A DNA stretch of 42,514 nucleotides, taken from positions 4,400 to 46,913 of the forward strand of contig CAZAHF010000003.1 in assembly GCA_964484995.1 (NCBI GenBank), written 5' to 3'. Numbering within the stretch: position 1 is the first letter of the stretch; every line of letters begins with the position of its first letter. A program made the position numbers and the translations under genes. The stretch comes from an uncultured Candidatus Bathyarchaeia archaeon (GTDB lineage: Archaea > Thermoproteota > Bathyarchaeia > Hecatellales > Hecatellaceae). The notes beneath the pieces are model-generated. The model searched no databases, was not told the origin of the DNA, and saw only the letters and a list, made by a program, of their open reading frames with translations. Positions 1 to 42,514 of this stretch are shown here, in pieces.

Positions 1-746
1 AACTTCTCCAGGTCTGCTTCTGCCTTCTGTTTTTCAACCTCTTTATCAAAACTATGAGGTATCACTATCCTAGGTTTTACCCACTCTAAAATTTTTACAC
101 TTCTCTCTTCAAGTCTTGAAAAAACAGCAATCAAAACTATTTGAGGCTTAAATTTTTCACTGTAGGTTTTAAGCTCCTCTATAGGTATAGTTTCACCTAT
201 ATTCCAAATTCTTAAACCAGTTTCAGTTTGGATAATGTATCCTTGAAGAGGGCCAACAGGAACTTTAAACCCGAAATCTAAAACATCTGGAGGTAAAACC
301 TTCTGGAAAAGTCTTATTACCTCCTCCCTACTTTTTGGTTGGATTGTAAAATCATCTAAAAACCATCGGATAACATCAACGGTAGGTGTATGTTCTCCTT
401 TTGTTGCTGTTATACTTAAGTTTCCAACTTTAACAGTTTCATCATAATCAATTGGGATTAATCTCTCCCTTGGAATGTTTAATGTTTTCTCAACAAAGTC
501 ACAAAGCACTTTTGACGCAACAAGCTTTACATTTATTCTTTTCAAGATTTTTAGTGCATCCTCAAAGTGGTCAAAATGTCCATGGGTAATAAGTAGAAGG
601 TCTGCATGCCTAATATCTTCTGATAGAATGGGTGGGGGGTTAAAAGAAACTCTACGGTCTAAATATGGATCCATATAAATTTTTATGTTTTCTTCTGTTG
701 TTATTTCAAGACTGGAAACACCAAGCCACCTAATTTTTAAACTCAA
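1..746 (-). CDS. MBL-fold metallo-hydrolase (UlaG/UPF0173-like), 3' end runs off window
   Basis: Not in ORF track. Manual translation from TTG at 746: MSLKIRWLGVSSLEI...IYMDPY...LLLITHGHFDH (HxHxDH motif)...WNIGET...KPRIVIPH; the segments translated are in one frame with no stop, and the frame reaches the window edge. Confidence 0.88.
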   Translation of the reverse strand, partial: MSLKIRWLGVSSLEITTEENIKIYMDPYLDRRVSFNPPPILSEDIRHADLLLITHGHFDHFEDALKILKRINVKLVASKVLCDFVEKTLNIPRERLIPIDYDETVKVGNLSITATKGEHTPTVDVIRWFLDDFTIQPKSREEVIRLFQKVLPPDVLDFGFKVPVGPLQGYIIQTETGLRIWNIGETIPIEELKTYSEKFKPQIVLIAVFSRLEERSVKILEWVKPRIVIPHSFDKEVEKQKAEADLEK

Positions 747-897
747 AGTTCTTCTACCCTAAATATTTTAAACTTTCCTTAAAAAAAATAAAAATTTATT
801 ACTGGCTGAAACAAAAATTATACAACGAAAAATAATAACTTACCGGGCTCATAGAAGACATGAGCTTCTTCTCTTCTAAACTGGGGTTCGGTAAAAG

Positions 898-1188
898 TTG
901 ACTGAACCTAAAAAATGTTCTCCTAAGTGTGAGTTTTTTAGATGCGGCCAAAAAGCTCTTCAATTTAGGTCTGGTAAGGCCTATTGTAGGTTTGCTGATG
1001 ACCTATGTGAAGGATACACATGTAAATATGCTTTTTGTGTGAGGAATCGACTTTTACCTGATGGTGTATGTGGTTTAACTGTTAAGAGAACAACAACCAG
1101 TCTTGAGGTTCCACCTGAAGAAGTTGTTAAGGGTATTAAGGTTAAAGGTAAACTTCAAAAGAAGCTTGGAGAAAAGGAAATTTTTTAA
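898..1188 (+). CDS. Cys-rich small protein of unknown function (8 Cys, probable metal-binding)
   Basis: 96 aa ORF, TTG start after GGGGT SD-like motif; C7,C11,C16,C30,C37,C42,C47,C58; 32 nt upstream of Brix gene in same orientation. Confidence 0.75.
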   Translation: MTEPKKCSPKCEFFRCGQKALQFRSGKAYCRFADDLCEGYTCKYAFCVRNRLLPDGVCGLTVKRTTTSLEVPPEEVVKGIKVKGKLQKKLGEKEIF

Positions 1189-1220
1189 CCATAAAACAAA
1201 TAGTGGTTTAGGAGAAAAAT

Positions 1221-1778
1221 TTGCAACAGTTTCATCTTCTTATAACAAGTTCCCGTAGACCAACCAGATCCATGAGAACTTTAATGAGGGATCTTCATAC
1301 AGTTATACCAAAATCTCATAGAATAAATCGTGGTAAGATGAGTATGGAAGATTTAGCTGAAACAGCATCCAGTCTTAACGCCAAATATGTTTTAATTGTT
1401 AACAGATGGAAGGGTGGACCTGGAAAAATAGAGTTTTATAGGGTTTTAGATGGAGAGTTGCAGCTTATTTCTCCTTTGCTTTACGTTAGAGGTATAAGGC
1501 TTCAAAGAGAGTACAAGATTTTTTGGAGAAAACTTAGAATTAGATGTAGAAGCTTAGCTATAATAAAACCAGTAAAAGAAAAGCTTCAAAAGTTAGCTGA
1601 AACTTTATCAACCGTTTTTAACTCCCCTATAGTTTCTGAGGATGAAAAAGACGAGTTTCAGGTTTATGTTAAACTTTTTGAAGGATTAGATTATGAGGCA
1701 AAAATAACGTTTTTTTCAACTATCCATAATATGGAAATAGGGCCTACACTTTATCTTAAAAAGGTTGTAGAGTTTTGA
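1221..1778 (+). CDS. Brix-domain (Imp4-like) ribosome biogenesis protein
   Basis: N-terminal ITSSRRPTRSMRTLMRDLH...RINRGKMSMEDL and RWKGGPGKIEF, C-terminal EIGP; usual position before pcc1. Confidence 0.88.
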   Translation: MQQFHLLITSSRRPTRSMRTLMRDLHTVIPKSHRINRGKMSMEDLAETASSLNAKYVLIVNRWKGGPGKIEFYRVLDGELQLISPLLYVRGIRLQREYKIFWRKLRIRCRSLAIIKPVKEKLQKLAETLSTVFNSPIVSEDEKDEFQVYVKLFEGLDYEAKITFFSTIHNMEIGPTLYLKKVVEF

Positions 1779-2035
1779 GAGAAAAATTTCCTGTGAGAGC
1801 AACAGTAAGCATTAGCGTAGACTCTACAAAAAAAGCAGAAAAAATAGTTAAGGTTTTAACTGTTGAATCTAGGTCTACCCCAACCTTAAAGTTTAAGGTT
1901 TTGGTTAAAAAGGAAAAAGGAAGAGTGGTGTTAGCTTTTAAGGCTTCTGACCTAACGGCTTTAAGAGCTTCAATAAACTCTTTTTGCCGCTGGGTTGGTA
2001 TGTTAAACAAGGTTCTTAATATTTTAAGATCCTAA
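1775..2035 (+). CDS. pcc1: KEOPS complex subunit Pcc1
   Basis: 86 aa; C-terminal ASDLTALRASINSFCRW signature; 4-nt overlap with Brix; upstream of pfdB. Confidence 0.88.
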   Translation: MREKFPVRATVSISVDSTKKAEKIVKVLTVESRSTPTLKFKVLVKKEKGRVVLAFKASDLTALRASINSFCRWVGMLNKVLNILRS

Positions 2036-2043
2036 AAATTGTG

Positions 2044-2271
2044 TTAGACTTGTTGAGCTTGGGTTGTTTCTCCTTTTAAAAGCCATCTACTCATAAAACC
2101 TAAACCAACAAACAAAAATGCGAGAAAAATTGAGATGGTAAAAAGGTTTTGGCGGGTGAACTCTATAAGCCTAACAGGGTTTAAAAGAAGATATGAAACC
2201 ATAACCGCTATGAGAACTGCTAAACCTACTGCTACTAGTAAGGCAACTTTAAGTTTTCTTTCTAAAACCAA
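2044..2271 (-). CDS. Small two-TM membrane protein, unknown function
   Basis: 75 aa ORF filling an otherwise empty gap; two hydrophobic stretches (VALLVAVGLAVLIAVMVSYLLL; LFTISIFLAFLFVGLGFM). Confidence 0.55.
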   Translation of the reverse strand: MVLERKLKVALLVAVGLAVLIAVMVSYLLLNPVRLIEFTRQNLFTISIFLAFLFVGLGFMSRWLLKGETTQAQQV

Positions 2272-2317
2272 ACCTTTAAACCCTTTAAAATCTAATGTTT
2301 TCTTTTAAGTAGAAGAT

Positions 2318-2330
2318 AAAAACTTTAATT
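2318..2330 (+). promoter_or_regulatory. Putative BRE/TATA promoter for pfdB
   Basis: AAAAACTTTAATT about 75 nt upstream of pfdB start; same pattern recurs at 6823. Confidence 0.35.
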
Positions 2331-2403
2331 AGAATGTTTATGTTCTCATTAGTTTGAGTCTACCTACCATAATATTAAGAGTTAGGGTTGTGGTGTTAAA
2401 AAC

Positions 2404-2766
2404 TTGGGCGAGGAAACAGAAATACCTCCAAATCTTCAGGAAGAGCTTGCAAAACTTCAACAACTTCAACAAACTCTACAAATTATAGTCTCTCAAAAAC
2501 AGCAGGTTGAAATGGAGCTAACAGACACCGATAGAGCCTTAGAAGAGTTAAAGAAGATGGGTGATGATGCTGTTATCTATAAGACTGTGGGTATGCTTCT
2601 TGTTAAAAAAGATAAAGAGTCTGTAACAAAAGACCTAACAGAAAGAAGAGAGCTTCTTAGTGTTAGAGCCTCTGTTCTTGGTAAACAAGAAGAAAGAACA
2701 AGAGAAAGGTTAAGAGAGCTTCAGCAACAAATCCAAGCTAGGCTAAGACAACAACAACCAACCTAA
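2404..2766 (+). CDS. pfdB: Prefoldin beta subunit
   Basis: 120 aa coiled-coil; LQQLQQTLQIIVSQKQQVE...ALEEL...VIYKTVG pattern. Confidence 0.95.
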   Translation: MGEETEIPPNLQEELAKLQQLQQTLQIIVSQKQQVEMELTDTDRALEELKKMGDDAVIYKTVGMLLVKKDKESVTKDLTERRELLSVRASVLGKQEERTRERLRELQQQIQARLRQQQPT

Positions 2767-2812
2767 ACTTCCTGCCCTTTAATTTTTAGTTTCCTGTCAG
2801 TAGGAAAGAGAA

Positions 2813-3814
2813 ATGCTTGTTAAACTAAAAAACTTTCTCAAAAAAACCCATGCAAAATATGGAATAATTTTTTGCCATCATAACGCAGATCCAGATGCAC
2901 TCTATTCTGCTAACGTTCTCCTAAAACTTTTAAGAAAAATTAGGCCAAAACTTAAATGTGAAATTTTTCCTGTTCAAGGTCCAAGTAAACTTTCAAAACT
3001 TTTAATGAGAAAGGTTCCTGTTAAGATGGTAGAGAAGCCAAAGCTTTGGAAGGCTGACTTTTTTGTTTTGGTTGATACAAGCACAATAAAACAGCTTGAT
3101 GAATGGGGTTTAAAAATTAAAAAGTCTCGTAAGCCCATTCTTGTTATAGATCACCATGCAATTCATCCTAAAACAAGAAAAATTGCTTCACTAATGATTG
3201 TTGATGTTAATGCACGTTCAACATGTGAAATTGTTTATAGAATTTGTCGTGAAGCAAAGTTTAGACTAACTAAAAAAGATGCTTTAGGTTTACTGTTTGG
3301 AATAATTTTTGAAACAAAAAATTTTCGTTATGCTTCAGCTAAAACCCTAAGACTCTCAGCTGAACTTTTAGAATATGGGTTAACTATTGAAGAAGCCTTA
3401 AAATCTATGGTTAAACCTGTGGAAAAACCTGAAAAAATAGCAAAACTTAAAGCTGCAAGCAGGCTTCAACTTTATAGGTTTAACGATTGGCTTATAGTTT
3501 TAACTCATGTTAGTTCTTATCAAGCTTCAGTCGCTAGAGCTCTTCTTGCTTTGGGTGGTGATGTGGCTGTTGTTGCTGGTGGAAAGAAAGGTGAGTTTAA
3601 AGTTAGTTTAAGAGCTACTCAAGAATTTTATGATAAAACAAAAATTCATCTGGGTAAGGATGTTGCTTTTGTTTTGGGTGAAAAATTTGGTGGTATGGGT
3701 GGCGGACATGCTACCTCGGCTGGAGTTAATGGTTATGGTAATTTTGAGGATGTTTTAAGGGAGACTTTAAAAGTTTTAAGGGAAAAAATTATGGTTAAAC
3801 CTGGTTTAAGATAG
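2813..3814 (+). CDS. DHH family phosphoesterase (DHH + DHHA1)
   Basis: HHNADPDAL, VDTS, IDHH and C-terminal GGGHATSAG motifs. Confidence 0.92.
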   Translation: MLVKLKNFLKKTHAKYGIIFCHHNADPDALYSANVLLKLLRKIRPKLKCEIFPVQGPSKLSKLLMRKVPVKMVEKPKLWKADFFVLVDTSTIKQLDEWGLKIKKSRKPILVIDHHAIHPKTRKIASLMIVDVNARSTCEIVYRICREAKFRLTKKDALGLLFGIIFETKNFRYASAKTLRLSAELLEYGLTIEEALKSMVKPVEKPEKIAKLKAASRLQLYRFNDWLIVLTHVSSYQASVARALLALGGDVAVVAGGKKGEFKVSLRATQEFYDKTKIHLGKDVAFVLGEKFGGMGGGHATSAGVNGYGNFEDVLRETLKVLREKIMVKPGLR

Positions 3815-3833
3815 CTAGTAATACGGATGCAAT

Positions 3834-3874
3834 ACCTAAATTTTTAGGTTAGATATCCTAAATCAAATTTAGGT
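3834..3874. repeat. Nested inverted repeats (CCTAAA/TTTAGG x4)
   Basis: ACCTAAATTT (3834-3843) is the reverse complement of AAATTTAGGT (3865-3874); inner TTAGG/CCTAA pair 3844-3848/3857-3861. Confidence 0.6.
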
Positions 3875-3913
3875 TTATAGAGGTAGAATAGTAGGGTGAG
3901 GTTGAAAGTTTAG

Positions 3914-4513
3914 TTGCAATATCTTCAAAAAGCTGTTGATGAGATAATTACTGCCCTTTCAAAGTGTTTAAAACATGTTGATATGAGGCAGGTTGAAAAG
4001 TTTATAGATATACTGTTAGACGCTAAAGAAAAAAATAAGAAAATTCTTGTTATGGGTGCTGGAAGAAGCGGTTTGGTTGGAAGAGCTTTTGCTATGAGAC
4101 TAATGCACTTAAACTTTAATGTTCATGTTATAGGGGAAACGATAACTCCCGCATTAGAAAAAGATGATATTCTTGTTGCAATTTCAGGTTCAGGTTCAAC
4201 AACCACAGTTGTGGCTGCTGCAAAAATAGCTAAAAAGGTTGGAGCAAAAATTTTAGCTATAACCTCCTATCCAAACTCACCTCTAGGAAGACTTTCAGAC
4301 CATAAAATAGTAATTCTTGGTCGAACAAAAATAACAGGTAAAAAAGACTATTTTTCACGTCAAATTTTGGGTGTTCATGAGCCTCTTGCACCGTTAGGCA
4401 CAATTTTTGAAGCCTCTACAAGTATTTTTCTTGATGCTTTAATAGTTGAGCTTATGCATAGGCTTGGAAAAACAGAAGCAGACCTAAAAAAAAGACATGC
4501 AACCATAGAGTAG
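3914..4513 (+). CDS. hxlB: 6-phospho-3-hexuloisomerase (SIS domain)
   Basis: GAGRSGLVGRAFAMRLMHL, GETITP, ISGSGST, PLGTIFE, C-terminal HATIE. Confidence 0.92.
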   Translation: MQYLQKAVDEIITALSKCLKHVDMRQVEKFIDILLDAKEKNKKILVMGAGRSGLVGRAFAMRLMHLNFNVHVIGETITPALEKDDILVAISGSGSTTTVVAAAKIAKKVGAKILAITSYPNSPLGRLSDHKIVILGRTKITGKKDYFSRQILGVHEPLAPLGTIFEASTSIFLDALIVELMHRLGKTEADLKKRHATIE

Positions 4514-4595
4514 CCTCCTATAAAAACAATAACTTTTTTAAGTTGCTAGGTATCTGCTTTTCTGTTAGTTAGAACATGTTAAAGGGAATGAGTGT

Positions 4596-6782
4596 ATGCC
4601 AAAACTTAAAACAACAGCTGAAATCTTAAAGATAGTCCATAACCTAGACCAGGTTAGAAATGCAGGTATTATAGCTCATGTTGACCATGGAAAAACAACC
4701 CTAACAGACTCTTTACTTTCAGCTGCAGGTTTGCTTTCACCTTCAGTTGCAGGTACAGCTTTAGCTCTGGACTATCTGGAGGAAGAGCAAAAAAGACAGA
4801 TGACAATTAAGGCTGCAAACATAAGCCTCTACTACGAAATTGACGGGAAACCTTACGTTATAAACCTTATAGATACACCTGGACATGTTGACTTCTCAGG
4901 TAGGGTTACAAGGTCTTTAAGAGCTATTGATGGTTGTGTGGTTGTTGTTGATGCTGTAGAAGAGGTTATGGTTCAGACAGAAACTGTTACAAGACAAGCC
5001 TTAGAAGAAAGAGTTAGACCTGTTTTATACATAAATAAGATAGATAGGTTAATCAAAGAGCTTAGACTTACCCCAAACCAGGTTCAAGAAAAACTTTTAA
5101 GAATAATCCGTGAATTCAACAATCTTATTGAGCTTTATGCTGAACCAGAATTTCGAGATAAATGGAAGGTAAGCCCTGCAACTGGAACTGTAGCTTTTGG
5201 TTCAGCAAAAGACCGATGGGGGCTTACAATTCAGTCTGCTCAAGAAAAGGGAATAAAGTTTTCAGATATAGTTTCAGCTTACCAAGAGGGAAGAGTACAA
5301 GATCTTGTTAAAATCGCACCGTTACATGAGCCTATTCTAGATATGATTATTAGACATATACCATCTCCACCTATAGCTCAAAAGTATAGGATACCCAAAA
5401 TTTGGCGTGGAGATCTTTCAAGTGAAGTAGGTAAAGCCATGTTAAACTGCGATCCAGACGGGCCTCTTGTTATGTGTATCACAAATGTTGTTGTGGATCC
5501 TCAGGCTGGTGTTGTTGCTACCGGCCGACTTTTCTCAGGAACCGTAAAAGCGGGAGATATTGTTAGGCTTATAGGTGCTAGAGATGATTGCAGAATCCAG
5601 GAAGTATGTATTTATATGGGTCAGTTTAGAGAAGTTGTTGGTTCACTTCCAGCAGGTAATATCCCCGCTTTGCTTGGCTTAGATAAGGCTAGAGCAGGTG
5701 AAACGATTTCCTCTTTAAGAGATACGATACCGTTTGAACAGCTTCAGTATGTTAGTGAACCTGTCGTAACAATTGCTATTGAACCTAAACATAGTAAGGA
5801 CCTGCCCAAACTTATCGACTTTTTAAGAAAGCTTTCACTTGAAGACCCAAACCTTGTGGTAAAAATAAACGAGGAAACAGGTGAATATCTGATTTCAGGT
5901 ATGGGACAGCTTCACTTAGAAATAGCAACAACATGGATTCAGAAAGCTGGACTAGAAATTGTAACCTCTAAACCGATAGTTCTTTATAGGGAAACTGTAC
6001 GAAAAGAAGGCCAGGTTTTTGAGGGTAAATCCCCAAACAAACATAACAGAATCTACATGAAAGTTGAGCCTTTAGAACCTGAAATTATTGAACTTATAAA
6101 GAAGGGGGAACTCTCCGACTATACACCACGTCATCAAGTTGCAAAAATTTTAAGAGAACATGGTTGGGAGACTGATGAGGCTAGAGGTGTATGGAGAATA
6201 GATGAGCATTGTAACATACTTACAGATGTAACCAAGGGAATTCAAAGACTGGACGTGGTTAAAGACTCTATTATCTCAGCTTTTAACTGGAGTATTGAAG
6301 AGGGCCCATTAGCCTATGAAACCATTAGAGGTGTGAAGGTAAAACTTGTTGACGCACAAATCCATGAAGACCCTGTACACACAGGACCAGCCCAAATAAT
6401 GCCTGCAACACGTAGATCGCTTTATGCTAGTTTTCTTTCAGCAAACCCAACTTTACTTGAACCTATTCTAAAGGTTACTGTAAAAGTTCCACCTGAACAA
6501 GTTGGAAATGTTACAAAAATAATAGTTGGTAAGCGTGGTAAGGTAGTTTCTCTTGAACAAAAAGAACATATTATGCATATAATAGGCGAGATTCCTACAG
6601 CAGAAACATTTGACCTTTCAGAGCTTATGAGAAGTGCAACTGCTGGAAAAGCATTTTGGGGAACAGAATTCTTAAAATGGGAGTTTGTACCAGCCTCTAT
6701 GGTAAACCAGCTGATTAGAGAAATTAGAAAACGTAAAGGTTTATCACCAGAACCGCCAACCGTAGAGGACTTCATAGAATAA
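4596..6782 (+). CDS. fusA: Elongation factor 2 family GTPase (variant; probable aEF-2 paralog)
   Basis: 728 aa; AHVDHGKTT, DTPGHVDF, NKID; switch I reads RQMT instead of RGIT; diphthamide loop reads HEDPVHTG instead of HxDxxHRG. Confidence 0.95.
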   Translation: MPKLKTTAEILKIVHNLDQVRNAGIIAHVDHGKTTLTDSLLSAAGLLSPSVAGTALALDYLEEEQKRQMTIKAANISLYYEIDGKPYVINLIDTPGHVDFSGRVTRSLRAIDGCVVVVDAVEEVMVQTETVTRQALEERVRPVLYINKIDRLIKELRLTPNQVQEKLLRIIREFNNLIELYAEPEFRDKWKVSPATGTVAFGSAKDRWGLTIQSAQEKGIKFSDIVSAYQEGRVQDLVKIAPLHEPILDMIIRHIPSPPIAQKYRIPKIWRGDLSSEVGKAMLNCDPDGPLVMCITNVVVDPQAGVVATGRLFSGTVKAGDIVRLIGARDDCRIQEVCIYMGQFREVVGSLPAGNIPALLGLDKARAGETISSLRDTIPFEQLQYVSEPVVTIAIEPKHSKDLPKLIDFLRKLSLEDPNLVVKINEETGEYLISGMGQLHLEIATTWIQKAGLEIVTSKPIVLYRETVRKEGQVFEGKSPNKHNRIYMKVEPLEPEIIELIKKGELSDYTPRHQVAKILREHGWETDEARGVWRIDEHCNILTDVTKGIQRLDVVKDSIISAFNWSIEEGPLAYETIRGVKVKLVDAQIHEDPVHTGPAQIMPATRRSLYASFLSANPTLLEPILKVTVKVPPEQVGNVTKIIVGKRGKVVSLEQKEHIMHIIGEIPTAETFDLSELMRSATAGKAFWGTEFLKWEFVPASMVNQLIREIRKRKGLSPEPPTVEDFIE

Positions 6783-6822
6783 ACCTAAAAATTCTCTTAT
6801 TCTTCTGCTTTTTTGGCTAAAC

Positions 6823-6835
6823 AAAAAACTTTAAG
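6823..6835 (+). promoter_or_regulatory. Putative BRE/TATA promoter for M24 gene
   Basis: AAAAAACTTTAAG upstream of a gene carrying a strong GGAGGTG SD (6896-6902). Confidence 0.35.
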
Positions 6836-6907
6836 CCTAAAATACACCATAATACTTTTCTAGTGTTAGCCTAAGAAAAATTTTCCCACAGTTTAGGAGG
6901 TGTTCTA

Positions 6908-8149
6908 ATGAGTGAGTATGTTTATGATCCAAGAAGAGTTCATGGTCAAGATGGTGTTGACTGGCAAGAGAGAGTTAACTTTGAACGTCTTAGAAAAGAG
7001 AGATTAGAAAGAGCAAGAAGTATGATGAAAAAACATGGGCTTGGAGCTTTAATCTGCTTTAACGGTGAAAATATTAGATATATTACTAGTACATGGCAGG
7101 GAAATTGGAAGGCAAACATTTTTGTTAGGTATTGTGTTCTTCCAGAAAACGGTGAACCAGTACTTTTTGAAACAGTAGGAGCAGATATGGAGTGTGCAAT
7201 TATAGATGCACCTTGGCTTAAAGGAAGAATAAAACCAGCAATAACATGGGTTTGGTCAGGCCCTGCTCAACCAGTCTTAGTTAAAAAGATGGCTGAAAGC
7301 ATAAAAAATGTTCTTAAGGAAAATGGTGTTGCTCAAGAAAAGGTAGGTTTAGATGTGTTTGACTGGGTTTCACGTCAAGCTTTAGTTGATGCTGGGTTAA
7401 ACATTGTTAACGGTTGGCCATGTATGATTGAAGCAAGACAGATAAAAACAAGAGACGAGTTAGAGCTTTTAAAACAGTCAGCAACCATAGCTGGATGTGC
7501 TTTTGCAAAAATTCGTGATGAATGGTTAAAGCCAGGAGTAAGAGAATGTGATATTGTAGCTAATTATACTAAGTTTCTTTTAGAAAATGGTTTTGAGTAT
7601 GTTCCAGCTTTAATTTGTGCTTCTGGAAGAAACACAAATCCTTATCGTCGTTGGAGTACTGATAAAATAATTCAGGATGGAGATCTTGTAATCATAGATA
7701 TTGCAGGTGCGGGTCCATGTGGATACTTCTGTGATTTTGTCCGAACCTTTAAATGCGGCAAAAGTAAACCAACAGAAGAAGAAAAAGAAGTATATAGAAA
7801 ATGTTGGGAACCTTTAAAAGCAGCTATAGAAGCCTTTAAACCTGGAGCAACAACAAAAGATGTTGCTGAAAAGTTTCCAGAGTATGATGATGATAAATAT
7901 GGTACATGTAGTCTTTTCCAGTTTGGACATAGCATAGGTCTAAGCCTCTATGAGGGTATGTGGATATCTAGAGGGTACTCCCTAGAATATCCTGAGGAAA
8001 TAAAGCAGAATATGTGTTTCTCTGTTGAAACCTATGTTGGCGGACCAAAATATAAGCAGGGAGTAAGAATAGAACAAAGCATATTTGTTACAGATACCGG
8101 ATGCGAAATTTATACAACATTTCCGTTAGAAGAAGAATTTTTAGAGTAA
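6908..8149 (+). CDS. M24 (pita-bread) family metallohydrolase, Xaa-Pro peptidase/creatinase-like
   Basis: Creatinase-like N-domain (RLERARSMM...NIRYIT); metal ligands IDIAG, CDFVRT, GHSIG, SVETY, RIEQ. Confidence 0.9.
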   Translation: MSEYVYDPRRVHGQDGVDWQERVNFERLRKERLERARSMMKKHGLGALICFNGENIRYITSTWQGNWKANIFVRYCVLPENGEPVLFETVGADMECAIIDAPWLKGRIKPAITWVWSGPAQPVLVKKMAESIKNVLKENGVAQEKVGLDVFDWVSRQALVDAGLNIVNGWPCMIEARQIKTRDELELLKQSATIAGCAFAKIRDEWLKPGVRECDIVANYTKFLLENGFEYVPALICASGRNTNPYRRWSTDKIIQDGDLVIIDIAGAGPCGYFCDFVRTFKCGKSKPTEEEKEVYRKCWEPLKAAIEAFKPGATTKDVAEKFPEYDDDKYGTCSLFQFGHSIGLSLYEGMWISRGYSLEYPEEIKQNMCFSVETYVGGPKYKQGVRIEQSIFVTDTGCEIYTTFPLEEEFLE

Positions 8150-8151
8150 AA

Positions 8152-8176
8152 TCCTCCTCCTCTTTTTCCTTTTTTT
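8152..8176 (+). terminator. Pyrimidine/oligo-T terminator
   Basis: TCCTCCTCCTCTTTTTCCTTTTTTT immediately after the M24 stop codon. Confidence 0.6.
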
Positions 8177-8226
8177 GAAAACAAAAAGCTAGTTTAATCC
8201 ATATGCTAATATTCTTTTAGGGTTGA

Positions 8227-8928
8227 ATGGTTAGGATGGAGACTGTTAAAGTTTTTGTTGATTTTAGAGAGAAAGATTCTGGTGTTCCATCTTTACTTTC
8301 AAAGTTAAGTGTTAATGTTGTCTACAAAAATTTGACTGTTGGAGACTATATTTTACCTAACAATTTAGCTGTTGAAAGGAAGAGTGTTGAAGATTTTCTT
8401 TCTTCCATGCTTTCAGGTAGACTTTTTGATCAGGCTTATAGGTTAGCTGAAGCTTACCCGATACCAATTTTTGTGGTTGAAGGAAATCTTCAAGATATAC
8501 TAGAAACATTCTCTAAACCTAAGGCAGTTTGGGGGGCTTTAGCTTCTCTTTCAATCCGTTATAGTATACACCTGTTTTTTACATCGAATATTCAACAAAC
8601 AGCTGAACTTTTAAGTGTTTTAGCCCACCAATCTTTAAAACAAAAGCCTGTTGAACCTATTATTAGAGAAAGAAGAAAAATTAGGAGTTTAGGTGAGTTT
8701 CAGCTTTATGTTGTTTCCTCCTTACCGGGGGTTGGATTAAAGCTTGCAGACCGTATGCTTAAAAAGTTTAAGACTGTTAGAGGAGTTTTCCAAGCTTCAA
8801 AAAGAGAGTTGATTCTTGTTGAGGGTTTAGCTAAAAGTAAAATAGATAAGATATGTGAACTTCTTGATACACCCTATAAGCCTCCTGAAACAAGTTTAAC
8901 CTACCAAAAACTTTTAGAAGAAACCTAA
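8227..8928 (+). CDS. xpf: XPF/ERCC4 structure-specific endonuclease (short crenarchaeal type)
   Basis: VDFRE, GDY, VERKSVEDF nuclease motifs plus C-terminal HhH2 (LPGVGLKLA); no helicase domain. Confidence 0.92.
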   Translation: MVRMETVKVFVDFREKDSGVPSLLSKLSVNVVYKNLTVGDYILPNNLAVERKSVEDFLSSMLSGRLFDQAYRLAEAYPIPIFVVEGNLQDILETFSKPKAVWGALASLSIRYSIHLFFTSNIQQTAELLSVLAHQSLKQKPVEPIIRERRKIRSLGEFQLYVVSSLPGVGLKLADRMLKKFKTVRGVFQASKRELILVEGLAKSKIDKICELLDTPYKPPETSLTYQKLLEET

Positions 8929-8929
8929 A

Positions 8930-9817
8930 ATGACTGTTAAAAAACTTTCAAGATTTAACTCTCCTAAATGGGGTTTTTGCACCTGCCCCCCAAAATATAA
9001 CATAAACCCTTACCTTGGAAGATGTGGACATGGTTGTGTTTACTGTTACGCTGTAAAGTTTCCGTCTTTTGTTGGCCCTGTTAAGCCAAGGTTAAATCTT
9101 GCTAAAGATGTTTTTAGGATGGTGGCTAACACTAAACCAAAACTGCCTGTTATGCTTAGTGACTCAACAGACCCATATCAGCCTATAGAAAAGGATTTAA
9201 GGTTAACAAGAAAATGTTTAGAAGCCTTAACTAAACATGGTTTCCCTGTTTTAATTGTTACAAAGTCAGATCTTGTTGTTAGAGATATAGACCTACTAAA
9301 GAAGACAAGAAGTGTTGTTTCTTTAACTATAACAACTCTTAAAGCTGAAATTACAAGACTAATTGAGCCTAATGCACCAAGCCCTGAAAAAAGAATAAGA
9401 GCTATCCAGTTTATTGTAGGTAAAGGTATCCCCGTTGTAGCTAGGATAGACCCTATAATCCCGTTTCTAAATGACGATGAAAAAGACTTTAGACATCTTG
9501 TTTCAACTCTTAGTAGTATAGGTGTAAAACAGGTTACAGTTTCAACTCTAAAACCTGTTAAAGGCTTCTTTACTCGACTAGAAAAAATTAAGCCTACACT
9601 CTCAAAAAAGCTGAAAAAGCTTTATGAAAATGGAAAGTGGATTGTTGGCTATAAATATCTTCCAGAAGACTTTAGATTTAAAATTATTAAAAAGCTTAGG
9701 TCTGTAGTTTTAGACCATAATTTAGAGTTTGCTTCCTGTAGAGAAGGTTTCCCTCAGCTTAACACAACAATTTGTGATGGAACAGCATACTGTCAGATTC
9801 AGGCTAGATTAGAGTAA
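8930..9817 (+). CDS. Radical SAM protein, SPL/COG1533-like
   Basis: INPYLGRCGHGCVYCYA (CxxxCxxC), SDSTDPYQPIE, IVTKSDLVVRDIDLL. Confidence 0.88.
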   Translation: MTVKKLSRFNSPKWGFCTCPPKYNINPYLGRCGHGCVYCYAVKFPSFVGPVKPRLNLAKDVFRMVANTKPKLPVMLSDSTDPYQPIEKDLRLTRKCLEALTKHGFPVLIVTKSDLVVRDIDLLKKTRSVVSLTITTLKAEITRLIEPNAPSPEKRIRAIQFIVGKGIPVVARIDPIIPFLNDDEKDFRHLVSTLSSIGVKQVTVSTLKPVKGFFTRLEKIKPTLSKKLKKLYENGKWIVGYKYLPEDFRFKIIKKLRSVVLDHNLEFASCREGFPQLNTTICDGTAYCQIQARLE

Positions 9818-9850
9818 ATTTTAAATGGGCTTTTTTAGCTTGTATTTTTA

Positions 9851-10234
9851 ATGGCTTTTCAAGAAATTCTTCAAAACGCTGTAAAAAAGTTTAATGAGAG
9901 GGTTAAAGTTAAACCTGAATATCAAAAGGTTATCCAAAAATATAATGGTAGAACAGTCACCCTCAACATTAAAGGTGATACCGCCTATATTTTCCATCTT
10001 TCATCTGACCGTATAACACTTGAGGTTTTACCTGAAAACAATGATAACCCAAAAGATATGTATGTTGAAATGGATAAGGAAACCTTTAAAAGGGTTTTAG
10101 AGGAGAGAAGACTTAACATTCAGGATCTTTTACGTGGAAAGATTAAATGGAAAAACATTAGCCTAAAAGATGTTAAAGAGATTAAGAAAATTCTTGGAAT
10201 AAAATCCTTAAACTTCAAGAAAAGTTTTACCTAA
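9851..10234 (+). CDS. SCP2 sterol/lipid-binding-like domain protein
   Basis: 127 aa; D-x-x-V-EMDKETFKRVL...LLRGKIKW pattern resembles SCP2 domains; recognition by eye only. Confidence 0.6.
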   Translation: MAFQEILQNAVKKFNERVKVKPEYQKVIQKYNGRTVTLNIKGDTAYIFHLSSDRITLEVLPENNDNPKDMYVEMDKETFKRVLEERRLNIQDLLRGKIKWKNISLKDVKEIKKILGIKSLNFKKSFT

Positions 10235-10289
10235 AACATGCGTGACAAAAACAGGTAAATATTTTTTCTAGCTTTACTTAAGTTTAGTC

Positions 10290-11279
10290 ATGGCTGCTAT
10301 TGCTAAAGCTCCAGCAAAAATAATTCTTTTAGGTGAACATTTCTGTGTTCATGGAGCTCCAGCTATAAGTATGGCTATAAACCTATATGCAAAAGTTAAA
10401 GTTGAAAAATGGAAAGAAGAAGGATTGTATATTTCCTCAAAAAATTTTGGTGTTTCAGCTGTATACCAAAATAAGGGTTTTTTAGTTAAGGAGGGTGATA
10501 TGGAGGAAGCTAAGAGGATTTTAAATCCTATAAGGATAGCTGTAGAGTCAACGTTAAAAAATAAAGGTTTAACTTTTAAGGGTTTAAAGGTTGAAGTTGA
10601 TTCTGAAATTCCTGTTGGGGTTGGACTTGGTTCTTCTGCAGCTATAACTGTTGCGACAATAGCGGCAACAGCTAAACATTTTGGTTTTAACCTTCCAAAA
10701 GAAGAGGTTTGTTTTTTGGCTTATGACTCTGAACGTTATATACATTTTAATCCTTCTGGTGTAGACCAGACAACCTCAACTTATGGTGGAATTATTCTTT
10801 ATAGGGTAAGTTCACCTGTTAAACATTTAAAACCTTTAAAACACCCTGTTTTTGTTATTGGAAATACTGGTATTAGAAGAGTTACTGGTGACTTTGTAAA
10901 AAAGGTTGGAAAACTAAAGGAAGAAAGGAAGGAGCTTTTAGAAAGCCTACTAAAAACAGCTGAAAACCTTGTTTTAGATGGTGTTAAAGCGTTAGAAAGT
11001 GGAAACGTAACCTTATTCGGAGAACTTATGAATAAAAACCATGAACTACTCTCAAAGATTGGTGTTTCTCATGAAAAACTTGAGTTGTTTGTGGATACAG
11101 CTCGTAAGGCTGGTGCTTTAGGCGCAAAACTTACTGGTGGTGGAGGTGGGGGTTGTATGATAGCCTTGGTTAAACCTGAAAAACTGGTTGAGGTTGCTAG
11201 GGCTATTAGAGAGGTTGGAGGAGAAATCTATATAGTTGAGACAGATTGGATGGGTGTTCAAAGCTGGGTTGAAATCTAG
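10290..11279 (+). CDS. mvk: Mevalonate kinase
   Basis: APAKIILLGEH, PVGVGLGSSAA (GHMP motif), PSGVD, KLTGGGGGGC. Confidence 0.93.
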   Translation: MAAIAKAPAKIILLGEHFCVHGAPAISMAINLYAKVKVEKWKEEGLYISSKNFGVSAVYQNKGFLVKEGDMEEAKRILNPIRIAVESTLKNKGLTFKGLKVEVDSEIPVGVGLGSSAAITVATIAATAKHFGFNLPKEEVCFLAYDSERYIHFNPSGVDQTTSTYGGIILYRVSSPVKHLKPLKHPVFVIGNTGIRRVTGDFVKKVGKLKEERKELLESLLKTAENLVLDGVKALESGNVTLFGELMNKNHELLSKIGVSHEKLELFVDTARKAGALGAKLTGGGGGGCMIALVKPEKLVEVARAIREVGGEIYIVETDWMGVQSWVEI

Positions 11280-11284
11280 AAAAA

Positions 11285-12097
11285 GTGGTGGTGTTAAGGC
11301 TGGCTTCTTTTTTAAAGATTCTTAAACTTGGAGGTTCTGCTATAACAGATAAAACAAAACCTTTTTCGGTTAGAAAAGATGTTGTTGATAGTTTAGCTAG
11401 GGAGGTTTTAGATGCAAAACCTAAACGTTTAATTATTATTCATGGAGGAGGCTCTTTTGGACATCCTCTAGCAAAAAAGTATAGGCTTGTAGAAGGCTTT
11501 AAAAATAAAACTCAACTTACTGGTTTTGCTGAAACTAGAAGAGTAATGATGATGCTTCACAAAATTATTGTTGACACTTTTACTTCTCACGGTGTAAACG
11601 TTGTTTCTGTCCCACCTCTAGCCTTTATAAGAACAAGAAACAGACGTATAAGCTTCTTAGATAAAACAGTTTTAAGCAGGCTTTTAGGTTTAGGTTTAAC
11701 TCCAATTCTTTTTGGGGATGTTGTGCTGGATGAAAAGCTTGGTTTTACGATTCTTTCCGGAGACCAGATTGCCGCAAAGTTAGCTGTTGTTTTACAGGCT
11801 GAGAGAATAGTTTTAGCAACAGATGTTGACGGTGTTTTTACTTCAAATCCAAAAACAGATCCAAATGCAAGATTACTTCGTCAGTTAAGCCTAAGTAAAC
11901 TAGGAAAAATTGTTAACGAAAAATCTAAACCTGAATTGTCTATGGATGTTACAGGAACAATGATTGGAAAACTTAAAGAGATGGTGCCTGCTGTAAACAG
12001 GGGTGTTAAAGTTTTTGTTGTTAACGCATTAAAAAGTGGAAGAGTTTCCCAAGCATTAAAAAGCTCTAAGATTGAGGGAACAACATTAAAACCTTAA
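11285..12097 (+). CDS. ipk: Isopentenyl phosphate kinase
   Basis: LKLGGSAITDK, HGGGSFGH, GDVV, SGDQI, DVTGTM; directly follows mvk. Confidence 0.92.
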   Translation: MVVLRLASFLKILKLGGSAITDKTKPFSVRKDVVDSLAREVLDAKPKRLIIIHGGGSFGHPLAKKYRLVEGFKNKTQLTGFAETRRVMMMLHKIIVDTFTSHGVNVVSVPPLAFIRTRNRRISFLDKTVLSRLLGLGLTPILFGDVVLDEKLGFTILSGDQIAAKLAVVLQAERIVLATDVDGVFTSNPKTDPNARLLRQLSLSKLGKIVNEKSKPELSMDVTGTMIGKLKEMVPAVNRGVKVFVVNALKSGRVSQALKSSKIEGTTLKP

Positions 12098-12528
12098 GCT
12101 TTCTTCTTAACCTCTACAGTCCCATCAGAAAAAATTTTTACCCAATCTCCAGTTCTAATAACCTCTAAAGGATTCTTATTTAACCTATCTACAAGTGGAA
12201 TGTTTGCTAAAGCACATCCAACAGCAATAATTGCCTCAGTTTTTATGTTTAATATGGCTGATGGGGCTGTACCATGTTTAGCCATGGCATAAAGCACATA
12301 AGAACCTACACTACTTCCCTTTCCATAGGGAAAAACAAGAACTTTTCTAGCTACGTTTTTCCCGTTTAACTCATGGTTTTTCTCAATAATCAAACCAGTT
12401 TTAGGGTTAACTCCACCAAAAAAAGATATAGGTTGACTTGTTACTAATGCTTCTCCCTCAACCTCTTTTGAAAGAAGGTTTCTACCCTTTAGAAGAATTA
12501 ACATTAAACGGTAATCCTCCTTAAACAT
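12094..12528 (-). CDS. Phosphomevalonate dehydratase small subunit (AcnX swivel, DUF126)
   Basis: ISFFGGVNPKTG, FPYGKGSSVGSY, IAVGCALANIP; start may be the ATG at 12504. Confidence 0.9.
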   Translation of the reverse strand: MFKEDYRLMLILLKGRNLLSKEVEGEALVTSQPISFFGGVNPKTGLIIEKNHELNGKNVARKVLVFPYGKGSSVGSYVLYAMAKHGTAPSAILNIKTEAIIAVGCALANIPLVDRLNKNPLEVIRTGDWVKIFSDGTVEVKKKA

Positions 12529-13709
12529 TCAAGTGTGTTTTCAAGTTTAACCTTTAACCTGTTTGTTGACGGTAGATAATGAGCAGCCTTACAAGAATCT
12601 GTATAAACAACTTCTAAACCCAACCTCTCTAAAGGTGAGACAACCATGCATGTATCACATAAAACTAATCCTCCAGCTTTTTCAACTAATCTCACATAAC
12701 CAAGCTTTTTTGCTTTTTCATAAATAAGTCTTGAAGTAAAAATCCAAAGCCTAGCTTTAGGCTTAACCTTTTTTCCTCTTAAAAAAGCTGCAACTTCTCT
12801 AAGTTGACTAAGACTATAGTGAGGACAGCCAAGAAAAACAGCTTCACACCGTTCATAAGCCTCAGACAAATCTTGAATTGTTTGTTTAACTTCCCCTAAG
12901 CCAACCTCAAACTTTTCAATGTCCTTTAAATTATCCTCAGAAAAAAATTTTGCTTCTGGGGTTAAGTTTTCCACATGATATAAGGCTATGGCTCCTGCTG
13001 AAGCTAAACCAGCACCTAAGACCTTTAACCAATCCTTACTTACTAAACCTAAACCTGAAAAAAATGGAACTTTTTCAGGAAAATTTTTTCCAACAAAGTA
13101 GCCTAAAGCGCTGATTTCTAGTTGATTTGAAGGCTTAAATTTAACCTTAACCCTAACATTTGGTTTCCGGTTTTCCTCTAGAAGATAACCATAATATGGT
13201 GTTCTTCCCGTAACTGCACTAGCTAAAGCTGATAAACCGCTTTCCCTATTAGTTTTTGCTCCTAAAACAGAGTTAGCATAAACCGTTGCCGAAGACTCAG
13301 CCCAAGCAACATAATCCCCAAATTTTGGTTTATTCCCTATTAGGTAGGGTATGCATGAACAGCTTAAACTTACACCCATTCTTTTAAAGGCTTTAAGCAC
13401 CTCAGACTGTTTTTTAGCAAAATCTTTGTCCAGACCAGTCTTTTTCCATCTTTTTCTATCCATACCTGAAGGGTTTAAAGTTGTTTTAACTCTCACTCTA
13501 ACATTTTCCTCAGCAAAACCTTTAAGAAGCTCTAAACCTGGTTCTCCAATGTTTTTGTAGGAGACACCTGAAACATGACAACTTTTAACTTTAACCATCT
13601 TTTCAGCTTCAAAAAGTTCTCCTAAAACAACAAGCAGCCTCATACATTTAGCTAACCCTTCACCATACTCACCGTTAAACATAAGTTCTTCTTCACGGGT
13701 TAAATACAT
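12504..13709 (-). CDS. Phosphomevalonate dehydratase large subunit (AcnX, DUF521)
   Basis: MYLTREEE, HVSGVSY, SCIPY, WAESSA, LGCPH, DTCMVV. Confidence 0.92.
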   Translation of the reverse strand: MYLTREEELMFNGEYGEGLAKCMRLLVVLGELFEAEKMVKVKSCHVSGVSYKNIGEPGLELLKGFAEENVRVRVKTTLNPSGMDRKRWKKTGLDKDFAKKQSEVLKAFKRMGVSLSCSCIPYLIGNKPKFGDYVAWAESSATVYANSVLGAKTNRESGLSALASAVTGRTPYYGYLLEENRKPNVRVKVKFKPSNQLEISALGYFVGKNFPEKVPFFSGLGLVSKDWLKVLGAGLASAGAIALYHVENLTPEAKFFSEDNLKDIEKFEVGLGEVKQTIQDLSEAYERCEAVFLGCPHYSLSQLREVAAFLRGKKVKPKARLWIFTSRLIYEKAKKLGYVRLVEKAGGLVLCDTCMVVSPLERLGLEVVYTDSCKAAHYLPSTNRLKVKLENTLECLRRITV

Positions 13710-13735
13710 AAAACGTTAAACCTCAATAGCTTCTT

Positions 13736-15076
13736 TTACCCTTTAAGCCTTCTAAGTAGTTTTTTAACTTTGTCATTTTTAGGTATGTTTACCTTTTCAA
13801 ATTTTTCTGGAGGCTTAGAAAGAGGTTTGGTTGCGTCAAACCCAACTTTTGTTGTTGCTCCTGTTTCCTGATTTGCTGACGGATCTAAGGTTGAACCTCT
13901 AACACCCCTAACCACAACCAGATCTTTATCTCCTTGAAACCTTGTAGCTAAAGCCCACTCAACCTCAGTAAGATTTTCAATGTTTATGTCTTCATCAACC
14001 ACAACAACATGTTTTAAGCTTGGATGACCTGTAAAAGCAGCCAAAATAGTGTTTTTACCATCCCCTTCCAACTGTTTTTTTATGCTTATAAAGGCATGAA
14101 GCCATCCACAACCACCATCTGTAAGCTTAACAGCCTTAACTGTAGGCACAACCTCTTTCACACTTTCCCATATTTTTGCTTCTCTAAACAACCCCATGAA
14201 TATTTTATGTTCGGAGCCAGCCGGAAGCAAAGCCTGATAAATACAGTCTTTTCTACGCATAACACTTAAAAGTCTAACAACGGGCTGAAGCCTAACAGCA
14301 TCATAGGTTTGGGTTAAATCTGCAAAAGGCCCCTCCTGAACATTCTCATCTAAAACTATTTCACCCTCAAAAACAATTTCAGCATCAGCTGGAACATTTA
14401 AATCAACATTTTCACATCTTGTAAGCCGTAGTTTACCGTTAAGTATAGCGTTAGCAACCCAGTATTCACTTAAGCCAAACGGTGCTGGTGAAGCGGCTGC
14501 TAACAATACTGCAGGGTGAACCCCAATAGAAATAGCAATCTCCAGTGTTTTTTTCCCTTCCTCCTTAGCCATCTCACAAAGCTTGTAAAGGTGACGTGGA
14601 ACAATCCTAATTGCAAGCTTATCTTCACCTAAAACCTGAAACCTATGAACAGAAACATTTTCAATTTTTCCATCTGGACTTTTAGCTGAAACAACTGATG
14701 AAGTTATATATGGTTTTTCTTTTTCATAGTGGGTTAAGATAGGAAACTTTTTTAGATTTGGTTTTTCTATAACCTCCTTTACTTCACCGTTATTATCCAC
14801 AACTGGTTTTATTGGGTTTTTTAATGCATTAAGAATTTTTTTATAGAGATTTTCTTGGTCTATATTTAAAGCCATACAAATCCTTTCTTTATCTCCACAA
14901 ACACCTGCAACAACAGGGAAATTTGATTCTTCAATTTTTTCAAAAAAAACTGCTTTTTTAGCTTCAAACTCTCTAATTATTGCTGCAGCTTCAAATTTTG
15001 CTGAAACCTTATCCTTAACCTTAACAAGCTTTTTTTTGTTTTTAAGTTGGCTAATAAATTCTCTTAAGCTAGCCAT
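13736..15076 (-). CDS. UbiD-family decarboxylase, probable anhydromevalonate phosphate decarboxylase
   Basis: RIVPRHL, EGPFADLT, VVVVDEDINI, RGSTLDPS; co-oriented with both AcnX subunits next to mvk/ipk. Confidence 0.88.
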   Translation of the reverse strand: MASLREFISQLKNKKKLVKVKDKVSAKFEAAAIIREFEAKKAVFFEKIEESNFPVVAGVCGDKERICMALNIDQENLYKKILNALKNPIKPVVDNNGEVKEVIEKPNLKKFPILTHYEKEKPYITSSVVSAKSPDGKIENVSVHRFQVLGEDKLAIRIVPRHLYKLCEMAKEEGKKTLEIAISIGVHPAVLLAAASPAPFGLSEYWVANAILNGKLRLTRCENVDLNVPADAEIVFEGEIVLDENVQEGPFADLTQTYDAVRLQPVVRLLSVMRRKDCIYQALLPAGSEHKIFMGLFREAKIWESVKEVVPTVKAVKLTDGGCGWLHAFISIKKQLEGDGKNTILAAFTGHPSLKHVVVVDEDINIENLTEVEWALATRFQGDKDLVVVRGVRGSTLDPSANQETGATTKVGFDATKPLSKPPEKFEKVNIPKNDKVKKLLRRLKG

Positions 15077-15134
15077 GTTAACAACATCCTAGTATCTGTA
15101 GGTAAGGCTAATAGATATTAGGTGTTTTTGTTGT

Positions 15135-15150
15135 AGAAAAATCTATAAGT
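15135..15150 (+). promoter_or_regulatory. Putative BRE/TATA for the C/D sRNA
   Basis: AGAAAAATCTATAAGT; TATAA at 15144-15148, about 25-28 nt upstream of the sRNA 5' stem. Confidence 0.5.
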
Positions 15151-15171
15151 GTTGGTGTTGTCTAAGATTCT

Positions 15172-15230
15172 GGGCTTTGATGAGTCAGAGTTGAAATGAT
15201 TTAGTGATTAAAAGGCATTTGTCTGAGCCC
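15172..15230 (+). ncRNA. Archaeal C/D box guide sRNA (dual guide)
   Basis: GGGC stem 15172-75; C box TGATGA 15178-83; 12-nt guide GTCAGAGTTGAA; D' ATGA 15196-99; C' GTGATTA 15204-10; 12-nt guide AAAGGCATTTGT; D box CTGA 15223-26; GCCC 15227-30 closes the stem. Fully intergenic. Confidence 0.9.
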
Positions 15231-15249
15231 TTCTATAACAAAAAACTGT

Positions 15250-16032
15250 TTATTCTATTGTTGTTTTTTCAAAAACCCATGCTGCTAAAAACGTAAATAC
15301 TAAGGTTGCCCCCAAAAGAACTGTAAGACTTAAAGCTAAAGGAAAGAAACCAACACCAGTTAAAACTTTTCTTGCAGCATCAACACCATAAGTTAAAGGG
15401 TTTAAAAAAGCCATAATCTTCATCCAGCTAGGCATAGTCTCAACAGGGAAAAATGCTCCACTAAGAAAAAGCGTAGGCATAGCTATGAAGGTTGTTAAAA
15501 GCTGAAATCCCTCCATACTTTTTATTTTTGAGGCTAGAGTTATACCTAAACATGTAAAGGTTAAAGCTGTAAGAAAAACTGTTAGAACAAGGATAGGTAC
15601 CCCTTTTAACAAAAGGTTTGGTGTTAGAAGGTAGGCTACAGCTAAAACTATGAATCCTTGAAGAACAGCAACAGTAGAATCCCCTAGGGCTCTACCAAAA
15701 ATTAGGATACTTCTTGAGGTTGGAGCAACCAAAACCTCCTTTAAAAAACCAAACTCCTTATCCCATATAATGGAAATTCCAGCCATAAAAGACGTAAAAA
15801 ACACAGCCATCAGAATTATTCCAGGTATAAGGAAAGACATATAGTTCATACTGTTAAATGCACGGTAACCTTGAAAAGTTAAAGCTGAAGTAAACCCTAA
15901 ACCAAAAAACAGCATCCAAAAAAGAGGCTGGGCAATCGAACCTACAAGTCTAGACCTTGCTCTAATAAATCTTTTTACTTGCCTATACCACATCACATAG
16001 GTTGAAACCAAAATTTCTTTAGTCTTAACCAA
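15250..16032 (-). CDS. ABC-2 type transporter permease (DrrB-like)
   Basis: Six hydrophobic segments; DKEFGFLKEVLVAP, FLSGAFFP, NPLTYGVDA. Confidence 0.92.
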   Translation of the reverse strand: MVKTKEILVSTYVMWYRQVKRFIRARSRLVGSIAQPLFWMLFFGLGFTSALTFQGYRAFNSMNYMSFLIPGIILMAVFFTSFMAGISIIWDKEFGFLKEVLVAPTSRSILIFGRALGDSTVAVLQGFIVLAVAYLLTPNLLLKGVPILVLTVFLTALTFTCLGITLASKIKSMEGFQLLTTFIAMPTLFLSGAFFPVETMPSWMKIMAFLNPLTYGVDAARKVLTGVGFFPLALSLTVLLGATLVFTFLAAWVFEKTTIE

Positions 16033-16042
16033 GATGTCTTCT

Positions 16043-17038
16043 CTACCTCCTTCTCATATGATAAATACGTACATGGTCCATGAATCCAGCTTCATGTTCA
16101 CGAAGACTTCTACCCGTAAAATGAAGAAAAACATCTTCAAGGGTTGGTTTATGGTATCTTACCTCCTCAATTTTAACTTTAAGCTTTTGGGAAACCTCAA
16201 AAATTTTTGGTATTGTTTTTGAAGCATCTTCAACTGAAAACCTTATGGTTGTACCCCCGATTTGATGGGCATCTTCAACAAAACCCATTTCACCTAAACT
16301 TTTAAGCATCTCTTTAACCCTAAAACTATCTTCAACCTTAACATAAACAACTTCTTTACCAATTTGACGGGTTAATTCTTCAGGTTTTCCTATCGAGATT
16401 ATTTTTCCATGGTCTATTATAGCTACACGGTCACAAAGCTTTTCAGCTTCATCCATGTAGTGGGTTGTAAGAAAAACCGTTATCTCATGTTCTTCTTTCA
16501 GCTTCTTAATATAATCCCAAACATGAACCCTTGTTTGAGGATCTAAACCTAGGGTTGGTTCATCTAAAAATAGGATTTCAGGGTTATGGATAAGTGCACG
16601 TGCAATTTCAAGTCTACGCATCATTCCTCCACTATACCTTTTAACTTGAATATCAACCCACTTTTCAAGCTCAATAAATTTTAGTAGTTCATCTATTCTT
16701 TTTTTAAGTTCATTTGTTTGCATCTTGTAAACTTTGCCATGAACCCAAAGATTCTCTCTGCCAGTTAGTTCTCGGTCTAAGGTTATGTCTTGAAAAACAA
16801 CCCCTATTCTCTCTCTAACCTTTAAAGGATATTTTACAACATCGTATCCAGCAACTTTAGCCATTCCACTTGTAGGTTTCATCACTGTTACAAGAATGTT
16901 TAGAGTTGTTGTTTTTCCAGCTCCATTAGGTCCGAGAAAACCAAAAATTTCACCTTTTTCAACTTCAAAGCTTACATTATCAATAGCTAGAACATCTCCA
17001 AATTTTTTCGTCAAGTTTCTTATTTCAATAACACTCAT
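16043..17038 (-). CDS. ABC transporter ATP-binding protein (DrrA-like)
   Basis: GPNGAGKTT, YSGGMMRR, LFLDEPT, TTHYMDEAE, C-terminal PTLEDVFL. Confidence 0.95.
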   Translation of the reverse strand: MSVIEIRNLTKKFGDVLAIDNVSFEVEKGEIFGFLGPNGAGKTTTLNILVTVMKPTSGMAKVAGYDVVKYPLKVRERIGVVFQDITLDRELTGRENLWVHGKVYKMQTNELKKRIDELLKFIELEKWVDIQVKRYSGGMMRRLEIARALIHNPEILFLDEPTLGLDPQTRVHVWDYIKKLKEEHEITVFLTTHYMDEAEKLCDRVAIIDHGKIISIGKPEELTRQIGKEVVYVKVEDSFRVKEMLKSLGEMGFVEDAHQIGGTTIRFSVEDASKTIPKIFEVSQKLKVKIEEVRYHKPTLEDVFLHFTGRSLREHEAGFMDHVRIYHMRRR

Positions 17039-17150
17039 TTCAAAGCCACTCTACAATTGCTCTTAAAGCTTACAAAAACCTAAAACAATTAAAAGTTTGC
17101 TAACCTACAAACCTTTATACGTTTACAGTAGCTTAACTGGTTTATGAAGA

Positions 17151-17741
17151 ATGAAAGAGGAAGAAGAAAGACTTCTAAAACTTGTTGAAGAAGCAAAAAA
17201 ATGTGTTAAATGTAGGTTACATAAAACAAGAACAAACGTGGTTGTAGGTGAAGGTCCCTTAAACAGTCTAATAATGCTTGTTGGTGAAGCGCCAGGATAC
17301 TGGGAAGACAAGCAAGGCAAACCTTTTGTTGGAGCTGCAGGAAAACTTCTTGATAAACTTCTAGCTTTAGCAGGTTTAGACCGTAGCAAAGTTTACATAA
17401 CAAATGTGGTAAAATGTCGTCCACCAGGAAACAGGGAACCTAAACCGGATGAAATTGAAGCTTGTAAAGGTTATCTTGATGAACAAATAAGCTTAATTAA
17501 ACCAAAAATCATATGTACCCTTGGAAATGTAGCTTCAGCATATCTTCTACAAAAATTTGGATTCCAATTTCAACCTATGGGTAGAATTCATGGAAAAGTT
17601 TTTGAGGTAAACCAGCTAAAAATTATTCCTCTCTACCATCCAGCAACAGCTCTTTATAAACCTCCAATAAAAAAAGTTTTAGAGGAAGACTGGAGACTTG
17701 TTGGAGCTAAAATAAAAAATCTTTCCTTAAAGTTTTTCTAA
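17151..17741 (+). CDS. udg: Uracil-DNA glycosylase family 4 ([4Fe-4S])
   Basis: CVKCRL, GEAPG, GKPFVGAAG, NVVKCRPPGNR, YHPA. Confidence 0.94.
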   Translation: MKEEEERLLKLVEEAKKCVKCRLHKTRTNVVVGEGPLNSLIMLVGEAPGYWEDKQGKPFVGAAGKLLDKLLALAGLDRSKVYITNVVKCRPPGNREPKPDEIEACKGYLDEQISLIKPKIICTLGNVASAYLLQKFGFQFQPMGRIHGKVFEVNQLKIIPLYHPATALYKPPIKKVLEEDWRLVGAKIKNLSLKFF

Positions 17742-19775
17742 TCTACAAAGACAGGCTTTAAGTGAAGGATAACCAGAAATAGGGTCTCTCTCTTTGTCGT
17801 CTGTTAAAAGGTTTACGTTAGCTTCAACCCATCCATGCGGAATACTTACAACACCTGGCAAAATATCCTCAGTAATCTTAGCCTTAACCTTTATACTTCC
17901 ACGTAAAGTTTTAACTATAACAGTTTCACCATTAGAAACATTAAGCTTTTCCGCTGTTTTAGGATGAACTTCAACCGTAGGCTCAGGTTCATTTTTACGA
18001 AGCACCTCTAAATTTCGATATCTTGAATGGGTATAGTAAAGGCTTCTTGCACCTGTTGTTAAAACTAGTGGGTATTCTTCAGCTAAACTAGGGTTTAAAG
18101 GGCTTTCTAAAGGTTCAACATGGGTTGGTAGAGGGTCATAACCAAGATTTTTAAGTGTCTCAGAATAAAACTCTATCTTCTTTGTTGGGGTTCGAAAACC
18201 TCTTCCCTCATAGTCTCCAGGTTTTTTTGAACCATAAAAAAGACCAGCTGAGTTTTCTTTAAGCTTTTTAATGGTTAACCCGGTAGGTTTAAGCATTTCC
18301 TCAATAGCTTCTTCCTCATTTTCCCATGGGAAATACTCTTCATAACCCATTCTTTTTGCAAGCTCAAACCAAATCTTCCAGTCAGACCAACTTTCATAGA
18401 GAGGCTCTACTACTTTATTTCTAAAAGCAACATAAGGAATACCTGAGAGACTATAGTCAAAAATTCCTGTTTTCTCTAGGAAGGTGCATGCAGGAAGCAC
18501 TAGATTTGCAAGTTTAGCTGTTTCTGTCATAAAAATGTCGATTACAACAAGAAACTCAAGCTTTTTTAAAGCTTCTAAAACTTTTTTTGTGTTAGGCCAT
18601 GTAAGAATGGGATTTCCGCCGCAAATAATCATTGCTTTGATAGGGTAAGGTTTACCTGTAAGTAAAACCTCAGGTAAAACTACTGCTTGTCCTTCACCAT
18701 AAATTCTTCCCCAAAAACCATAAAATACCGGATACTCTTTAACACCTAAAGGTTTCTCAGAATCCTCTTTCTTGATTCTCATAGGGTTAACTCTTAACCT
18801 TGAAATGGTTATCCATCCACCTTCAACATCAATGTTCCCAGTTAAGGCTTGAAGAATCGCATGTGCACGGTTAGCCTGAACAGAAGCTACCTGTAGATTT
18901 AAAGCATTACCTGAAACAATACATGAAGGCTTATTAGTAGCATAAATTCTTGCAGCTTCTTTTATTGTTTCAGCCGGAACCCATGTTATTTTTTCAACTT
19001 CTTCTGGCGGATACTTTCTTACATGTTCTCTAAGCTCTTTAAATCCGTAAACCCAGTTTTCCACAAACTTTTCATCGTAAAGCTTCTCATCTATTATTAC
19101 GTTTATTAATCCTAAAGCCAAAGCACAGTCTGTTCCAGGTCTAGGCTGAATATGTAGGTCTGCTTTTTTAGCAAGCTCTGTTTTCTTACAGTCAACAACC
19201 ACAAGTTTTGCTCCTTTCTTTTTTGCTTCAAGAATATGTTTTAGTAGTGGTGGGCTAGAGTTAGATGGGTTAAAAGCCCAAAGAACTATACAACGTGATT
19301 TTTGAATATCGGGTTCTGGAAGCTTTCCAAGAGTTAGAAGAACTCCAAGAACTCTTGAACGAAAGCATAAACTTGCTGAAGAAAAAACGTTTGGAGTTCC
19401 GTACACGTCACAAAATCTATGAATAAAATGGTAGATGTCATGGTGACCTAGGCCTTCACCATAATAAACAGCTAAAGCTTTAGCCCCATACTTTTCTTTC
19501 ACCTCTTTAAGCTTTAAAGCAATAAGGTTTAATGCTTCATCCCAACTTATTTTCATCCACTTGCCGTTTTTTCTAACAATTGGATGCTTTAGCCTGTCAG
19601 GTGAATATAGGTAGTCTATGGCTGCATAACCTTTTGGACATAGTGCTCCTAAACTTTTTGGGTTTTCAGCAACACCCTCAACCTTTACAGCCTTACCGTT
19701 CTCCACGTAAACTCTTATTCCACACCCTTCACTACACATTCCACAAATAGTTTGAACAGTTTTTATGTTCCCCAT
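17727..19775 (-). CDS. Mo/W-bisPGD oxidoreductase, acetylene-hydratase-like subfamily
   Basis: N-terminal CGMCSEGC...C [4Fe-4S] motif, SLCF putative Cys metal ligand, PGTDCALALG, C-terminal LTTGARSLYYTHS...VEVHP...PHGW; no Tat signal. Confidence 0.9.
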   Translation of the reverse strand: MGNIKTVQTICGMCSEGCGIRVYVENGKAVKVEGVAENPKSLGALCPKGYAAIDYLYSPDRLKHPIVRKNGKWMKISWDEALNLIALKLKEVKEKYGAKALAVYYGEGLGHHDIYHFIHRFCDVYGTPNVFSSASLCFRSRVLGVLLTLGKLPEPDIQKSRCIVLWAFNPSNSSPPLLKHILEAKKKGAKLVVVDCKKTELAKKADLHIQPRPGTDCALALGLINVIIDEKLYDEKFVENWVYGFKELREHVRKYPPEEVEKITWVPAETIKEAARIYATNKPSCIVSGNALNLQVASVQANRAHAILQALTGNIDVEGGWITISRLRVNPMRIKKEDSEKPLGVKEYPVFYGFWGRIYGEGQAVVLPEVLLTGKPYPIKAMIICGGNPILTWPNTKKVLEALKKLEFLVVIDIFMTETAKLANLVLPACTFLEKTGIFDYSLSGIPYVAFRNKVVEPLYESWSDWKIWFELAKRMGYEEYFPWENEEEAIEEMLKPTGLTIKKLKENSAGLFYGSKKPGDYEGRGFRTPTKKIEFYSETLKNLGYDPLPTHVEPLESPLNPSLAEEYPLVLTTGARSLYYTHSRYRNLEVLRKNEPEPTVEVHPKTAEKLNVSNGETVIVKTLRGSIKVKAKITEDILPGVVSIPHGWVEANVNLLTDDKERDPISGYPSLKACLCRLEKL

Positions 19776-19907
19776 ATGGATACACCTAACCGTATGGAAT
19801 AGTTTAGATAAAACCTATCCATTAATAGTTTCGCTTACTAAAAAACGTAACTTCATTTGGTTAAAACAAAAATAATTTTAGGTTGACAGTCTACAATCTG
19901 TGTTTAG

Positions 19908-20210
19908 GTGTTTATTGTTTTGGAGGAACTGGCAAAAATCCGAAAGGAAATAGATGTTGTAGACAAAGAAATCGTCAAAATGCTTGTTAAAAGATTTAGG
20001 CTTGTTGAAAGAATTTCTAAGGTAAAAGCTGAACATGGGATTCCTCTAGTTGATGCTGAAAGAGAAAGACAGGTACTCTCTAAAGTTAGAAGTTTAGCTG
20101 AGAAGCATGAAGTAAACCCAAGCTTGGTTGAGGAAATATTTAAGGCAATAATTGAATCATGCAAAAAACATGAAAAATTTATGATGAACGCTAGCAAAGA
20201 TTATATTTAG
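19908..20210 (+). CDS. Stand-alone chorismate mutase (AroQ type)
   Basis: LAKIRKEIDVVDKEIVKMLVKR...K...D.ERERQVL. Confidence 0.85.
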   Translation: MFIVLEELAKIRKEIDVVDKEIVKMLVKRFRLVERISKVKAEHGIPLVDAERERQVLSKVRSLAEKHEVNPSLVEEIFKAIIESCKKHEKFMMNASKDYI

Positions 20211-20218
20211 CTTTCTGA

Positions 20219-20494
20219 ATGATTCATTTGATGGTTTTAGCTGAAAACATGTTTGAGGTTGGTTTTCTACTCATAATTACAGGGTTTATTGTAATCTTCT
20301 TAGCTGTAATACTATCTGCTTTTACTCGTAAAGGTGGAGATGTTAAAGGTGGGGGAGTTATACTTATAGGGCCTTTCCCCATTGTTTTTGGCTCCGACAC
20401 AAAAACGGTTAAGACTCTTATTCTTCTTGTTCTTATCCTAATGGTTTTTGTTTTAGCCATAGCTTTTATTCCAACAATAACCCTTTGGAGGTAA
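20219..20494 (+). CDS. DUF131 family membrane protein
   Basis: Two TM helices around GGGVILIGPFPIVFGSD signature. Confidence 0.85.
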   Translation: MIHLMVLAENMFEVGFLLIITGFIVIFLAVILSAFTRKGGDVKGGGVILIGPFPIVFGSDTKTVKTLILLVLILMVFVLAIAFIPTITLWR

Positions 20495-20500
20495 AAAATT

Positions 20501-20911
20501 TTGAGCATCTCCTGTGAAGTATGCGGAGAAAGAAAAGCAGTTTACGTATGCCAAAAGTGTGGTAGAAGAGTCTGTGATTTTTGTGTAGACCCAGCAACCT
20601 TAACATGTAAAAACTGCTACTTATCTCGTCCTGTTGAGGCTTATCCGGTTTCAACAAGTCTTGTGTATAACTTATTCCCGAAACTTATAATTCTTGGAAT
20701 AATCCTTACTTTTGCTGGGTTTTCTCTAATCTTTCTTTCAACACTTTTTGCTGGTGTTGGAACAGCTTCATCTGGAGGATTTATCTGGATTTTTCCGTTT
20801 CCACCTATCCTTTTTGGTTCAGGTTTTGATAATCCTGTGGGTTGGTTGACGTTTACACTTTTAGCTGTTTTTCTGGGTTTTCTTATTTTTACGCTTATTA
20901 AAACTTATTAA
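20501..20911 (+). CDS. Zn-finger (4x CxxC) fused to DUF131-like membrane domain
   Basis: CEVC, CQKC, CDFC, CKNC then TM segments with GGFIWIFPFPPILFGSG. Confidence 0.75.
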   Translation: MSISCEVCGERKAVYVCQKCGRRVCDFCVDPATLTCKNCYLSRPVEAYPVSTSLVYNLFPKLIILGIILTFAGFSLIFLSTLFAGVGTASSGGFIWIFPFPPILFGSGFDNPVGWLTFTLLAVFLGFLIFTLIKTY

Positions 20912-20930
20912 GTCTTAATAGTAGTTTTGT

Positions 20931-21446
20931 TTAAAGATAGATAAAGCCTGATATTTTTGGTTTAACTGGTAGGTTGGCTGTTGAGTATACTTGTTCTTCT
21001 CTAGTGTCAAGTGCTATTTCAACAAATTCTGGTAGGATGTTTCTTATGAGGTGGTTTGATGGTTTACCGTAAATTATTCCTTCACATTTTGTGTCAACAT
21101 AGATGTATAGGTTTTCTCCACCATACTGGTAGAGTGCTTCTTTAGCAAAACCATATTTGGGATACTTGTAAACTTTGAAAGGCCAGAGTTTACATGCTTT
21201 AGGTTTCATATCCTGAATTGCACAAAGATATTTTCCCATGAATTCATATTGAAAAACACAGCGGTTTTCAGCTGTTCTCTTAAGATAAAATCCTGTTAAT
21301 CCTGTCTCAGTATATTCGTATCCAAGTTTTTGAACTATTCTTGCCCACTCTTTTGGGGTTAAGGGTATAAGTGAAGAAGTACAGCAAATGTTTCCACAAC
21401 CTAGACATCTCCAGGATTTAATGTGGCTCCAAGGAATAATTCTCAA
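20931..21446 (-). CDS. YkgJ/UPF0153 family cysteine-cluster protein
   Basis: CLGCGNICC, C..Q...LCAIQDMKPKACKLWPF. Confidence 0.85.
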   Translation of the reverse strand: MRIIPWSHIKSWRCLGCGNICCTSSLIPLTPKEWARIVQKLGYEYTETGLTGFYLKRTAENRCVFQYEFMGKYLCAIQDMKPKACKLWPFKVYKYPKYGFAKEALYQYGGENLYIYVDTKCEGIIYGKPSNHLIRNILPEFVEIALDTREEQVYSTANLPVKPKISGFIYL

Positions 21447-21564
21447 TTTCTGCTCCTCAAAACCCGTCTTTTTGTCTAGTTTTCAGATTTTTATCCTTAA
21501 GATTAAGTTTTTTGTTTTAGGGTTAATCTTCATAACCATGAATTTAGCTACTATTATACGTTAG

Positions 21565-22674
21565 GTGAAACTGTTGAATTTAAACAGCAAAAAAATAAAA
21601 ACCTACAAGGATTCTGGTGTTGATGTTGAAAAAGAGGATGAAGCCTTAAAACGTGTTGTTGAATGGTGTAGTAAAACTTTTGGTTTAAGAAAAGATATAG
21701 GCAGCCCAGTTATCCCTATAGCTCATTTTGCCGGTATTATTAAGTTTTCAAATGAGCTTGGTTTAGCAATAAAAACTGATGGTGTTGGAACAAAGGTTTT
21801 CATAGCTCAACTTATGGATAAATATGACACAGTTGGAATTGATTGTGTTGCTATGAATGTAAACGATGTTATTTGTGTTGGGGCAGAACCGATTTCTTTT
21901 GTAGATTATTTAGCTATCCAAAAACCAGACCCAAAAATTTTGGAGGAGATAGCTAAAGGTTTAGCTTTAGGGGCTGAAAAAGCAAGGGTAACGATTGTTG
22001 GTGGTGAAATTGCCCAGCTGCCGGAGATGATTATGGGTAAGCGTGAAGGTTGTGGATTTGACCTTGTGGGTATGTGTGTAGGTGTTGTTAGACTTGATAA
22101 AATAGTTACTGGTGAAAAGCTTGTTGATGGAGATGTTGTAATTGGACTTGAAAGCTCAGGAATTCATAGTAATGGTTTAACACTTGCAAGAAAAGTTCTT
22201 CTAGAAAAAGCTGGGTTAAAAGTTGACAGTCATATTGATGAGTTGGGTAGAAGTCTAGGTGAAGAACTACTTGAGCCTACAAAAATCTATGTGCCAGAAG
22301 TTATGGAGATGCTTAAAGAGGGATTAAACCTAAAAGTTATGGCCCATATTACAGGGAAGGGTTTACTAAACCTTTTAAGAGTTGGGGGAGGTTTCGGCTA
22401 TCTTATAGAGAATATTCCTCAACCTCCAGCAATTTTTAATCTTATCCAGAAGTATGGAGAAATTTCAGATGAGGAAATGTATAAAGTTTACAACATGGGT
22501 ATAGGTTTTTGTTTAGTTCTGCCAAAAGAGGAAGCTGACAAAGCTTTAACAATAGCTGAGAAACATAACACAAAAGGATGGGTTTTAGGTAAAGCTGTAA
22601 AAGACCCTGAAAGAAGGCTTATCTTAAAACCAAAAAAACTTTTAGGGACTAAAGGAAAATTCGTAAAATTCTGA
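21565..22674 (+). CDS. purM: Phosphoribosylformylglycinamidine cyclo-ligase (AIR synthetase)
   Basis: TYKDSGVD, TDGVGTK, VGGEIA, SSGIHSNG, AHITG, YNMGIG. Confidence 0.96.
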   Translation: MKLLNLNSKKIKTYKDSGVDVEKEDEALKRVVEWCSKTFGLRKDIGSPVIPIAHFAGIIKFSNELGLAIKTDGVGTKVFIAQLMDKYDTVGIDCVAMNVNDVICVGAEPISFVDYLAIQKPDPKILEEIAKGLALGAEKARVTIVGGEIAQLPEMIMGKREGCGFDLVGMCVGVVRLDKIVTGEKLVDGDVVIGLESSGIHSNGLTLARKVLLEKAGLKVDSHIDELGRSLGEELLEPTKIYVPEVMEMLKEGLNLKVMAHITGKGLLNLLRVGGGFGYLIENIPQPPAIFNLIQKYGEISDEEMYKVYNMGIGFCLVLPKEEADKALTIAEKHNTKGWVLGKAVKDPERRLILKPKKLLGTKGKFVKF

Positions 22675-22844
22675 TACTAAAAAGCTTCAAAAGCTTCTAA
22701 CCAAAAAGTTTTTACTAAGTTAAAACTTAATGTTTTTAAGGTGTAAAACTAGCTTATATCTGCTAGGAAAAATCTGATTGAAAAACAATTTTTGCTGTTT
22801 AATATAAAATCTATAAGTTATTTAGAAAAAGGGGTGTTGGTCTT

Positions 22845-23924
22845 ATGGGCTCGATTAAAGTTGCAATTACGGGTGTTGGGAACTGTGCCTCCTCACTTAT
22901 ACAAGGAGTATACTTTTACAGGGATGTTAGTGATGAAACAGAGATACCTGGACTAATGCATCCTGTCTTTGGCGGGTATAGAATTAGAGACATAGAGTTT
23001 GTTGCTGCTTTTGATGTTGATCCAAGAAAAATCGGTAAAGACTTAGGTGAAGCTATCTTTACACCACCAAACTGTACAGTCAAATTTTCTGATGTTCCAA
23101 AGCTTGGTGTTAAAGTTCAGCCTGCTCCAATACTTGACGGTGTTGCACCTCATATGAGAGGAGCTTTCGGTTTAGAAGATAAAAAACAAATAGAACCTGT
23201 TAATGTAGCTGATGTTCTTAGAGAGTCTGGGGCTGAAATGCTGATTAGCTATCTGCCTGTAGGTAGTGGTAAAGCAACAGAGTTTTATGCTAATGAGGCG
23301 TTAAAAGCAAAATGTGGTTTTATTAACGCTATTCCAGAGTTTATTGCTTCAGATCCTGTTTGGGCTAAAAAATTTGAGGAAGCAAATCTACCGTTAGCTG
23401 GTGATGACATTAAAAGCCAGATTGGAGCAACAATTCTTCACAGAACACTTGTAAACCTGCTTGAAAGCAGAGGAGTAAAAGTTGAGGAGACCTACCAGAT
23501 AAACATAGGTGGAAACACTGACTTCTTAAACATGACTGTTGAAGAACGTTTAAGCAGAAAAAGAATAAGCAAAACAGAGGCTGTGACAAGTCTCTTACCC
23601 TACGAGATACCTGTAAGGATAGGGCCTTCAGACTATGTACCTTTTCTAAAAGACAGAAAAATATGCTACATATACATCAAAGGCAAAAAGTTTGGTGATG
23701 TACCTGTCTACATAGATGTTAAACTTAATGTTGAAGATTCACCTAATAGTGCTGGTGTTATGATTGATGTTATTAGAGCTATGAAACTTGCATTAGACAG
23801 AGGTGTAAAAGGAGTCTTAACAAGCATTTCAGCCTACGCATTTAAACATCCACCAATCCAGGTTCCAGATAACATAGCAAGACAATGGGTTGAAGAGTTT
23901 ATCGAGGGAAAACGGGAAAGATAA
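22845..23924 (+). CDS. ino1: myo-inositol-1-phosphate synthase
   Basis: GVGNCASSL, YLPVGS, GDDIKSQIGAT, NIGGNTDF, EDSPNSAG. Confidence 0.95.
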   Translation: MGSIKVAITGVGNCASSLIQGVYFYRDVSDETEIPGLMHPVFGGYRIRDIEFVAAFDVDPRKIGKDLGEAIFTPPNCTVKFSDVPKLGVKVQPAPILDGVAPHMRGAFGLEDKKQIEPVNVADVLRESGAEMLISYLPVGSGKATEFYANEALKAKCGFINAIPEFIASDPVWAKKFEEANLPLAGDDIKSQIGATILHRTLVNLLESRGVKVEETYQINIGGNTDFLNMTVEERLSRKRISKTEAVTSLLPYEIPVRIGPSDYVPFLKDRKICYIYIKGKKFGDVPVYIDVKLNVEDSPNSAGVMIDVIRAMKLALDRGVKGVLTSISAYAFKHPPIQVPDNIARQWVEEFIEGKRER

Positions 23925-24013
23925 AAGTACCGAGACAAAACGTTAAAAGCTAGCTGCTACACAATTATTATATCCAAAAAACCTTATATTCTACATTTTT
24001 GGTTGGTGTAAAA

Positions 24014-24997
24014 ATGCCAAAACTTCCAGATGTACCTCTAACTGAAGAAGAACTTATTGACATGTACCAGAAAATGCTTACCATAAGAATGTTTGAGGAA
24101 AAAGCCTATGAACTTTTTACAAAAGGCTACATTCCAGGGGCAATTCATAGTTCTGTAGGTCAAGAAGCTGTTGCTGTTGGAGGTATTGCAGCCATAAGAA
24201 AAGAAGACTATGTTTTAGGTTCTCATAGGGGACATGGCCACTGTATTGCTAAGGGTGGAGATCCGAAAAGGATGATGGCTGAACTTTTCGGTAAGGCAAC
24301 AGGTTATTGTAAGGGTAAAGGCGGCTCTATGCATATCACCGACCCTAAGGTAGGACATCTAGGAGCAATAAGTATAGTTGGCGCCCAAATACCAATAGCT
24401 GTTGGTGTAGGCTTATCGATTAAGCTAAGAAAAACAGACCAAGTTTGTCTTTGTTTTTTTGGGGATGGTGCAGCTAACCAAGGAACTTTTCATGAAGGGT
24501 TAAATCTCGCATCTCTATGGAAGCTTCCAGTAATATTTATTTGTGAAAACAATCTTTATGCAGTAACAGTTCATGTTTCTAAATCTACCTCAGTAGAGAA
24601 TATAGCTCAAAGAGCTGTAGCATACAATATGCCTGGCGTAGTTGTTGACGGTATGGATGTTATAGCAGTCTATAAGGCTGCTTCTGAGGCTGTTAAAAAA
24701 GCAAGAAATGGGGAGGGACCTACACTTATAGAATGTAAAACCTACAGGTATTACGGCCATTCTAGAGGCGATCCTCCCTACGGTCCCTATAGAAAAAAAG
24801 AAGAATGGGAGGAGTGGAAAAGAAGAGACCCAATACCAAGGTTTAGAAGCATCCTAATAGAAAACAATGTTTTAACCGAGGAGGATGATAAGAGAATCCA
24901 GCAGAATGTTGTTAACCTTATTGAAGAAGCTGTTAAATTTGCTTTTGAAAGTCCAAATCCTTCACCTGAGGATGCTTTTAAAGATATTTATGTGTAG
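24014..24997 (+). CDS. TPP-dependent dehydrogenase E1 alpha, copy 1 (acetoin/pyruvate DH family)
   Basis: GQEA, SHRGHGH, GKGGSMH, GDGAANQGTFHE...ENN, YRYYGHS; ATG at 24014 preferred over track start 23999 (GGTG SD upstream). Confidence 0.93.
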   Translation: MPKLPDVPLTEEELIDMYQKMLTIRMFEEKAYELFTKGYIPGAIHSSVGQEAVAVGGIAAIRKEDYVLGSHRGHGHCIAKGGDPKRMMAELFGKATGYCKGKGGSMHITDPKVGHLGAISIVGAQIPIAVGVGLSIKLRKTDQVCLCFFGDGAANQGTFHEGLNLASLWKLPVIFICENNLYAVTVHVSKSTSVENIAQRAVAYNMPGVVVDGMDVIAVYKAASEAVKKARNGEGPTLIECKTYRYYGHSRGDPPYGPYRKKEEWEEWKRRDPIPRFRSILIENNVLTEEDDKRIQQNVVNLIEEAVKFAFESPNPSPEDAFKDIYV

Positions 24998-25006
24998 GTG
25001 TGGTTT

Positions 25007-25984
25007 ATGGTAAGAGAAATAGCCTATTTTGAGGCTCTTAGAGAAGCTTTAAGAGAAGAAATGTTAAAGGATGAAACTGTTTTTGTTATGGGGGAAGACA
25101 TAAAGCTTGGATACATTTTTGGTGTTACAAGAGGACTTGCTGAAGAGTTTGGTGAAGAACGTGTTAGAGACACACCAATATCAGAAAATACTCTTGTAGG
25201 AGCTGGTCTTGGTGCAGCAATAACAGGAACAAGACCTGTTGTTGAAATTATGTTTGCAGACCTTCTATGTTTAGCTATGGATCAGCTGGTAAACGAAATT
25301 GCAAAACTAAGATACATTACCGGCGGCCAAATTGAAAAAATACCTTTAGTTGTAAGAACACCTTTAGGTGTTTGGAAAGGTTATGGTGCAACCCACTCTC
25401 AGTCTCTTGAATCCTGGTTTGTTCATGTTCCAGGTTTAAAGGTTGTTATCGTGTCAACCCCCTACGATGCTAAAGGATTACTAAAATCTGCGATAAGAGA
25501 TGACAATCCTGTCCTTTTCTTTGAACATAAATCTCTTTACAGGATGACAGGACCTGTTCCAGAGGAAGAATATCTAATACCGCTTGGAAAAGCCGATATT
25601 AAAAGAGAAGGTGAAGATGTAACTATCATCAGTTATGGGTTAATGTTACATCGCACCCTTTCAGCTGCAAAAAAGCTTGAGGAGGATGGGATAAACGTTG
25701 AGGTTGTTGACCCCAGAACTCTTTTTCCTCTTGACCTTAAAACAATTTTAGATTCTGTCAAAAAAACTGGAAGACTTGTAATTGTGGAGGAAGACTGTAA
25801 AACTGGAGGGTTTGGTGCTGAGATTGCAGCTAGGGTTGTTGAGGAAGCCTTTGACTTTTTAGATGCCCCTATTAAACGAGTTGCAACTCCAGATGTACCA
25901 ATACCATTTAGTCCTGTTCTTGAGGAAGCTGTTCTTCCAAAAGAAGAAGATATAGTTAAAGCTGTAAAGGAAGTTGTTTTATAA
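25007..25984 (+). CDS. E1 beta, copy 1
   Basis: DTPISE, EIMFADL, GATHSQS, FFEHK, VVDPRTL; ATG 25007 preferred (GGTGTGG SD). Confidence 0.93.
   Translation: MVREIAYFEALREALREEMLKDETVFVMGEDIKLGYIFGVTRGLAEEFGEERVRDTPISENTLVGAGLGAAITGTRPVVEIMFADLLCLAMDQLVNEIAKLRYITGGQIEKIPLVVRTPLGVWKGYGATHSQSLESWFVHVPGLKVVIVSTPYDAKGLLKSAIRDDNPVLFFEHKSLYRMTGPVPEEEYLIPLGKADIKREGEDVTIISYGLMLHRTLSAAKKLEEDGINVEVVDPRTLFPLDLKTILDSVKKTGRLVIVEEDCKTGGFGAEIAARVVEEAFDFLDAPIKRVATPDVPIPFSPVLEEAVLPKEEDIVKAVKEVVL
25658..25832 (+). repeat. Direct repeat copy A (shared with 31304-31478)
   Basis: Exact runs of 65 bp (25658-25722), 43 bp (25740-25782) and 21 bp (25812-25832) at constant offset 5646. Confidence 0.92.
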
Positions 25985-26005
25985 GCTTTAAAAAATATTT
26001 TTGGT

Positions 26006-27232
26006 TTAGAGAACTCTATCTAAAAGTTCTGTAACATCATACATAGACATTTTTGAGTTCAAATTTTTTATAGCGTCTGTAAGGTTTCTATAGCAGAACG
26101 GACATGAGGAGACTAAGACATTACATCCTGTTTTTTCAGCTTCACGTATTCTTTCAGCAGCTAACCCTAATGACTGTTCTGTAAAACCTGCTCTTAATCC
26201 TCCTCCTGCTCCACAACAAAAAGCATTTAGTTTAACTCTATCCATCTCAACAAGCTCAACACCAGGTATATTTTTTAGAATTTCTCTTGGCTGATCTGCA
26301 ACCATAGCGTTTTTGCCAAGATGAGCTAGATGTCTTACAAGATGACATGGGTCATGGTAGGTTACTTTCATCTTTAATTCTTTTGTAATTTTAAGTTTAC
26401 CCTCCTTAATTAGTTGACTTAAAAATTCTGTGATGTGTAGAAGGTTAAAGTTTAGTTTGCCAAAAATTTCTTGGTAATCGGTTTTAAATGTTCGATAACA
26501 TCCTGCACATGAGAAAACAACAGTTTTAGCTCCAACCTTCTCTATTGCTTCAATGTTATGTTTAGCTTGTTCTTCACCAATTTCACGTGCACCAACTCTA
26601 AACAATGGGGAGCCACAACACCATTCCTCTAACCCAAGAATTGTAAAGTTTACTCCAAGCTTTTTTAATATGCTAACAGTTGCTTTAGCTATGTTTTTTT
26701 GACGGTAAGATGAGGTGCATCCAACATAGTAGACTATATCCGCGTTTTCCATAGGTTTAATATTAAATTCTTCAGGAAGCCAATCAAGCCTCTTATTATG
26801 AGGCTCTAGGTATGGGTTATGGTTTTGTTTTGTCCACTCAGCAAACCGTTTATGTTGAGGTAAACCAAAACCCATGGAAAATAGGTCTGCCCTAAAAGCC
26901 TCATATATTCCCACATGGTCTATATGGTCTTTAACATAACATTTATCCCAACAGTTTCGACATGTAGAACACATATAGAATATTTCAGAAATTCTTTTTC
27001 CCGTCTCCTCATTTATAGGGAGAAGTCCTTCTAAAACTGCTAAGGCTATTTCTACCTTACCTCTAGCCTCAAAGCTTTCAAACGGGTGAGCCTCCGTGAT
27101 ACGTAAGGGACATACACCATCCACATTATCTCTAAAACGAGTTTGGTCTCTACAATAACCACACTTTATACAGCGGTAAAGGTCTTTTTCATATTTTTTT
27201 AAATGTTTTAGTTGAGCTGCTGTTTCACCCAA
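26006..27232 (-). CDS. GlcF/HdrD-like (Fe-S)-binding protein with two CCG domains
   Basis: CIKCGYC...CP, CSTCRNCWDKC, CCGSP, CAGC, HDPCH, CCGAGGG, CPFC. Confidence 0.92.
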   Translation of the reverse strand: MGETAAQLKHLKKYEKDLYRCIKCGYCRDQTRFRDNVDGVCPLRITEAHPFESFEARGKVEIALAVLEGLLPINEETGKRISEIFYMCSTCRNCWDKCYVKDHIDHVGIYEAFRADLFSMGFGLPQHKRFAEWTKQNHNPYLEPHNKRLDWLPEEFNIKPMENADIVYYVGCTSSYRQKNIAKATVSILKKLGVNFTILGLEEWCCGSPLFRVGAREIGEEQAKHNIEAIEKVGAKTVVFSCAGCYRTFKTDYQEIFGKLNFNLLHITEFLSQLIKEGKLKITKELKMKVTYHDPCHLVRHLAHLGKNAMVADQPREILKNIPGVELVEMDRVKLNAFCCGAGGGLRAGFTEQSLGLAAERIREAEKTGCNVLVSSCPFCYRNLTDAIKNLNSKMSMYDVTELLDRVL

Positions 27233-27235
27233 ACT

Positions 27236-28675
27236 TTAAACCTCCATTGGAAGCATCATCATTCCAGGGATTAGAATTCCGTTTGGGTCTAACGTCTTCT
27301 TTAAAGCCTTTAATGTTTCATAGTATTGTTTAGACCAGTGGCGTGCAACCAGCTCTCCAACAACACTTCCAAGCCAATAATGGATTCCACCATCCTTAAC
27401 AAGCACCTCAAAACCTTCCCTCCACATTTTTCTAACAACCTCACGTGCACCTGGGATATCGTCAAGCCAATAGATAAGAAGCATAGCATCAACCACATTC
27501 CAACTAACAACAAAATATAGGACATCAACAGGTTCTATCTGATACTTTTCACATTCACCTTTATACTTTTCAAAAAGCTGTTTCATCAAGTTATGAGGTC
27601 TAACATAATCATAAATTGGAACTTTTGCACATAGAGAAGCCCATCTTTGACCTTTAGGTCCTGCTCTTGGCCACCACTCAAAAATTCTTGGATAATAGTA
27701 ATATTTTAAAAATTCAGTACCAATTTCTTTTACACCAGTCTTTTTAACCATACTATTTACGTATTCAGCTTCTGTATCAGCTAGTTTTTCGTTTGATGCT
27801 TCAATAACCACGTGAAGAGTATACTCTTTACCTAACAAAGATTTAAAACCAGCTTTTCCAAGCGACTCATTAAGCCATGAAAGAAACCCCATTATTTCAG
27901 TTGGAATATGGGTTTTTGAAACTTCATAGGTTGCGTCAAGCAGCTGTTTAAGGTCTTTTGCTTCATAAGACAAAAATCTGACAGCTTCAGGGAAGGGATA
28001 AATCTTCATAACCGCCTGAGTTTTAACACCAAAAACTCCACAATCTCCAAGAAAAAGACCGGTAAGGTCAGGGCCTATCCCATATCTTATAAGCTTTTTT
28101 GCATGGGGATAAGCTCCAGAACCAGTATTTATTATCTCTCCTGTTGGCAGGACAACCTCTAGACTTTTAACGTTTTCACTTACAGTTCCATATTTTGCAC
28201 ATCCATAAGCTAAACTATGGTGGGATAACCCTCCACCAATAGTTGCTGAGGCTCCACTACCAGGACCAAGAGAACCAACTCTCCAACCCTTTTTTCTAAG
28301 TTCCGAGTAGAGTTTAGCCCATGTTGCACCACACTGAACAGTAACAGTCATCTCTTTTTCATTAATTTCAACTATATCACTCATTCTTGTAAGGTCTAAA
28401 ACTATTGCACCTTTCTGGTATTTTGTAAAATAAGCAGGACAAGTTCCTCCTCCTCTAGGAACAACAGACTTCTTAACCTTATTAGCCTCTTTAACTATTT
28501 CAGCTACCTCTTCAGTTGTTTTTGGGCGAACAACCATATCCGGTATAACTGGCGGTTCAGGGCTTATGTCGTTTGCATAAGCAATAAGATCAGGAAGCGA
28601 GGTTGTTACATATTTTTCCCCTACTTTTGAAGCAATAATTTGAACAAACTCGTCTAACATTTTCTCACTAGACAT
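27236..28675 (-). CDS. FAD-linked oxidoreductase (GlcD/VAO superfamily)
   Basis: RPKTTEEV, PRGGGT, ATIGG, LEVVLPTGEI, GPDLTGLF, C-terminal LDPNGILIPG. Confidence 0.9.
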   Translation of the reverse strand: MSSEKMLDEFVQIIASKVGEKYVTTSLPDLIAYANDISPEPPVIPDMVVRPKTTEEVAEIVKEANKVKKSVVPRGGGTCPAYFTKYQKGAIVLDLTRMSDIVEINEKEMTVTVQCGATWAKLYSELRKKGWRVGSLGPGSGASATIGGGLSHHSLAYGCAKYGTVSENVKSLEVVLPTGEIINTGSGAYPHAKKLIRYGIGPDLTGLFLGDCGVFGVKTQAVMKIYPFPEAVRFLSYEAKDLKQLLDATYEVSKTHIPTEIMGFLSWLNESLGKAGFKSLLGKEYTLHVVIEASNEKLADTEAEYVNSMVKKTGVKEIGTEFLKYYYYPRIFEWWPRAGPKGQRWASLCAKVPIYDYVRPHNLMKQLFEKYKGECEKYQIEPVDVLYFVVSWNVVDAMLLIYWLDDIPGAREVVRKMWREGFEVLVKDGGIHYWLGSVVGELVARHWSKQYYETLKALKKTLDPNGILIPGMMMLPMEV

Positions 28676-28677
28676 TT

Positions 28678-29481
28678 TTACCTTCCCTTAAACTCTGCTT
28701 TTCTCTTCTCTAAGAAGGCTTTGCATCCTTCAATACGGTCTTCAGTTGCAAACATTATTGTGTCAGCTTCACTCTCGTAGGCTAATCCTGTATCTAAATC
28801 TGTTTCTAAGCCTCTAACTATAGCGGCTTTAGCTAAAGCTAAAGCAATAGGGCTTTTACTCTTAAGTTTTTCAACAAGCTCATTTACAGCTTCATCAAGT
28901 TTATCTGGTGGAACAACCTTATTTACAAGACCTATTCTTTCAGCCTCTTTTGCACTAATTCTTTCTCCAAGCAAAATTAGCTCCATACCTTTTATTTTTC
29001 CAACTAAACGTGGAATTCTCTGGGTTCCACCCCAACCCGGAAATATTCCAAGATTAATTTCCGGTACACCAAATTCAGCGTTCTCAGAGGCAATTATAAA
29101 GTCGCATGCAGCTGCTATTTCAAGTCCTCCACCAAGACAATAACCGTTAACAGCAGCAATAACAGGTTTATCAAGTTTCTCAATTAGACGGTGCACCTCA
29201 TAACCAATATTTCGGAAAAATTTTCTAGCCTTAATTGGATGATCCATCACATCCGGTAAGAATACTTTTATGTCTGCACCTACACAAAATGCTCTACCTT
29301 GACCTGTTATAACAACAACTCTTACACTGTCATCTTGCTGAGCATCCCATAAAGCATCTTTTAAGGCTTTAGCAACATCAAGGTCTATAACCCAAAGTCC
29401 TTTAGGACCTCTATTAAAAACTATTTTTGCAACACCATCTTTTTTCTCATAAATTATTGGAGGTTGTTTTTCTTCTCCCAT
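28678..29481 (-). CDS. Enoyl-CoA hydratase (crotonase family)
   Basis: [32 protein letters not shown] (both catalytic Glu present); ATG 29481 preferred over GTG 29496. Confidence 0.93.
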
Positions 29482-29671
29482 AAAATTCTCCCTCACACAG
29501 GCTAAAGACGACTTTTACTGTTTTATGATAAGTTTTTAGATTATTAACTTTTTCTTAAGACTAGGAAAACTTTACAAAAATTAAACTATAAAGGTTTATT
29601 TATGAAAAAGTTAAATACTCATCATCAAGAGTAAAGTTTGTAACATAAAAATTAGAACTGGAGGATGTTCT

Positions 29672-30625
29672 ATGAATCTTAATAAAAACACATTAATCGA
29701 AATTTACCGGAACATAGTCTTGCTAAGAAAGCTTGATGAAAAGCTTATTGAGCTTTTTACAGCGGGAAAAGTGCCTGGATGGATTCATCCGTATGTTGGT
29801 CAGGAGGCTGTTGTTGCAGGGGTTGCTCCACATGTAAGAAAGGATGACTTTTTTTGTGCAACCCATAGAGGTCGAGCTGTCCATGTTCTTAAGGGAACAC
29901 CACTAAGAAAGTTTGTGGCTGAACTTCTAGGTAAAAAAACCGGTATTAATAAGGGGCGAGCTGGTGAAATGCATGTAATGAACTGGGAGGTTCACTCTGT
30001 TTCTTCAGGTATTGTTGGTGCAACTTTCCCTATGGCTGTAGGGTTTGGTATTGCATGTAAACTTGAAGGTGGAGATAAAATTGTTTTTTGTACTTTTGGA
30101 GATGGTGCATCAAACAGAGGAACTTTTCATGAGTCTCTAAATATGGCTTCTGTTTGGAAGCTTCCAATAGTTTTTATTTGTGAAAACAATCTTTATGCTC
30201 AGTTTACCCCATCTAAACTAACAACCTCTGTTTCGGATATAGCTAAAAGGGCTTCTGCCTACAATATGCCTAGTACAATTGTGGATGGAATGGATCCTAT
30301 AGCCGTATATGAGGCTGTTGGTGAAGCTGTGGAAAGAGCACGTAAAAGAGAAGGACCTACACTTGTAGAATGTAAAACCTATAGGTATCATGGGCATTTT
30401 TATGGTGATAAGTGGGAAACTTACCGAAGCCCTGAAGAGGTTGAGGCTTGGAAGAAAAAGGATCCTGTAATAACGTTTAAGGAAAGATTGTTAAAGGATG
30501 GTGTTTTAACAGAAAAACTTGTTGAAGAAATTTATAATGATGTTAATAGTCAAGTTGAAGATGCTTTAAAATTTGCTTTTGAAAGCCCTGAACCATCTCC
30601 TGAAGATGTTTATGAGGATTTATAG
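29672..30625 (+). CDS. TPP-dependent dehydrogenase E1 alpha, copy 2
   Basis: GQEA, THRGRA, GEMH, GDGASNRGTFHE...ENN, YRYHGHF. Confidence 0.93.
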   Translation: MNLNKNTLIEIYRNIVLLRKLDEKLIELFTAGKVPGWIHPYVGQEAVVAGVAPHVRKDDFFCATHRGRAVHVLKGTPLRKFVAELLGKKTGINKGRAGEMHVMNWEVHSVSSGIVGATFPMAVGFGIACKLEGGDKIVFCTFGDGASNRGTFHESLNMASVWKLPIVFICENNLYAQFTPSKLTTSVSDIAKRASAYNMPSTIVDGMDPIAVYEAVGEAVERARKREGPTLVECKTYRYHGHFYGDKWETYRSPEEVEAWKKKDPVITFKERLLKDGVLTEKLVEEIYNDVNSQVEDALKFAFESPEPSPEDVYEDL

Positions 30626-30640
30626 TGGAGGTGAGTATGT

Positions 30641-31621
30641 TTGGGTAAAAAAACTATAGCCTATATTGATGCTATTCGTGAGGCTTTACGGGAGGAAATG
30701 CTTAGAGACCCGAAAGTGATAGTTATAGGTGAAGATGTAGGGCTTGGTCAAGGAGCCTTCACGGTAACAAAGGGTCTCTACCAAGAATTTGGTAAAGACA
30801 GGGTGATAGATACACCTATCTCAGAAGAATCTATTATTGGTGCTTGTGTTGGTGCAGCTATGGCTGGTTTAAGACCAGTAGCAGAAATAATGTTTAACCC
30901 GTTTATGGCTTTGGTTATGGATCCGCTAATTAATCATGCATCATGCTATAAGTATGTTTCAGGTGGACAGGTTAAGGTTCCTATGGTTATTCGAACTCTA
31001 GTTTGTCAAGGTAGAGGAGCAGGACATGATCATGCTCCATTTTATGCGTCGTGGTTTATGCATGTTCCATGTATACGGGTTATTGTTCCTTCAACCCCAT
31101 ATGATGCTAAAGGTTTACTTAAAACGGCTATTCGAGATGATTATCCATGTATATTCTACGAGCATATAGACTTTTATCCAAGAAAACCAAACCTAGGTGA
31201 AATTCCGGAGGAGGAGTACACAATTCCTCTTGGTAAAGCTGACATTAAAAAGGAGGGGTCAGATGTTACAATAGTAGCTATCTTAACTGGTGTTAAAACC
31301 TCACTTTCAGCTGCAAAAAAGCTTGAGGAGGATGGGATAAACGTTGAGGTTGTTGACCCCAGAACTCTAGCACCCCTTGATAAGCAAACAATTTTAGATT
31401 CTGTCAAAAAAACTGGAAGACTTGTAATAGTTGAAACAGACTTTAAAACTGCTGGTGTTGGTGCTGAGATTGCAGCTATAGTTGCTGAGGAAGCTATGGA
31501 ATATTTGGATGCACCGATTAAACGGGTTGCAACAGCAGACATTCCAATATCCTTCACCAACGAAAAATACATTTTACCAAACGAAGAAGCAATAATTAAG
31601 GCTGTTAAAGATATATGTTAA
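30641..31621 (+). CDS. E1 beta, copy 2
   Basis: DTPISE, EIMFNPF, GAGHDHAP, IFYEH, VVDPRTL. Confidence 0.93.
   Translation: MGKKTIAYIDAIREALREEMLRDPKVIVIGEDVGLGQGAFTVTKGLYQEFGKDRVIDTPISEESIIGACVGAAMAGLRPVAEIMFNPFMALVMDPLINHASCYKYVSGGQVKVPMVIRTLVCQGRGAGHDHAPFYASWFMHVPCIRVIVPSTPYDAKGLLKTAIRDDYPCIFYEHIDFYPRKPNLGEIPEEEYTIPLGKADIKKEGSDVTIVAILTGVKTSLSAAKKLEEDGINVEVVDPRTLAPLDKQTILDSVKKTGRLVIVETDFKTAGVGAEIAAIVAEEAMEYLDAPIKRVATADIPISFTNEKYILPNEEAIIKAVKDIC
31304..31478 (+). repeat. Direct repeat copy B (shared with 25658-25832)
   Basis: Exact runs 31304-31368, 31386-31428 and 31458-31478. Confidence 0.92.
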
Positions 31622-31664
31622 GTAAACCCTGCCCCGGTTTAAAATTGTTTGGAGGAAGAAAATC

Positions 31665-32858
31665 TTGCATGAAGTTACAATGCCAAAGCTTTCTTTAACA
31701 ATGGAAACTGGAAAGATAGTAAGATGGCTTAAAAAAGAAGGAGATAAAGTGGAGAAGGGGGAACCTATACTTGAAATTGAAACAGAAAAAGTGACAGTAG
31801 AAGTTGAGGCGCCAGCCTCAGGAATACTACATAAAATACTTGCAAAAGAGGGTGAGGATGTTCCAATACAAAAAACAATAGCAATTATAAGAGAACCTGG
31901 AGAAGAAATACCTGAAGAGGTTGCTGCTCCACCCGTGGAAGCTAAAAAACCTGAGGTTGTTGCTGTAACAGAGAAACCTCTGGAAAGGATAAAAGCTTCC
32001 CCACTTGCAAAAAAACTTGCTAAAGAGTATGGAGTAGACCTTACAAAAATTAAGGGTACAGGTCCTGGTGGTAGAATTGTTAAAGAAGATGTTTTAAGAG
32101 CTGTTGAGGAAGCTAAAGCTGCAGCTGTCACGGTTACACCAACCCCAACTCCTGTTACTGTTGAAAAAGCTAAGGTTGTACCCTTAACAAGTATGAGAAA
32201 AACAATTGGAAGACGTATGGCTCAAAGTCTTCAAACAGCCCCCCAGCTAACTATAACAATGGAGGTAGACATGAGTGAAGCTGTAAAGTTTAGAGAACAA
32301 ATAACGTCAGTAACAGAAAAGAAACTGAATCTTAGGGTTACCTACACGGATATTATAGTTAAGGCTGTTGCTAAAGCACTTAAAGAATTTCCATTTATAA
32401 ATTCAAGACTTGAAGGAGATCAACTTAAACTTTTAGAGGAGGTTAATGTTGGTGTAGCTACAGCAGTAGAAGACGGGTTGGTTGTTCCTGTGGTTAAAAA
32501 TGCTGATAAAAAGTCTCTGATAGAAGTAGCCTCAGAAATTAGAAGTTTGGTTGAAAAAGCTAGACAGGGTAAGCTTTCCATAGAGGATGTTTCTGGCGGA
32601 ACTTTCACGGTTACAAATCTTGGTATGTATGGTGTTGATGTTTTTACACCTATTATTAACCCACCAGAAAGCGCAATTCTTGGAGTTGGAAGAATAGTTG
32701 AAAAACCTGTTGTTATAAATGGTCAGATAACAATCCGACCACTAACTGTTCTTAGTTTAACCTTTGACCATAGAGTTACAGACGGTGCTCAAGCAGCAGT
32801 TTTCCTACAAAGAGTTAAAGATCTCTTAGAAAAACCCGCCTTACTCTTTATTGAGTAG
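31665..32858 (+). CDS. Dihydrolipoamide acyltransferase E2 (one lipoyl domain)
   Basis: Lipoyl-Lys ETEKVT, PSBD ASPLAKKLA...GTGPGGRI, catalytic FDHRVTDG. Confidence 0.95.
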   Translation: MHEVTMPKLSLTMETGKIVRWLKKEGDKVEKGEPILEIETEKVTVEVEAPASGILHKILAKEGEDVPIQKTIAIIREPGEEIPEEVAAPPVEAKKPEVVAVTEKPLERIKASPLAKKLAKEYGVDLTKIKGTGPGGRIVKEDVLRAVEEAKAAAVTVTPTPTPVTVEKAKVVPLTSMRKTIGRRMAQSLQTAPQLTITMEVDMSEAVKFREQITSVTEKKLNLRVTYTDIIVKAVAKALKEFPFINSRLEGDQLKLLEEVNVGVATAVEDGLVVPVVKNADKKSLIEVASEIRSLVEKARQGKLSIEDVSGGTFTVTNLGMYGVDVFTPIINPPESAILGVGRIVEKPVVINGQITIRPLTVLSLTFDHRVTDGAQAAVFLQRVKDLLEKPALLFIE

Positions 32859-33720
32859 TTTTTTCTAAAAATTTTTTTGAGAACTCTACAGCCATAAAAG
32901 AGCTTCTTACAAAAGGAGCTGAGGCTACATATAAAAATCCGAGCTGATAAGCCTTTTTCTTATACTCCTCAAACTTTTCTGGTTTTATGTATTCTTTAAC
33001 CTCTAAGTGTTTTTTTGATGGACGTAAATATTGGCCTATAGTAAAAATGTCGCAGTTTACTGAACGTAAATCCTTCATAACCTGAAATACTTCTTCGTCT
33101 GTTTCACCTAAACCAACCATTATACCAGACTTAGTAAAAATTTTTGGGTTTAGCTTTTTTATTTTTTCTAAAACCCTTAGTGAAGTTTTATAAGATGCTT
33201 TCGGTCTTACAATCGGGTAAAGTCTCGGAACAGTTTCAAGATTATGGCCTATAATATCAGGTGAAACATCCACAATTTTTTTAATACACTCATCTGAACC
33301 CTGAAAATCTGGAATTAAAACTTCTACTCTAGTGTTCGGGTTTAGCTTTTTTATCTCCTCTACTGTTTTAACAAACTGGTTTACACCAAAATCTTCCAAG
33401 TCATCACGTGTAACAGAAGTTATAACAACATGTTTTAGTCCAAGTCTTCTAACAGCCTCAGCTACATGTTTTGGCTCTTCTGGATCTGGAGGTAGAGGAT
33501 TACCTTTAGTTACATTACAGAATTTACAGTTTCTTGTACATATGTTTCCAAGGATTAGGAAGGTTGCTGTACGGTGAGCATAACAAATACCAATATTTGG
33601 GCATGCTGCATTCTCACAAATAGTGTGAAGAGATAAATCTTTAAGTAAGTTTCTCATCTCCTGAAGAACCTTTTGATCTGGAATTCTAGTCTTAATCCAC
33701 TCTGGCTTTTTAACACTCAT
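32848..33720 (-). CDS. lipA: Lipoyl synthase
   Basis: KKPEW, CENAACPNIGIC (CX4CX5C), CTRNCKFC, C-terminal VRSS. Confidence 0.96.
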   Translation of the reverse strand: MSVKKPEWIKTRIPDQKVLQEMRNLLKDLSLHTICENAACPNIGICYAHRTATFLILGNICTRNCKFCNVTKGNPLPPDPEEPKHVAEAVRRLGLKHVVITSVTRDDLEDFGVNQFVKTVEEIKKLNPNTRVEVLIPDFQGSDECIKKIVDVSPDIIGHNLETVPRLYPIVRPKASYKTSLRVLEKIKKLNPKIFTKSGIMVGLGETDEEVFQVMKDLRSVNCDIFTIGQYLRPSKKHLEVKEYIKPEKFEEYKKKAYQLGFLYVASAPFVRSSFMAVEFSKKFLEKTTQ

Positions 33721-34420
33721 AAATGGTTTTCACCAACAATTCCTCTAAACTAACCCTTTTTACTTTAACATCAAAAGTTTCAGCAAAATACTTGACATAT
33801 TTCTTTTTTACCTCTAAAACTGAAATTTCTCTTCCAAGAACTTCAGCCATGGAGGTAACATCTTTCCCTACCAAACCACATGGTACAATCATTTTAAAAT
33901 ACTTCATGTTTGGGTTTACATTCAAAGCAAAACCATGTTTTGTAACCATGGATTTAACCCTAATTCCGATAGCTGCAATCTTTTTATTTTTAACCCAGAC
34001 TCCAGGAAAACCTTTAACTATCTCAGCATTCAATCCATACTCTTCTTTTAACATTTTTACAATGGACTCTTCAAGCTTCCAAACATAGCTGTGTATATCC
34101 AAACCGTAGCTTTTAAGGTCTAGGATTGGATATCCAATAAGCTGTCCAGGTCCATGATAGGTAACATCACCACCTCTGTCAACCCTATAAACCGCTATTC
34201 CCTTCTTTTTTAACTCTTCAACTGAAACAAGAATGTTTGAGAAGTTCCCACCCATACCAACAGTGAAAACCGGATGATGTTCTAAGAGCATCAAAACATC
34301 TTTTATCTTCTTTTTAAATCTATCCTCCCAAAATTTTTCTTGAAGATTTAAAGCTTCTTTATAGTCTATCAAACCTAAGTCTAGTAGGTAACACTCATTA
34401 AAGGTTTTTTCTTCCGCCAC
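33710..34420 (-). CDS. lipB: Lipoyl(octanoyl) transferase
   Basis: LLEHHPVFT, DRGGDVTYHGPGQL, KIAAIG, HGFALNV, IVPCG. Confidence 0.95.
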   Translation of the reverse strand: MAEEKTFNECYLLDLGLIDYKEALNLQEKFWEDRFKKKIKDVLMLLEHHPVFTVGMGGNFSNILVSVEELKKKGIAVYRVDRGGDVTYHGPGQLIGYPILDLKSYGLDIHSYVWKLEESIVKMLKEEYGLNAEIVKGFPGVWVKNKKIAAIGIRVKSMVTKHGFALNVNPNMKYFKMIVPCGLVGKDVTSMAEVLGREISVLEVKKKYVKYFAETFDVKVKRVSLEELLVKTIYEC

Positions 34421-34569
34421 CTAAATCAGCCTTCTGCTACTTTAAAGTTAAATGAAGCTTTTCAAAGGTTTGAGGATTAGCATTGTTTTTAAGTTTTAGG
34501 TTAACCAAAAAATATACATCAAAGTAAAAAGATAATCTTTAAGTTAAAGAGTTTTTAAACCCAAGAAAT

Positions 34570-35988
34570 TTGGGGGAGGGTATAACAATTAGTGTTGTAG
34601 AAAAAAATACTGATCTAACAGTTATTGGGGCAGGACCTGGAGGATATGTTGCTGCAATAAGAGCAGCTCAACTTGGTGGAAAAGTTGTTTTAGTTGAAAA
34701 AGAGGAAGTTGGAGGAGTATGTTTAAACAAGGGATGTATACCAACTAAAACCCTTCTAAGAACAACTGAGCTTTTAACCCTACTTGGTAAAGCAAAAGAT
34801 TTTGGGGTAAATATAGACAGTTGGTCTGTCAACTTTAAAAAAATGTTGGAAAGGAAGAATCAAGTTGTTAAAAGGCTTGTTATGGGTGTAAAAACTCTCT
34901 TAAAAAGAAATGGTGTAGACCTTGTTTATGGTTCTGCTCAAATAGTAAAATCTGGTGAAATTAAGGTTTTAAGAAATGATGGTGGTAAGGAAGTTCTTAG
35001 GTCAAGGAAAATTATAGTTGCTACAGGCTCTAAACCAGCAAAACCACCTATTCCAGGTGTAGACACTACTGGCGTCTTAACTAGTGATGAGGTTTTTAAG
35101 CTTGAAGTTCTTCCTCAAAGTCTTCTGATTGTTGGTGGTGGCCCTGTTGGGTTAGAGTTTGCTCAAATTTTTTCTAGTCTTGGTGTTGAGGTTACAGTTG
35201 TTGAGATGCTTCCTCATCTACTACCAAACGAGGATGAAGAAATTGGTTTAATGCTTCATAAAATTATGGAAAAAAACGGTGTAAAAGTTTTTGTAAACAC
35301 AAAAGTGACAAAAATAGGTGGAGAAAAAGATGAAAAACAAGTTTATCTTTTAGGTAAGAGTGGTGAGGATATTAAAAAAGCTGAAAAGGTTCTTTTAGCT
35401 GTTGGAAGAACACCAAACATTGAAGGTTTAGGTTTAGATTCAATCGGTGTAAGCTTTGATAAACGTGGAATATCGACAAACAACAAGATGGAAACAAATG
35501 TTTCAGGGGTTTATGCGATAGGCGATGTAGCAGGAAAGTTTTTGCTTGCTCATACAGCCTCAGAGGAAGGTGTTGTTGCCGCTGAAAATGCTTTAGGCTA
35601 TGAGCGTAAAATAAATTATCGTGCAGTTCCAAGATGTGTTTTTACTGTTCCTGAGGTTGCTTGTGTAGGGTTAACTGAAAAACAGGCTAGGGAGGCTGGT
35701 TATAACCTTAAAATCGGGAGATTTCCGTTTTTAGCAAGTGGAAGAGCTTTAACCATGGATGAGACAGACGGCTTTATAAAAGTTCTTGTTGACGGTGATA
35801 CTGACGAAATTTTAGGTGTTCATATTATTGGGCCTTTAGCCTCAGAACTAATTCCTGAAGCTGTTTTGGCTATAAACCTTGAAGCAACAACAAAAGAAAT
35901 TATTGACACAATCCATGCCCACCCAACCTTAGCCGAAGCCTTAAAAGAAGCAGTCTTAGATGCTGAAAAAAGAGCAATTCACAAATAG
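34570..35988 (+). CDS. lpdA: Dihydrolipoamide dehydrogenase E3
   Basis: GAGPGGYVAA, GGVCLNKGCIPTK redox disulfide, C-terminal HAHPTLAE. Confidence 0.96.
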   Translation: MGEGITISVVEKNTDLTVIGAGPGGYVAAIRAAQLGGKVVLVEKEEVGGVCLNKGCIPTKTLLRTTELLTLLGKAKDFGVNIDSWSVNFKKMLERKNQVVKRLVMGVKTLLKRNGVDLVYGSAQIVKSGEIKVLRNDGGKEVLRSRKIIVATGSKPAKPPIPGVDTTGVLTSDEVFKLEVLPQSLLIVGGGPVGLEFAQIFSSLGVEVTVVEMLPHLLPNEDEEIGLMLHKIMEKNGVKVFVNTKVTKIGGEKDEKQVYLLGKSGEDIKKAEKVLLAVGRTPNIEGLGLDSIGVSFDKRGISTNNKMETNVSGVYAIGDVAGKFLLAHTASEEGVVAAENALGYERKINYRAVPRCVFTVPEVACVGLTEKQAREAGYNLKIGRFPFLASGRALTMDETDGFIKVLVDGDTDEILGVHIIGPLASELIPEAVLAINLEATTKEIIDTIHAHPTLAEALKEAVLDAEKRAIHK

Positions 35989-36000
35989 AAACCTAAAACT

Positions 36001-36438
36001 CTAAATTTTAAAAAGATTTAACCCTGTAACCTCATCATATTCTCTTTCAAGAACAATATTCTTAACTTCTAGAAGAAACATTTCAGCTGAAAAAATTGTT
36101 GTTCCCTCATCTAAATGGCCTCCAAAAGTTTTTCCTTCTTTATCTCCAAGAACAAGATGAACATGAGCCATAATTTTACCCTTAAACTTTGAAATATTCC
36201 CTATACATGAAAGAATTTCTAGGGGAAAATCTAAACTAATTTTTGAATATTTTTTCTCCTTTTGGTTATAGTATTTTACCACAGCTTTTCTTACAGCTCC
36301 AACAACCCATAAAACTCCAGCTTCAACTCCTACTTTTTCAGCAAAATCTTCTATTGACTTTAAAAGGTCACCATCAGTTGGAAGTCTAACAACAAAAATT
36401 CTCCCTAATGCTCCCTCAAAAGATTTAGTCACAGTCAT
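36001..36438 (-). CDS. PPC/DUF296 domain protein
   Basis: VRLPTDGDLL, EILSCIGNI, AHVHLVL, GGHL. Confidence 0.9.
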   Translation of the reverse strand: MTVTKSFEGALGRIFVVRLPTDGDLLKSIEDFAEKVGVEAGVLWVVGAVRKAVVKYYNQKEKKYSKISLDFPLEILSCIGNISKFKGKIMAHVHLVLGDKEGKTFGGHLDEGTTIFSAEMFLLEVKNIVLEREYDEVTGLNLFKI

Positions 36439-36593
36439 CTAAACCACCAATCTTGGTTTAATGATAATAGTTATACGTAATCTAACTTTAAAAGTTAACA
36501 GTTTTCACAGATGCTGTTTGCTTAGAATAGCAAGAAATAAAAATGTGGAAGCAATATGAAGGTGTTAGTTAACCACAACAAGAGTGATTTGGT

Positions 36594-37631
36594 TTGTTTA
36601 GTGGATGTTATACAGCCTTAATAACCCCTATGAAGAAAAACATGGAAGTAGATTTTGAAGGACTAAAAAGTCTTGTTGAATTTCAAGTAAAAGAAGGGGT
36701 TTCAGGAATCCTAGCTACAGGAACAACTGGTGAAAGCCCAACATTAACGTGGGATGAGCATGAAAAGGTTATTGAAAAGGTTTATGAGTATACTGGTGGA
36801 AGATGTGTAACCATAGCTGGAACAGGAAGCAATAACACTCAGGAAGCCTTAGAGGCTACAAGACATTCATGGGATTTTGGTGTAAAAAACTTTCTGCTTG
36901 TAGACCCATACTATAACGGGCCAAGTTCTCTTGAAATAAGAAAAGAATATATTGAACCTATAGCAAAAAGCTTTCCAGAAGCTCAAATAATTCCATACAT
37001 AATCCCTGGAAGAACTGGAACCCAGCTTCTCCCTCATGATCTGGCAATTCTTCATAAAACACTTCCAAACGTTAACGCTGTAAAAGAGGCTACTGGAAAC
37101 TTTGAAAACATGAAGCTTATAAGAAAACTTTGTGGATCTGACTTTGATATTCTTTCTGGTGATGATGATAAAACCTATCAGATGATTTTAGACCCGGAAA
37201 TTAATGCTAGCGGAGTTATCTCTGTAACCTCAAATGTAGCTCCTAAAGCTGTTCAAGAATTTGTTGAAGCTTTAAGAACCAGAAACCTTGAAAAAGCTAA
37301 TAGACTTCAGGAAGCTCTTAAACCTCTATTCCAGATAGTTACTGTTAAAACTGAGGAAGAATCTGGTTTTGGAACCGTTTCATGTAGAGCTAGAAATCCT
37401 TTACCCTACAAAGCCTTAATGAATATTCTTGGGATGCCAGCAGGCCCATGTAGACCGCCTTTAGGTAAGCTTACCAAAAAAGCTTTAAACGTTATTCTAA
37501 ACCAAATAAAAATGGTTTATGAAAAAAACCCGGAAATTTTGCAGCCTATAGAGTCCTTTTTTGATGTTAAACTTGAGGAAAGGTTAAACAACAAAAGGTA
37601 TCTTGAGGGATTATACTATGACAGATATTAG
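36594..37631 (+). CDS. dapA: 4-hydroxy-tetrahydrodipicolinate synthase (long form)
   Basis: GTTGESPTL, IAGTGSNNT, PYYN, Schiff-base AVKEATG; first gene of dap operon. Confidence 0.92.
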   Translation: MFSGCYTALITPMKKNMEVDFEGLKSLVEFQVKEGVSGILATGTTGESPTLTWDEHEKVIEKVYEYTGGRCVTIAGTGSNNTQEALEATRHSWDFGVKNFLLVDPYYNGPSSLEIRKEYIEPIAKSFPEAQIIPYIIPGRTGTQLLPHDLAILHKTLPNVNAVKEATGNFENMKLIRKLCGSDFDILSGDDDKTYQMILDPEINASGVISVTSNVAPKAVQEFVEALRTRNLEKANRLQEALKPLFQIVTVKTEEESGFGTVSCRARNPLPYKALMNILGMPAGPCRPPLGKLTKKALNVILNQIKMVYEKNPEILQPIESFFDVKLEERLNNKRYLEGLYYDRY

Positions 37632-38427
37632 GATTTGTGTTGCTGGTGCTACTGGTAGGATGGGCAGCACCCTGATAAGGGAGGCTTTAAACAAGGGAGG
37701 ATTTGAGATTGTTGGTGCTGTTGCTGCACCAAACGAGGAAACAGTAGGTAAAACTCTTTCTGAACTTGGGATTGCAAACCTAAACCTAAAAGTTGTTGGT
37801 GCAGATAGGTTAGAACAAGCCTTAAAGGATGCTGAAATCTATCTAAGTTTTACAACTCCTCAAGCTGAGGTTTCAAACATCCCTATAGTTGCTAAACATG
37901 GAATAAAAATTGTTATGGGAACAACAGGTTTAAACGATGAGCAGAAAAGAATTGTTGAAGATGCTGTTAGAGGGAAGGTTCCAGCTATCTTCTCCCCAAA
38001 CTTTTCTCTGGGTGTAAACATCCTTTTTAAGATTATAAGTCAACTATGTAAAATTCTTCCAGCTGACTACGACATAAGCATAATTGAAGCGCATCATAAG
38101 GGTAAGGTTGATGCTCCAAGTGGAACAGCAAAAAAAATTGTGGATATAGTTTCTTCTATTAGAGGATACAAAGAAAAAGTTTATGGTAGGGTTGGAGTTA
38201 GCAAAAGAAAACCAGAAGAAATTGAGGTTTTTGCTGTTAGAGGTGGAGGTATTCCAGGTATTCATGAATTGGTGGTTGCAGGTCCACATGAAATAATAAA
38301 AATTGAACATTTAGCCTTCTCAAGAAGTGTTTTTGCTCAAGGAGCGCTTTATGCAGCTGAATGGCTGTATAAGCAGAAGGAGCCTAAAATATACAGTATG
38401 GAGGATTTGCTTGAAAACCCACTCTAA
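37618..38427 (+). CDS. dapB: 4-hydroxy-tetrahydrodipicolinate reductase
   Basis: GATGRMG, GTTG, SPNFSLGV, EAHHKGKVDAPSGTA; ATG 37618 preferred over track start 37603. Confidence 0.95.
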   Translation: MTDIRICVAGATGRMGSTLIREALNKGGFEIVGAVAAPNEETVGKTLSELGIANLNLKVVGADRLEQALKDAEIYLSFTTPQAEVSNIPIVAKHGIKIVMGTTGLNDEQKRIVEDAVRGKVPAIFSPNFSLGVNILFKIISQLCKILPADYDISIIEAHHKGKVDAPSGTAKKIVDIVSSIRGYKEKVYGRVGVSKRKPEEIEVFAVRGGGIPGIHELVVAGPHEIIKIEHLAFSRSVFAQGALYAAEWLYKQKEPKIYSMEDLLENPL

Positions 38428-38445
38428 CCCTTTTTTGGTGGTTAG

Positions 38446-39729
38446 ATGAGAATTTCCGGGGTGTTTGAAGGGAGAGGTGGAACCCTTTATATTGATGGTG
38501 TTTCAAGCTTAGAATTAGCTGAAAAGTATGGTACTCCACTATATGTTTTAAGTGAAAAAAGGATTAGAGAAAACTATAGGCGTCTTTATAGAGCTTTAAG
38601 TCTTAACAGCAAAAACTTTAGAATTTACTATTCTGCAAAAGCAAACACAAATCTTTCAGTTTTAAAGATTCTTAGGGATGAAGGAGCCTATGTTGACACG
38701 GTAAGTCCTGGAGAAGTTTTTTTAGCCTTAAAAGCTGGTTTTCCCTCTGAAAAAATTCTTTTTACCGGAACAAGTGTTAAAGATGATGAGCTTAGCTTCC
38801 TTGTAAACTTAAACATCCCTATAAATGTTGACTCATTATCTCAGCTTAAAAGACTCCTAAAAATTAAAACTCCAAAATTTTTGTCTTTTAGAGTTAATCC
38901 TCAAGTAGAAGCGGGACATCATCAACACTGTATAACTGCTGGAAAAAATTCGAAGTTTGGTTTTTGGGAAACCGATGTTGTTGACGGCTATAGGATAGCT
39001 TTAAAGGCTGGAGTAGAAAAGTTTGGGATACATATGCATATTGGTTCAGGAATCCTGGAGGTGGAACCCTTTATATTGGCTATAAAAAAACTTTTAACCA
39101 TAGCTAAAAAGGTTCATGAGGAAACTGGTATAACTTTTGAGCTTATAAATATTGGTGGTGGACTTGGAATTCCATACAAACCAAACGAAAAAGAATTAGA
39201 CTTAACTCTTTTCTCAAATAATGTTTTTGGTTTTCTAAATAGAATGGTTAGGGAGTATGGTTTAGGGGAGCCTGTTCTTTGTATTGAGCCTGGAAGATAT
39301 ATTGTGGGAGATGCAGGGATTCTTTTAACAAAAGTAAACACTGTAAAGGTTACTCCATACAAGAAGTTTGTTGGTGTTGATGCTGGTTTTAATATGCTTA
39401 TAAGACCTGTAATGTATGGTTCCTACCACCATATAGTTGTAGCTAATAAGCTGGATTATCCGGTTGAGGAGACCTATGATATTGTTGGTCCTTTATGTGA
39501 GTCCGGAGATTTTCTTGCTAAAGATAGAAGATTACCAAAAATTGAAGAGGGAGACCTTTTAGCTGTTATGGATGCTGGAGCCTACGGATACGTTATGAGT
39601 TCCCAGTATAACTCAAGACCAAGGGGTGCTGAAGTCTTGGTTATGGATGGGAAACATGAGCTTATTAGGAAAGCTGAAACTTTAGAAGATTTGCTTTTAG
39701 GACAAAAAATTGCAAGCTGGTTAACTTAA
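38446..39729 (+). CDS. lysA: Diaminopimelate decarboxylase
   Basis: YSAKAN (PLP Lys), HMHIGS, GGGLG, EPGRY, CESGD, SQYNSRP. Confidence 0.96.
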   Translation: MRISGVFEGRGGTLYIDGVSSLELAEKYGTPLYVLSEKRIRENYRRLYRALSLNSKNFRIYYSAKANTNLSVLKILRDEGAYVDTVSPGEVFLALKAGFPSEKILFTGTSVKDDELSFLVNLNIPINVDSLSQLKRLLKIKTPKFLSFRVNPQVEAGHHQHCITAGKNSKFGFWETDVVDGYRIALKAGVEKFGIHMHIGSGILEVEPFILAIKKLLTIAKKVHEETGITFELINIGGGLGIPYKPNEKELDLTLFSNNVFGFLNRMVREYGLGEPVLCIEPGRYIVGDAGILLTKVNTVKVTPYKKFVGVDAGFNMLIRPVMYGSYHHIVVANKLDYPVEETYDIVGPLCESGDFLAKDRRLPKIEEGDLLAVMDAGAYGYVMSSQYNSRPRGAEVLVMDGKHELIRKAETLEDLLLGQKIASWLT

Positions 39730-39758
39730 CAGAAAAAAGGGGAAGAGGTGTTTGGTTC

Positions 39759-40592
39759 TTGGCTGGTTTAAAGTTTTGGAAGATGCATGGACTTGGAAAC
39801 GACTATATAGTGGTAGATAATAGAGAAAACATTGTTGATGAGAAAGAAAAATCTAGTTTAGCTTTTAAACTTTGTAAAAGAAGATTTTCTGTTGGAGCTG
39901 ACGGACTGATTTTTATTGAAGATTCAGCTGTAGCTGATGTTAAAATGAGAATTTTTAATTCTGATGGTAGTGAAGCTGAAATGTGTGGTAATGGGATTAG
40001 ATGTTTAGCAAAATACTGTTATGAAAATGGTGTTGTGTTAAAAGAAGAGTTTAAAGTTGAAACTTTAGCCGGAGTTAAAACTGTTTGGCTACATTTAGAT
40101 GGTAAAGAGGTTAGGTCTGTAAAAGTTGATATGGGTAACCCTGTTTTTGAGAGAAGACATATACCTATGGTTGGGGAGGGCTTATGCATAAATGAAAAAT
40201 TTGAGGTTGGAGGTGAAGAGTTTAGGATAACATGTCTTTCTCTTGGTAATCCACATTGTGTTATTTTTTTGGATGAAATAGAAAATTTTCCGGTTGAAAA
40301 GTTTGGGCCGTTAATAGAAAACCATAAGCTTTTTCCTAGAAGAGTTAATGTTGAGTTTGTTAAAGTTCTAAATATGGAGGAGTTAAAGGTTAGGGTTTGG
40401 GAAAGAGGTTGTGGTGAAACTTTTGCATGTGGTACAGGTGCTTGTGCTAGTGTTGTTGCTGGAAGCTTACTTGGAAAGGTTGGTAAAAACGTTATTGTTC
40501 ATTTGGCTGGTGGAGATCTAAGGATTGAATATTCTAAAAACGTGTTTCTTGAAGGTTTTGTTGAAAAAGTTTTTGAGGGTAGACTCTTCTAG
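39759..40592 (+). CDS. dapF: Diaminopimelate epimerase
   Basis: KMHGLGNDY, EMCGNG, GNPH, NVEF, ERGCGETFACGTG. Confidence 0.96.
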   Translation: MAGLKFWKMHGLGNDYIVVDNRENIVDEKEKSSLAFKLCKRRFSVGADGLIFIEDSAVADVKMRIFNSDGSEAEMCGNGIRCLAKYCYENGVVLKEEFKVETLAGVKTVWLHLDGKEVRSVKVDMGNPVFERRHIPMVGEGLCINEKFEVGGEEFRITCLSLGNPHCVIFLDEIENFPVEKFGPLIENHKLFPRRVNVEFVKVLNMEELKVRVWERGCGETFACGTGACASVVAGSLLGKVGKNVIVHLAGGDLRIEYSKNVFLEGFVEKVFEGRLF

Positions 40593-40605
40593 AGGTGGTT
40601 CTGCT

Positions 40606-41784
40606 TTGGAGGAAGAGAAAAAGGCTTTTGCTGAGAGAGTAAAAAGACTTCCACCATATCTTTTTGCTGAAATTGAAAAAATAATTCTTGAGAAAAAAAG
40701 GCAGGGTGTAAACCTTATTTCACTTAGTATTGGAGACCCGGATCTTCCTCCACCAAAATTTATAATTAGAGCCTTAAAAAGGGAGGCTGCAAACCCGGAA
40801 AACCATAAGTATTCTTTTAGTCAGGGGGAGCCTGAGTTTAAAGAGGCTGTTGCAGAATGGTATAAACGAAGATTTGGAGTAAACCTAGATCCGGAAAAGG
40901 AGGTTGTGGCTTTAATAGGCTCTAAAGAAGGAATTGCAAATATTACTCGAGCTTTTATTAATCCTGGAGATAAGGTTTTAACTCCTGATCCAGCTTACCC
41001 TGTTTATGCTTATGGTGGAACAACCTTAAGTGATGGAACACCCATACCTATGCCTTTACTTGAGGAAAATGAGTTTAAACCTAACATCGAATTTTTGGCT
41101 TCCCAAAAAAACGTAAAAATGATATTTTTAAATTATCCAAACAATCCAACAGCAGCTGTTGTTGATAAAGATTTTCTTAAACAGATAGTTGAAATTGCAA
41201 AAGAAAACAATATGATTGTATGTTATGATAATGCTTACTCAGAAATATGTTTTGAAGACTATAAAGCTCCAAGTATTCTTGAAGTTGAAGAAGCTATGGA
41301 GGTAGCAATCGAGTTTCACTCATGCTCTAAAACATTCTGTATGACTGGAGATAGAATAGGGTTTGCTGTTGGAAATAGAAAACTTATAGAAGGGTTGGTT
41401 AAGGTTAAATCTCAAATAGATTCAGGTCCACCAAAATACATCCAAAAAGTTGCAGCAAAAGCTTTAGAAAGTTACCCTAAAAACGGTAAACAACCAAAAC
41501 ATGTAAAAGAATTAAATAAGGTCTACGAGGAAAGAAGGGATACTTTGGTTAAGGGACTGGAAAGTTTAGGAATAAAATGTAGAAAACCAAAAGCAACATT
41601 CTATGTTTGGGCAAATATTAAGCAAAGCTCGATAGAGTTTACAAAAAAACTTTTAGATGTTGGAGTTGTGGTAACACCGGGAATAGGTTTTGGTAGATAT
41701 GGAGAAAATTATGTACGTTTTTCTTTAACAAGACCAAAGGAGGAAATAGAAGAAGCATGTGAAAGAATGAAAAAGATTCTTTAA
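40606..41784 (+). CDS. dapL: LL-diaminopimelate aminotransferase (class I/II PLP)
   Basis: SIGDPD, LIGSKEGI, NYPNNPT, DNAY, EFHSCSKT; TTG 40606 with GAGGTGG SD preferred over 40525; function assigned partly from operon context. Confidence 0.82.
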   Translation: MEEEKKAFAERVKRLPPYLFAEIEKIILEKKRQGVNLISLSIGDPDLPPPKFIIRALKREAANPENHKYSFSQGEPEFKEAVAEWYKRRFGVNLDPEKEVVALIGSKEGIANITRAFINPGDKVLTPDPAYPVYAYGGTTLSDGTPIPMPLLEENEFKPNIEFLASQKNVKMIFLNYPNNPTAAVVDKDFLKQIVEIAKENNMIVCYDNAYSEICFEDYKAPSILEVEEAMEVAIEFHSCSKTFCMTGDRIGFAVGNRKLIEGLVKVKSQIDSGPPKYIQKVAAKALESYPKNGKQPKHVKELNKVYEERRDTLVKGLESLGIKCRKPKATFYVWANIKQSSIEFTKKLLDVGVVVTPGIGFGRYGENYVRFSLTRPKEEIEEACERMKKIL

Positions 41785-41789
41785 CCGCC

Positions 41790-42514
41790 TTATAAAGTTA
41801 AGCCTATCCTGTTAATTGCAAACTCTTTATGGCCTAAAATCTCTGATTTTGTTTTCTTCCCAGATGCAACCTCTAAAAGACATCTAAATATTCGGTTTCC
41901 AGCCTTATTTATAGATTCATCTCCTTTAAGAACAGGGCTTACATCTACATCTATATTATCCTTCATGCTCCCGTAGGTTCTTGGATTACCCGTAACTTTT
42001 ACAACAGGAGTAATTGGTGACCCTATAGGTGTTCCAAGTCCTGTTGTAAACACTATAAGCTGGGAGCCTCCAGCAATTATCCCCGTGATTGATTCAACAT
42101 CATGCCCAGGGGTATCCATTATATACAAACCCTTAGATTGTGGTTTTTCCCCATACTCTAAAACTCCAACTATTGGTTTGTGTCCAGCTTTTTCTATTGC
42201 TCCTAGTGATTTTTCTTCTATTGTTGTTATACCGGCTTTTATGTTACCTGGACTGGGGTTTGCCCCCCTTATATCGCCCCCCATCTCCACAATCTTTTTC
42301 TCTAATCTATGGACGATCTTAAGTATTCTATCAGCTACATCTTTGTTTACAGCTCTTTTTACCAGTAAATGTTCTGCACCTATTAGCTCTGTTGTTTCAC
42401 TTAATATAACAGTTCCACCACCATCTATTATCATATCAGCTGCAACACCAACAGCAGGATTTGCTACTAAACCTGAAGTTGTGTCAGAGCCTCCACACTC
42501 AACACCAACCACTA
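41790..42514 (-). CDS. UxaA/GarD/SuyB family dehydratase, C-terminal part (5' end outside window)
   Basis: ECGGSDTTSG...NPAVG, LSETTELIGAE, NPSPGNIKAGITTIEEKSLG, FTTGLGTP. Confidence 0.9.
   Translation of the reverse strand, partial: VVGVECGGSDTTSGLVANPAVGVAADMIIDGGGTVILSETTELIGAEHLLVKRAVNKDVADRILKIVHRLEKKIVEMGGDIRGANPSPGNIKAGITTIEEKSLGAIEKAGHKPIVGVLEYGEKPQSKGLYIMDTPGHDVESITGIIAGGSQLIVFTTGLGTPIGSPITPVVKVTGNPRTYGSMKDNIDVDVSPVLKGDESINKAGNRIFRCLLEVASGKKTKSEILGHKEFAINRIGLTL

Follow-up and report, generated by a model that had tools for sequence, protein, structure and literature searches.

A probable canonical elongation factor 2 with two coupled substitutions at its domain IV tip from an uncultured Hecatellales archaeon

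The EF-2 gene and its locus

The window (the whole 42.5-kb stretch of DNA that was analyzed) comes from a heat-loving bathyarchaeon, an uncultured member of the Hecatellales (Hecatellaceae), and carries on its plus strand a gene for archaeal elongation factor 2 (aEF-2), a five-domain translocase GTPase, at 4596..6782. The reading frame translates without a stop into 728 amino acids, and the product matched the aEF-2 equivalog model TIGR00490 at 905 bits (trusted cut-off, 738.45 bits), with residues 5–719 aligned to positions 4–720 of the 720 in the model; the Pfam domains GTP_EFTU, D2, EFG_III, EFG_IV, and EFG_C were all recognized. The best solved relative was the aEF-2 of 8hl1 (E=9e-275, 917 bits), and the Pyrococcus horikoshii aEF-2 structure 5h7j scored 783 bits. 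All of the GTPase motifs G1–G4 are intact, namely the P-loop AHVDHGKT of G1 (residues 27–34, 4674..4697), switch I of G2 with its Thr, DTPGH of G3 with the catalytic His97 (4872..4886), and NKID of G4 (residues 147–150, 5034..5045). Both decoding-center loops of domain IV are likewise intact: loop 2 aligns as SPNKHN (residues 479–484, 6030..6047), with its tRNA-contacting Lys (the role of this loop has been described previously; PMC6143161), and the HxDxxH pattern of the diphthamide loop is present.

The gene lies downstream of a conserved block on the same strand (1221..4513), which comprises genes for a Brix/Imp4-like protein (1221-1778), Pcc1 (1775-2035), prefoldin beta (PfdB, 2404-2766), a DHH phosphoesterase (2813-3814), and a SIS/6-phospho-3-hexuloisomerase (3914-4513). 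The element TATAAAAA at 4519..4526 on the plus strand, ∼70 nt 5′ of the start codon, is a possible archaeal TATA box, as judged from the sequence only. The downstream neighbors (6908..9817), also on the plus strand, encode an M24 peptidase (6908-8149), an XPF/ERCC4 nuclease (8227-8928), and a radical SAM protein of the SPL/DUF1848-like type (8930-9817), and the XPF and radical SAM genes are syntenic in Hecatella. Synteny was scored by tblastn of the neighboring genes of the window against the EF-2 loci of the TACK archaea. The order Brix-PfdB-DHH-(XPF)-(SIS)-EF-2 occurred at many of these loci and was common to Desulfurococcales, Acidilobaceae, Methanomethylicia, and Nitrososphaeria, and was also observed in Bathyarchaeia, both in those whose EF-2 has Arg after the diphthamide His (R-type) and in those without it. 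The first-pass annotation was right to note that the gene lies away from rps12 and rps7, and its proposal of an ancestral locus was borne out by this comparison: the PfdB-DHH-SIS position is the ancestral TACK EF-2 locus, and it is home to the canonical type of EF-2.

A neighbor-joining tree of EF-2 (simple distance, 98 taxa, 100 bootstraps) placed the window EF-2 on short branches within the canonical Thermoproteota (TACK) clade, and every paralog family outside this clade on long branches. Bootstrap values were 100 for the clade of sequences with the HTG motif (the HTG clade, described below), 100 for the Bathy+Aig+Thaum clade, and 98 for the canonical TACK clade. The EF-2 of the HTG clade is under strong purifying selection, with a dN/dS of 0.041 from the one usable within-clade pair; synonymous sites were saturated between the window gene and every available relative. 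Because of the TIGR00490 match, the motifs, the phylogeny, and the locus, we propose that the gene very probably encodes a canonical aEF-2, the housekeeping translocase of the ribosome, orthologous by position and phylogeny to the canonical-type EF-2 at the same locus of other Thermoproteota. The gene had earlier been considered a possible divergent paralog of the aEF-2p type, a view at odds with the retained diphthamide His, SPNKHN, and GTPase motifs, with the equivalog score, and with the nesting of the protein among canonical sequences at low dN/dS.

Switch I and the tip of domain IV

Translation placed both of the motifs that had attracted attention exactly at the positions reported by the first-pass annotation. 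In switch I, R67-Q68-M69-T70 is encoded at 4794..4805 (plus strand, codons AGA CAG ATG ACA), and the Thr that serves Mg and gamma-phosphate binding is retained. The notion that RGIT is near-invariant, and that RQMT therefore represents an altered switch I, fails for archaea. RQMT was found in 116/121 aligned sequences (the query and its best 120 homologs), 73 of which have the canonical HRG, and in 68/94 canonical TACK EF-2 sequences that were retrieved with an unrelated query; it occurs in Nitrosocaldus, Nitrososphaera, Nitrosopumilales, Methanomethylicia, Thermofilaceae, and Thermosphaera. The Q-M pair is the common Thermoproteota variant of G-I, and RQMT is prevalent in the canonical EF-2 of the phylum, where it constitutes the normal switch I. 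As the majority state of the phylum, RQMT is therefore uninformative as a signal.

The diphthamide loop, H590-E-D-P-V-H595-T596-G597 (6363..6386, plus strand, within HEDPVHTGPAQ), retains the modifiable His and has Thr in place of the following Arg. H595-T596-G597 at 6378-6386 is encoded by CAC ACA GGA, and the change at residue 596 is a single-base difference of the AGA→ACA type. A third change, absent from the first-pass annotation, was observed in the alignment at V554 (6255..6257, plus strand), the equivalent of E660 in Drosophila numbering, which is the salt-bridge partner of R702. The salt bridge between the Arg after the His (R702) and E660 thus has neither of its partners in the window EF-2. 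This pair is typical of canonical aEF-2 rather than defining, because the published canonical aEF-2 proteins of Asgard archaea and Korarchaeota lack it as well.

The states of the two residues were strictly coupled. Among the 121 close homologs, R596 was accompanied by E or D at 554 in 73/73 sequences, and non-R596 by a non-acidic residue in 48/48; in a set of 521 sequences, residue 554 was acidic in 262/276 cases with R and in 1/59 cases without it. Both the HTG loop and V554 were invariant in 13/13 members of the HTG clade, whose overall identity is 76-92%. The HTG motif is real, Hecatellales-specific, and always accompanied by the E→V change at 554. A wider group of Bathyarchaeia has F, Y, I, or C at 596 paired with Q554, and the monophyly of this group with the HTG clade was weakly supported (bootstrap 42). 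Small as it is, the T596/V554 pair has a parallel elsewhere among the archaea: a study of 2018 reported an identical R→T replacement in canonical aEF-2 from Asgard archaea and Korarchaeota that lack dph genes (PMC6143161). Other EF-2 proteins have an Arg next to the diphthamide His that is salt-bridged to a Glu on the adjacent loop; with Thr596 and Val554, this charged clamp on the diphthamide loop would have given way to a contact that is small and uncharged. The diphthamide loop, with its modifiable His, would remain functional in translocation, and the protein would not be a specialized non-translocase paralog.

Second copies, diphthamide, and the paired substitution

Loss of an otherwise nearly universal salt bridge could represent a functional shift, which counts against reading the protein as an ordinary translocase. 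A rival view holds that the window encodes a specialized second EF-2, like aEF-2p or the "potential paralog" of 2018, which occupies the ancestral locus while the routine translocase is encoded elsewhere in the genome. Paralogs of EF-2 do exist in Bathyarchaeota, as the first-pass annotation had noted (PMC6143161, and the paralog families found here). The Bathyarchaeia hold several such families as well as another EF-2 type of canonical appearance (P0523/P0534), of which the Bathyarchaeales type P0523 has a canonical domain IV yet lies outside the TACK clade in the tree, and one bathyarchaeote, RBG_13_46_16b, has a TACK-type "potential paralog" plus a deep-branching canonical EF-2 (PMC6143161). 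The true Bathyarchaeia paralogs, which are often present, are without the histidine loop and branch elsewhere. The window protein has lost the salt-bridge Arg, but it shows none of the aEF-2p hallmarks (loss of H701, loss of the SPHKHN loop, and accelerated evolution), all of which were tested: the His and 7/8 residues of the HxDxxHRG loop are retained, SPNKHN is intact, and the protein does not belong to a separate long-branched clade. The dN/dS of the HTG-clade pair argues in the same direction, and the same locus holds R-type orthologs in sister lineages. Moreover, a search of the window and of the sequence flanking 98 loci gave no second EF-2-like gene, and none of the best 80 GTDB matches gave two loci in one genome. 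We therefore regard a specialized second copy at this position as very improbable. Two candidate associations of paralogs with the HTG type were rejected: the paralog P0306 and the HTG-type EF-2 P0003, which appeared to share a contig, lie on two separate 9,452-bp contigs of different assemblies, and the small RRMT paralog family (P0157/P0442) could not be assigned to Hecatellales, since GCA_037917685.1, the assembly that carries it, was not among the HTG-clade assemblies looked up.

Two further explanations concern what the paired substitution does in a canonical translocase. That the R→T/E→V pair is nearly neutral compensated drift, with no effect on modification or function and with a protein that is still diphthamide-modified, is to us an evenly balanced proposition. 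T, F, Y, I, and C are all tolerated at 596 in one Bathyarchaeia group while the remaining loop is fixed, and Nitrososphaeria have Thr at the next residue (G703); thus, the tip of the loop is more plastic hereabouts than the textbook motif. Against this, the strict coupling of 596 with 554, with each state fixed in its clade, argues for constraint and not for free drift, and the sole published precedent ties R→T to dph loss. It is possible, if somewhat doubtful, that the translocase is no longer diphthamide-modified and that Hecatellales, perhaps with the whole non-Arg group of Bathyarchaeia, have lost dph2, dph5, and dph6, so that T596/V554 would compensate by packing the loop anew, much as has been suggested for the aEF-2 of Asgard archaea and Korarchaeota. 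Such a loss would affect only whether the protein is modified, and a canonical translocase could equally well have undergone it. It would agree with the replacement of both salt-bridge partners jointly and without exception, with the universal Thr at R702 and the correlated E660 change in the canonical aEF-2 of the dph-lacking, paralog-bearing Asgard and Kor-1/3 lineages, and with two Bathyarchaeota MAGs in which Dph5 and Dph6 were not detected (PMC6143161); however, dph genes are present in most Bathyarchaeota (PMC6143161). H595, H590, D592, and G597 are strictly retained here, although dph-lacking lineages retain them too; the loop-2 Lys is also kept, and residue 554 is Val, versus Lys or Arg in Asgard and Korarchaeota aEF-2. 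Neither the 42.5-kb window nor the adjoining ∼10 kb contained a dph gene, and the sequence around related loci of Hecatellales gave none either, an absence that covers roughly 150 kb of sampled sequence and says nothing of the remaining genome. With a Pyrococcus Dph5 query that had been validated against PDB, tblastn against the window and all loci gave a single match, in an unrelated Thermoproteota locus (L084).

More broadly, we tentatively suggest, while considering it rather unlikely, that joint loss of R702 and E660 is a signature of diphthamide-independent translocation that arose again in a large group of Bathyarchaeia, independently of Asgard archaea and Korarchaeota. In this group, Hecatellales carry the T/V pair, and the remaining members combine F/Y/I/C with Q. 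If true, this proposal predicts that dph genes have been lost or are being lost in these Bathyarchaeia, and that the many EF-2 paralog families of Bathyarchaeia are linked to dph loss. If the reading as a canonical translocase is right, the gene is ordinary, and marker sets can use the EF-2 of this lineage as an ortholog. Strict coupling joins the Glu at 554 to the Arg that follows the diphthamide His, and both have been replaced in a sizeable Bathyarchaeia group, and the 596/554 pair provides a cheap, alignment-readable marker that can be scored against dph presence across archaeal genomes.

Comparison with known EF-2 systems

The window EF-2 has the length and the five domains of canonical Thermoproteota aEF-2 (8hl1-8hl4, on the ribosome; also 5h7j), with which it aligns end to end without large gaps. 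The G1-G4 motifs, SPNKHN, and the HxDxxH loop are the same, and the PfdB-DHH-...-EF-2 neighborhood is the same in relatives. The solved archaeal EF-2 structures differ in that all have RGIT in switch I, in contrast to RQMT, and the solved canonical aEF-2 proteins have the Arg after the diphthamide His together with its Glu partner, where the window EF-2 has Thr and Val.

In Asgard archaea and Korarchaeota without dph genes, the canonical aEF-2 (Narrowe et al. 2018, PMC6143161) shares with the window EF-2 the change of Arg702 to Thr beside the conserved His, a correlated change at E660, and the features of a translocase; in these paralog-bearing lineages, R702T marks the canonical aEF-2 and not the paralog (PMC6143161). 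However, the Asgard and Korarchaeota proteins have Lys or Arg at E660 and have lost the loop-2 Lys, as exemplified by P0303 (HEDPAHTG, R at −41, and SLNALN), whereas the window EF-2 has Val and keeps SPNKHN, and they belong to another phylum and clade.

The aEF-2p proteins and the Bathyarchaeia paralog families (P0127-like with RKIT, P0511-like, P0452-like, and P0157-like with RRMT) have the same superfamily and domain order as the window EF-2, and the G domain is well conserved; overall identity between the window EF-2 and P0125/P0127 is 46-49%. Unlike the window EF-2, the Bathyarchaeia paralogs have no diphthamide His or loop, loop 2 is changed in most of them, some 20-30 residues of domain IV are deleted from P0125/P0127, and all lie at other loci and fall outside the canonical clade, with long branches. 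The non-Arg EF-2 proteins of other Bathyarchaeia (HFG/HYG/HIG/HCG with Q554), such as P0051 on the complete genome CP070647.1 and P0021 on a 1.25-Mb JGI contig, are of the canonical TACK type with RQMT and have jointly lost the Arg-Glu pair, as has the window EF-2. They share with the HTG type the QRLD motif before residue 554, and some are found at the same locus (L004, L018); the difference lies in an aromatic, aliphatic, or Cys residue versus Thr, and in Gln versus Val.

Identity of the EF-2 gene and conservation of its locus

The EF-2 open reading frame (4596-6782, + strand; 728 open codons) encodes a protein that scored 905 bits over its full length against TIGR00490, the NCBIfam archaeal EF-2 equivalog (curated cut-off 738), and that carries all five EF-2/EF-G Pfam domains. 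Its top solved relatives were the archaeal EF-2 chains 8hl1 (917 bits) and 5h7j (783 bits), and its closest database proteins (76-92% identity) were labelled Candidatus Hecatellaceae, Candidatus Hecatella orcuttiae or Bathyarchaeia, an identical protein being found on ENA and JGI metagenomic contigs. Hecatellales is an order of Bathyarchaeia known from geothermal sites (PMC9635834). The GTPase motifs are intact (AHVDHGKT for G1, DTPGH for G3, NKID for G4, and the Thr of switch I), and domain IV retains its two decoding-centre loops, SPNKHN and HxDxxH with its modifiable His. A codon check reproduced exactly the residues and positions of the first-pass annotation, R67-Q68-M69-T70 at 4794-4805 (+; AGA-CAG-ATG-ACA) and H595-T596-G597, within HEDPVHTGPAQ, at 6378-6386 (+; CAC-ACA-GGA). 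An antisense ORF of 117 aa, entirely within the gene (6422-6775, - strand), is most likely spurious.

The gene order in the window is Brix-like, Pcc1, prefoldin beta, DHH, SIS/HxlB, EF-2, M24 peptidase, XPF and radical SAM. A matching block was observed around EF-2 on a 1.27-Mb contig of Ca. Hecatella orcuttiae and in further Hecatellales, and in one bathyarchaeote with a residue other than Arg at 596 (non-R) it runs on into the L37ae-exosome-SBDS-proteasome superoperon. When the neighbour genes were compared by tblastn with homologous loci, including 80 GTDB loci, Brix-PfdB-DHH-(XPF)-(SIS) was located immediately 5' of EF-2 in Desulfurococcales, Acidilobaceae, Methanomethylicia, Nitrososphaeria and Methylarchaceae, and 5' of EF-2 in Bathyarchaeia with Arg (R-type) and without it alike. 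Because this block is conserved upstream of EF-2 across lineages, the first-pass annotation was right about an ancestral TACK fusA locus; the shared position demonstrates orthology with the canonical EF-2 gene. Linkage to rps12/rps7 was absent from all loci inspected for gene content, in agreement with the annotated position outside an rpS12-rpS7 operon. At ~7260, in the M24 peptidase gene (6908-8149), the window reads through a point where three assemblies of independent origin, two from ENA and one from JGI (loci L011, L012, L097 and L098), stop ~480 bp 3' of EF-2; strain variation or a repeat there may account for these ends.

Further downstream, mevalonate kinase, isopentenyl phosphate kinase, the large and small subunits of aconitase-X and a UbiD-family decarboxylase (10290-15076) form a set that we take to be the archaeal modified mevalonate pathway, and this cluster is syntenic in L095, a locus from a Hecatellales relative. 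At 23999-35988 this archaeon encodes a complete 2-oxoacid dehydrogenase complex together with the genes for its lipoylation: two E1alpha/E1beta pairs, a lipoyl-domain E2, lipoyl synthase, a LipB/LplA-type ligase and E3. The two E1 pairs are separated by genes for an FAD/CCG oxidoreductase pair and for an enoyl-CoA hydratase. A DapL-type lysine biosynthesis cluster (dapA, dapB, lysA, dapF and LL-diaminopimelate aminotransferase) occupies 36594-41784.

Switch I states

The first-pass annotation had regarded RQMT as an altered form of RGIT. Alignment of the window protein with its 120 best homologs showed RQMT in 116 of the 121 sequences, including all 73 with the textbook HRG loop, Nitrososphaeria among them. 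In a GTDB scan, whose table of switch-I states is biased because one scan pattern included RQM, RQMT was observed in Nitrosocaldus, Nitrososphaera, Nitrosopumilales, Methanomethylicia, Thermofilaceae, Thermosphaera and Culexmicrobium, and RGIT in Aeropyrum, Acidilobaceae and most Desulfurococcales. An independent source, the profile search with an RRMT-type paralog, gave 68 RQMT, 22 RGIT, two RNIT, one RMIT and one REMT for canonical EF-2 among the matches listed. On these counts RQMT is ordinary for the phylum and the supposed alteration falls away; the presence of RGIT in every solved archaeal EF-2 structure may explain why the motif looks invariant.

Within each of three bathyarchaeal EF-2 subgroups, RGIT and RQMT exchanged as a two-residue unit at residues 68-69 (4797-4802; homologs P0011, P0012, P0054, P0069 and P0115). 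None of the 121 close homologs had an intermediate RQIT or RGMT, a pattern suggestive of epistasis between these residues. Less common states seen in other sequences included RNIT, RMIT, REMT, RLLT, RQLT and RLMT.

The diphthamide loop and its partner at residue 554

The change from HRG to HTG proved real. In the 121-sequence alignment it was limited to the window protein and its 12 closest homologs, the remaining relatives carrying HRG (73) or HFG/HYG/HIG/HCG (35). The loop Arg, which is R702 in Drosophila numbering, is joined by a salt bridge to E660 of the adjacent loop (PMC6143161); the E660 position, 41 residues N-terminal of the diphthamide His and Glu in eukaryotic representatives, corresponds to V554 in the window protein. 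Residues 596 and 554 were strictly coupled in the close homologs, Arg with Glu or Asp in 73/73 and non-Arg with a non-acidic residue in 48/48 (T + V, or F/Y/I/C + Q, rarely H or S). Among 521 EF-2 family members of at least 600 aa, scored where both loop histidines were kept, residue 554 was acidic in 262/276 Arg cases versus 1/59 non-Arg cases, counts that ignore kinship, the sequences being phylogenetically non-independent. Even with this caveat, the pattern was met again in sequences with the T+R combination given for Asgard/Korarchaeota aEF-2 (PMC6143161), such as P0303. Both the HTG loop and V554 were invariant across the clade of HTG proteins, where dN/dS was 0.041 for one pair of members; the change is a clade-fixed, paired substitution with published precedent.

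From established EF-2 biology, GTP-bound EF-2 would bind the ribosomal GTPase centre and insert domain IV into the A site, where the SPNKHN Lys and the HxDxxH tip would contact the codon-anticodon helix, release being driven by hydrolysis via His97. In the window protein, a Thr-Val contact would take the place of the Arg-Glu clamp bracing the diphthamide loop, with the His kept. That this His is no longer modified is possible but less likely than not. The window, the 10 kb added upstream of it and the related loci yielded no dph genes; these sequences are a small sample of each genome. Dph5 and Dph6 were not found in two Bathyarchaeota MAGs, and the bathyarchaeal EF-2 pattern was called puzzling (PMC6143161); we found no later literature on it. 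The window contains a complete, constrained gene at the orthologous locus, for which translocase GTPase activity is predicted.

Two other loop variants were observed. In Nitrosocaldus, Nitrosopumilales and relatives (L064, L066, L071, L073, L074, L077, L078, L083 and L089), Thr stands in place of the Gly at the second position past the diphthamide His, giving H-R-T; in mammalian cells, diphthamide is not formed when this Gly is substituted. In certain non-Arg bathyarchaeal proteins (P0021 in L004, a JGI 1.25-Mb contig, and P0082) the Lys of loop 2 is gone as well (SPNGHN, with HTDPAHFG), a further step towards an Asgard-like state.

Canonical EF-2 and bathyarchaeal paralogs

A neighbour-joining tree (98 sequences, 725 columns, 100 bootstraps) placed the window EF-2 in the HTG clade (bootstrap 100), which is nested in canonical bathyarchaeal EF-2, itself within a Bathyarchaeia, Aigarchaeota and Nitrososphaeria clade (100) nested in the canonical TACK clade (98). 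The window protein thus grouped with canonical TACK EF-2 and not with paralogs: branch lengths in the HTG clade resembled those of R-type relatives, and every paralog family lay outside on long branches. The HTG group was sister to the F/Y/I/C group at a bootstrap of only 42, so loss of the Arg may have one or two origins. P0523 (1.45-Mb contig, Candidatus Bathyarchaeales), P0534 and P0525, with canonical domain IV, RGIT, SPNKHN, HExPVHRG and D554, are of a type that fell outside the canonical TACK clade, beside the paralog families; this type may correspond to what the 2018 paper describes as a "deep-branching canonical" EF-2 in Bathyarchaeota.

Genuine EF-2 paralogs do occur in Bathyarchaeia, as the first-pass annotation had noted. 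One search of 1.84 billion representatives and two profile searches recovered a large RKIT/SPNKQN family of P0127-like proteins, several labelled "GTP-binding protein [Candidatus Bathyarchaeia archaeon]" at NCBI, and further TPNKQN/HEDPKLHE, SINELN and RRMT families; the diphthamide His was absent from all of them, and P0125/P0127 had a deletion in domain IV. At least four distinct families without this His were present (members P0125/P0127 and P0304-P0421; P0511 and P0532; P0452; P0157, P0442 (L013), P0180 and P0443), the RKIT family being very large. The RRMT family comprised four 90% clusters only; in L013 its gene is flanked by a Cdc6-like gene on one side and by SpoU/L10e genes on the other. 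A 535-aa GTPase in L095 (19625-21232, - strand), ~7 kb downstream of EF-2, has GTP_EFTU and domain 2 only; it is no EF-2 paralog and is possibly a SelB-like/aSelBL factor.

Neither of two paralog loci examined was related to the EF-2 locus of the window. No second EF-2-like gene was found in the window or the flanks of any examined locus, and none of the assemblies behind the 80 best GTDB matches gave two EF-2 loci, the sequence covered being a small sample of each genome. With canonical motifs, a canonical-clade placement and an orthologous locus, the window gene is best described as a canonical EF-2, and its reading as a paralog is not supported. The divergent archaeal paralog aEF-2p is defined by long branches, by loss of H701 and by two domain IV loops that are no longer conserved (Narrowe et al. 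2018, PMC6143161), whereas the window EF-2 keeps the His and both loops and belongs to a short-branch canonical clade. Since R702->T, with E660->K/R, was reported in the canonical aEF-2 of genomes that bear aEF-2p (PMC6143161), HTG is a published hallmark of the canonical copy and not of the paralog. The window EF-2 shares R702->T with the canonical aEF-2 of Asgard archaea and Korarchaeota, but has Val where these have E660->K/R.

What the first reader, a model, noticed from the sequence alone, without database searches (positions are those of the whole stretch)
15172..15230. Unannotated dual-guide C/D sRNA predicted to methylate 23S H69/H71 at eukaryote-conserved sites
Seen: complete C-D'-C'-D architecture, two 12-nt guides, a 4-bp terminal stem and an upstream TATA, antisense to both flanking genes. 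The D guide core AAGGCATTTG is complementary to CAAAUGCCUU in LSU helix 70/71; the D+5 rule selects the A equivalent to yeast Am2281 (snR13; E. coli A1938). The D' guide core GTCAGAGTT is complementary to AACUCUGAC, the helix 69 loop variant I recall for crenarchaeal-type 23S; D'+5 selects the A equivalent to yeast Am2256 (snR63; E. coli A1913). Two targets about 25 nt apart in the intersubunit-bridge region is typical of real archaeal sRNAs and would link this lineage's rRNA modification to the eukaryotic pattern.
Basis: partly seen in the sequence, partly recalled or inferred. Interest (0 to 1): 0.72.

Follow-up and report, generated by a model that had tools for sequence, protein, structure and literature searches.

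The report
Archaeal dual-guide box C/D sRNA gene
This 59-base stretch is a genuine, conserved archaeal box C/D guide RNA gene in a Bathyarchaeia genome, predicted to direct ribose methylation of two adenosines 25 nt apart in the large-subunit rRNA; it is a well-supported but ordinary example of a known kind of RNA.

Summary
Window 15172-15230 (+) has the full C-D'-C'-D layout: terminal stem GGGC/GCCC, box C UUGAUGA, two 12-nt guides, box D' AUGA, box C' GUGAUUA and box D CUGA. A conserved BRE/TATA element lies about 26 nt upstream. This layout occurs once in the window and in 0 of 300 shuffles.

The contig is from Bathyarchaeia. Two syntenic relatives, found through the neighbouring protein, carry the same RNA, and all 9 variable columns fall in positions predicted to be unconstrained (P about 4e-7). 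At least 120 further metagenome contigs carry the same guide pair. They also have a C box and a covarying terminal stem that the search did not specify.

Every Bathyarchaeia 23S retrieved contains both targets. The N+5 rule selects the equivalents of E. coli A1913 (helix 69) and A1938, which correspond to yeast Am2256 and Am2281.

Expression and methylation remain untested, and the host's own 23S was not available. Novelty is modest. Crenarchaeal sRNAs with these guides, carried on separate RNAs, are already published, and helices 69-71 are a known methylation hotspot. It is a new member of a known kind. Interest 0.35.

The parts
15133..15149 (+). BRE/TATA-like promoter element GTAGAAAAATCTATAAG, about 26 nt upstream of the sRNA 5' end
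   Evidence: It forms a conserved island in the alignment of the three syntenic Bathyarchaeia intergenic regions, while the spacer downstream of it diverges. Its promoter function is inferred from archaeal promoter geometry and was not tested.
15172..15175 (+). 5' half of the terminal stem (GGGC)
   Evidence: It pairs with 15227-15230. The stem covaries across 43 representative orthologues: 85.7% of cells are paired, 38 cells carry a change on both sides, and 0 of 500 shuffles reach this.
15177..15183 (+). Box C (UUGAUGA)
   Evidence: An RUGAnGA box sits at this fixed offset in 93 of 94 unique orthologues, although the search pattern did not specify it.
15184..15195 (+). D' guide GUCAGAGUUGAA (12 nt); positions 4-12 pair by Watson-Crick with 23S [9 protein letters not shown] and position 3 forms G.U; N+5 selects the equivalent of E. 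coli A1913 (helix 69 loop)
   Evidence: The core UCAGAGUU is invariant in the three Bathyarchaeia orthologues found through the protein. Position 3 changes from G.U to A-U in L003, and the unpaired positions 1, 2 and 12 vary.
15196..15199 (+). Box D' (AUGA, one base off the CUGA consensus)
   Evidence: Identical in the window, L002 and L003. A1 of D' can pair with U6 of box C' (UGAUUA), replacing the canonical C1-G6 pair; this point is inference.
15200..15203 (+). D'-C' connecting loop (UUUA)
   Evidence: Variable in sequence and length among orthologues.
15204..15210 (+). Box C' (GUGAUUA, one base off consensus)
   Evidence: UGAU is conserved in the three Bathyarchaeia copies.
15211..15222 (+). 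D guide AAAGGCAUUUGU (12 nt); positions 2-11 pair by Watson-Crick with 23S [10 protein letters not shown]; N+5 selects the equivalent of E. coli A1938
   Evidence: The guide is identical in L002 and L003, identical to the D guide of S. acidocaldarius Sac-sR125, and shares 14 contiguous nt (guide plus box D) with the Rfam SNORD15 consensus.
15223..15226 (+). Box D (CUGA)
15227..15230 (+). 3' half of the terminal stem (GCCC)
   Evidence: covariation.
13736..15076 (-). Flanking gene: UbiD-family decarboxylase, part of an archaeal mevalonate-pathway cluster; transcribed divergently from the sRNA and not part of it
15250..16032 (-). Flanking gene: ABC-2 type transporter permease; convergent with the sRNA and not part of it

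Best explanation
Window 15172-15230 (+) is an independently transcribed gene for a 59-nt archaeal box C/D sRNA of a Bathyarchaeia archaeon. Shown by sequence: boxes C and D, brought together by a 4-bp terminal stem with a 3-nt bulge (UUU), have the geometry of a kink-turn. Boxes D' (AUGA) and C' (GUGAUUA) keep the GA dinucleotides needed for a k-loop. The two 12-nt spacers are complementary to two segments of Thermoproteota-type 23S rRNA that lie 25 nt apart. Inferred from established knowledge of box C/D sRNPs: L7Ae binds the two K-motifs, Nop5 and fibrillarin assemble on them, and each guide pairs with nascent 23S rRNA. Fibrillarin then 2'-O-methylates the nucleotide opposite the fifth guide position upstream of box D' or box D. 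For the D' guide this is the second A of the helix 69 loop (equivalent to E. coli A1913 and yeast Am2256). For the D guide it is the third A of CAAAUG in the H69-H71 linker/H70 region (equivalent to E. coli A1938 and yeast Am2281). Because both guides bind within 25 nt of each other, the RNP may also help this intersubunit-bridge region to fold. The RNA belongs to a family that carries this same guide pair in Bathyarchaeia and Nitrososphaeria.
For: Architecture: one hit in the window, 0 in 300 shuffles, and the only candidate in a relaxed scan. Class: 20 of 26 sub-threshold Rfam hits are C/D-box families on this strand and span. Lineage: the closest UbiD homologues are all Bathyarchaeia. Independent conservation: orthologues in L002 (UbiD 83% identical) and L003 (72%) were found through the protein, not the RNA. 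They have identical boxes C, D' and D, an identical stem and an identical D guide, and all 9 variable columns fall in 15 unconstrained positions (P=4e-7). The upstream TATA is also conserved. Family: at least 120 metagenome loci carry both guide cores. Of 94 unique sequences, 93 have an unspecified C box at the fixed offset. The terminal stem covaries, with 0 of 500 shuffles and all slid controls lower. Targets: the 23S motif pair is present in 102 of 120 genome hits, all Thermoproteota-type rRNA, and lies inside Rfam-confirmed LSU rRNA genes. These are the unique best sites in Bathyarchaeia 23S and in a 16S+23S locus. Random guides reach a 9-bp Watson-Crick run in 2.5% of cases and a 10-bp run in 0.5%; both within 100 nt occurred in 0 of 20000 pairs. 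Numbering was set by alignment. Precedent: RNA-seq-detected crenarchaeal sRNAs with the same guides are predicted to target the same positions (PMC4644070). The SNORD15 consensus shares AGGCAUUUGUCUGA.
Against: There is no expression or methylation evidence. The host's own 23S rRNA is not in hand, so targets were tested on other Bathyarchaeia. Boxes D' and C' are non-consensus, so the D' half could be weaker or inactive. The D' duplex is only 9 Watson-Crick pairs plus 1 G.U, with two mismatches next to box D', and in L002 and L003 it is 9 bp. No L7Ae, Nop5 or fibrillarin gene lies in the window, although none is expected to be linked. Conservation of the guides among the metagenome hits is circular, because the guides were the search pattern.
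Confidence: 0.82

Rival explanations
1. It is a genuine C/D sRNA, but only the D guide (A1938 equivalent) directs methylation. The D' half, with non-consensus AUGA and GUGAUUA boxes and a shorter duplex, would serve only as auxiliary pairing or as a folding chaperone for helix 69, or would be inactive.
For: D' is AUGA and C' is GUGAUUA. The D' duplex has 9 Watson-Crick pairs plus 1 G.U and leaves positions 1-2 unpaired. Six orthologues have no recognisable D' box, and the D' register differs between lineages. Dual guides within 100 nt have been proposed to act as chaperones (PMC6009581).
Against: The D' guide core is invariant in the independently found Bathyarchaeia orthologues, and position 3 keeps its pairing (G.U to A-U). 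The AUGA box is itself conserved and keeps the GA needed for the k-loop. The C-D' spacing is exactly 12 nt. Crenarchaeal sRNAs use the same guide next to a canonical D box and are predicted to methylate this site.
Confidence: 0.13
2. It is a cis-acting or antisense regulatory RNA, or a structural element, tied to the flanking UbiD-like or ABC-permease genes. On this reading its resemblance to a C/D sRNA would be incidental.
For: It sits between the two genes on the opposite strand and keeps that position in L002 and L003. A different C/D-like element occupies the equivalent spot upstream of UbiD in L005-L007.
Against: It overlaps neither ORF. The same RNA family lies in unrelated contexts elsewhere, next to orotate phosphoribosyltransferase in Nitrosopelagicus-like contigs and next to reverse gyrase in L135. 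What is conserved is the boxes, the guides and the stem, not complementarity to the neighbours. No terminator-like or sigma-70-like signal is present.
Confidence: 0.02
3. It is a chance constellation of short motifs in AT-rich intergenic DNA and not a gene.
For: The boxes are short and the window is 36% G+C. The minimum-free-energy fold is only modestly better than shuffles (z = -2.3).
Against: There were 0 hits in 300 shuffles. The element is conserved with function-consistent substitutions in relatives whose flanks have diverged. At least 120 orthologues have a covarying stem. No random guide pair matched two sites within 100 nt in 20000 trials.
Confidence: 0.01

Closest known systems
Sulfolobus acidocaldarius Sac-sR125 and Ignicoccus hospitalis Iho-sR109 (Dennis et al. 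2015, PMC4644070)
   Same: Both are archaeal box C/D sRNAs detected by RNA-seq. Their D guides are AAAGGCATTTGT (Sac-sR125, identical to the window) and GAAGGCATTTGT (Iho-sR109). Their predicted target is 23S alignment position A2204, which is the equivalent of E. coli A1938.
   Different: Their D' guides target G2172, at the base of helix 69, rather than the A1913 equivalent. Sac-sR125 has box D CAGA. They come from hyperthermophilic Thermoprotei, not Bathyarchaeia.
S. acidocaldarius Sac-sR113 and I. hospitalis Iho-sR91 (PMC4644070)
   Same: They carry the guide core UCAGAGUUAC against the helix 69 loop. Iho-sR91 is predicted to target A2179, the equivalent of E. coli A1913.
   Different: In these RNAs the H69 guide is the D guide, next to a canonical CUGA, rather than the D' guide. 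It is partnered with a different second guide (G2211 in Iho-sR91). The window therefore combines, in one RNA, two guides that these Crenarchaeota carry on separate RNAs.
Eukaryotic SNORD15 (U15) / yeast snR13
   Same: The guide and D box are the same: the Rfam SNORD15 consensus GAGGCAUUUGUCUGA shares 14 contiguous nt with the window's AAGGCAUUUGUCUGA. snR13 guides yeast 25S Am2280 and Am2281 (PMC5699541), and Am2281 is the equivalent site.
   Different: SNORD15 is about 146 nt, and only its 3' guide region matches (18.6 bits against a gathering score of 75). Its other half is unrelated. The guide identity is dictated by the conserved target, so it does not prove common descent.
Yeast snR63 (human SNORD46 from my own recall, not checked here)
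   Same: It guides Am2256 in the helix 69 loop (PMC5699541), which is the equivalent of the site selected by the D' guide here.
   Different: No sequence similarity was detected by Rfam. The eukaryotic H69 loop reads AACUAUGAC (my recall) against AACUCUGAC here, so the guides must differ.
Pyrococcus sR families in Rfam (sR11, sR49, sR20, sR24, sR14, sR17)
   Same: They share the overall size of 55-60 nt, the box order and the spacing. They are the best sub-threshold Rfam matches over the full length.
   Different: The guides differ, and every score is below the family's gathering score (best 25.4 against 39), so the window RNA is not a member of any of them.

Membership tests
Archaeal box C/D sRNA | Box C (RUGAUGA) near the 5' end and box D (CUGA) near the 3' end | tested here: met
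   UUGAUGA lies at 15177-15183 (the R position is U) and CUGA at 15223-15226. The C box recurs at the fixed offset in 93 of 94 orthologues.
Archaeal box C/D sRNA | A terminal stem that brings C and D together so that a kink-turn can form (canonical stem, 3-nt bulge, tandem G.A pairs) | tested here: met
   GGGC/GCCC directly abuts box D and leaves UUU as a 3-nt bulge before the GA of box C. The stem covaries in 43 orthologues: 0 of 500 shuffles, covariation score 0.415 against at most 0.205 for slid controls.
Archaeal box C/D sRNA | Internal D' and C' boxes able to form a k-loop | tested here: met
   The boxes are AUGA and GUGAUUA. Each is one base off consensus and both keep the GA dinucleotides. 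They are conserved in L002 and L003. K-loop formation itself was not tested.
Archaeal box C/D sRNA | Guide spacers of about 12 nt (C to D' and C' to D) and a total length of 50-70 nt | tested here: met
   The spacers are 12 and 12 nt and the total length is 59 nt. This fits the ranges given in PMC7994747.
Archaeal box C/D sRNA | Guides complementary to rRNA or tRNA, with the N+5 nucleotide inside the duplex | tested here: met
   The guides give Watson-Crick runs of 10 bp (D) and 9 bp plus one G.U (D') that cover position 5. These are the unique best sites in Bathyarchaeia 23S and in a 16S+23S locus. The test used 23S genes of other Bathyarchaeia, because the host's own 23S is not available.
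Archaeal box C/D sRNA | Expressed as a stable small RNA | not testable with these tools
   Only a conserved upstream BRE/TATA-like element is available as indirect support.
Archaeal box C/D sRNA | Assembles with L7Ae, Nop5 and fibrillarin and directs 2'-O-methylation | not testable with these tools
   None of these genes is in the window. Their presence elsewhere in the genome is assumed from general knowledge of archaea.
Any curated Rfam C/D family (e.g. sR11 RF01150, SNORD15 RF00067) | Score at or above the family's gathering threshold | tested here: not met
   There are no hits at gathering scores. The best scores are sR11 at 25.4 against 39 and SNORD15 at 18.6 against 75.
Dual-guide H69/A1938 sRNA family of Thermoproteota (defined here) | A D' guide core UCAGAGUU and a D guide core AAGGCAUUUG in one C/D sRNA, with a covarying terminal stem | tested here: met
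   The window, L002, L003 and at least 120 metagenome loci meet this definition. Neighbouring genes place examples in Nitrosopelagicus-like and Nitrosothermus-like Nitrososphaeria.

The most novel reading that the evidence does not exclude
This RNA may represent an ancient, vertically inherited dual-guide sRNA family. It is shared by Bathyarchaeia and Nitrososphaeria, including mesophiles that appear to have very few C/D sRNAs. Its two target sites coincide with two 2'-O-methyl adenosines conserved in eukaryotes (yeast Am2256 and Am2281), and its D guide plus D box is identical over 14 nt to the SNORD15/U15 consensus. On this reading, methylation of the helix 69 to helix 71 bridge region, and possibly the U15/snR13-type guide RNA itself, would predate the split between archaea and eukaryotes. 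The 1-nt shift of the D' box in Nitrosopumilaceae (A1912 rather than A1913) would then be a natural example of a guide RNA retargeting to an adjacent nucleotide.
Probability: 0.25. Interest if true: 0.6.

Novelty: new member of a known kind. Interest (0 to 1): 0.35.

Why it matters
C/D box sRNAs are under-annotated in archaeal genomes (PMC7994747), and in the paper library searched they seem little described for Bathyarchaeia and Nitrososphaeria. This one is a clean, comparatively validated example. It shows that the helix 69 and H70/71 adenosines, which lie at intersubunit bridge B2a and are methylated in yeast, are predicted guide-RNA targets in mesophilic, uncultured Thermoproteota as well as in hyperthermophiles. 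Published comparisons report that exact methylation sites are generally not conserved between archaeal lineages, 'with a few notable exceptions' (PMC6009581). These two sites look like such exceptions. The alignment made here could seed a covariance model for annotating this family. The biology itself is expected rather than surprising.

Tried and rejected
1. Rfam at gathering thresholds gave no hits in the window. At relaxed thresholds only generic sub-threshold C/D matches appeared, so the RNA belongs to no curated family.

2. My first guide-target score (Watson-Crick plus half-weight G.U, mismatches allowed anywhere) was too permissive: shuffled guides reached the observed score in 3-14% of trials. 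I replaced it with a contiguous-run and joint-proximity test.

3. I looked for the sRNA inside the 23S-bearing genome loci, and used BLAST between those loci and the sRNA loci to assign taxonomy. Neither gave any hit. Taxonomy was obtained instead from neighbouring proteins.

4. A fibrillarin motif search and Pfam scans of the window found no C/D RNP proteins.

5. The more distant UbiD loci L004 and L008 showed no copy of this sRNA; only L004's UbiD-upstream intergenic region was read directly. L005-L007 have a different C/D-like element at that spot, and its guides found no run of 9 bp or more in Bathyarchaeia 23S.

6. The bacterial-type promoter and terminator scan found nothing. It is not informative for archaea.

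7. The minimum-free-energy fold pairs the guides with the boxes. I disregarded it because the folding program does not model K-turns or bound proteins.

8. Literature searches for the guide strings in main texts returned only irrelevant hits. The relevant matches were in the supplement of PMC4644070.

Full report
**What is in the sequence.** Window 15172-15230 on the plus strand reads GGGC uu UGAUGA GUCAGAGUUGAA AUGA uuuaG UGAUUA AAAGGCAUUUGU CUGA GCCC. That gives a 4-bp terminal stem, box C (UUGAUGA), a 12-nt guide, box D' (AUGA), a short loop, box C' (GUGAUUA), a second 12-nt guide and box D (CUGA). The terminal stem abuts box D directly and leaves three unpaired U residues before the GA of box C, which is the geometry of a kink-turn. 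Boxes D' and C' are each one base off consensus but keep their GA dinucleotides. U6 of C' could pair with A1 of D', replacing the usual G-C pair; this last point is inference. A scan for the whole architecture finds this one site in the window and none in 300 shuffles. A relaxed scan finds no second candidate in the 42.5 kb. The element lies in the 173-nt gap between a UbiD-family gene (13736-15076, minus strand) and an ABC-2 permease gene (15250-16032, minus strand). It is on the opposite strand to both genes and overlaps neither.

**Where the window comes from.** The UbiD-family protein matches an ENA metagenome contig exactly. Its closest named homologues are all from Bathyarchaeia or 'Candidatus Bathyarchaeota'. 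The window contains no tRNA or rRNA gene and no L7Ae, Nop5 or fibrillarin gene. It encodes aEF-2, an archaeal mevalonate-pathway cluster, a 2-oxoacid dehydrogenase complex with lipoylation genes, and lysine (DAP) biosynthesis genes.

**Independent comparative evidence.** I fetched relatives through the protein, not the RNA. Two contigs keep the permease-UbiD synteny: L002 (UbiD 83% identical) and L003 (72%). Both carry the RNA on the same relative strand. Box C, box D', box D, the stem and all 12 nt of the D guide are identical in the three copies, as is the D' guide core UCAGAGUU. The 9 variable columns all fall in the 15 positions not predicted to be constrained. These are D' guide position 12, D' guide positions 1-3, the D'-C' loop and the last base of box C'. 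The hypergeometric probability is 4e-7. D' guide position 3 changes from G to A, which keeps pairing with the rRNA U (G.U becomes A-U). The intergenic alignment shows a second conserved island, GTAGAAAAATCTATAA, about 26 nt upstream of the 5' stem. This spacing fits an archaeal BRE/TATA promoter. The spacer and the downstream flank diverge.

**A large family.** Among 94 unique sequences, 93 have an RUGAnGA box C exactly one base upstream of the D' guide core, although the pattern did not require it. In an alignment of 43 diverse representatives (A1), a 6-bp terminal stem is paired in 85.7% of cells. Five of the six pairs show changes on both sides, 38 cells in all. None of 500 shuffles reaches these values, and slid controls score at most 0.205 against 0.415. 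Neighbouring genes place the dominant type in marine Nitrosopumilaceae, where an adjacent orotate phosphoribosyltransferase is 94% identical to one from Ca. Nitrosopelagicus. A second type lies next to a reverse gyrase whose closest named relative, at 69% identity, is from Ca. Nitrosothermus. The family therefore spans at least Bathyarchaeia and Nitrososphaeria and sits in unrelated genomic contexts. That argues against a role tied to the neighbouring genes.

**Targets.** I scanned one genome per species for AACTCTGA, a gap of 13-17 nt, then CAAATGCCTT. Of these, 102 share a 33-nt span and the sequence [40 protein letters not shown]. They come from Thermoproteota and include 15 records labelled Bathyarchaeia or Bathyarchaeota among the 80 titled rows shown. 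The remaining 18 hits are not rRNA-type sequence; 16 have other spans and 2 share the 33-nt span by chance, and all are chance matches in bacteria. Rfam places the sites inside full-length archaeal LSU rRNA genes. In four Bathyarchaeia 23S genes, the best site for the D' guide is AGUAACUCUGAC (9 Watson-Crick pairs plus 1 G.U, contiguous). The best site for the D guide is CCAAAUGCCUUG (10 contiguous Watson-Crick pairs). In a Bathyarchaeota locus that carries both 16S and 23S, these remain the unique best sites. Random 12-mers of window composition reach a 9-bp run covering position 5 in 2.5% of cases and a 10-bp run in 0.5%. None of 20000 random guide pairs matched two sites within 100 nt. Global alignment to E. 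coli rrlH maps the nucleotide opposite D' guide position 5 to A1913 and the one opposite D guide position 5 to A1938. The two sites are 25 nt apart.

**Eukaryotic equivalence.** The published yeast table lists 25S Am2256 (snR63) and Am2280/Am2281 (snR13) (PMC5699541). With A2256 set opposite the D' target, all nine yeast modifications between positions 2256 and 2288 fall on the correct base in the Bathyarchaeia 23S. At any other offset within 15 nt, at most 4 of 9 do. The D target therefore corresponds to Am2281. Rfam's SNORD15 (U15) consensus shares AGGCAUUUGUCUGA with the window, which is the D guide plus box D, although the overall score is far below that family's threshold.

**How it most likely works.** By analogy with characterised archaeal C/D sRNPs, L7Ae binds the terminal kink-turn and the internal k-loop, and Nop5 and fibrillarin then assemble on them. 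The two guides pair with nascent 23S rRNA, and fibrillarin methylates the 2'-OH of the nucleotides opposite guide position 5 (mechanism summarised in PMC7994747). The architecture, its conservation and the complementarity are shown here. Transcription, RNP assembly and methylation are inferred. About 45% of Pyrobaculum sRNAs have both targets within 100 nt of each other, which has been read as a chaperone role in rRNA folding (PMC6009581). That may apply here as well.

**Comparison with what is known.** Helices 68, 69 and 71 are described as predicted methylation hotspots in hyperthermophilic archaea, with a high density of sites around E. coli A1912 (PMC4644070). The supplement of that paper lists sRNAs detected by RNA-seq that carry these guides. 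Sac-sR125 has a D guide, AAAGGCATTTGT, identical to the window's. Iho-sR109 has a closely similar one. Both are predicted to target alignment position A2204, the A1938 equivalent. Sac-sR113 and Iho-sR91 carry the guide TCAGAGTTAC, and Iho-sR91 is listed against A2179, the A1913 equivalent. In those Crenarchaeota the two guides sit on separate RNAs with different partner guides. In Bathyarchaeia and Nitrososphaeria they are joined in one RNA. No curated Rfam family reaches its gathering score. In the paper library, the top-ranked papers naming Thaumarchaeota or Bathyarchaeota contain no occurrence of 'box sRNA'. This suggests, but does not prove, that the family is undescribed in these lineages.

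**Verdict.** The element is a new member of a known kind and is not a new mechanism. The main open points are whether the RNA is expressed, whether both guides are active given the non-consensus D' and C' boxes, and what the host's own 23S sequence is. One unexplained detail is that 72 unique orthologues of the Nitrosopumilaceae type have 4 nt between the guide core and box D', where the window and 14 others have 3 nt. By the N+5 rule this moves their predicted site to A1912.

Noticed in passing
L005 about 5887-6000 (minus strand relative to UbiD); the same element is in L006 and L007: In Bathyarchaeia with a UbiA-UbiD arrangement (UbiD 65% identical), the spot upstream of UbiD and on the opposite strand holds a different C/D-like element: UAUGAGGA-AGGCUUCUAGUU-CUGA-uuu-AUGAUGA-AGGCUAGAUUAU-CUGA. 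Neither guide has a Watson-Crick run of 9 bp or more in the Bathyarchaeia 23S tested.
   Followed up: partly
L129-L248 (orthologue set), e.g. L155 7326-7367: The D' box register shifts within the family. In 72 unique Nitrosopumilaceae-type copies the C-D' spacer is 13 nt, so N+5 selects the A1912 equivalent. In 15 copies, including the window, it is 12 nt and selects the A1913 equivalent. Six copies have no recognisable D' box.
   Followed up: partly
L141 1118-1159 and L198 265-306 (both from contig Ga0247727_10000002, 833 kb): There are two copies of the sRNA on one contig. The L198 copy has a disrupted 3' terminal stem (...CUGAGAUGUAC) and may be a decaying paralogue.
   Followed up: no
L194 901-942: This copy has both guides and box D but no box C; AGCCCATCAGGCCC replaces the 5' stem and C box. 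It may be a truncated copy or an assembly junction.
   Followed up: no
L037, L041, L060 (genome-contig hits): Archaeal Thermoproteota-type 23S rRNA sequence appears in MAGs labelled Patescibacteria, Sphingobium and 'bacterium'. This is most likely binning contamination.
   Followed up: no
window 10290-15076: This is a compact gene cluster for the archaeal-type mevalonate pathway: GHMP kinase, amino-acid-kinase-family (isopentenyl phosphate kinase-like) protein, AcnX large and small subunits, and a UbiD-family decarboxylase. The sRNA promoter diverges from the UbiD gene.
   Followed up: no
window 1-6822 compared with L001: The exact-match ENA contig (43,355 nt) ends at about window position 6823, so the window extends beyond it. 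The protein table lists a 46.9-kb contig carrying the identical UbiD protein, so the window probably comes from that other assembly of the same organism.
   Followed up: no
Bathyarchaeia loci L010, L086, L050 and L044, compared with L067: In several Bathyarchaeia genomes, Rfam found no 16S gene within the 8-kb loci around the 23S gene, whereas L067 has a 16S motif about 3.4 kb upstream of the target site. rRNA operon organisation may vary within the class.
   Followed up: no

Follow-up and report, generated by a model that had tools for sequence, protein, structure and literature searches.

The locus described here raises the question of whether genes for a lipoate-dependent 2-oxoacid dehydrogenase (OADH), a flavoprotein/CCG-domain pair and a crotonase, lying side by side in an archaeon, serve one metabolic route or are neighbors by inheritance only. 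It is located in a 42,514-nucleotide stretch of a Bathyarchaeia contig (hereafter the window), for which a preliminary description had proposed a self-contained catabolic island. The host archaeon is related to the Hecatellales, with EF-2 at 80-82%. The gene map given there is borne out: all 12 genes, their strands and both divergent spacers agree with the open reading frames and family assignments (Table 1), the spacers measuring 190 nt between the ATG codons of the crotonase (29481) and E1a2 (29672) genes and 149 nt between lipB (34420) and lpdA (34570). The crotonase, flavoprotein and CCG genes are separated by gaps of 2-3 nt, which indicates a single transcript; the lipB and lipA genes share 11 nt, and E1b1 may start at the ATG at 25007 instead of 24998.

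Table 1. Features of the locus, with positions in the window
Feature	Positions	Strand	Evidence
E1 alpha-1 (E1a1)	24014-24997	+	PF00676 E=1e-96; TIGR03182 398 bits
E1 beta-1 (E1b1)	24998-25984	+	Transket_pyr + Transketolase_C; NF006667 381 bits
Gene-conversion tract inside E1b1, codons ~221-279	25658-25834	+	Nucleotide identity to E1b2
CCG / 2x[4Fe-4S] protein	26006-27232	-	PF02754, PF13183
FAD_binding_4 flavoprotein	27236-28675	-	PF01565 E=3e-38
Crotonase (short-chain enoyl-CoA hydratase, ECH)	28678-29481	-	PF00378 E=1e-65
Divergent spacer, AT-rich, 190 nt, crotonase operon / E1a2-E1b2-E2	29482-29671	.	Sequence
E1 alpha-2 (E1a2)	29672-30625	+	PF00676
E1 beta-2 (E1b2)	30641-31621	+	Family profiles, alignment
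E2	31665-32858	+	PF00364, PF02817, PF00198
lipA, LipA lipoyl synthase	32848-33720	-	TIGR00510 414 bits (cutoff 310)
lipB, LipB octanoyl/lipoyl transferase	33710-34420	-	TIGR00214 175 bits (cutoff 84); NF010925 196 bits (cutoff 155)
lpdA, E3 dihydrolipoyl dehydrogenase	34570-35988	+	TIGR01350 580 bits (cutoff 409); Pyr_redox_2, Pyr_redox_dim
PCC/DUF296 protein	36001-36438	-	PF03479

A lipoylated OADH with an alpha2beta2-type E1 is complete here, comprising E1a2/E1b2, an E2 in which the lipoyl-lysine motif ETEK and the motif DHRVTDG can be read directly, the E3 LpdA, and both LipB and LipA. An alpha2beta2-type E1, a single-lipoyl-domain E2 carrying a PSBD, and an E3 are likewise found in Ta1435-1438 of Thermoplasma acidophilum and oadhAB1-3 of Haloferax volcanii. 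In these systems a genome carries several paralogous E1s, of which some lack an E2 of their own and have unidentified substrates (PMC8305020), and the combination of LipB, LipA and E2 is known from Thermoproteales (PMC3904984). However, the host lineage is anaerobic and uses the Wood-Ljungdahl pathway (PMC9635834), against the trend for archaeal OADH lipoylation to follow aerobiosis (PMC3904984), and a link to crotonase, flavoprotein and CCG genes is unreported for the Thermoplasma and Haloferax systems.

This link recurs beyond the window. An independent metagenome contig (L095) has the same arrangement at 99.6% nucleotide identity, and a sister lineage (L002/L094) has it at approximately 80% nucleotide and 72-94% protein identity, while a core of six genes, crotonase-FAD-CCG divergent from E1a2-E1b2-E2, persists at 55-72% protein identity in a third lineage (L005/L006) whose flanking genes are completely different. 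The arrangement is therefore not due to chance, and the proposed association of the crotonase, FAD and CCG genes with E1-2 holds in two further lineages. Given that all three lineages belong to one clade, shared ancestry accounts for part of the linkage. The linkage is real and conserved, and its recurrence in two related lineages indicates that it probably marks an uncharacterized catabolic route made of known enzyme types.

The island originally proposed is wider than what is conserved. Only in the window and the sister lineage do lipA, lipB and lpdA lie adjacent; this adjacency is absent in L005 and in mainstream Bathyarchaeia operons. Co-regulation through a common divergent promoter was overstated, its basis being adjacency; blocks of the 190-nt spacer are partly conserved relative to L094, and in L005 the spacer is broken by an extra PNPOx-like gene. 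The neighboring PCC/DUF296 gene is kept in L002/L094 and absent from L005, and its membership of the system is without support.

The linked E1 belongs to a distinct clade that scores under the model cutoff for pyruvate dehydrogenase (PDH). In a neighbor-joining tree comparing E1-2-type E1a with approximately 120 mainstream Bathyarchaeia "PDH" E1a, the sequences from the window, L002 and L005 lineages form one clade (98 of 100 bootstraps), from which the mainstream sequences fall apart. Against the NCBI PDH model TIGR03182 (cutoff 393.85), E1a2 scores 329 bits and its clade 325-365, compared with 392-418 for mainstream copies. The clade shares the E1a substitutions PGW(I/V)HP, G-R-x-G-(E/D)-M-H and GH(F/Y)YG, and throughout it E1b2 carries HA(P/K) in place of the active-site HSQ; the substituted sites are active-site-channel positions of both subunits, whose ThDP motif and catalytic His are retained. 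The mainstream Bathyarchaeia "pyruvate dehydrogenase" operon (E1a-E1b-E2), although of the same families (50-68% identity), has its own E2 and conserved housekeeping neighbors (YchF-like GTPase, prenyltransferase, DUF373), with no FAD/CCG, crotonase, lipAB or lpdA genes nearby. The E2 of the window is 88% identical to that of L002, 66% to that of L005 and 57-61% to mainstream E2.

E1-1, by comparison, is of this mainstream type. E1a1 is a canonical PDH-type, ThDP-dependent subunit (398 bits, above the TIGR03182 cutoff) that retains GKGGSMH and GHS and shows 61-66% identity to mainstream Bathyarchaeia E1a, and E1b1 exceeds the NF006667 cutoff of 321 and keeps the canonical THSQS. The pair has no E2 of its own in the window and is missing from the otherwise collinear sister lineage (L002/L094), which makes it a variable accessory rather than a fixed component of the island. 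Within the conversion tract, E1b1 and E1b2 are 86-89% identical at the nucleotide level, more even than the 80-85% between E1b2 and its L002 ortholog, against 48-72% outside it. The reciprocal tract in E1b2 lies at about 31304-31480, and the derived residues common to both copies are missing in L002, L005 and L089. The tract falls in the C-terminal Transketolase_C domain of E1b, presumed by analogy with the Geobacillus stearothermophilus PDH (G. stearothermophilus) to be the E2-docking domain. Considering this exchange, the lack of a separate E2 for E1-1 and another two-E1/one-E2/E3/LipB layout (L101), the suggestion that two E1s work on one E2/E3 is plausible; E1-1 may thus be an accessory canonical pyruvate-type E1 that would dock on the same E2/E3.

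The redox pair resembles the GlcD/HdrD (Dld-II type) pairs of Bathyarchaeota, Methanomethyliales, Archaeoglobus and sulfate reducers, in which a FAD_binding_4 protein is likewise followed by a protein with 2x[4Fe-4S] and two CCG domains. Such pairs are widely co-located and have been proposed to reduce a heterodisulfide or quinone with electrons from lactate (PMC6421429; PMC3949148); in A. fulgidus, the sole lactate-induced candidate is a low-homology Dld-like pair (PMC3949148). The CCG protein, with an N-terminal 2x[4Fe-4S] ferredoxin domain and two CCG domains (PF02754 in two stretches, PF13183), is HdrD/GlpC/TfrB-like (best NCBIfam model TfrB, 231 bits, under the cutoff of 385) and matches HdrB and the "iron-sulfur-binding reductase" 9ojn in the PDB. 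Its partner belongs to the VAO/PCMH superfamily and has a GlcD/LDHD-like fold: the AF2 model (pLDDT 80.7) best matches mouse LDHD (TM 0.75-0.8), and by both fold and profile (full-length E=1e-43) the nearest characterized relatives are the D-2-hydroxyacid dehydrogenases LDHD of mammals and LctD of Acetobacterium. However, identity to these is only about 22%, neither the His405 equivalent nor the Glu-His of the EHG motif is conserved, and a CCG protein takes the place of Etf as partner. Unlike GlcD/HdrD pairs, the flavoprotein carries HYWLG instead of GEHG(I/V)G, lacks GDGNxH, scores 130 bits against a TIGR00387 (glcD) cutoff of 568, and shares its operon with a crotonase; HYWLG, found in 7 of the 150 best representative clusters, defines a small subfamily. 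Since the catalytic His/Glu motifs of GlcD/LDHD are missing and the score is far under the glcD cutoff, 2-hydroxyacid oxidation is not established and lactate oxidation is unproven; the earlier assignment of a hydroxy-compound oxidation yielding a 2-oxo acid was drawn from the fold.

Nor is the pair specific to OADH genes. FAD-CCG is a widespread two-gene module across many phyla, with the CCG gene after the FAD gene in most of approximately 80 homologous loci; among these other loci none has an OADH neighbor and L042 alone a crotonase neighbor. In a deltaproteobacterium, an independent FAD-CCG-ECH run adjoins the gene of a LarA-type 2-hydroxyacid racemase, in keeping with a 2-hydroxyacid substrate. 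The sHdr-LbpA sulfur-oxidation system offers a precedent for cooperation between CCG-domain (HdrB-like) and lipoate-carrying proteins (PMC6067878), although genes for HdrA, HdrC and single-domain LbpA are absent here and the CCG protein of the window is HdrD/GlpC-like with a VAO-type partner.

The crotonase gene is the first of the ECH-FAD-CCG operon and the CCG gene the third. Its product, which shares 94% identity with the L002 protein and 72% with that of L005, possesses both catalytic Glu residues (motifs GGGLE and GVPE), and its best solved homologue is 3-hydroxypropionyl-CoA dehydratase (5zai), followed by clostridial crotonase. The window encodes neither an acyl-CoA dehydrogenase nor a thiolase nor a 3-hydroxyacyl-CoA dehydrogenase, and no enzyme encoded there joins an E2-derived saturated acyl-CoA to the enoyl-CoA hydratase; the island is therefore not self-contained.

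These findings can be set against several explanations. Mere juxtaposition, in one inherited arrangement, of a crotonase of the beta-oxidation/butyrate type, a dehydrogenase of the GlcD/HdrD type and a housekeeping pyruvate or branched-chain OADH together with the genes for its lipoylation would fit the stand-alone FAD-CCG modules in so many phyla, the heterogeneous neighbors of distant pairs, the nearest outgroup (L007, 45% FAD identity), where FAD-CCG occurs without ECH or OADH genes, the mainstream E1abE2 operons without FAD/CCG/ECH neighbors, and the variation of lipAB/lpdA and E1-1 between lineages. It is nonetheless considered unlikely: the six-gene core outlasts full rearrangement of its flanks and extensive protein divergence, the linked E1 is a remodeled clade rather than the housekeeping type, and the tight ECH-FAD-CCG packing points to one transcript.

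An Aco-type system, in which E1-2/E2/E3 cleaves acetoin or another acyloin made from a diol by the flavoprotein, appears improbable. E1a2 does fall under the PDH equivalog cutoff, alcohols are common substrates of VAO-family enzymes, and among annotated bacterial proteins E1a2 best matches generic "ThDP-dependent E1 alpha" entries, one of them encoded together with a sigma-54 AcoR-like regulator in an operon on an Enterococcus plasmid. However, identity to these proteins (41-45%) is no higher than to other types, so that the comparison does not discriminate, neither AcoX nor an Aco-type regulator is present, and acetoin catabolism has no place for a crotonase. Very improbable is a role in cofactor supply, whereby the crotonase operon would take part in an ACP-independent, CoA-based reverse beta-oxidation that supplies LipB with its octanoyl donor in an archaeon lacking acyl carrier protein. 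Archaeal LipB/LipA imply an endogenous octanoyl source (PMC3904984), and in both the window and L002 the crotonase gene clusters with lipB and lipA; yet in L005 its operon is linked to E1abE2 and not to lipAB, the cluster lacks thiolase, hydroxyacyl-CoA dehydrogenase and enoyl-CoA reductase, and a VAO-type flavoprotein in such a role is without precedent.

The best explanation overall, tentative and somewhat short of probable, is that a specialized OADH is genetically coupled to the ECH/flavoprotein/CCG operon and acts with it in one route, the E1-2/E2 module having branched off, and specialized, from the "PDH-like" E1ab-E2 operon found throughout Bathyarchaeia. With regard to substrates, direction and electron acceptor, we infer that the flavoprotein/CCG pair would oxidize a 2-hydroxy acid or related alcohol, and that the electrons would reach an acceptor of the thiol/disulfide or quinone type by way of the CCG clusters. 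The resulting 2-oxo acid, presumably not pyruvate, would be decarboxylated by E1-2 onto lipoyl-E2, with E2 releasing an acyl-CoA and E3 producing NADH. The crotonase may act further along the same CoA-ester route, together with steps encoded elsewhere.

A separate hint of 2-hydroxyacids comes from the mainstream E1abE2 operons, upstream of which an NAD-type 2-hydroxyacid dehydrogenase gene is often located.

The island at window positions 24014-36438 is built from known enzyme kinds. What is new is that an anaerobic archaeal lineage has a dedicated, remodelled E1/E2 clade genetically tied to a crotonase and a non-canonical GlcD/HdrD pair, together with an accessory PDH-type E1 that has recombined with this clade. 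The gene map proposed in the preliminary description was reproduced exactly by the open reading frame list and by Pfam and NCBIfam scans, and the two divergent spacers reported there, between the crotonase and E1a2 genes and between lipB and lpdA, do measure 190 nt and 149 nt. The crotonase, FAD_binding_4 flavoprotein (FAD) and CCG iron-sulfur protein (CCG) genes form a three-gene unit with gaps of just 2-3 nt, and lipB and lipA overlap by 11 nt. Scans of the window for tRNA genes and Rfam families returned no matches, and a sigma-70 promoter/terminator scan gave 37 sites against 30.5 expected, showing no enrichment under a model that is not applicable to an archaeon.

Genes of the island, with window coordinates, strand and supporting domain or family matches
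Feature	Coordinates	Strand	Match
E1a1	24014-24997	+	PF00676
E1b1	24998-25984	+	PF02779, PF02780
CCG protein, 2x[4Fe-4S]+2xCCG	27232-26006	-	PF13183, PF02754 in two stretches
FAD_binding_4 flavoprotein	28675-27236	-	PF01565, E=3e-38
Crotonase	29481-28678	-	PF00378, E=1e-65
E1a2	29672-30625	+	PF00676
E1b2	30641-31621	+	PF02779, PF02780
E2	31665-32858	+	PF00364, PF02817, PF00198
lipA	33720-32848	-	TIGR00510, 414 bits (cutoff 310)
lipB	34420-33710	-	TIGR00214, 175 bits (cutoff 84)
lpdA	34570-35988	+	TIGR01350, 580 bits (cutoff 409)
PCC/DUF296 gene	36438-36001	-	

The earlier assignment to Bathyarchaeota is borne out by EF-2, which is 80-82% identical to that of Ca. Hecatella orcuttiae and Ca. Hecatellaceae (Bathyarchaeia); besides this aEF-2, the window carries a short XPF nuclease and an archaeal mevalonate-pathway set. 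The nearest named homologues of the flavoprotein are mostly from Asgard archaea, and the doubt that these matches cast on a Bathyarchaeota origin was dropped because EF-2 is of Bathyarchaeia. Members of the order that includes Hecatellaceae are described as anaerobes that rely on the Wood-Ljungdahl pathway and live mainly in geothermal settings (PMC9635834).

Within this Wood-Ljungdahl-type anaerobic lineage, the island is predicted to encode a complete 2-oxoacid dehydrogenase (OADH) complex with its own LipB and LipA. Both E1 pairs, E1-1 (E1a1-E1b1) and E1-2 (E1a2-E1b2), possess all three domains required of an alpha2beta2 OADH, while in E2 a lipoyl domain bearing an ETEK motif is joined by a PSBD and the DHRVTDG motif. 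LpdA (the E3), LipA and LipB all exceed the NCBI curated cutoffs, providing both E3 and a lipoylation route. The usual donor for LipB is octanoyl-ACP, which archaea are not known to synthesize, and the resulting puzzle of the octanoyl donor has also been raised for LipB in other archaea (PMC3904984). Lipoate-dependent OADH complexes have been regarded as a marker of aerobic metabolism in archaea, and here one is found in an anaerobic lineage. Since OADH lipoylation in archaea is reported to track aerobiosis (PMC3904984), and the literature searched says almost nothing about OADH complexes in Bathyarchaeia, the system counts as under-described, not unprecedented.

E1ab-E2 operons related to the island are widespread in Bathyarchaeia. 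These mainstream, PDH-like E1a-E1b-E2 operons have a conserved housekeeping context and their own E2 but, unlike the island, lack lipAB, lpdA, FAD/CCG or crotonase genes nearby. In two lineages, the mainstream operon is closely preceded by a gene for an NAD-dependent D-isomer 2-hydroxyacid dehydrogenase (L089, 7620-8534; L100, 6644-7579). Assignment of the L089 operon to the organism of L002, a contig of the same assembly, was rejected on the basis of GC content (40.6% vs 38%) and tetranucleotide correlation (r 0.76 vs 0.996).

The two E1 pairs of the island differ considerably, with 51% identity in alpha and 60% in beta, and E1a2 is about 50% identical to the mainstream Bathyarchaeia PDH E1 alpha. 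In a neighbor-joining tree of 125 E1 alpha sequences (100 bootstraps), E1a2 and its counterparts in L002 and L005, contigs of two related lineages, form one clade with 98/100 support. All three fall below the cutoff of the PDH E1 alpha family TIGR03182 (393.85), scoring 328.7, 324.9 and 364.6 bits, respectively, whereas mainstream copies score 392-418 bits. The ThDP-binding motif GDGA(A/S)N...ENN is invariant across the E1 alpha alignment. In the alpha subunit, the E1-2 clade has PGW(I/V)HP where human PDH has GFCHL, and G-R-x-G-(E/D)-M-H and GH(F/Y)YG in place of the GKGGSMH and GHS found in mainstream, E1-1 and human PDH sequences. In the beta subunit, HA(P/K) replaces the HSQ of mainstream and E1-1 proteins beside the catalytic histidine, and a stretch past the ThDP-activating glutamate is changed where mainstream and E1-1 proteins are canonical. 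These substitutions are common to all three E1-2 lineages, in which neither the ThDP motif nor the catalytic histidines have changed, and the positions concerned presumably line the active-site channel, as in the human and Geobacillus PDH structures. We read E1-2 as a catalytically competent E1 whose specificity appears to have changed. Typing of the two E1s against annotated plasmid genes (tblastn) was set aside as non-discriminating: the nearest match of E1a1 was pdhA (about 53%), and E1a2 was 41-45% identical to annotated bacterial E1 alpha genes of any type, including generic and Aco-like ones. Of the genes that typically surround an acetoin dehydrogenase (Aco) system, neither AcoX nor the sigma-54 regulator AcoR was found within the window.

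E1-1 is accessory. E1a1-E1b1 coincides exactly with the one large indel that separates the window from its collinear sister lineage (window 23925-25986 vs L002 12676-12782), L002 having a 108-nt spacer in place of the gene pair; no repeats, target-site duplications or mobile-element marks were found at the junctions. Many Bathyarchaeia proteins that carry a PDH E1 alpha annotation resemble E1a1 at 61-66% identity. E1a1 exceeds the TIGR03182 cutoff (398.3 bits) and occupies a basal, weakly defined position in the tree; E1-1 retains canonical residues at the positions changed in the E1-2 clade. Over codons ~221-279 (window 25658-25834 in E1b1 and 31304-31480 in E1b2), the two beta genes share 86-89% nucleotide identity, compared with 48-72% elsewhere. 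Within this stretch E1b1 and E1b2 are more alike than E1b2 and its own L002 ortholog, and they have in common derived residues absent from all relatives. Such a pattern marks the stretch as a gene-conversion tract, and E1-1 is accordingly no fresh arrival. The converted stretch falls within the C-terminal domain of E1 beta, which we take to be the domain that binds the E2 PSBD, as in the Geobacillus complex; its position and the lack of a second E2 fit an arrangement in which both E1s would use one E2/E3. Independently, L101 (7430-16176), an unrelated contig of 65% GC, combines two E1 pairs with a single E2/E3 and a gene for lipoylation: it carries E1ab, a kinase-like gene and then E1ab-E2-E3-LipB, with no FAD/CCG or crotonase genes. 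Several E1 paralogs whose substrates are not known have also been described in Haloferax (PMC8305020). The small E1-2 clade may offer a handle on the substrates of such 'orphan' archaeal OADH E1 paralogs.

The CCG protein combines an N-terminal 2x[4Fe-4S] ferredoxin domain with two CCG domains, the architecture of HdrD, GlpC and TfrB; its CCG/CxxC motifs are readable and its PDB matches include HdrB. It falls below all equivalog cutoffs (TfrB, GlpC, GlcF and LdhH), the best being TfrB (231 vs 385 bits). Its partner is a member of the VAO/PCMH superfamily. By sequence, solved structures match its FAD domain only; by family profile and AlphaFold model (pLDDT 80.7), the flavoprotein comes closest to the D-2-hydroxyacid dehydrogenases LDHD and LctD, with vanillyl-alcohol dehydrogenases, PCMH and AGPS scoring just slightly lower. 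The FAD_binding_4 domain and two-domain fold are both present (Foldseek TM 0.75-0.8 to mouse LDHD), and the glcD family score (TIGR00387) is 130 bits against a cutoff of 567.9. The canonical motifs were compared by profile alignment to 8jdc/8jdb and by MAFFT alignment with canonical homologues, LDHD His405 being located from the one position at which the wild-type and H405A PDB sequences differ. In this stretch, where alignment confidence is low, the catalytic/metal-binding histidine (GDGNxH; LDHD His405) has no counterpart in the flavoprotein, and (I/V/T)HYWLG stands in place of GEHG(I/V)G with its Glu-His. Canonical homologues among the same loci retain both motifs, which is not so for the majority of archaeal 'GlcD' proteins paired with HdrD-like ones. 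An exhaustive search yielded 2,219 representative clusters at E<=1e-30, and HYW(L/M/V)G occurred in 7 of the best 150. Natural fusions of about 900 aa, roughly twice the flavoprotein length, were observed among distant relatives (e.g., P0400, P0409 and P0422), most with canonical EHGxG.

In non-methanogens, GlcD and HdrD are treated as a pair encoded side by side whose role is uncertain (PMC6421429), and in A. fulgidus the sole lactate-induced candidate is a low-homology Dld-like pair (PMC3949148). The best guess for the substrate of the flavoprotein/CCG pair would be a 2-hydroxy acid. The E1-2 clade may likewise give access to the role of non-canonical GlcD/HdrD pairs in non-methanogenic archaea. 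Because the dedicated E1, flavoprotein/CCG and crotonase are kept together, the recombinant proteins are screenable as one set, and a new substrate would imply an extra catabolic route in carbon cycling by one of the most abundant groups of sediment archaea.

The crotonase has the ECH_1 fold and both catalytic-glutamate motifs, GGGLE and GVPE, whose roles are assumed to be those in rat enoyl-CoA hydratase. Among solved structures it is best matched by Metallosphaera 3-hydroxypropionyl-CoA dehydratase and clostridial crotonase, it scores below all NCBIfam cutoffs (e.g., 264 vs 394), and it is predicted to be a typical short-chain hydratase. The island had been proposed to be self-contained, which is true of the OADH complex together with its cofactor but not of a pathway: no acyl-CoA dehydrogenase, thiolase or 3-hydroxyacyl-CoA dehydrogenase is encoded within the 42.5-kb window, and the E2 product therefore cannot reach the crotonase by island genes alone.

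Close relatives of the window are confined to a few contigs. L001 and L095 belong to its own lineage (99.6-99.9% nucleotide identity), and L002, L003, L004 and L094 to a sister lineage (about 80%) that is collinear with the window over 15251-38725. A third lineage, represented by L005 and L006, is further removed, its island proteins showing 55-72% identity. The gene set proposed earlier recurs in part: crotonase-FAD-CCG divergent from E1a-E1b-E2 is found in all three lineages, but L005 has no adjacent lipA, lipB or lpdA and L002 has no E1-1. The flanks of L005 are wholly different: one carries genes for a KaiC-like ATPase and an HTH protein, the other a thermosome gene. A PNPOx-like gene sits inside the L005 divergent spacer. 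The linkage is real and beyond chance. Cross-lineage alignment offered nothing usable in favor of a shared operator in the divergent spacer: blocks are common to the window and L094, but these genomes are about 80% identical throughout, and the L005 spacer is gene-interrupted. The window lineage and its sister lineage occur together in two samples (L001/L004 in SRR6823441; L094/L095 in Ga0180301).

Beyond these lineages, the flavoprotein homologue that follows in similarity, in L007 (45%), belongs to a FAD-CCG pair alone. Among 80 FAD loci from species-representative genomes (<=40% identity over the full length), most have a CCG gene directly after the FAD gene, an order that spans Asgard archaea, Bathyarchaeia, other Thermoproteota, Thermoplasmata, Desulfobacterota, Chloroflexota and others. 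E1, E2, lipA or lipB genes were found near none of the 80, and a crotonase adjoins FAD-CCG in one. The island clade is rare, as the species-representative collection contains no close relative. The single crotonase case, an independent FAD-CCG-crotonase adjacency, is the deltaproteobacterial locus L042 (5247-14860), with CCG, DUF169, DUF169, CCG, FAD, CCG and crotonase genes and a LarA-family racemase on the opposite strand. Neighbors of 21 distant FAD-CCG loci give weak hints: acyl-CoA ligase (five), acetoacetate decarboxylase family (three) and thiolase (two). Together with the NAD-type 2-hydroxyacid dehydrogenases upstream of some mainstream operons, the L042 run and these neighbors weakly fit a route from hydroxyacid to oxoacid to acyl-CoA.

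A bolder reading, by analogy with the exchange proposed between sHdr and LbpA, is that the HdrD-like CCG subunit would exchange electrons directly with the lipoyl/dihydrolipoyl group of E2. FAD/CCG would then act as an alternative, NAD-independent outlet or inlet of the OADH complex in an anaerobe, coupling oxidative decarboxylation to the redox chemistry of an organic compound that the crotonase helps to process. The sHdr-LbpA system of lipoate-dependent sulfur oxidation is the only precedent for CCG-lipoyl coupling (PMC6067878), and its set comprises hdrC1B1A-hyp-hdrC2B2, a single-domain LbpA and a dedicated lipoate ligase; no HdrA, HdrC or LbpA gene is encoded within the window, and the island is not a member of this system. 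Direct exchange is considered very improbable. If true, it would constitute a new way to run a lipoate-dependent complex under anoxia and would give the non-canonical GlcD/HdrD pairs a function.

Several further gene groups were observed in the window. A compact archaeal-type mevalonate cluster (10290-15076) contains genes for mevalonate kinase, the small and large AcnX subunits (probably phosphomevalonate dehydratase), a UbiD-like decarboxylase of the UbiD family and an amino-acid-kinase-family protein that is probably isopentenyl phosphate kinase. A cytoplasmic molybdopterin oxidoreductase (17727-19775), kept in L002, best matches formate dehydrogenase alpha at 443 bits, well under the 666 cutoff. 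Directly downstream of the island, a lysine (diaminopimelate) operon (36594-41784) comprises dapA, dapB, lysA, dapF and a DapL-like class I/II aminotransferase gene; it is also present in L002, and in L007 dapF and the aminotransferase gene lie about 9 kb away from the FAD-CCG pair.

Follow-up and report, generated by a model that had tools for sequence, protein, structure and literature searches.

A diverged but conserved E1 in the single lipoate-dependent dehydrogenase complex of a Candidatus Hecatellales genus

To our knowledge, anaerobic archaea seldom have lipoate-dependent dehydrogenase complexes, and the substrates of those that exist are largely untested. The window analyzed here, that is, the whole stretch of 42,514 nucleotides from a Ca. 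Hecatellales archaeon living in hot sediments, lies in a genome (G000) having one E2 and two E1s. An earlier note had proposed that the E1 adjoining E2 (copy 2) has a remodelled substrate pocket, possibly accommodating a charged or bulkier substrate. The locus raises the question of whether this E1 is a working enzyme and of which carbonyl compound it accepts. The genus offers a natural experiment, one E2 being served by two E1s, of which one is canonical and the other strongly diverged. The genes are as follows.

23999..25984, + strand: E1 alpha and beta, copy 1; canonical motifs, without an E2 of its own
26006..29496, - strand: divergent operon with crotonase, a degenerate GlcD-like flavoprotein, and a GlcF/HdrD-like CCG Fe-S protein; syntenic in the sister species
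29672..30625, + strand: E1 alpha, copy 2 (alpha2), 317 aa; ThDP/PP-domain subunit
30641..31621, + strand: E1 beta, copy 2 (beta2), 326 aa; Pyr domain and C-terminal domain
31665..32858, + strand: E2; lipoyl domain, E3/E1-binding domain, acyltransferase core; the only E2 in the genome
32848-33720, - strand: lipA
33710-34420, - strand: lipB
34570-35988, + strand: lpdA/E3

Family and catalytic residues of copy 2

Copy 2 has the split alpha (PP) and beta (Pyr plus C-terminal) subunits of an alpha2beta2 ThDP-dependent 2-oxoacid dehydrogenase E1. In Pfam, alpha2 matches E1_dh (279 bits) and beta2 matches Transket_pyr (139 bits) and Transketolase_C (128 bits). Among NCBIfam models, beta2 exceeds the cut-off of PRK09212, the PDH complex E1 beta subfamily (363.1 bits vs. 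321). Alpha2 stays below that of the PDH E1 alpha equivalog PDH_E1_alph_y (TIGR03182; 328.7 bits vs. 393.85), which copy 1 alpha passes with 398.3 bits. The two copies share 51% identity in alpha and 60% in beta. The fold families and the GDG..NN Mg-ThDP motif are common to copy 2 and human PDHA1/PDHB (y-type PDH E1, PDB 1NI4; TIGR03182/PRK09212). Among solved structures, alpha2 is matched best by human E1 alpha (209 bits), and beta2 closely by Geobacillus stearothermophilus PDH E1p (PDB 1W85, 3DUF; PMC2663715; 274 bits).

The contacts made by copy 2 were placed by sequence alignment from the human and Geobacillus literature, as was the mapping of alpha2 onto human Y89/R90/H92. According to these alignments, all known catalytic and ThDP-binding residues are retained. 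The Mg-ThDP motif is intact in alpha2 (GDGASNRG...CENN at 30098-30190; pattern GDG-x(25-28)-NN) and the diphosphate anchors H65/R66 are present (human Y89/R90). Beta E62 (within DTPISE), alpha H39, alpha H242, and beta H131 are kept in alignments to 1NI4 and 3DUF; beta2 also retains M84, F85, and F88. Equivalents are thus found for the human catalytic set (alpha H63/R90/H263, beta E59/M81/F85/H128) and for the catalytic beta H128, the Phe nest F82/F85, and alpha H271 of Geobacillus E1p. The GDG..NN and DTPISE strings occur in both copies, as the earlier note had read them. By family homology, beta E62 would activate ThDP, and the substrate carbonyl, kept in place by alpha H39, alpha H242, and beta H131, would add to C2; the acyl group would then move to the lipoyl-lysine of a PDH-type E2.

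The genes of alpha2, beta2, and E2 are separated by 15 and 43 nt, an E1a-E1b-E2 order like that of y-type PDH. Copy 2 had been described as fused into the E2 operon; it is indeed co-operonic with E2 but remains a pair of separate genes, not fused to it. The closest solved structures of the E2 are PDH E2p (282 and 241 bits, vs. 118-137 bits for BCKDH E2), which assigns it to the PDH type by sequence, a resemblance due to ancestry as much as to specificity. Its peripheral subunit-binding domain is shared with Geobacillus PDH. Control by phosphorylation as in human PDH is not expected.

Replaced residues and their distribution

The divergence of copy 2 shows in the following segments.

29861..29881, + strand: THRGRAV, alpha2 residues 64-70; R for H68 and V for H70, both near-invariant His
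29954..29974, + strand: GRAGEMH, alpha2 residues 95-101; G97A and S99E in place of invariant residues
30200..30202, + strand: Q177 of alpha2, aligned with human M200 / Geobacillus I206
30392..30400, + strand: GHF; H242 is the catalytic alpha His, F243 lies at the human Ser264 site
30884..30904, + strand: EIMFNPF of beta2; F85 and F88, expected to nest the catalytic His and stack on ThDP, with P87 between them in place of a conserved Asp
31025..31045, + strand: HDHAPFY of beta2; catalytic H131 beside an unusual D130 and A132-P133-F134-Y135, instead of Q/T-H-S-Q-S-L

From the alignments, the lineage-specific set comprises alpha H68R, H70V, G97A, and S99E and beta D87P, S132A, Q133P, and S134F, each replacement having a frequency of 0 or near 0 among 150-280 relatives. 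The two alpha strings THRGRAV and GRAGEMH had been singled out before, and their R68, V70, A97, and E99 are rare in about 280 relatives. Indeed, H68R and S99E occur in 0 of ~280 other E1 alphas, and at positions 70 and 97 the consensus residue has a frequency of 0.99-1.00. No other E1 alpha at the loci of the retrieved relatives and metagenomes has an acidic residue at position 99. A scan of GTDB species genomes with two patterns, one being [ED]MH[IV][MTI][NH][WM]E (alpha 99-106), gave hits above 50% identity only in the sister MAG. With respect to the human enzyme, the alpha changes read H92 to R, S123 to E, G121 to A, M200 to Q, F61 to W, and S264 to F; in beta, H-S-Q-C becomes H-A-P-F and N84 becomes P. 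Selection clearly preserves copy 2 even though it lacks residues that do not vary between bacteria and humans, namely His92 and Ser123 (numbering of human E1 alpha) and, in E1 beta, the HSQS loop.

Some other differences are ordinary. The change of GHS to GHF, previously listed as unusual, is common, since the residue following GH in 282 E1 alphas is S in 131, F in 81, Y in 21, and V in 18, and an Enterococcus aco-type operon has GHFEGD. Two first-shell differences had been overlooked, W37 (human F61) and Q177. Position 177 is M in 130, I in 66, E in 47, and Q in 4 of the 282 sequences. Human M200 / Geobacillus I206, at the place of this Gln, is an inner-loop contact to the thiazolium ring (PMC2663715, PMC6168537). 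Q177 at this contact, together with D130 beside the catalytic His, could well shift substrate preference.

In Geobacillus E1p, the nest of the catalytic H128 is made up of F82, F85, T124, and P125 (PMC2663715). Between the two nest Phe, copy 2 has a Pro, unlike Geobacillus E1p, and the residues after the catalytic His are A-P-F-Y instead of S-D-S-L. The EIMFNPF string, reported as replacing EIMFADL, is present and its P87 is rare (D87P, frequency 0.007 in relatives), but the Asn of FN is common in aco-type and Bathyarchaeia E1s. Similarly, the loop noted as HSQS to HDHAP is truly altered, but the register was off by two and the catalytic H131 is kept: in the BLASTP and HMMER alignments, T-H-S-Q-S-L of copy 1 pairs with D-H-A-P-F-Y of copy 2, so that the true changes are S132A, Q133P, S134F, and L135Y. 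Among the 150 nearest representatives from a library of 1.8 billion proteins, Q133P occurs in none and no beta subunit has H-A-P-F.

The Arg and Glu gained in alpha2 deserve a specific comment. Positions 68 and 99 are His and Ser in 276 of 282 sequences; H68 was lost in three lineages, and in all three S99 was lost as well. In human E1, A88-H92 and G122-M126 neighbor each other, and G122-M126 forms part of the alpha-beta-beta' interface (bioRxiv 10.1101/2022.05.17.492373); the GRAGEMH stretch of alpha2 aligns with this second segment. The co-variation therefore suggests that R68 and E99 are an Arg-Glu pair substituting for His-Ser, joined by a mutual salt bridge, rather than ligands of the substrate.

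The replacements also extend well beyond these motifs. Copy 2 differs at 28% of the conserved alpha positions, vs. 13.5% for copy 1 and 0.6% for a typical main-clade member, the consensus being dominated by the main Bathyarchaeia clade and subclade relatives being themselves replaced at 15-24%. In copy 2, the proportion is 46% in residues 1-130 vs. 15% in residues 131-317. A local clustering of replacements at contact residues was considered and rejected: by hand count in alpha2, about 8 of 51 positions within ±3 residues of literature ThDP or substrate contacts are replaced vs. 39 of 266 outside, which is no enrichment. The bias is regional, toward the N-terminal third.

Conservation and origin of copy 2

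The island also occurs in the sister species (G001; QMXD01000019.1), a Guaymas MAG of Ca. Hecatellales, but there it has copy 2 only, copy 1 being missing at the syntenic locus. The two copy 2 orthologs are 88% (alpha) and 90% (beta) identical and all signature residues are kept. Between the two species, dN/dS is 0.081 for alpha2 and 0.072 for beta2, compared with 0.080 for DapA and 0.089 for E2. Copy 2 is hence under strong purifying selection. Because the sister island has copy 2 only, with its signature kept and a dN/dS of 0.07-0.08, copy 2 is the resident functional E1 of the genus and copy 1 is accessory, and the label "second E1" is misleading. In its host, copy 2 is the working, conserved E1 of the only lipoate-dependent dehydrogenase complex.

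In the tree, copy 2 nests inside the Bathyarchaeia E1 radiation. It shares its class-level origin and operon type with the main Bathyarchaeia "PDH" E1 clade, which includes the relatives of copy 1, but belongs to a small heterogeneous sister subclade, on a stem branch of 0.52. Its sister branch (P0007/P0279), the nearest relative outside the genus (55% identity in alpha, 65% in beta), shows the intermediate states GRGGDMH, GHY, and HAKSY. Identity to the class relatives is 46% for alpha2 and 53% for beta2, the relatives themselves sharing 52% and 59% with one another. For E2, the figures are 51% and 46%, respectively, and E2 is not accelerated. The excess divergence is therefore specific to E1 and absent from E2.

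On the stem of the genus, many substitutions would have accumulated in both subunits, mostly in the N-terminal third of alpha and the Pyr domain of beta, which are the parts meeting at the active site. They would include Arg68-Glu99 for the invariant His-Ser, Gln177 for a hydrophobic thiazolium contact, and a reshaped loop surrounding the catalytic His of beta (P87, D130, A132-P133-F134-Y135). Such changes may re-tune the environment of the catalytic His, the entry loops, and the alpha/beta subunit interface, and the remodelled E1 has since been maintained by strong purifying selection. To speak of a remodelled site is thus fair, the changes being conserved in the sister species, but they are not confined to a pocket.

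Substrate and neighboring genes

The reading that we prefer, with modest confidence, takes copy 2 as a catalytically competent, acetyl-transferring alpha2beta2 E1, dependent on ThDP and resident in the single lipoate-dependent complex (E1-E2-E3, LipA/LipB) of this Ca. Hecatellales genus. The best reading of the substrate is pyruvate or a near analogue, an acetoin-type ketone being less likely. A change of substrate is possible, although its chances fall somewhat short of even.

The loss of several family-invariant residues might recall a decaying or catalytically dead paralogue serving as a scaffold. This is hardly credible, given that catalytic and cofactor ligands are all intact, and copy 2 is the sole E1 found in the sister species, where E2, E3, LipA, and LipB persist; the pseudogene reading was rejected on dN/dS and these intact residues. 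A neofunctionalised E1, in which the new Arg, Glu, Asp, and aromatics line a pocket suited to a different substrate, charged or bulkier, has more in its favor and is nonetheless unlikely. The substrate could for instance be a dicarboxylic or aromatic 2-oxo acid delivered by the flavoprotein/CCG dehydrogenase, the acyl-CoA product then passing to the adjacent crotonase. First-shell positions do differ from copy 1 (W37, Q177, F243, beta D130), new residues replacing invariant ones are kept by selection, and alpha2 falls under the PDH equivalog cut-off. A canonical E1 stands alongside on one E2, synteny of the crotonase-flavoprotein-CCG operon extends to the sister species, and the 1.4-Mb genome has a single ferredoxin-dependent 2-oxoacid oxidoreductase (OFOR). 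Against this, R68 and E99 co-vary as a pair mapping to the interface, the His binding the pyruvate carboxylate and carbonyl are retained, and E2 is E2p-like. Other family members also have W, Q, or F at these first-shell positions, the His motif of hydroxy-acid dehydrogenases is missing from the flavoprotein, and a niche substrate would leave the complex of the sister species, with copy 2 as its sole E1 found, without a central role. With co-varying charges, retained His, a PDH-type E2, spread replacements, and ordinary GHF and FN forms, the charged or bulky substrate proposed earlier is not supported.

A neutral alpha-hydroxyketone or diketone as substrate would make copy 2 an archaeal counterpart of AcoAB, with E2, LipAB, and a flavoprotein/CCG module as in anaerobic Firmicutes. 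The GHF-x-GD form of alpha and the FN-x-F form of beta are indeed shared with Firmicutes AcoA/AcoB operons: copy 2 reads GHFYGD, the operons of Enterococcus, Desulfosporosinus, and Syntrophomonadaceae read GHFEGD, and the sigma-54-regulated Enterococcus plasmid operon lpdA-E1ab-E2, an aco-type reference, has both GHFEGD and FNDF. The nearest bacterial matches are the aco-type operons of Desulfosporosinus, Syntrophomonadaceae, and clostridia, which carry a sigma-54 regulator, Zn-ADH, AcoX, LipB-LipA, GcvH, and the flavoprotein and CCG protein; LipA/LipB and a GlcD-like flavoprotein/CCG pair likewise lie beside copy 2. In addition, the acidic side chain of D130, adjacent to the catalytic His, would be expected to disfavor a carboxylate. 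However, copy 2 branches within the Bathyarchaeia radiation, apart from bacterial AcoA, and canonical aco E1s keep HRGHGH, GKGGSMH, and HSQS, which copy 2 does not. The island has no sigma-54 AcoR-like regulator, no AcoX (NAD-kinase-like), and no butanediol/acetoin dehydrogenase, all of which occur in the Desulfosporosinus cluster (L135). We consider an acetoin-type E1 improbable.

The complex need not serve pyruvate, because the genome also has the ferredoxin-dependent oxidoreductase, and the crotonase and flavoprotein/CCG pair hint at a pathway other than plain pyruvate oxidation. At its boldest, the island would be an uncharacterised archaeal lipoate-linked redox system made up of the remodelled E1, one PDH-type E2, LipA/LipB, the His-less GlcD-fold flavoprotein, the HdrD/GlcF-like CCG iron-sulfur protein, and crotonase. 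E1 would take a non-canonical carbonyl, and the dihydrolipoyl groups of E2 would be re-oxidised partly by the flavoprotein/CCG pair, not by E3 alone, through heterodisulfide-reductase-like thiol-disulfide chemistry. We regard this proposal as quite improbable. Activity of copy 2 would reveal the role of the invariant residues and whether the Bathyarchaeia complex serves compounds other than pyruvate; if its specificity is unchanged, copy 2 is a divergent member of a well-known family.

A degenerate GlcD-like flavoprotein with a CCG protein is also found beside aco-type E1-E2-LipBA operons in Firmicutes, and bacterial versions adjoin aco-type operons in Desulfosporosinus, Syntrophomonadaceae, and Chloroflexota. 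The Firmicutes clusters are devoid of lpd, but the pair is not required as a replacement for E3, since Lpd is encoded elsewhere in 4 of 4 genomes tested.

As both E1s have one E2 in common, some division of labor between copy 1 and copy 2 is likely. The two beta genes also share the following tract.

31304..31368, + strand: 65-nt tract identical to 25658-25722 in beta copy 1

It sits in a stretch of about 210 nt, encoding part of the C-terminal domain, in which the beta copies are 83-93% identical.

Gene layout of the two E1 pairs

The window encodes two alpha/beta pairs of E1 from the alpha2beta2 ThDP-dependent dehydrogenase family, and the sole E2 gene starts 43 nt after copy 2:

23999-24997, copy 1 E1 alpha
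24998-25984, copy 1 E1 beta
26006-28675, GlcD-fold flavoprotein and GlcF/HdrD-like CCG iron-sulfur protein, upstream of copy 2, divergently transcribed
28678-29496, crotonase, upstream of copy 2, divergently transcribed
29672-30625, copy 2 E1 alpha (alpha2)
30641-31621, copy 2 E1 beta (beta2)
31665-32858, E2
lipA and lipB, on the strand opposite to the E1/E2 genes
34570-35988, lpdA, following lipA/lipB

The whole genome (G000) carries two E1 alpha genes and one E2 gene. Copy 2 occupies the E1a-E1b-E2 operon position that is usual among class relatives.

Catalytic core and altered positions of copy 2

The catalytic residues of copy 2 were mapped onto human E1 (1NI4) and Geobacillus E1p (3DUF) through sequence alignment. 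The Mg-ThDP motif is intact, as are the alpha diphosphate anchors H65/R66 and aminopyrimidine loop G113-V115; alpha H39 (human H63) and H242 (human H263) and beta E62, M84, F85, F88, and H131 are retained. The human pyruvate site comprises alpha F61, H63, Y89, M200, and H263 and beta M82, and the Gln preceding the catalytic His also touches pyruvate (PMC6168537). H128 beta has been described as nested by F82, F85, T124, and P125 (PMC2663715). Copy 2 departs at four positions named in this literature, W37 (F61), Q177 (M200/I206), F243 (adjoining the catalytic alpha His), and D130 (the Gln), and in beta a Pro separates the two nest phenylalanines. Alpha positions 37, 177, and 243 are variable across the family (at 177, M in 130 sequences, I in 66, E in 47, and Q in 4). 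Four lineage-specific beta2 cysteines (K102C, G122C, G144C, and V170C; window 30641-31621) are conserved in both species of the genus, three of them in or next to strands of the Pyr-domain core.

An earlier note had listed altered active-site motifs in copy 2, and this observation is partly confirmed. All the strings that it quoted are found in the two copies, but its alignment of beta HSQS with HDHAP is out of register. Since BLASTP and HMMER align T-H-S-Q-S-L of copy 1 with D-H-A-P-F-Y of copy 2, the catalytic beta His is retained as H131; the actual changes around it are S132A, Q133P, S134F, and L135Y, with D130 immediately before the His. Nor is the change of GHS to GHF unusual: among the 282 E1 alphas gathered, the residue after GH is S in 131, F in 81, Y in 21, and V in 18. 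GHFEGD is present in a sigma-54-regulated lpdA-E1a-E1b-E2 operon of an Enterococcus plasmid, whose beta reads FNDF, and in acetoin dehydrogenase-like (aco-type) operons of Desulfosporosinus and Syntrophomonadaceae. Thus, by the criterion of the note, GHF and the Asn of FNPF are shared with characterised acetoin or pyruvate dehydrogenases of standard specificity, whereas the remaining changes were not found in such enzymes, and several of these are rare. Alpha H68R and S99E were found in none of about 280 other E1 alpha sequences, and H70V and G97A replace residues conserved at 99-100% in their columns. A 1.8-billion-protein library was searched in full with HMMER; its 150 closest representatives show no case of beta Q133P and hardly any of D87P (frequency 0.007). 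In the alignments examined, the rare residues are not shared by the solved PDH or BCKDH E1s (human E1 alpha, Pyrobaculum E1 beta, and Geobacillus E1 beta).

Divergence extends beyond these motifs. Identity to ten class relatives is 46% for alpha2 and 53% for beta2, vs. 52% and 59% among the relatives themselves; for E2 it is 51% vs. 46%, so E2 is not accelerated. At alpha positions conserved in at least 75% of the set (n = 167), with a consensus dominated by the main Bathyarchaeia clade, alpha2 replaces 47 (28%). Against the same main-clade-dominated consensus, the values are 24% for P0007 (alpha of a metagenomic pair, P0007/P0279, the nearest outside relative), and 23% and 15% for the retrieved loci L026 and L003; copy 1 reaches 13.5% and a typical member 0.6%. 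Replacements affect 46% of the conserved alpha2 positions in residues 1-130 vs. 15% in 131-317 (p = 1e-5), and 19 of the 25 beta2 replacements are in the Pyr domain; the active site and the alpha/beta' interface are where the two parts come together. Counting by hand around known contact residues one by one gave no finer enrichment.

At positions 68 and 99 of alpha, 276/282 sequences have H and S, and loss of H68 is accompanied by loss of S99 in three of three lineages (R/E in copy 2, T/Q in the retrieved protein P0013, W/T at locus L117); P0007 has H/D. Simulations of human E1 put the active-site stretch A88-H92 close to G122-M126, which lies in the alpha-beta-beta' interface (bioRxiv 10.1101/2022.05.17.492373). 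R68 and E99 would thus form a putative pair in place of a His-Ser contact, and neither would be a ligand for a charged substrate.

Evolutionary relationships of the two copies

Copy 1 is placed in the main Bathyarchaeia E1 clade. Copy 2, whose stem branch is 0.52, is sister to P0007/P0279 (support 0.985-0.99), whose motifs are intermediate (GRGGDMH, GHY, and H-A-K-S-Y); together they fall within a small heterogeneous Bathyarchaeia subclade, sister to the main one. Copies 1 and 2 are therefore old paralogues, not the product of a recent duplication.

The entire island, with its order unchanged, is found in a sister species of the same genus (G001; Ca. Hecatellales archaeon B76_G16, Guaymas, contig QMXD01000019.1). 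Copy 1, an E1a-E1b pair with no E2 attached, was not found at the syntenic G001 locus, where the CCG gene and ino1 flank the exact gap. Hecatellales belong to Bathyarchaeia, with genomes to date from geothermal settings and an acetogen lifestyle proposed for at least one member (PMC9635834). Between the two species, the copy 2 proteins show 88% identity for alpha and 90% for beta, and they share all signature residues except position 70 (V vs. F). Their dN/dS values (alpha 0.081, beta 0.072) are similar to those of neighbours (DapA 0.080, E2 0.089, crotonase 0.030). The crotonase is the most conserved island gene (95% amino acid identity, dN/dS 0.03), and one also lies directly 3' of E2 in a Bathyarchaeia-type metagenome contig (L094 11362-12096). 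The ino1-E1a-E1b neighbourhood recurs in G025, which represents another Bathyarchaeia family, and more loosely in a Chloroflexia MAG. The loci compared for copy 1 and this neighbourhood are window 23999-25984, L021 13475-13601, L109 6961-10139, and L186 6842-11028.

The two beta genes, elsewhere 50-70% identical, have an exact 65-nt match (25658-25722 and 31304-31368). It belongs to a C-terminal-domain stretch of about 210 nt (about 25655-25870 and 31300-31510) where identity is 83-93%. Because G001 beta2 and P0279 differ from G000 in the tract, a recent gene conversion from copy 1 to copy 2, in the species of G000 and after the species split, is suggested. In Geobacillus E1 beta, the E2 binding domain docks on the C-terminal domain. 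A shared tract there is, at the least, consistent with one E2 serving both E1s.

Predicted function and bacterial clusters

The closest solved E2s are the mammalian and Geobacillus PDH E2p (282 and 241 bits), BCKDH E2s scoring 118-137 bits. In G001, copy 2 is the only E1 found for its E2; G025 has a single unlinked E2, and its only E1, of the copy 1 type, adjoins ino1. Each genome of the genus has one ferredoxin-dependent 2-oxoacid oxidoreductase (POR_N alpha subunit, G000:C2:51264-51935 and G001:C1:26605-27276). We therefore read copy 2 as a predicted working acetyl-transferring E1, whose active-site periphery and subunit interface would have been rebuilt and then fixed. The interpretation in the earlier note is upheld in part: the site is remodelled, but a new substrate is unproven, and a charged or bulky one has no positive support. 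Q177, D130, and the A-P-F-Y loop make a substrate preference shifted from that of copy 1 plausible. Copy 2 represents a diverged form of a well-known enzyme family, so far confined to one genus and one metagenomic relative, and is of moderate interest, chiefly as a natural test of what lost invariant residues do.

A flavoprotein/CCG pair like that of the window also closes aco-type E1-E2-LipB-LipA(-GcvH) clusters (L135 15258-18426; L029, L148, L156, L160, and L179). Desulfosporosinus, Syntrophomonadaceae, and two metagenome contigs have in common a cluster of sigma-54 regulator, Zn-ADH, E1a, E1b, AcoX-like protein, E2, LipB-LipA, GcvH, FAD_binding_4 protein, and CCG protein. Clusters carrying the pair contain no lpd, Lpd being encoded elsewhere in these genomes, and clusters with lpd lack the pair. 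In the flavoproteins of the bacterial clusters and of the window, the C-terminal EHGxG-like motif lacks its His. In Desulfosporosinus sp. OT (L135 12148-13740 and 13759-15300), E2 ends in a carboxymuconolactone-decarboxylase (CMD/AhpD-like) domain, and a LipB-LipA fusion forms a single protein of 513 aa.
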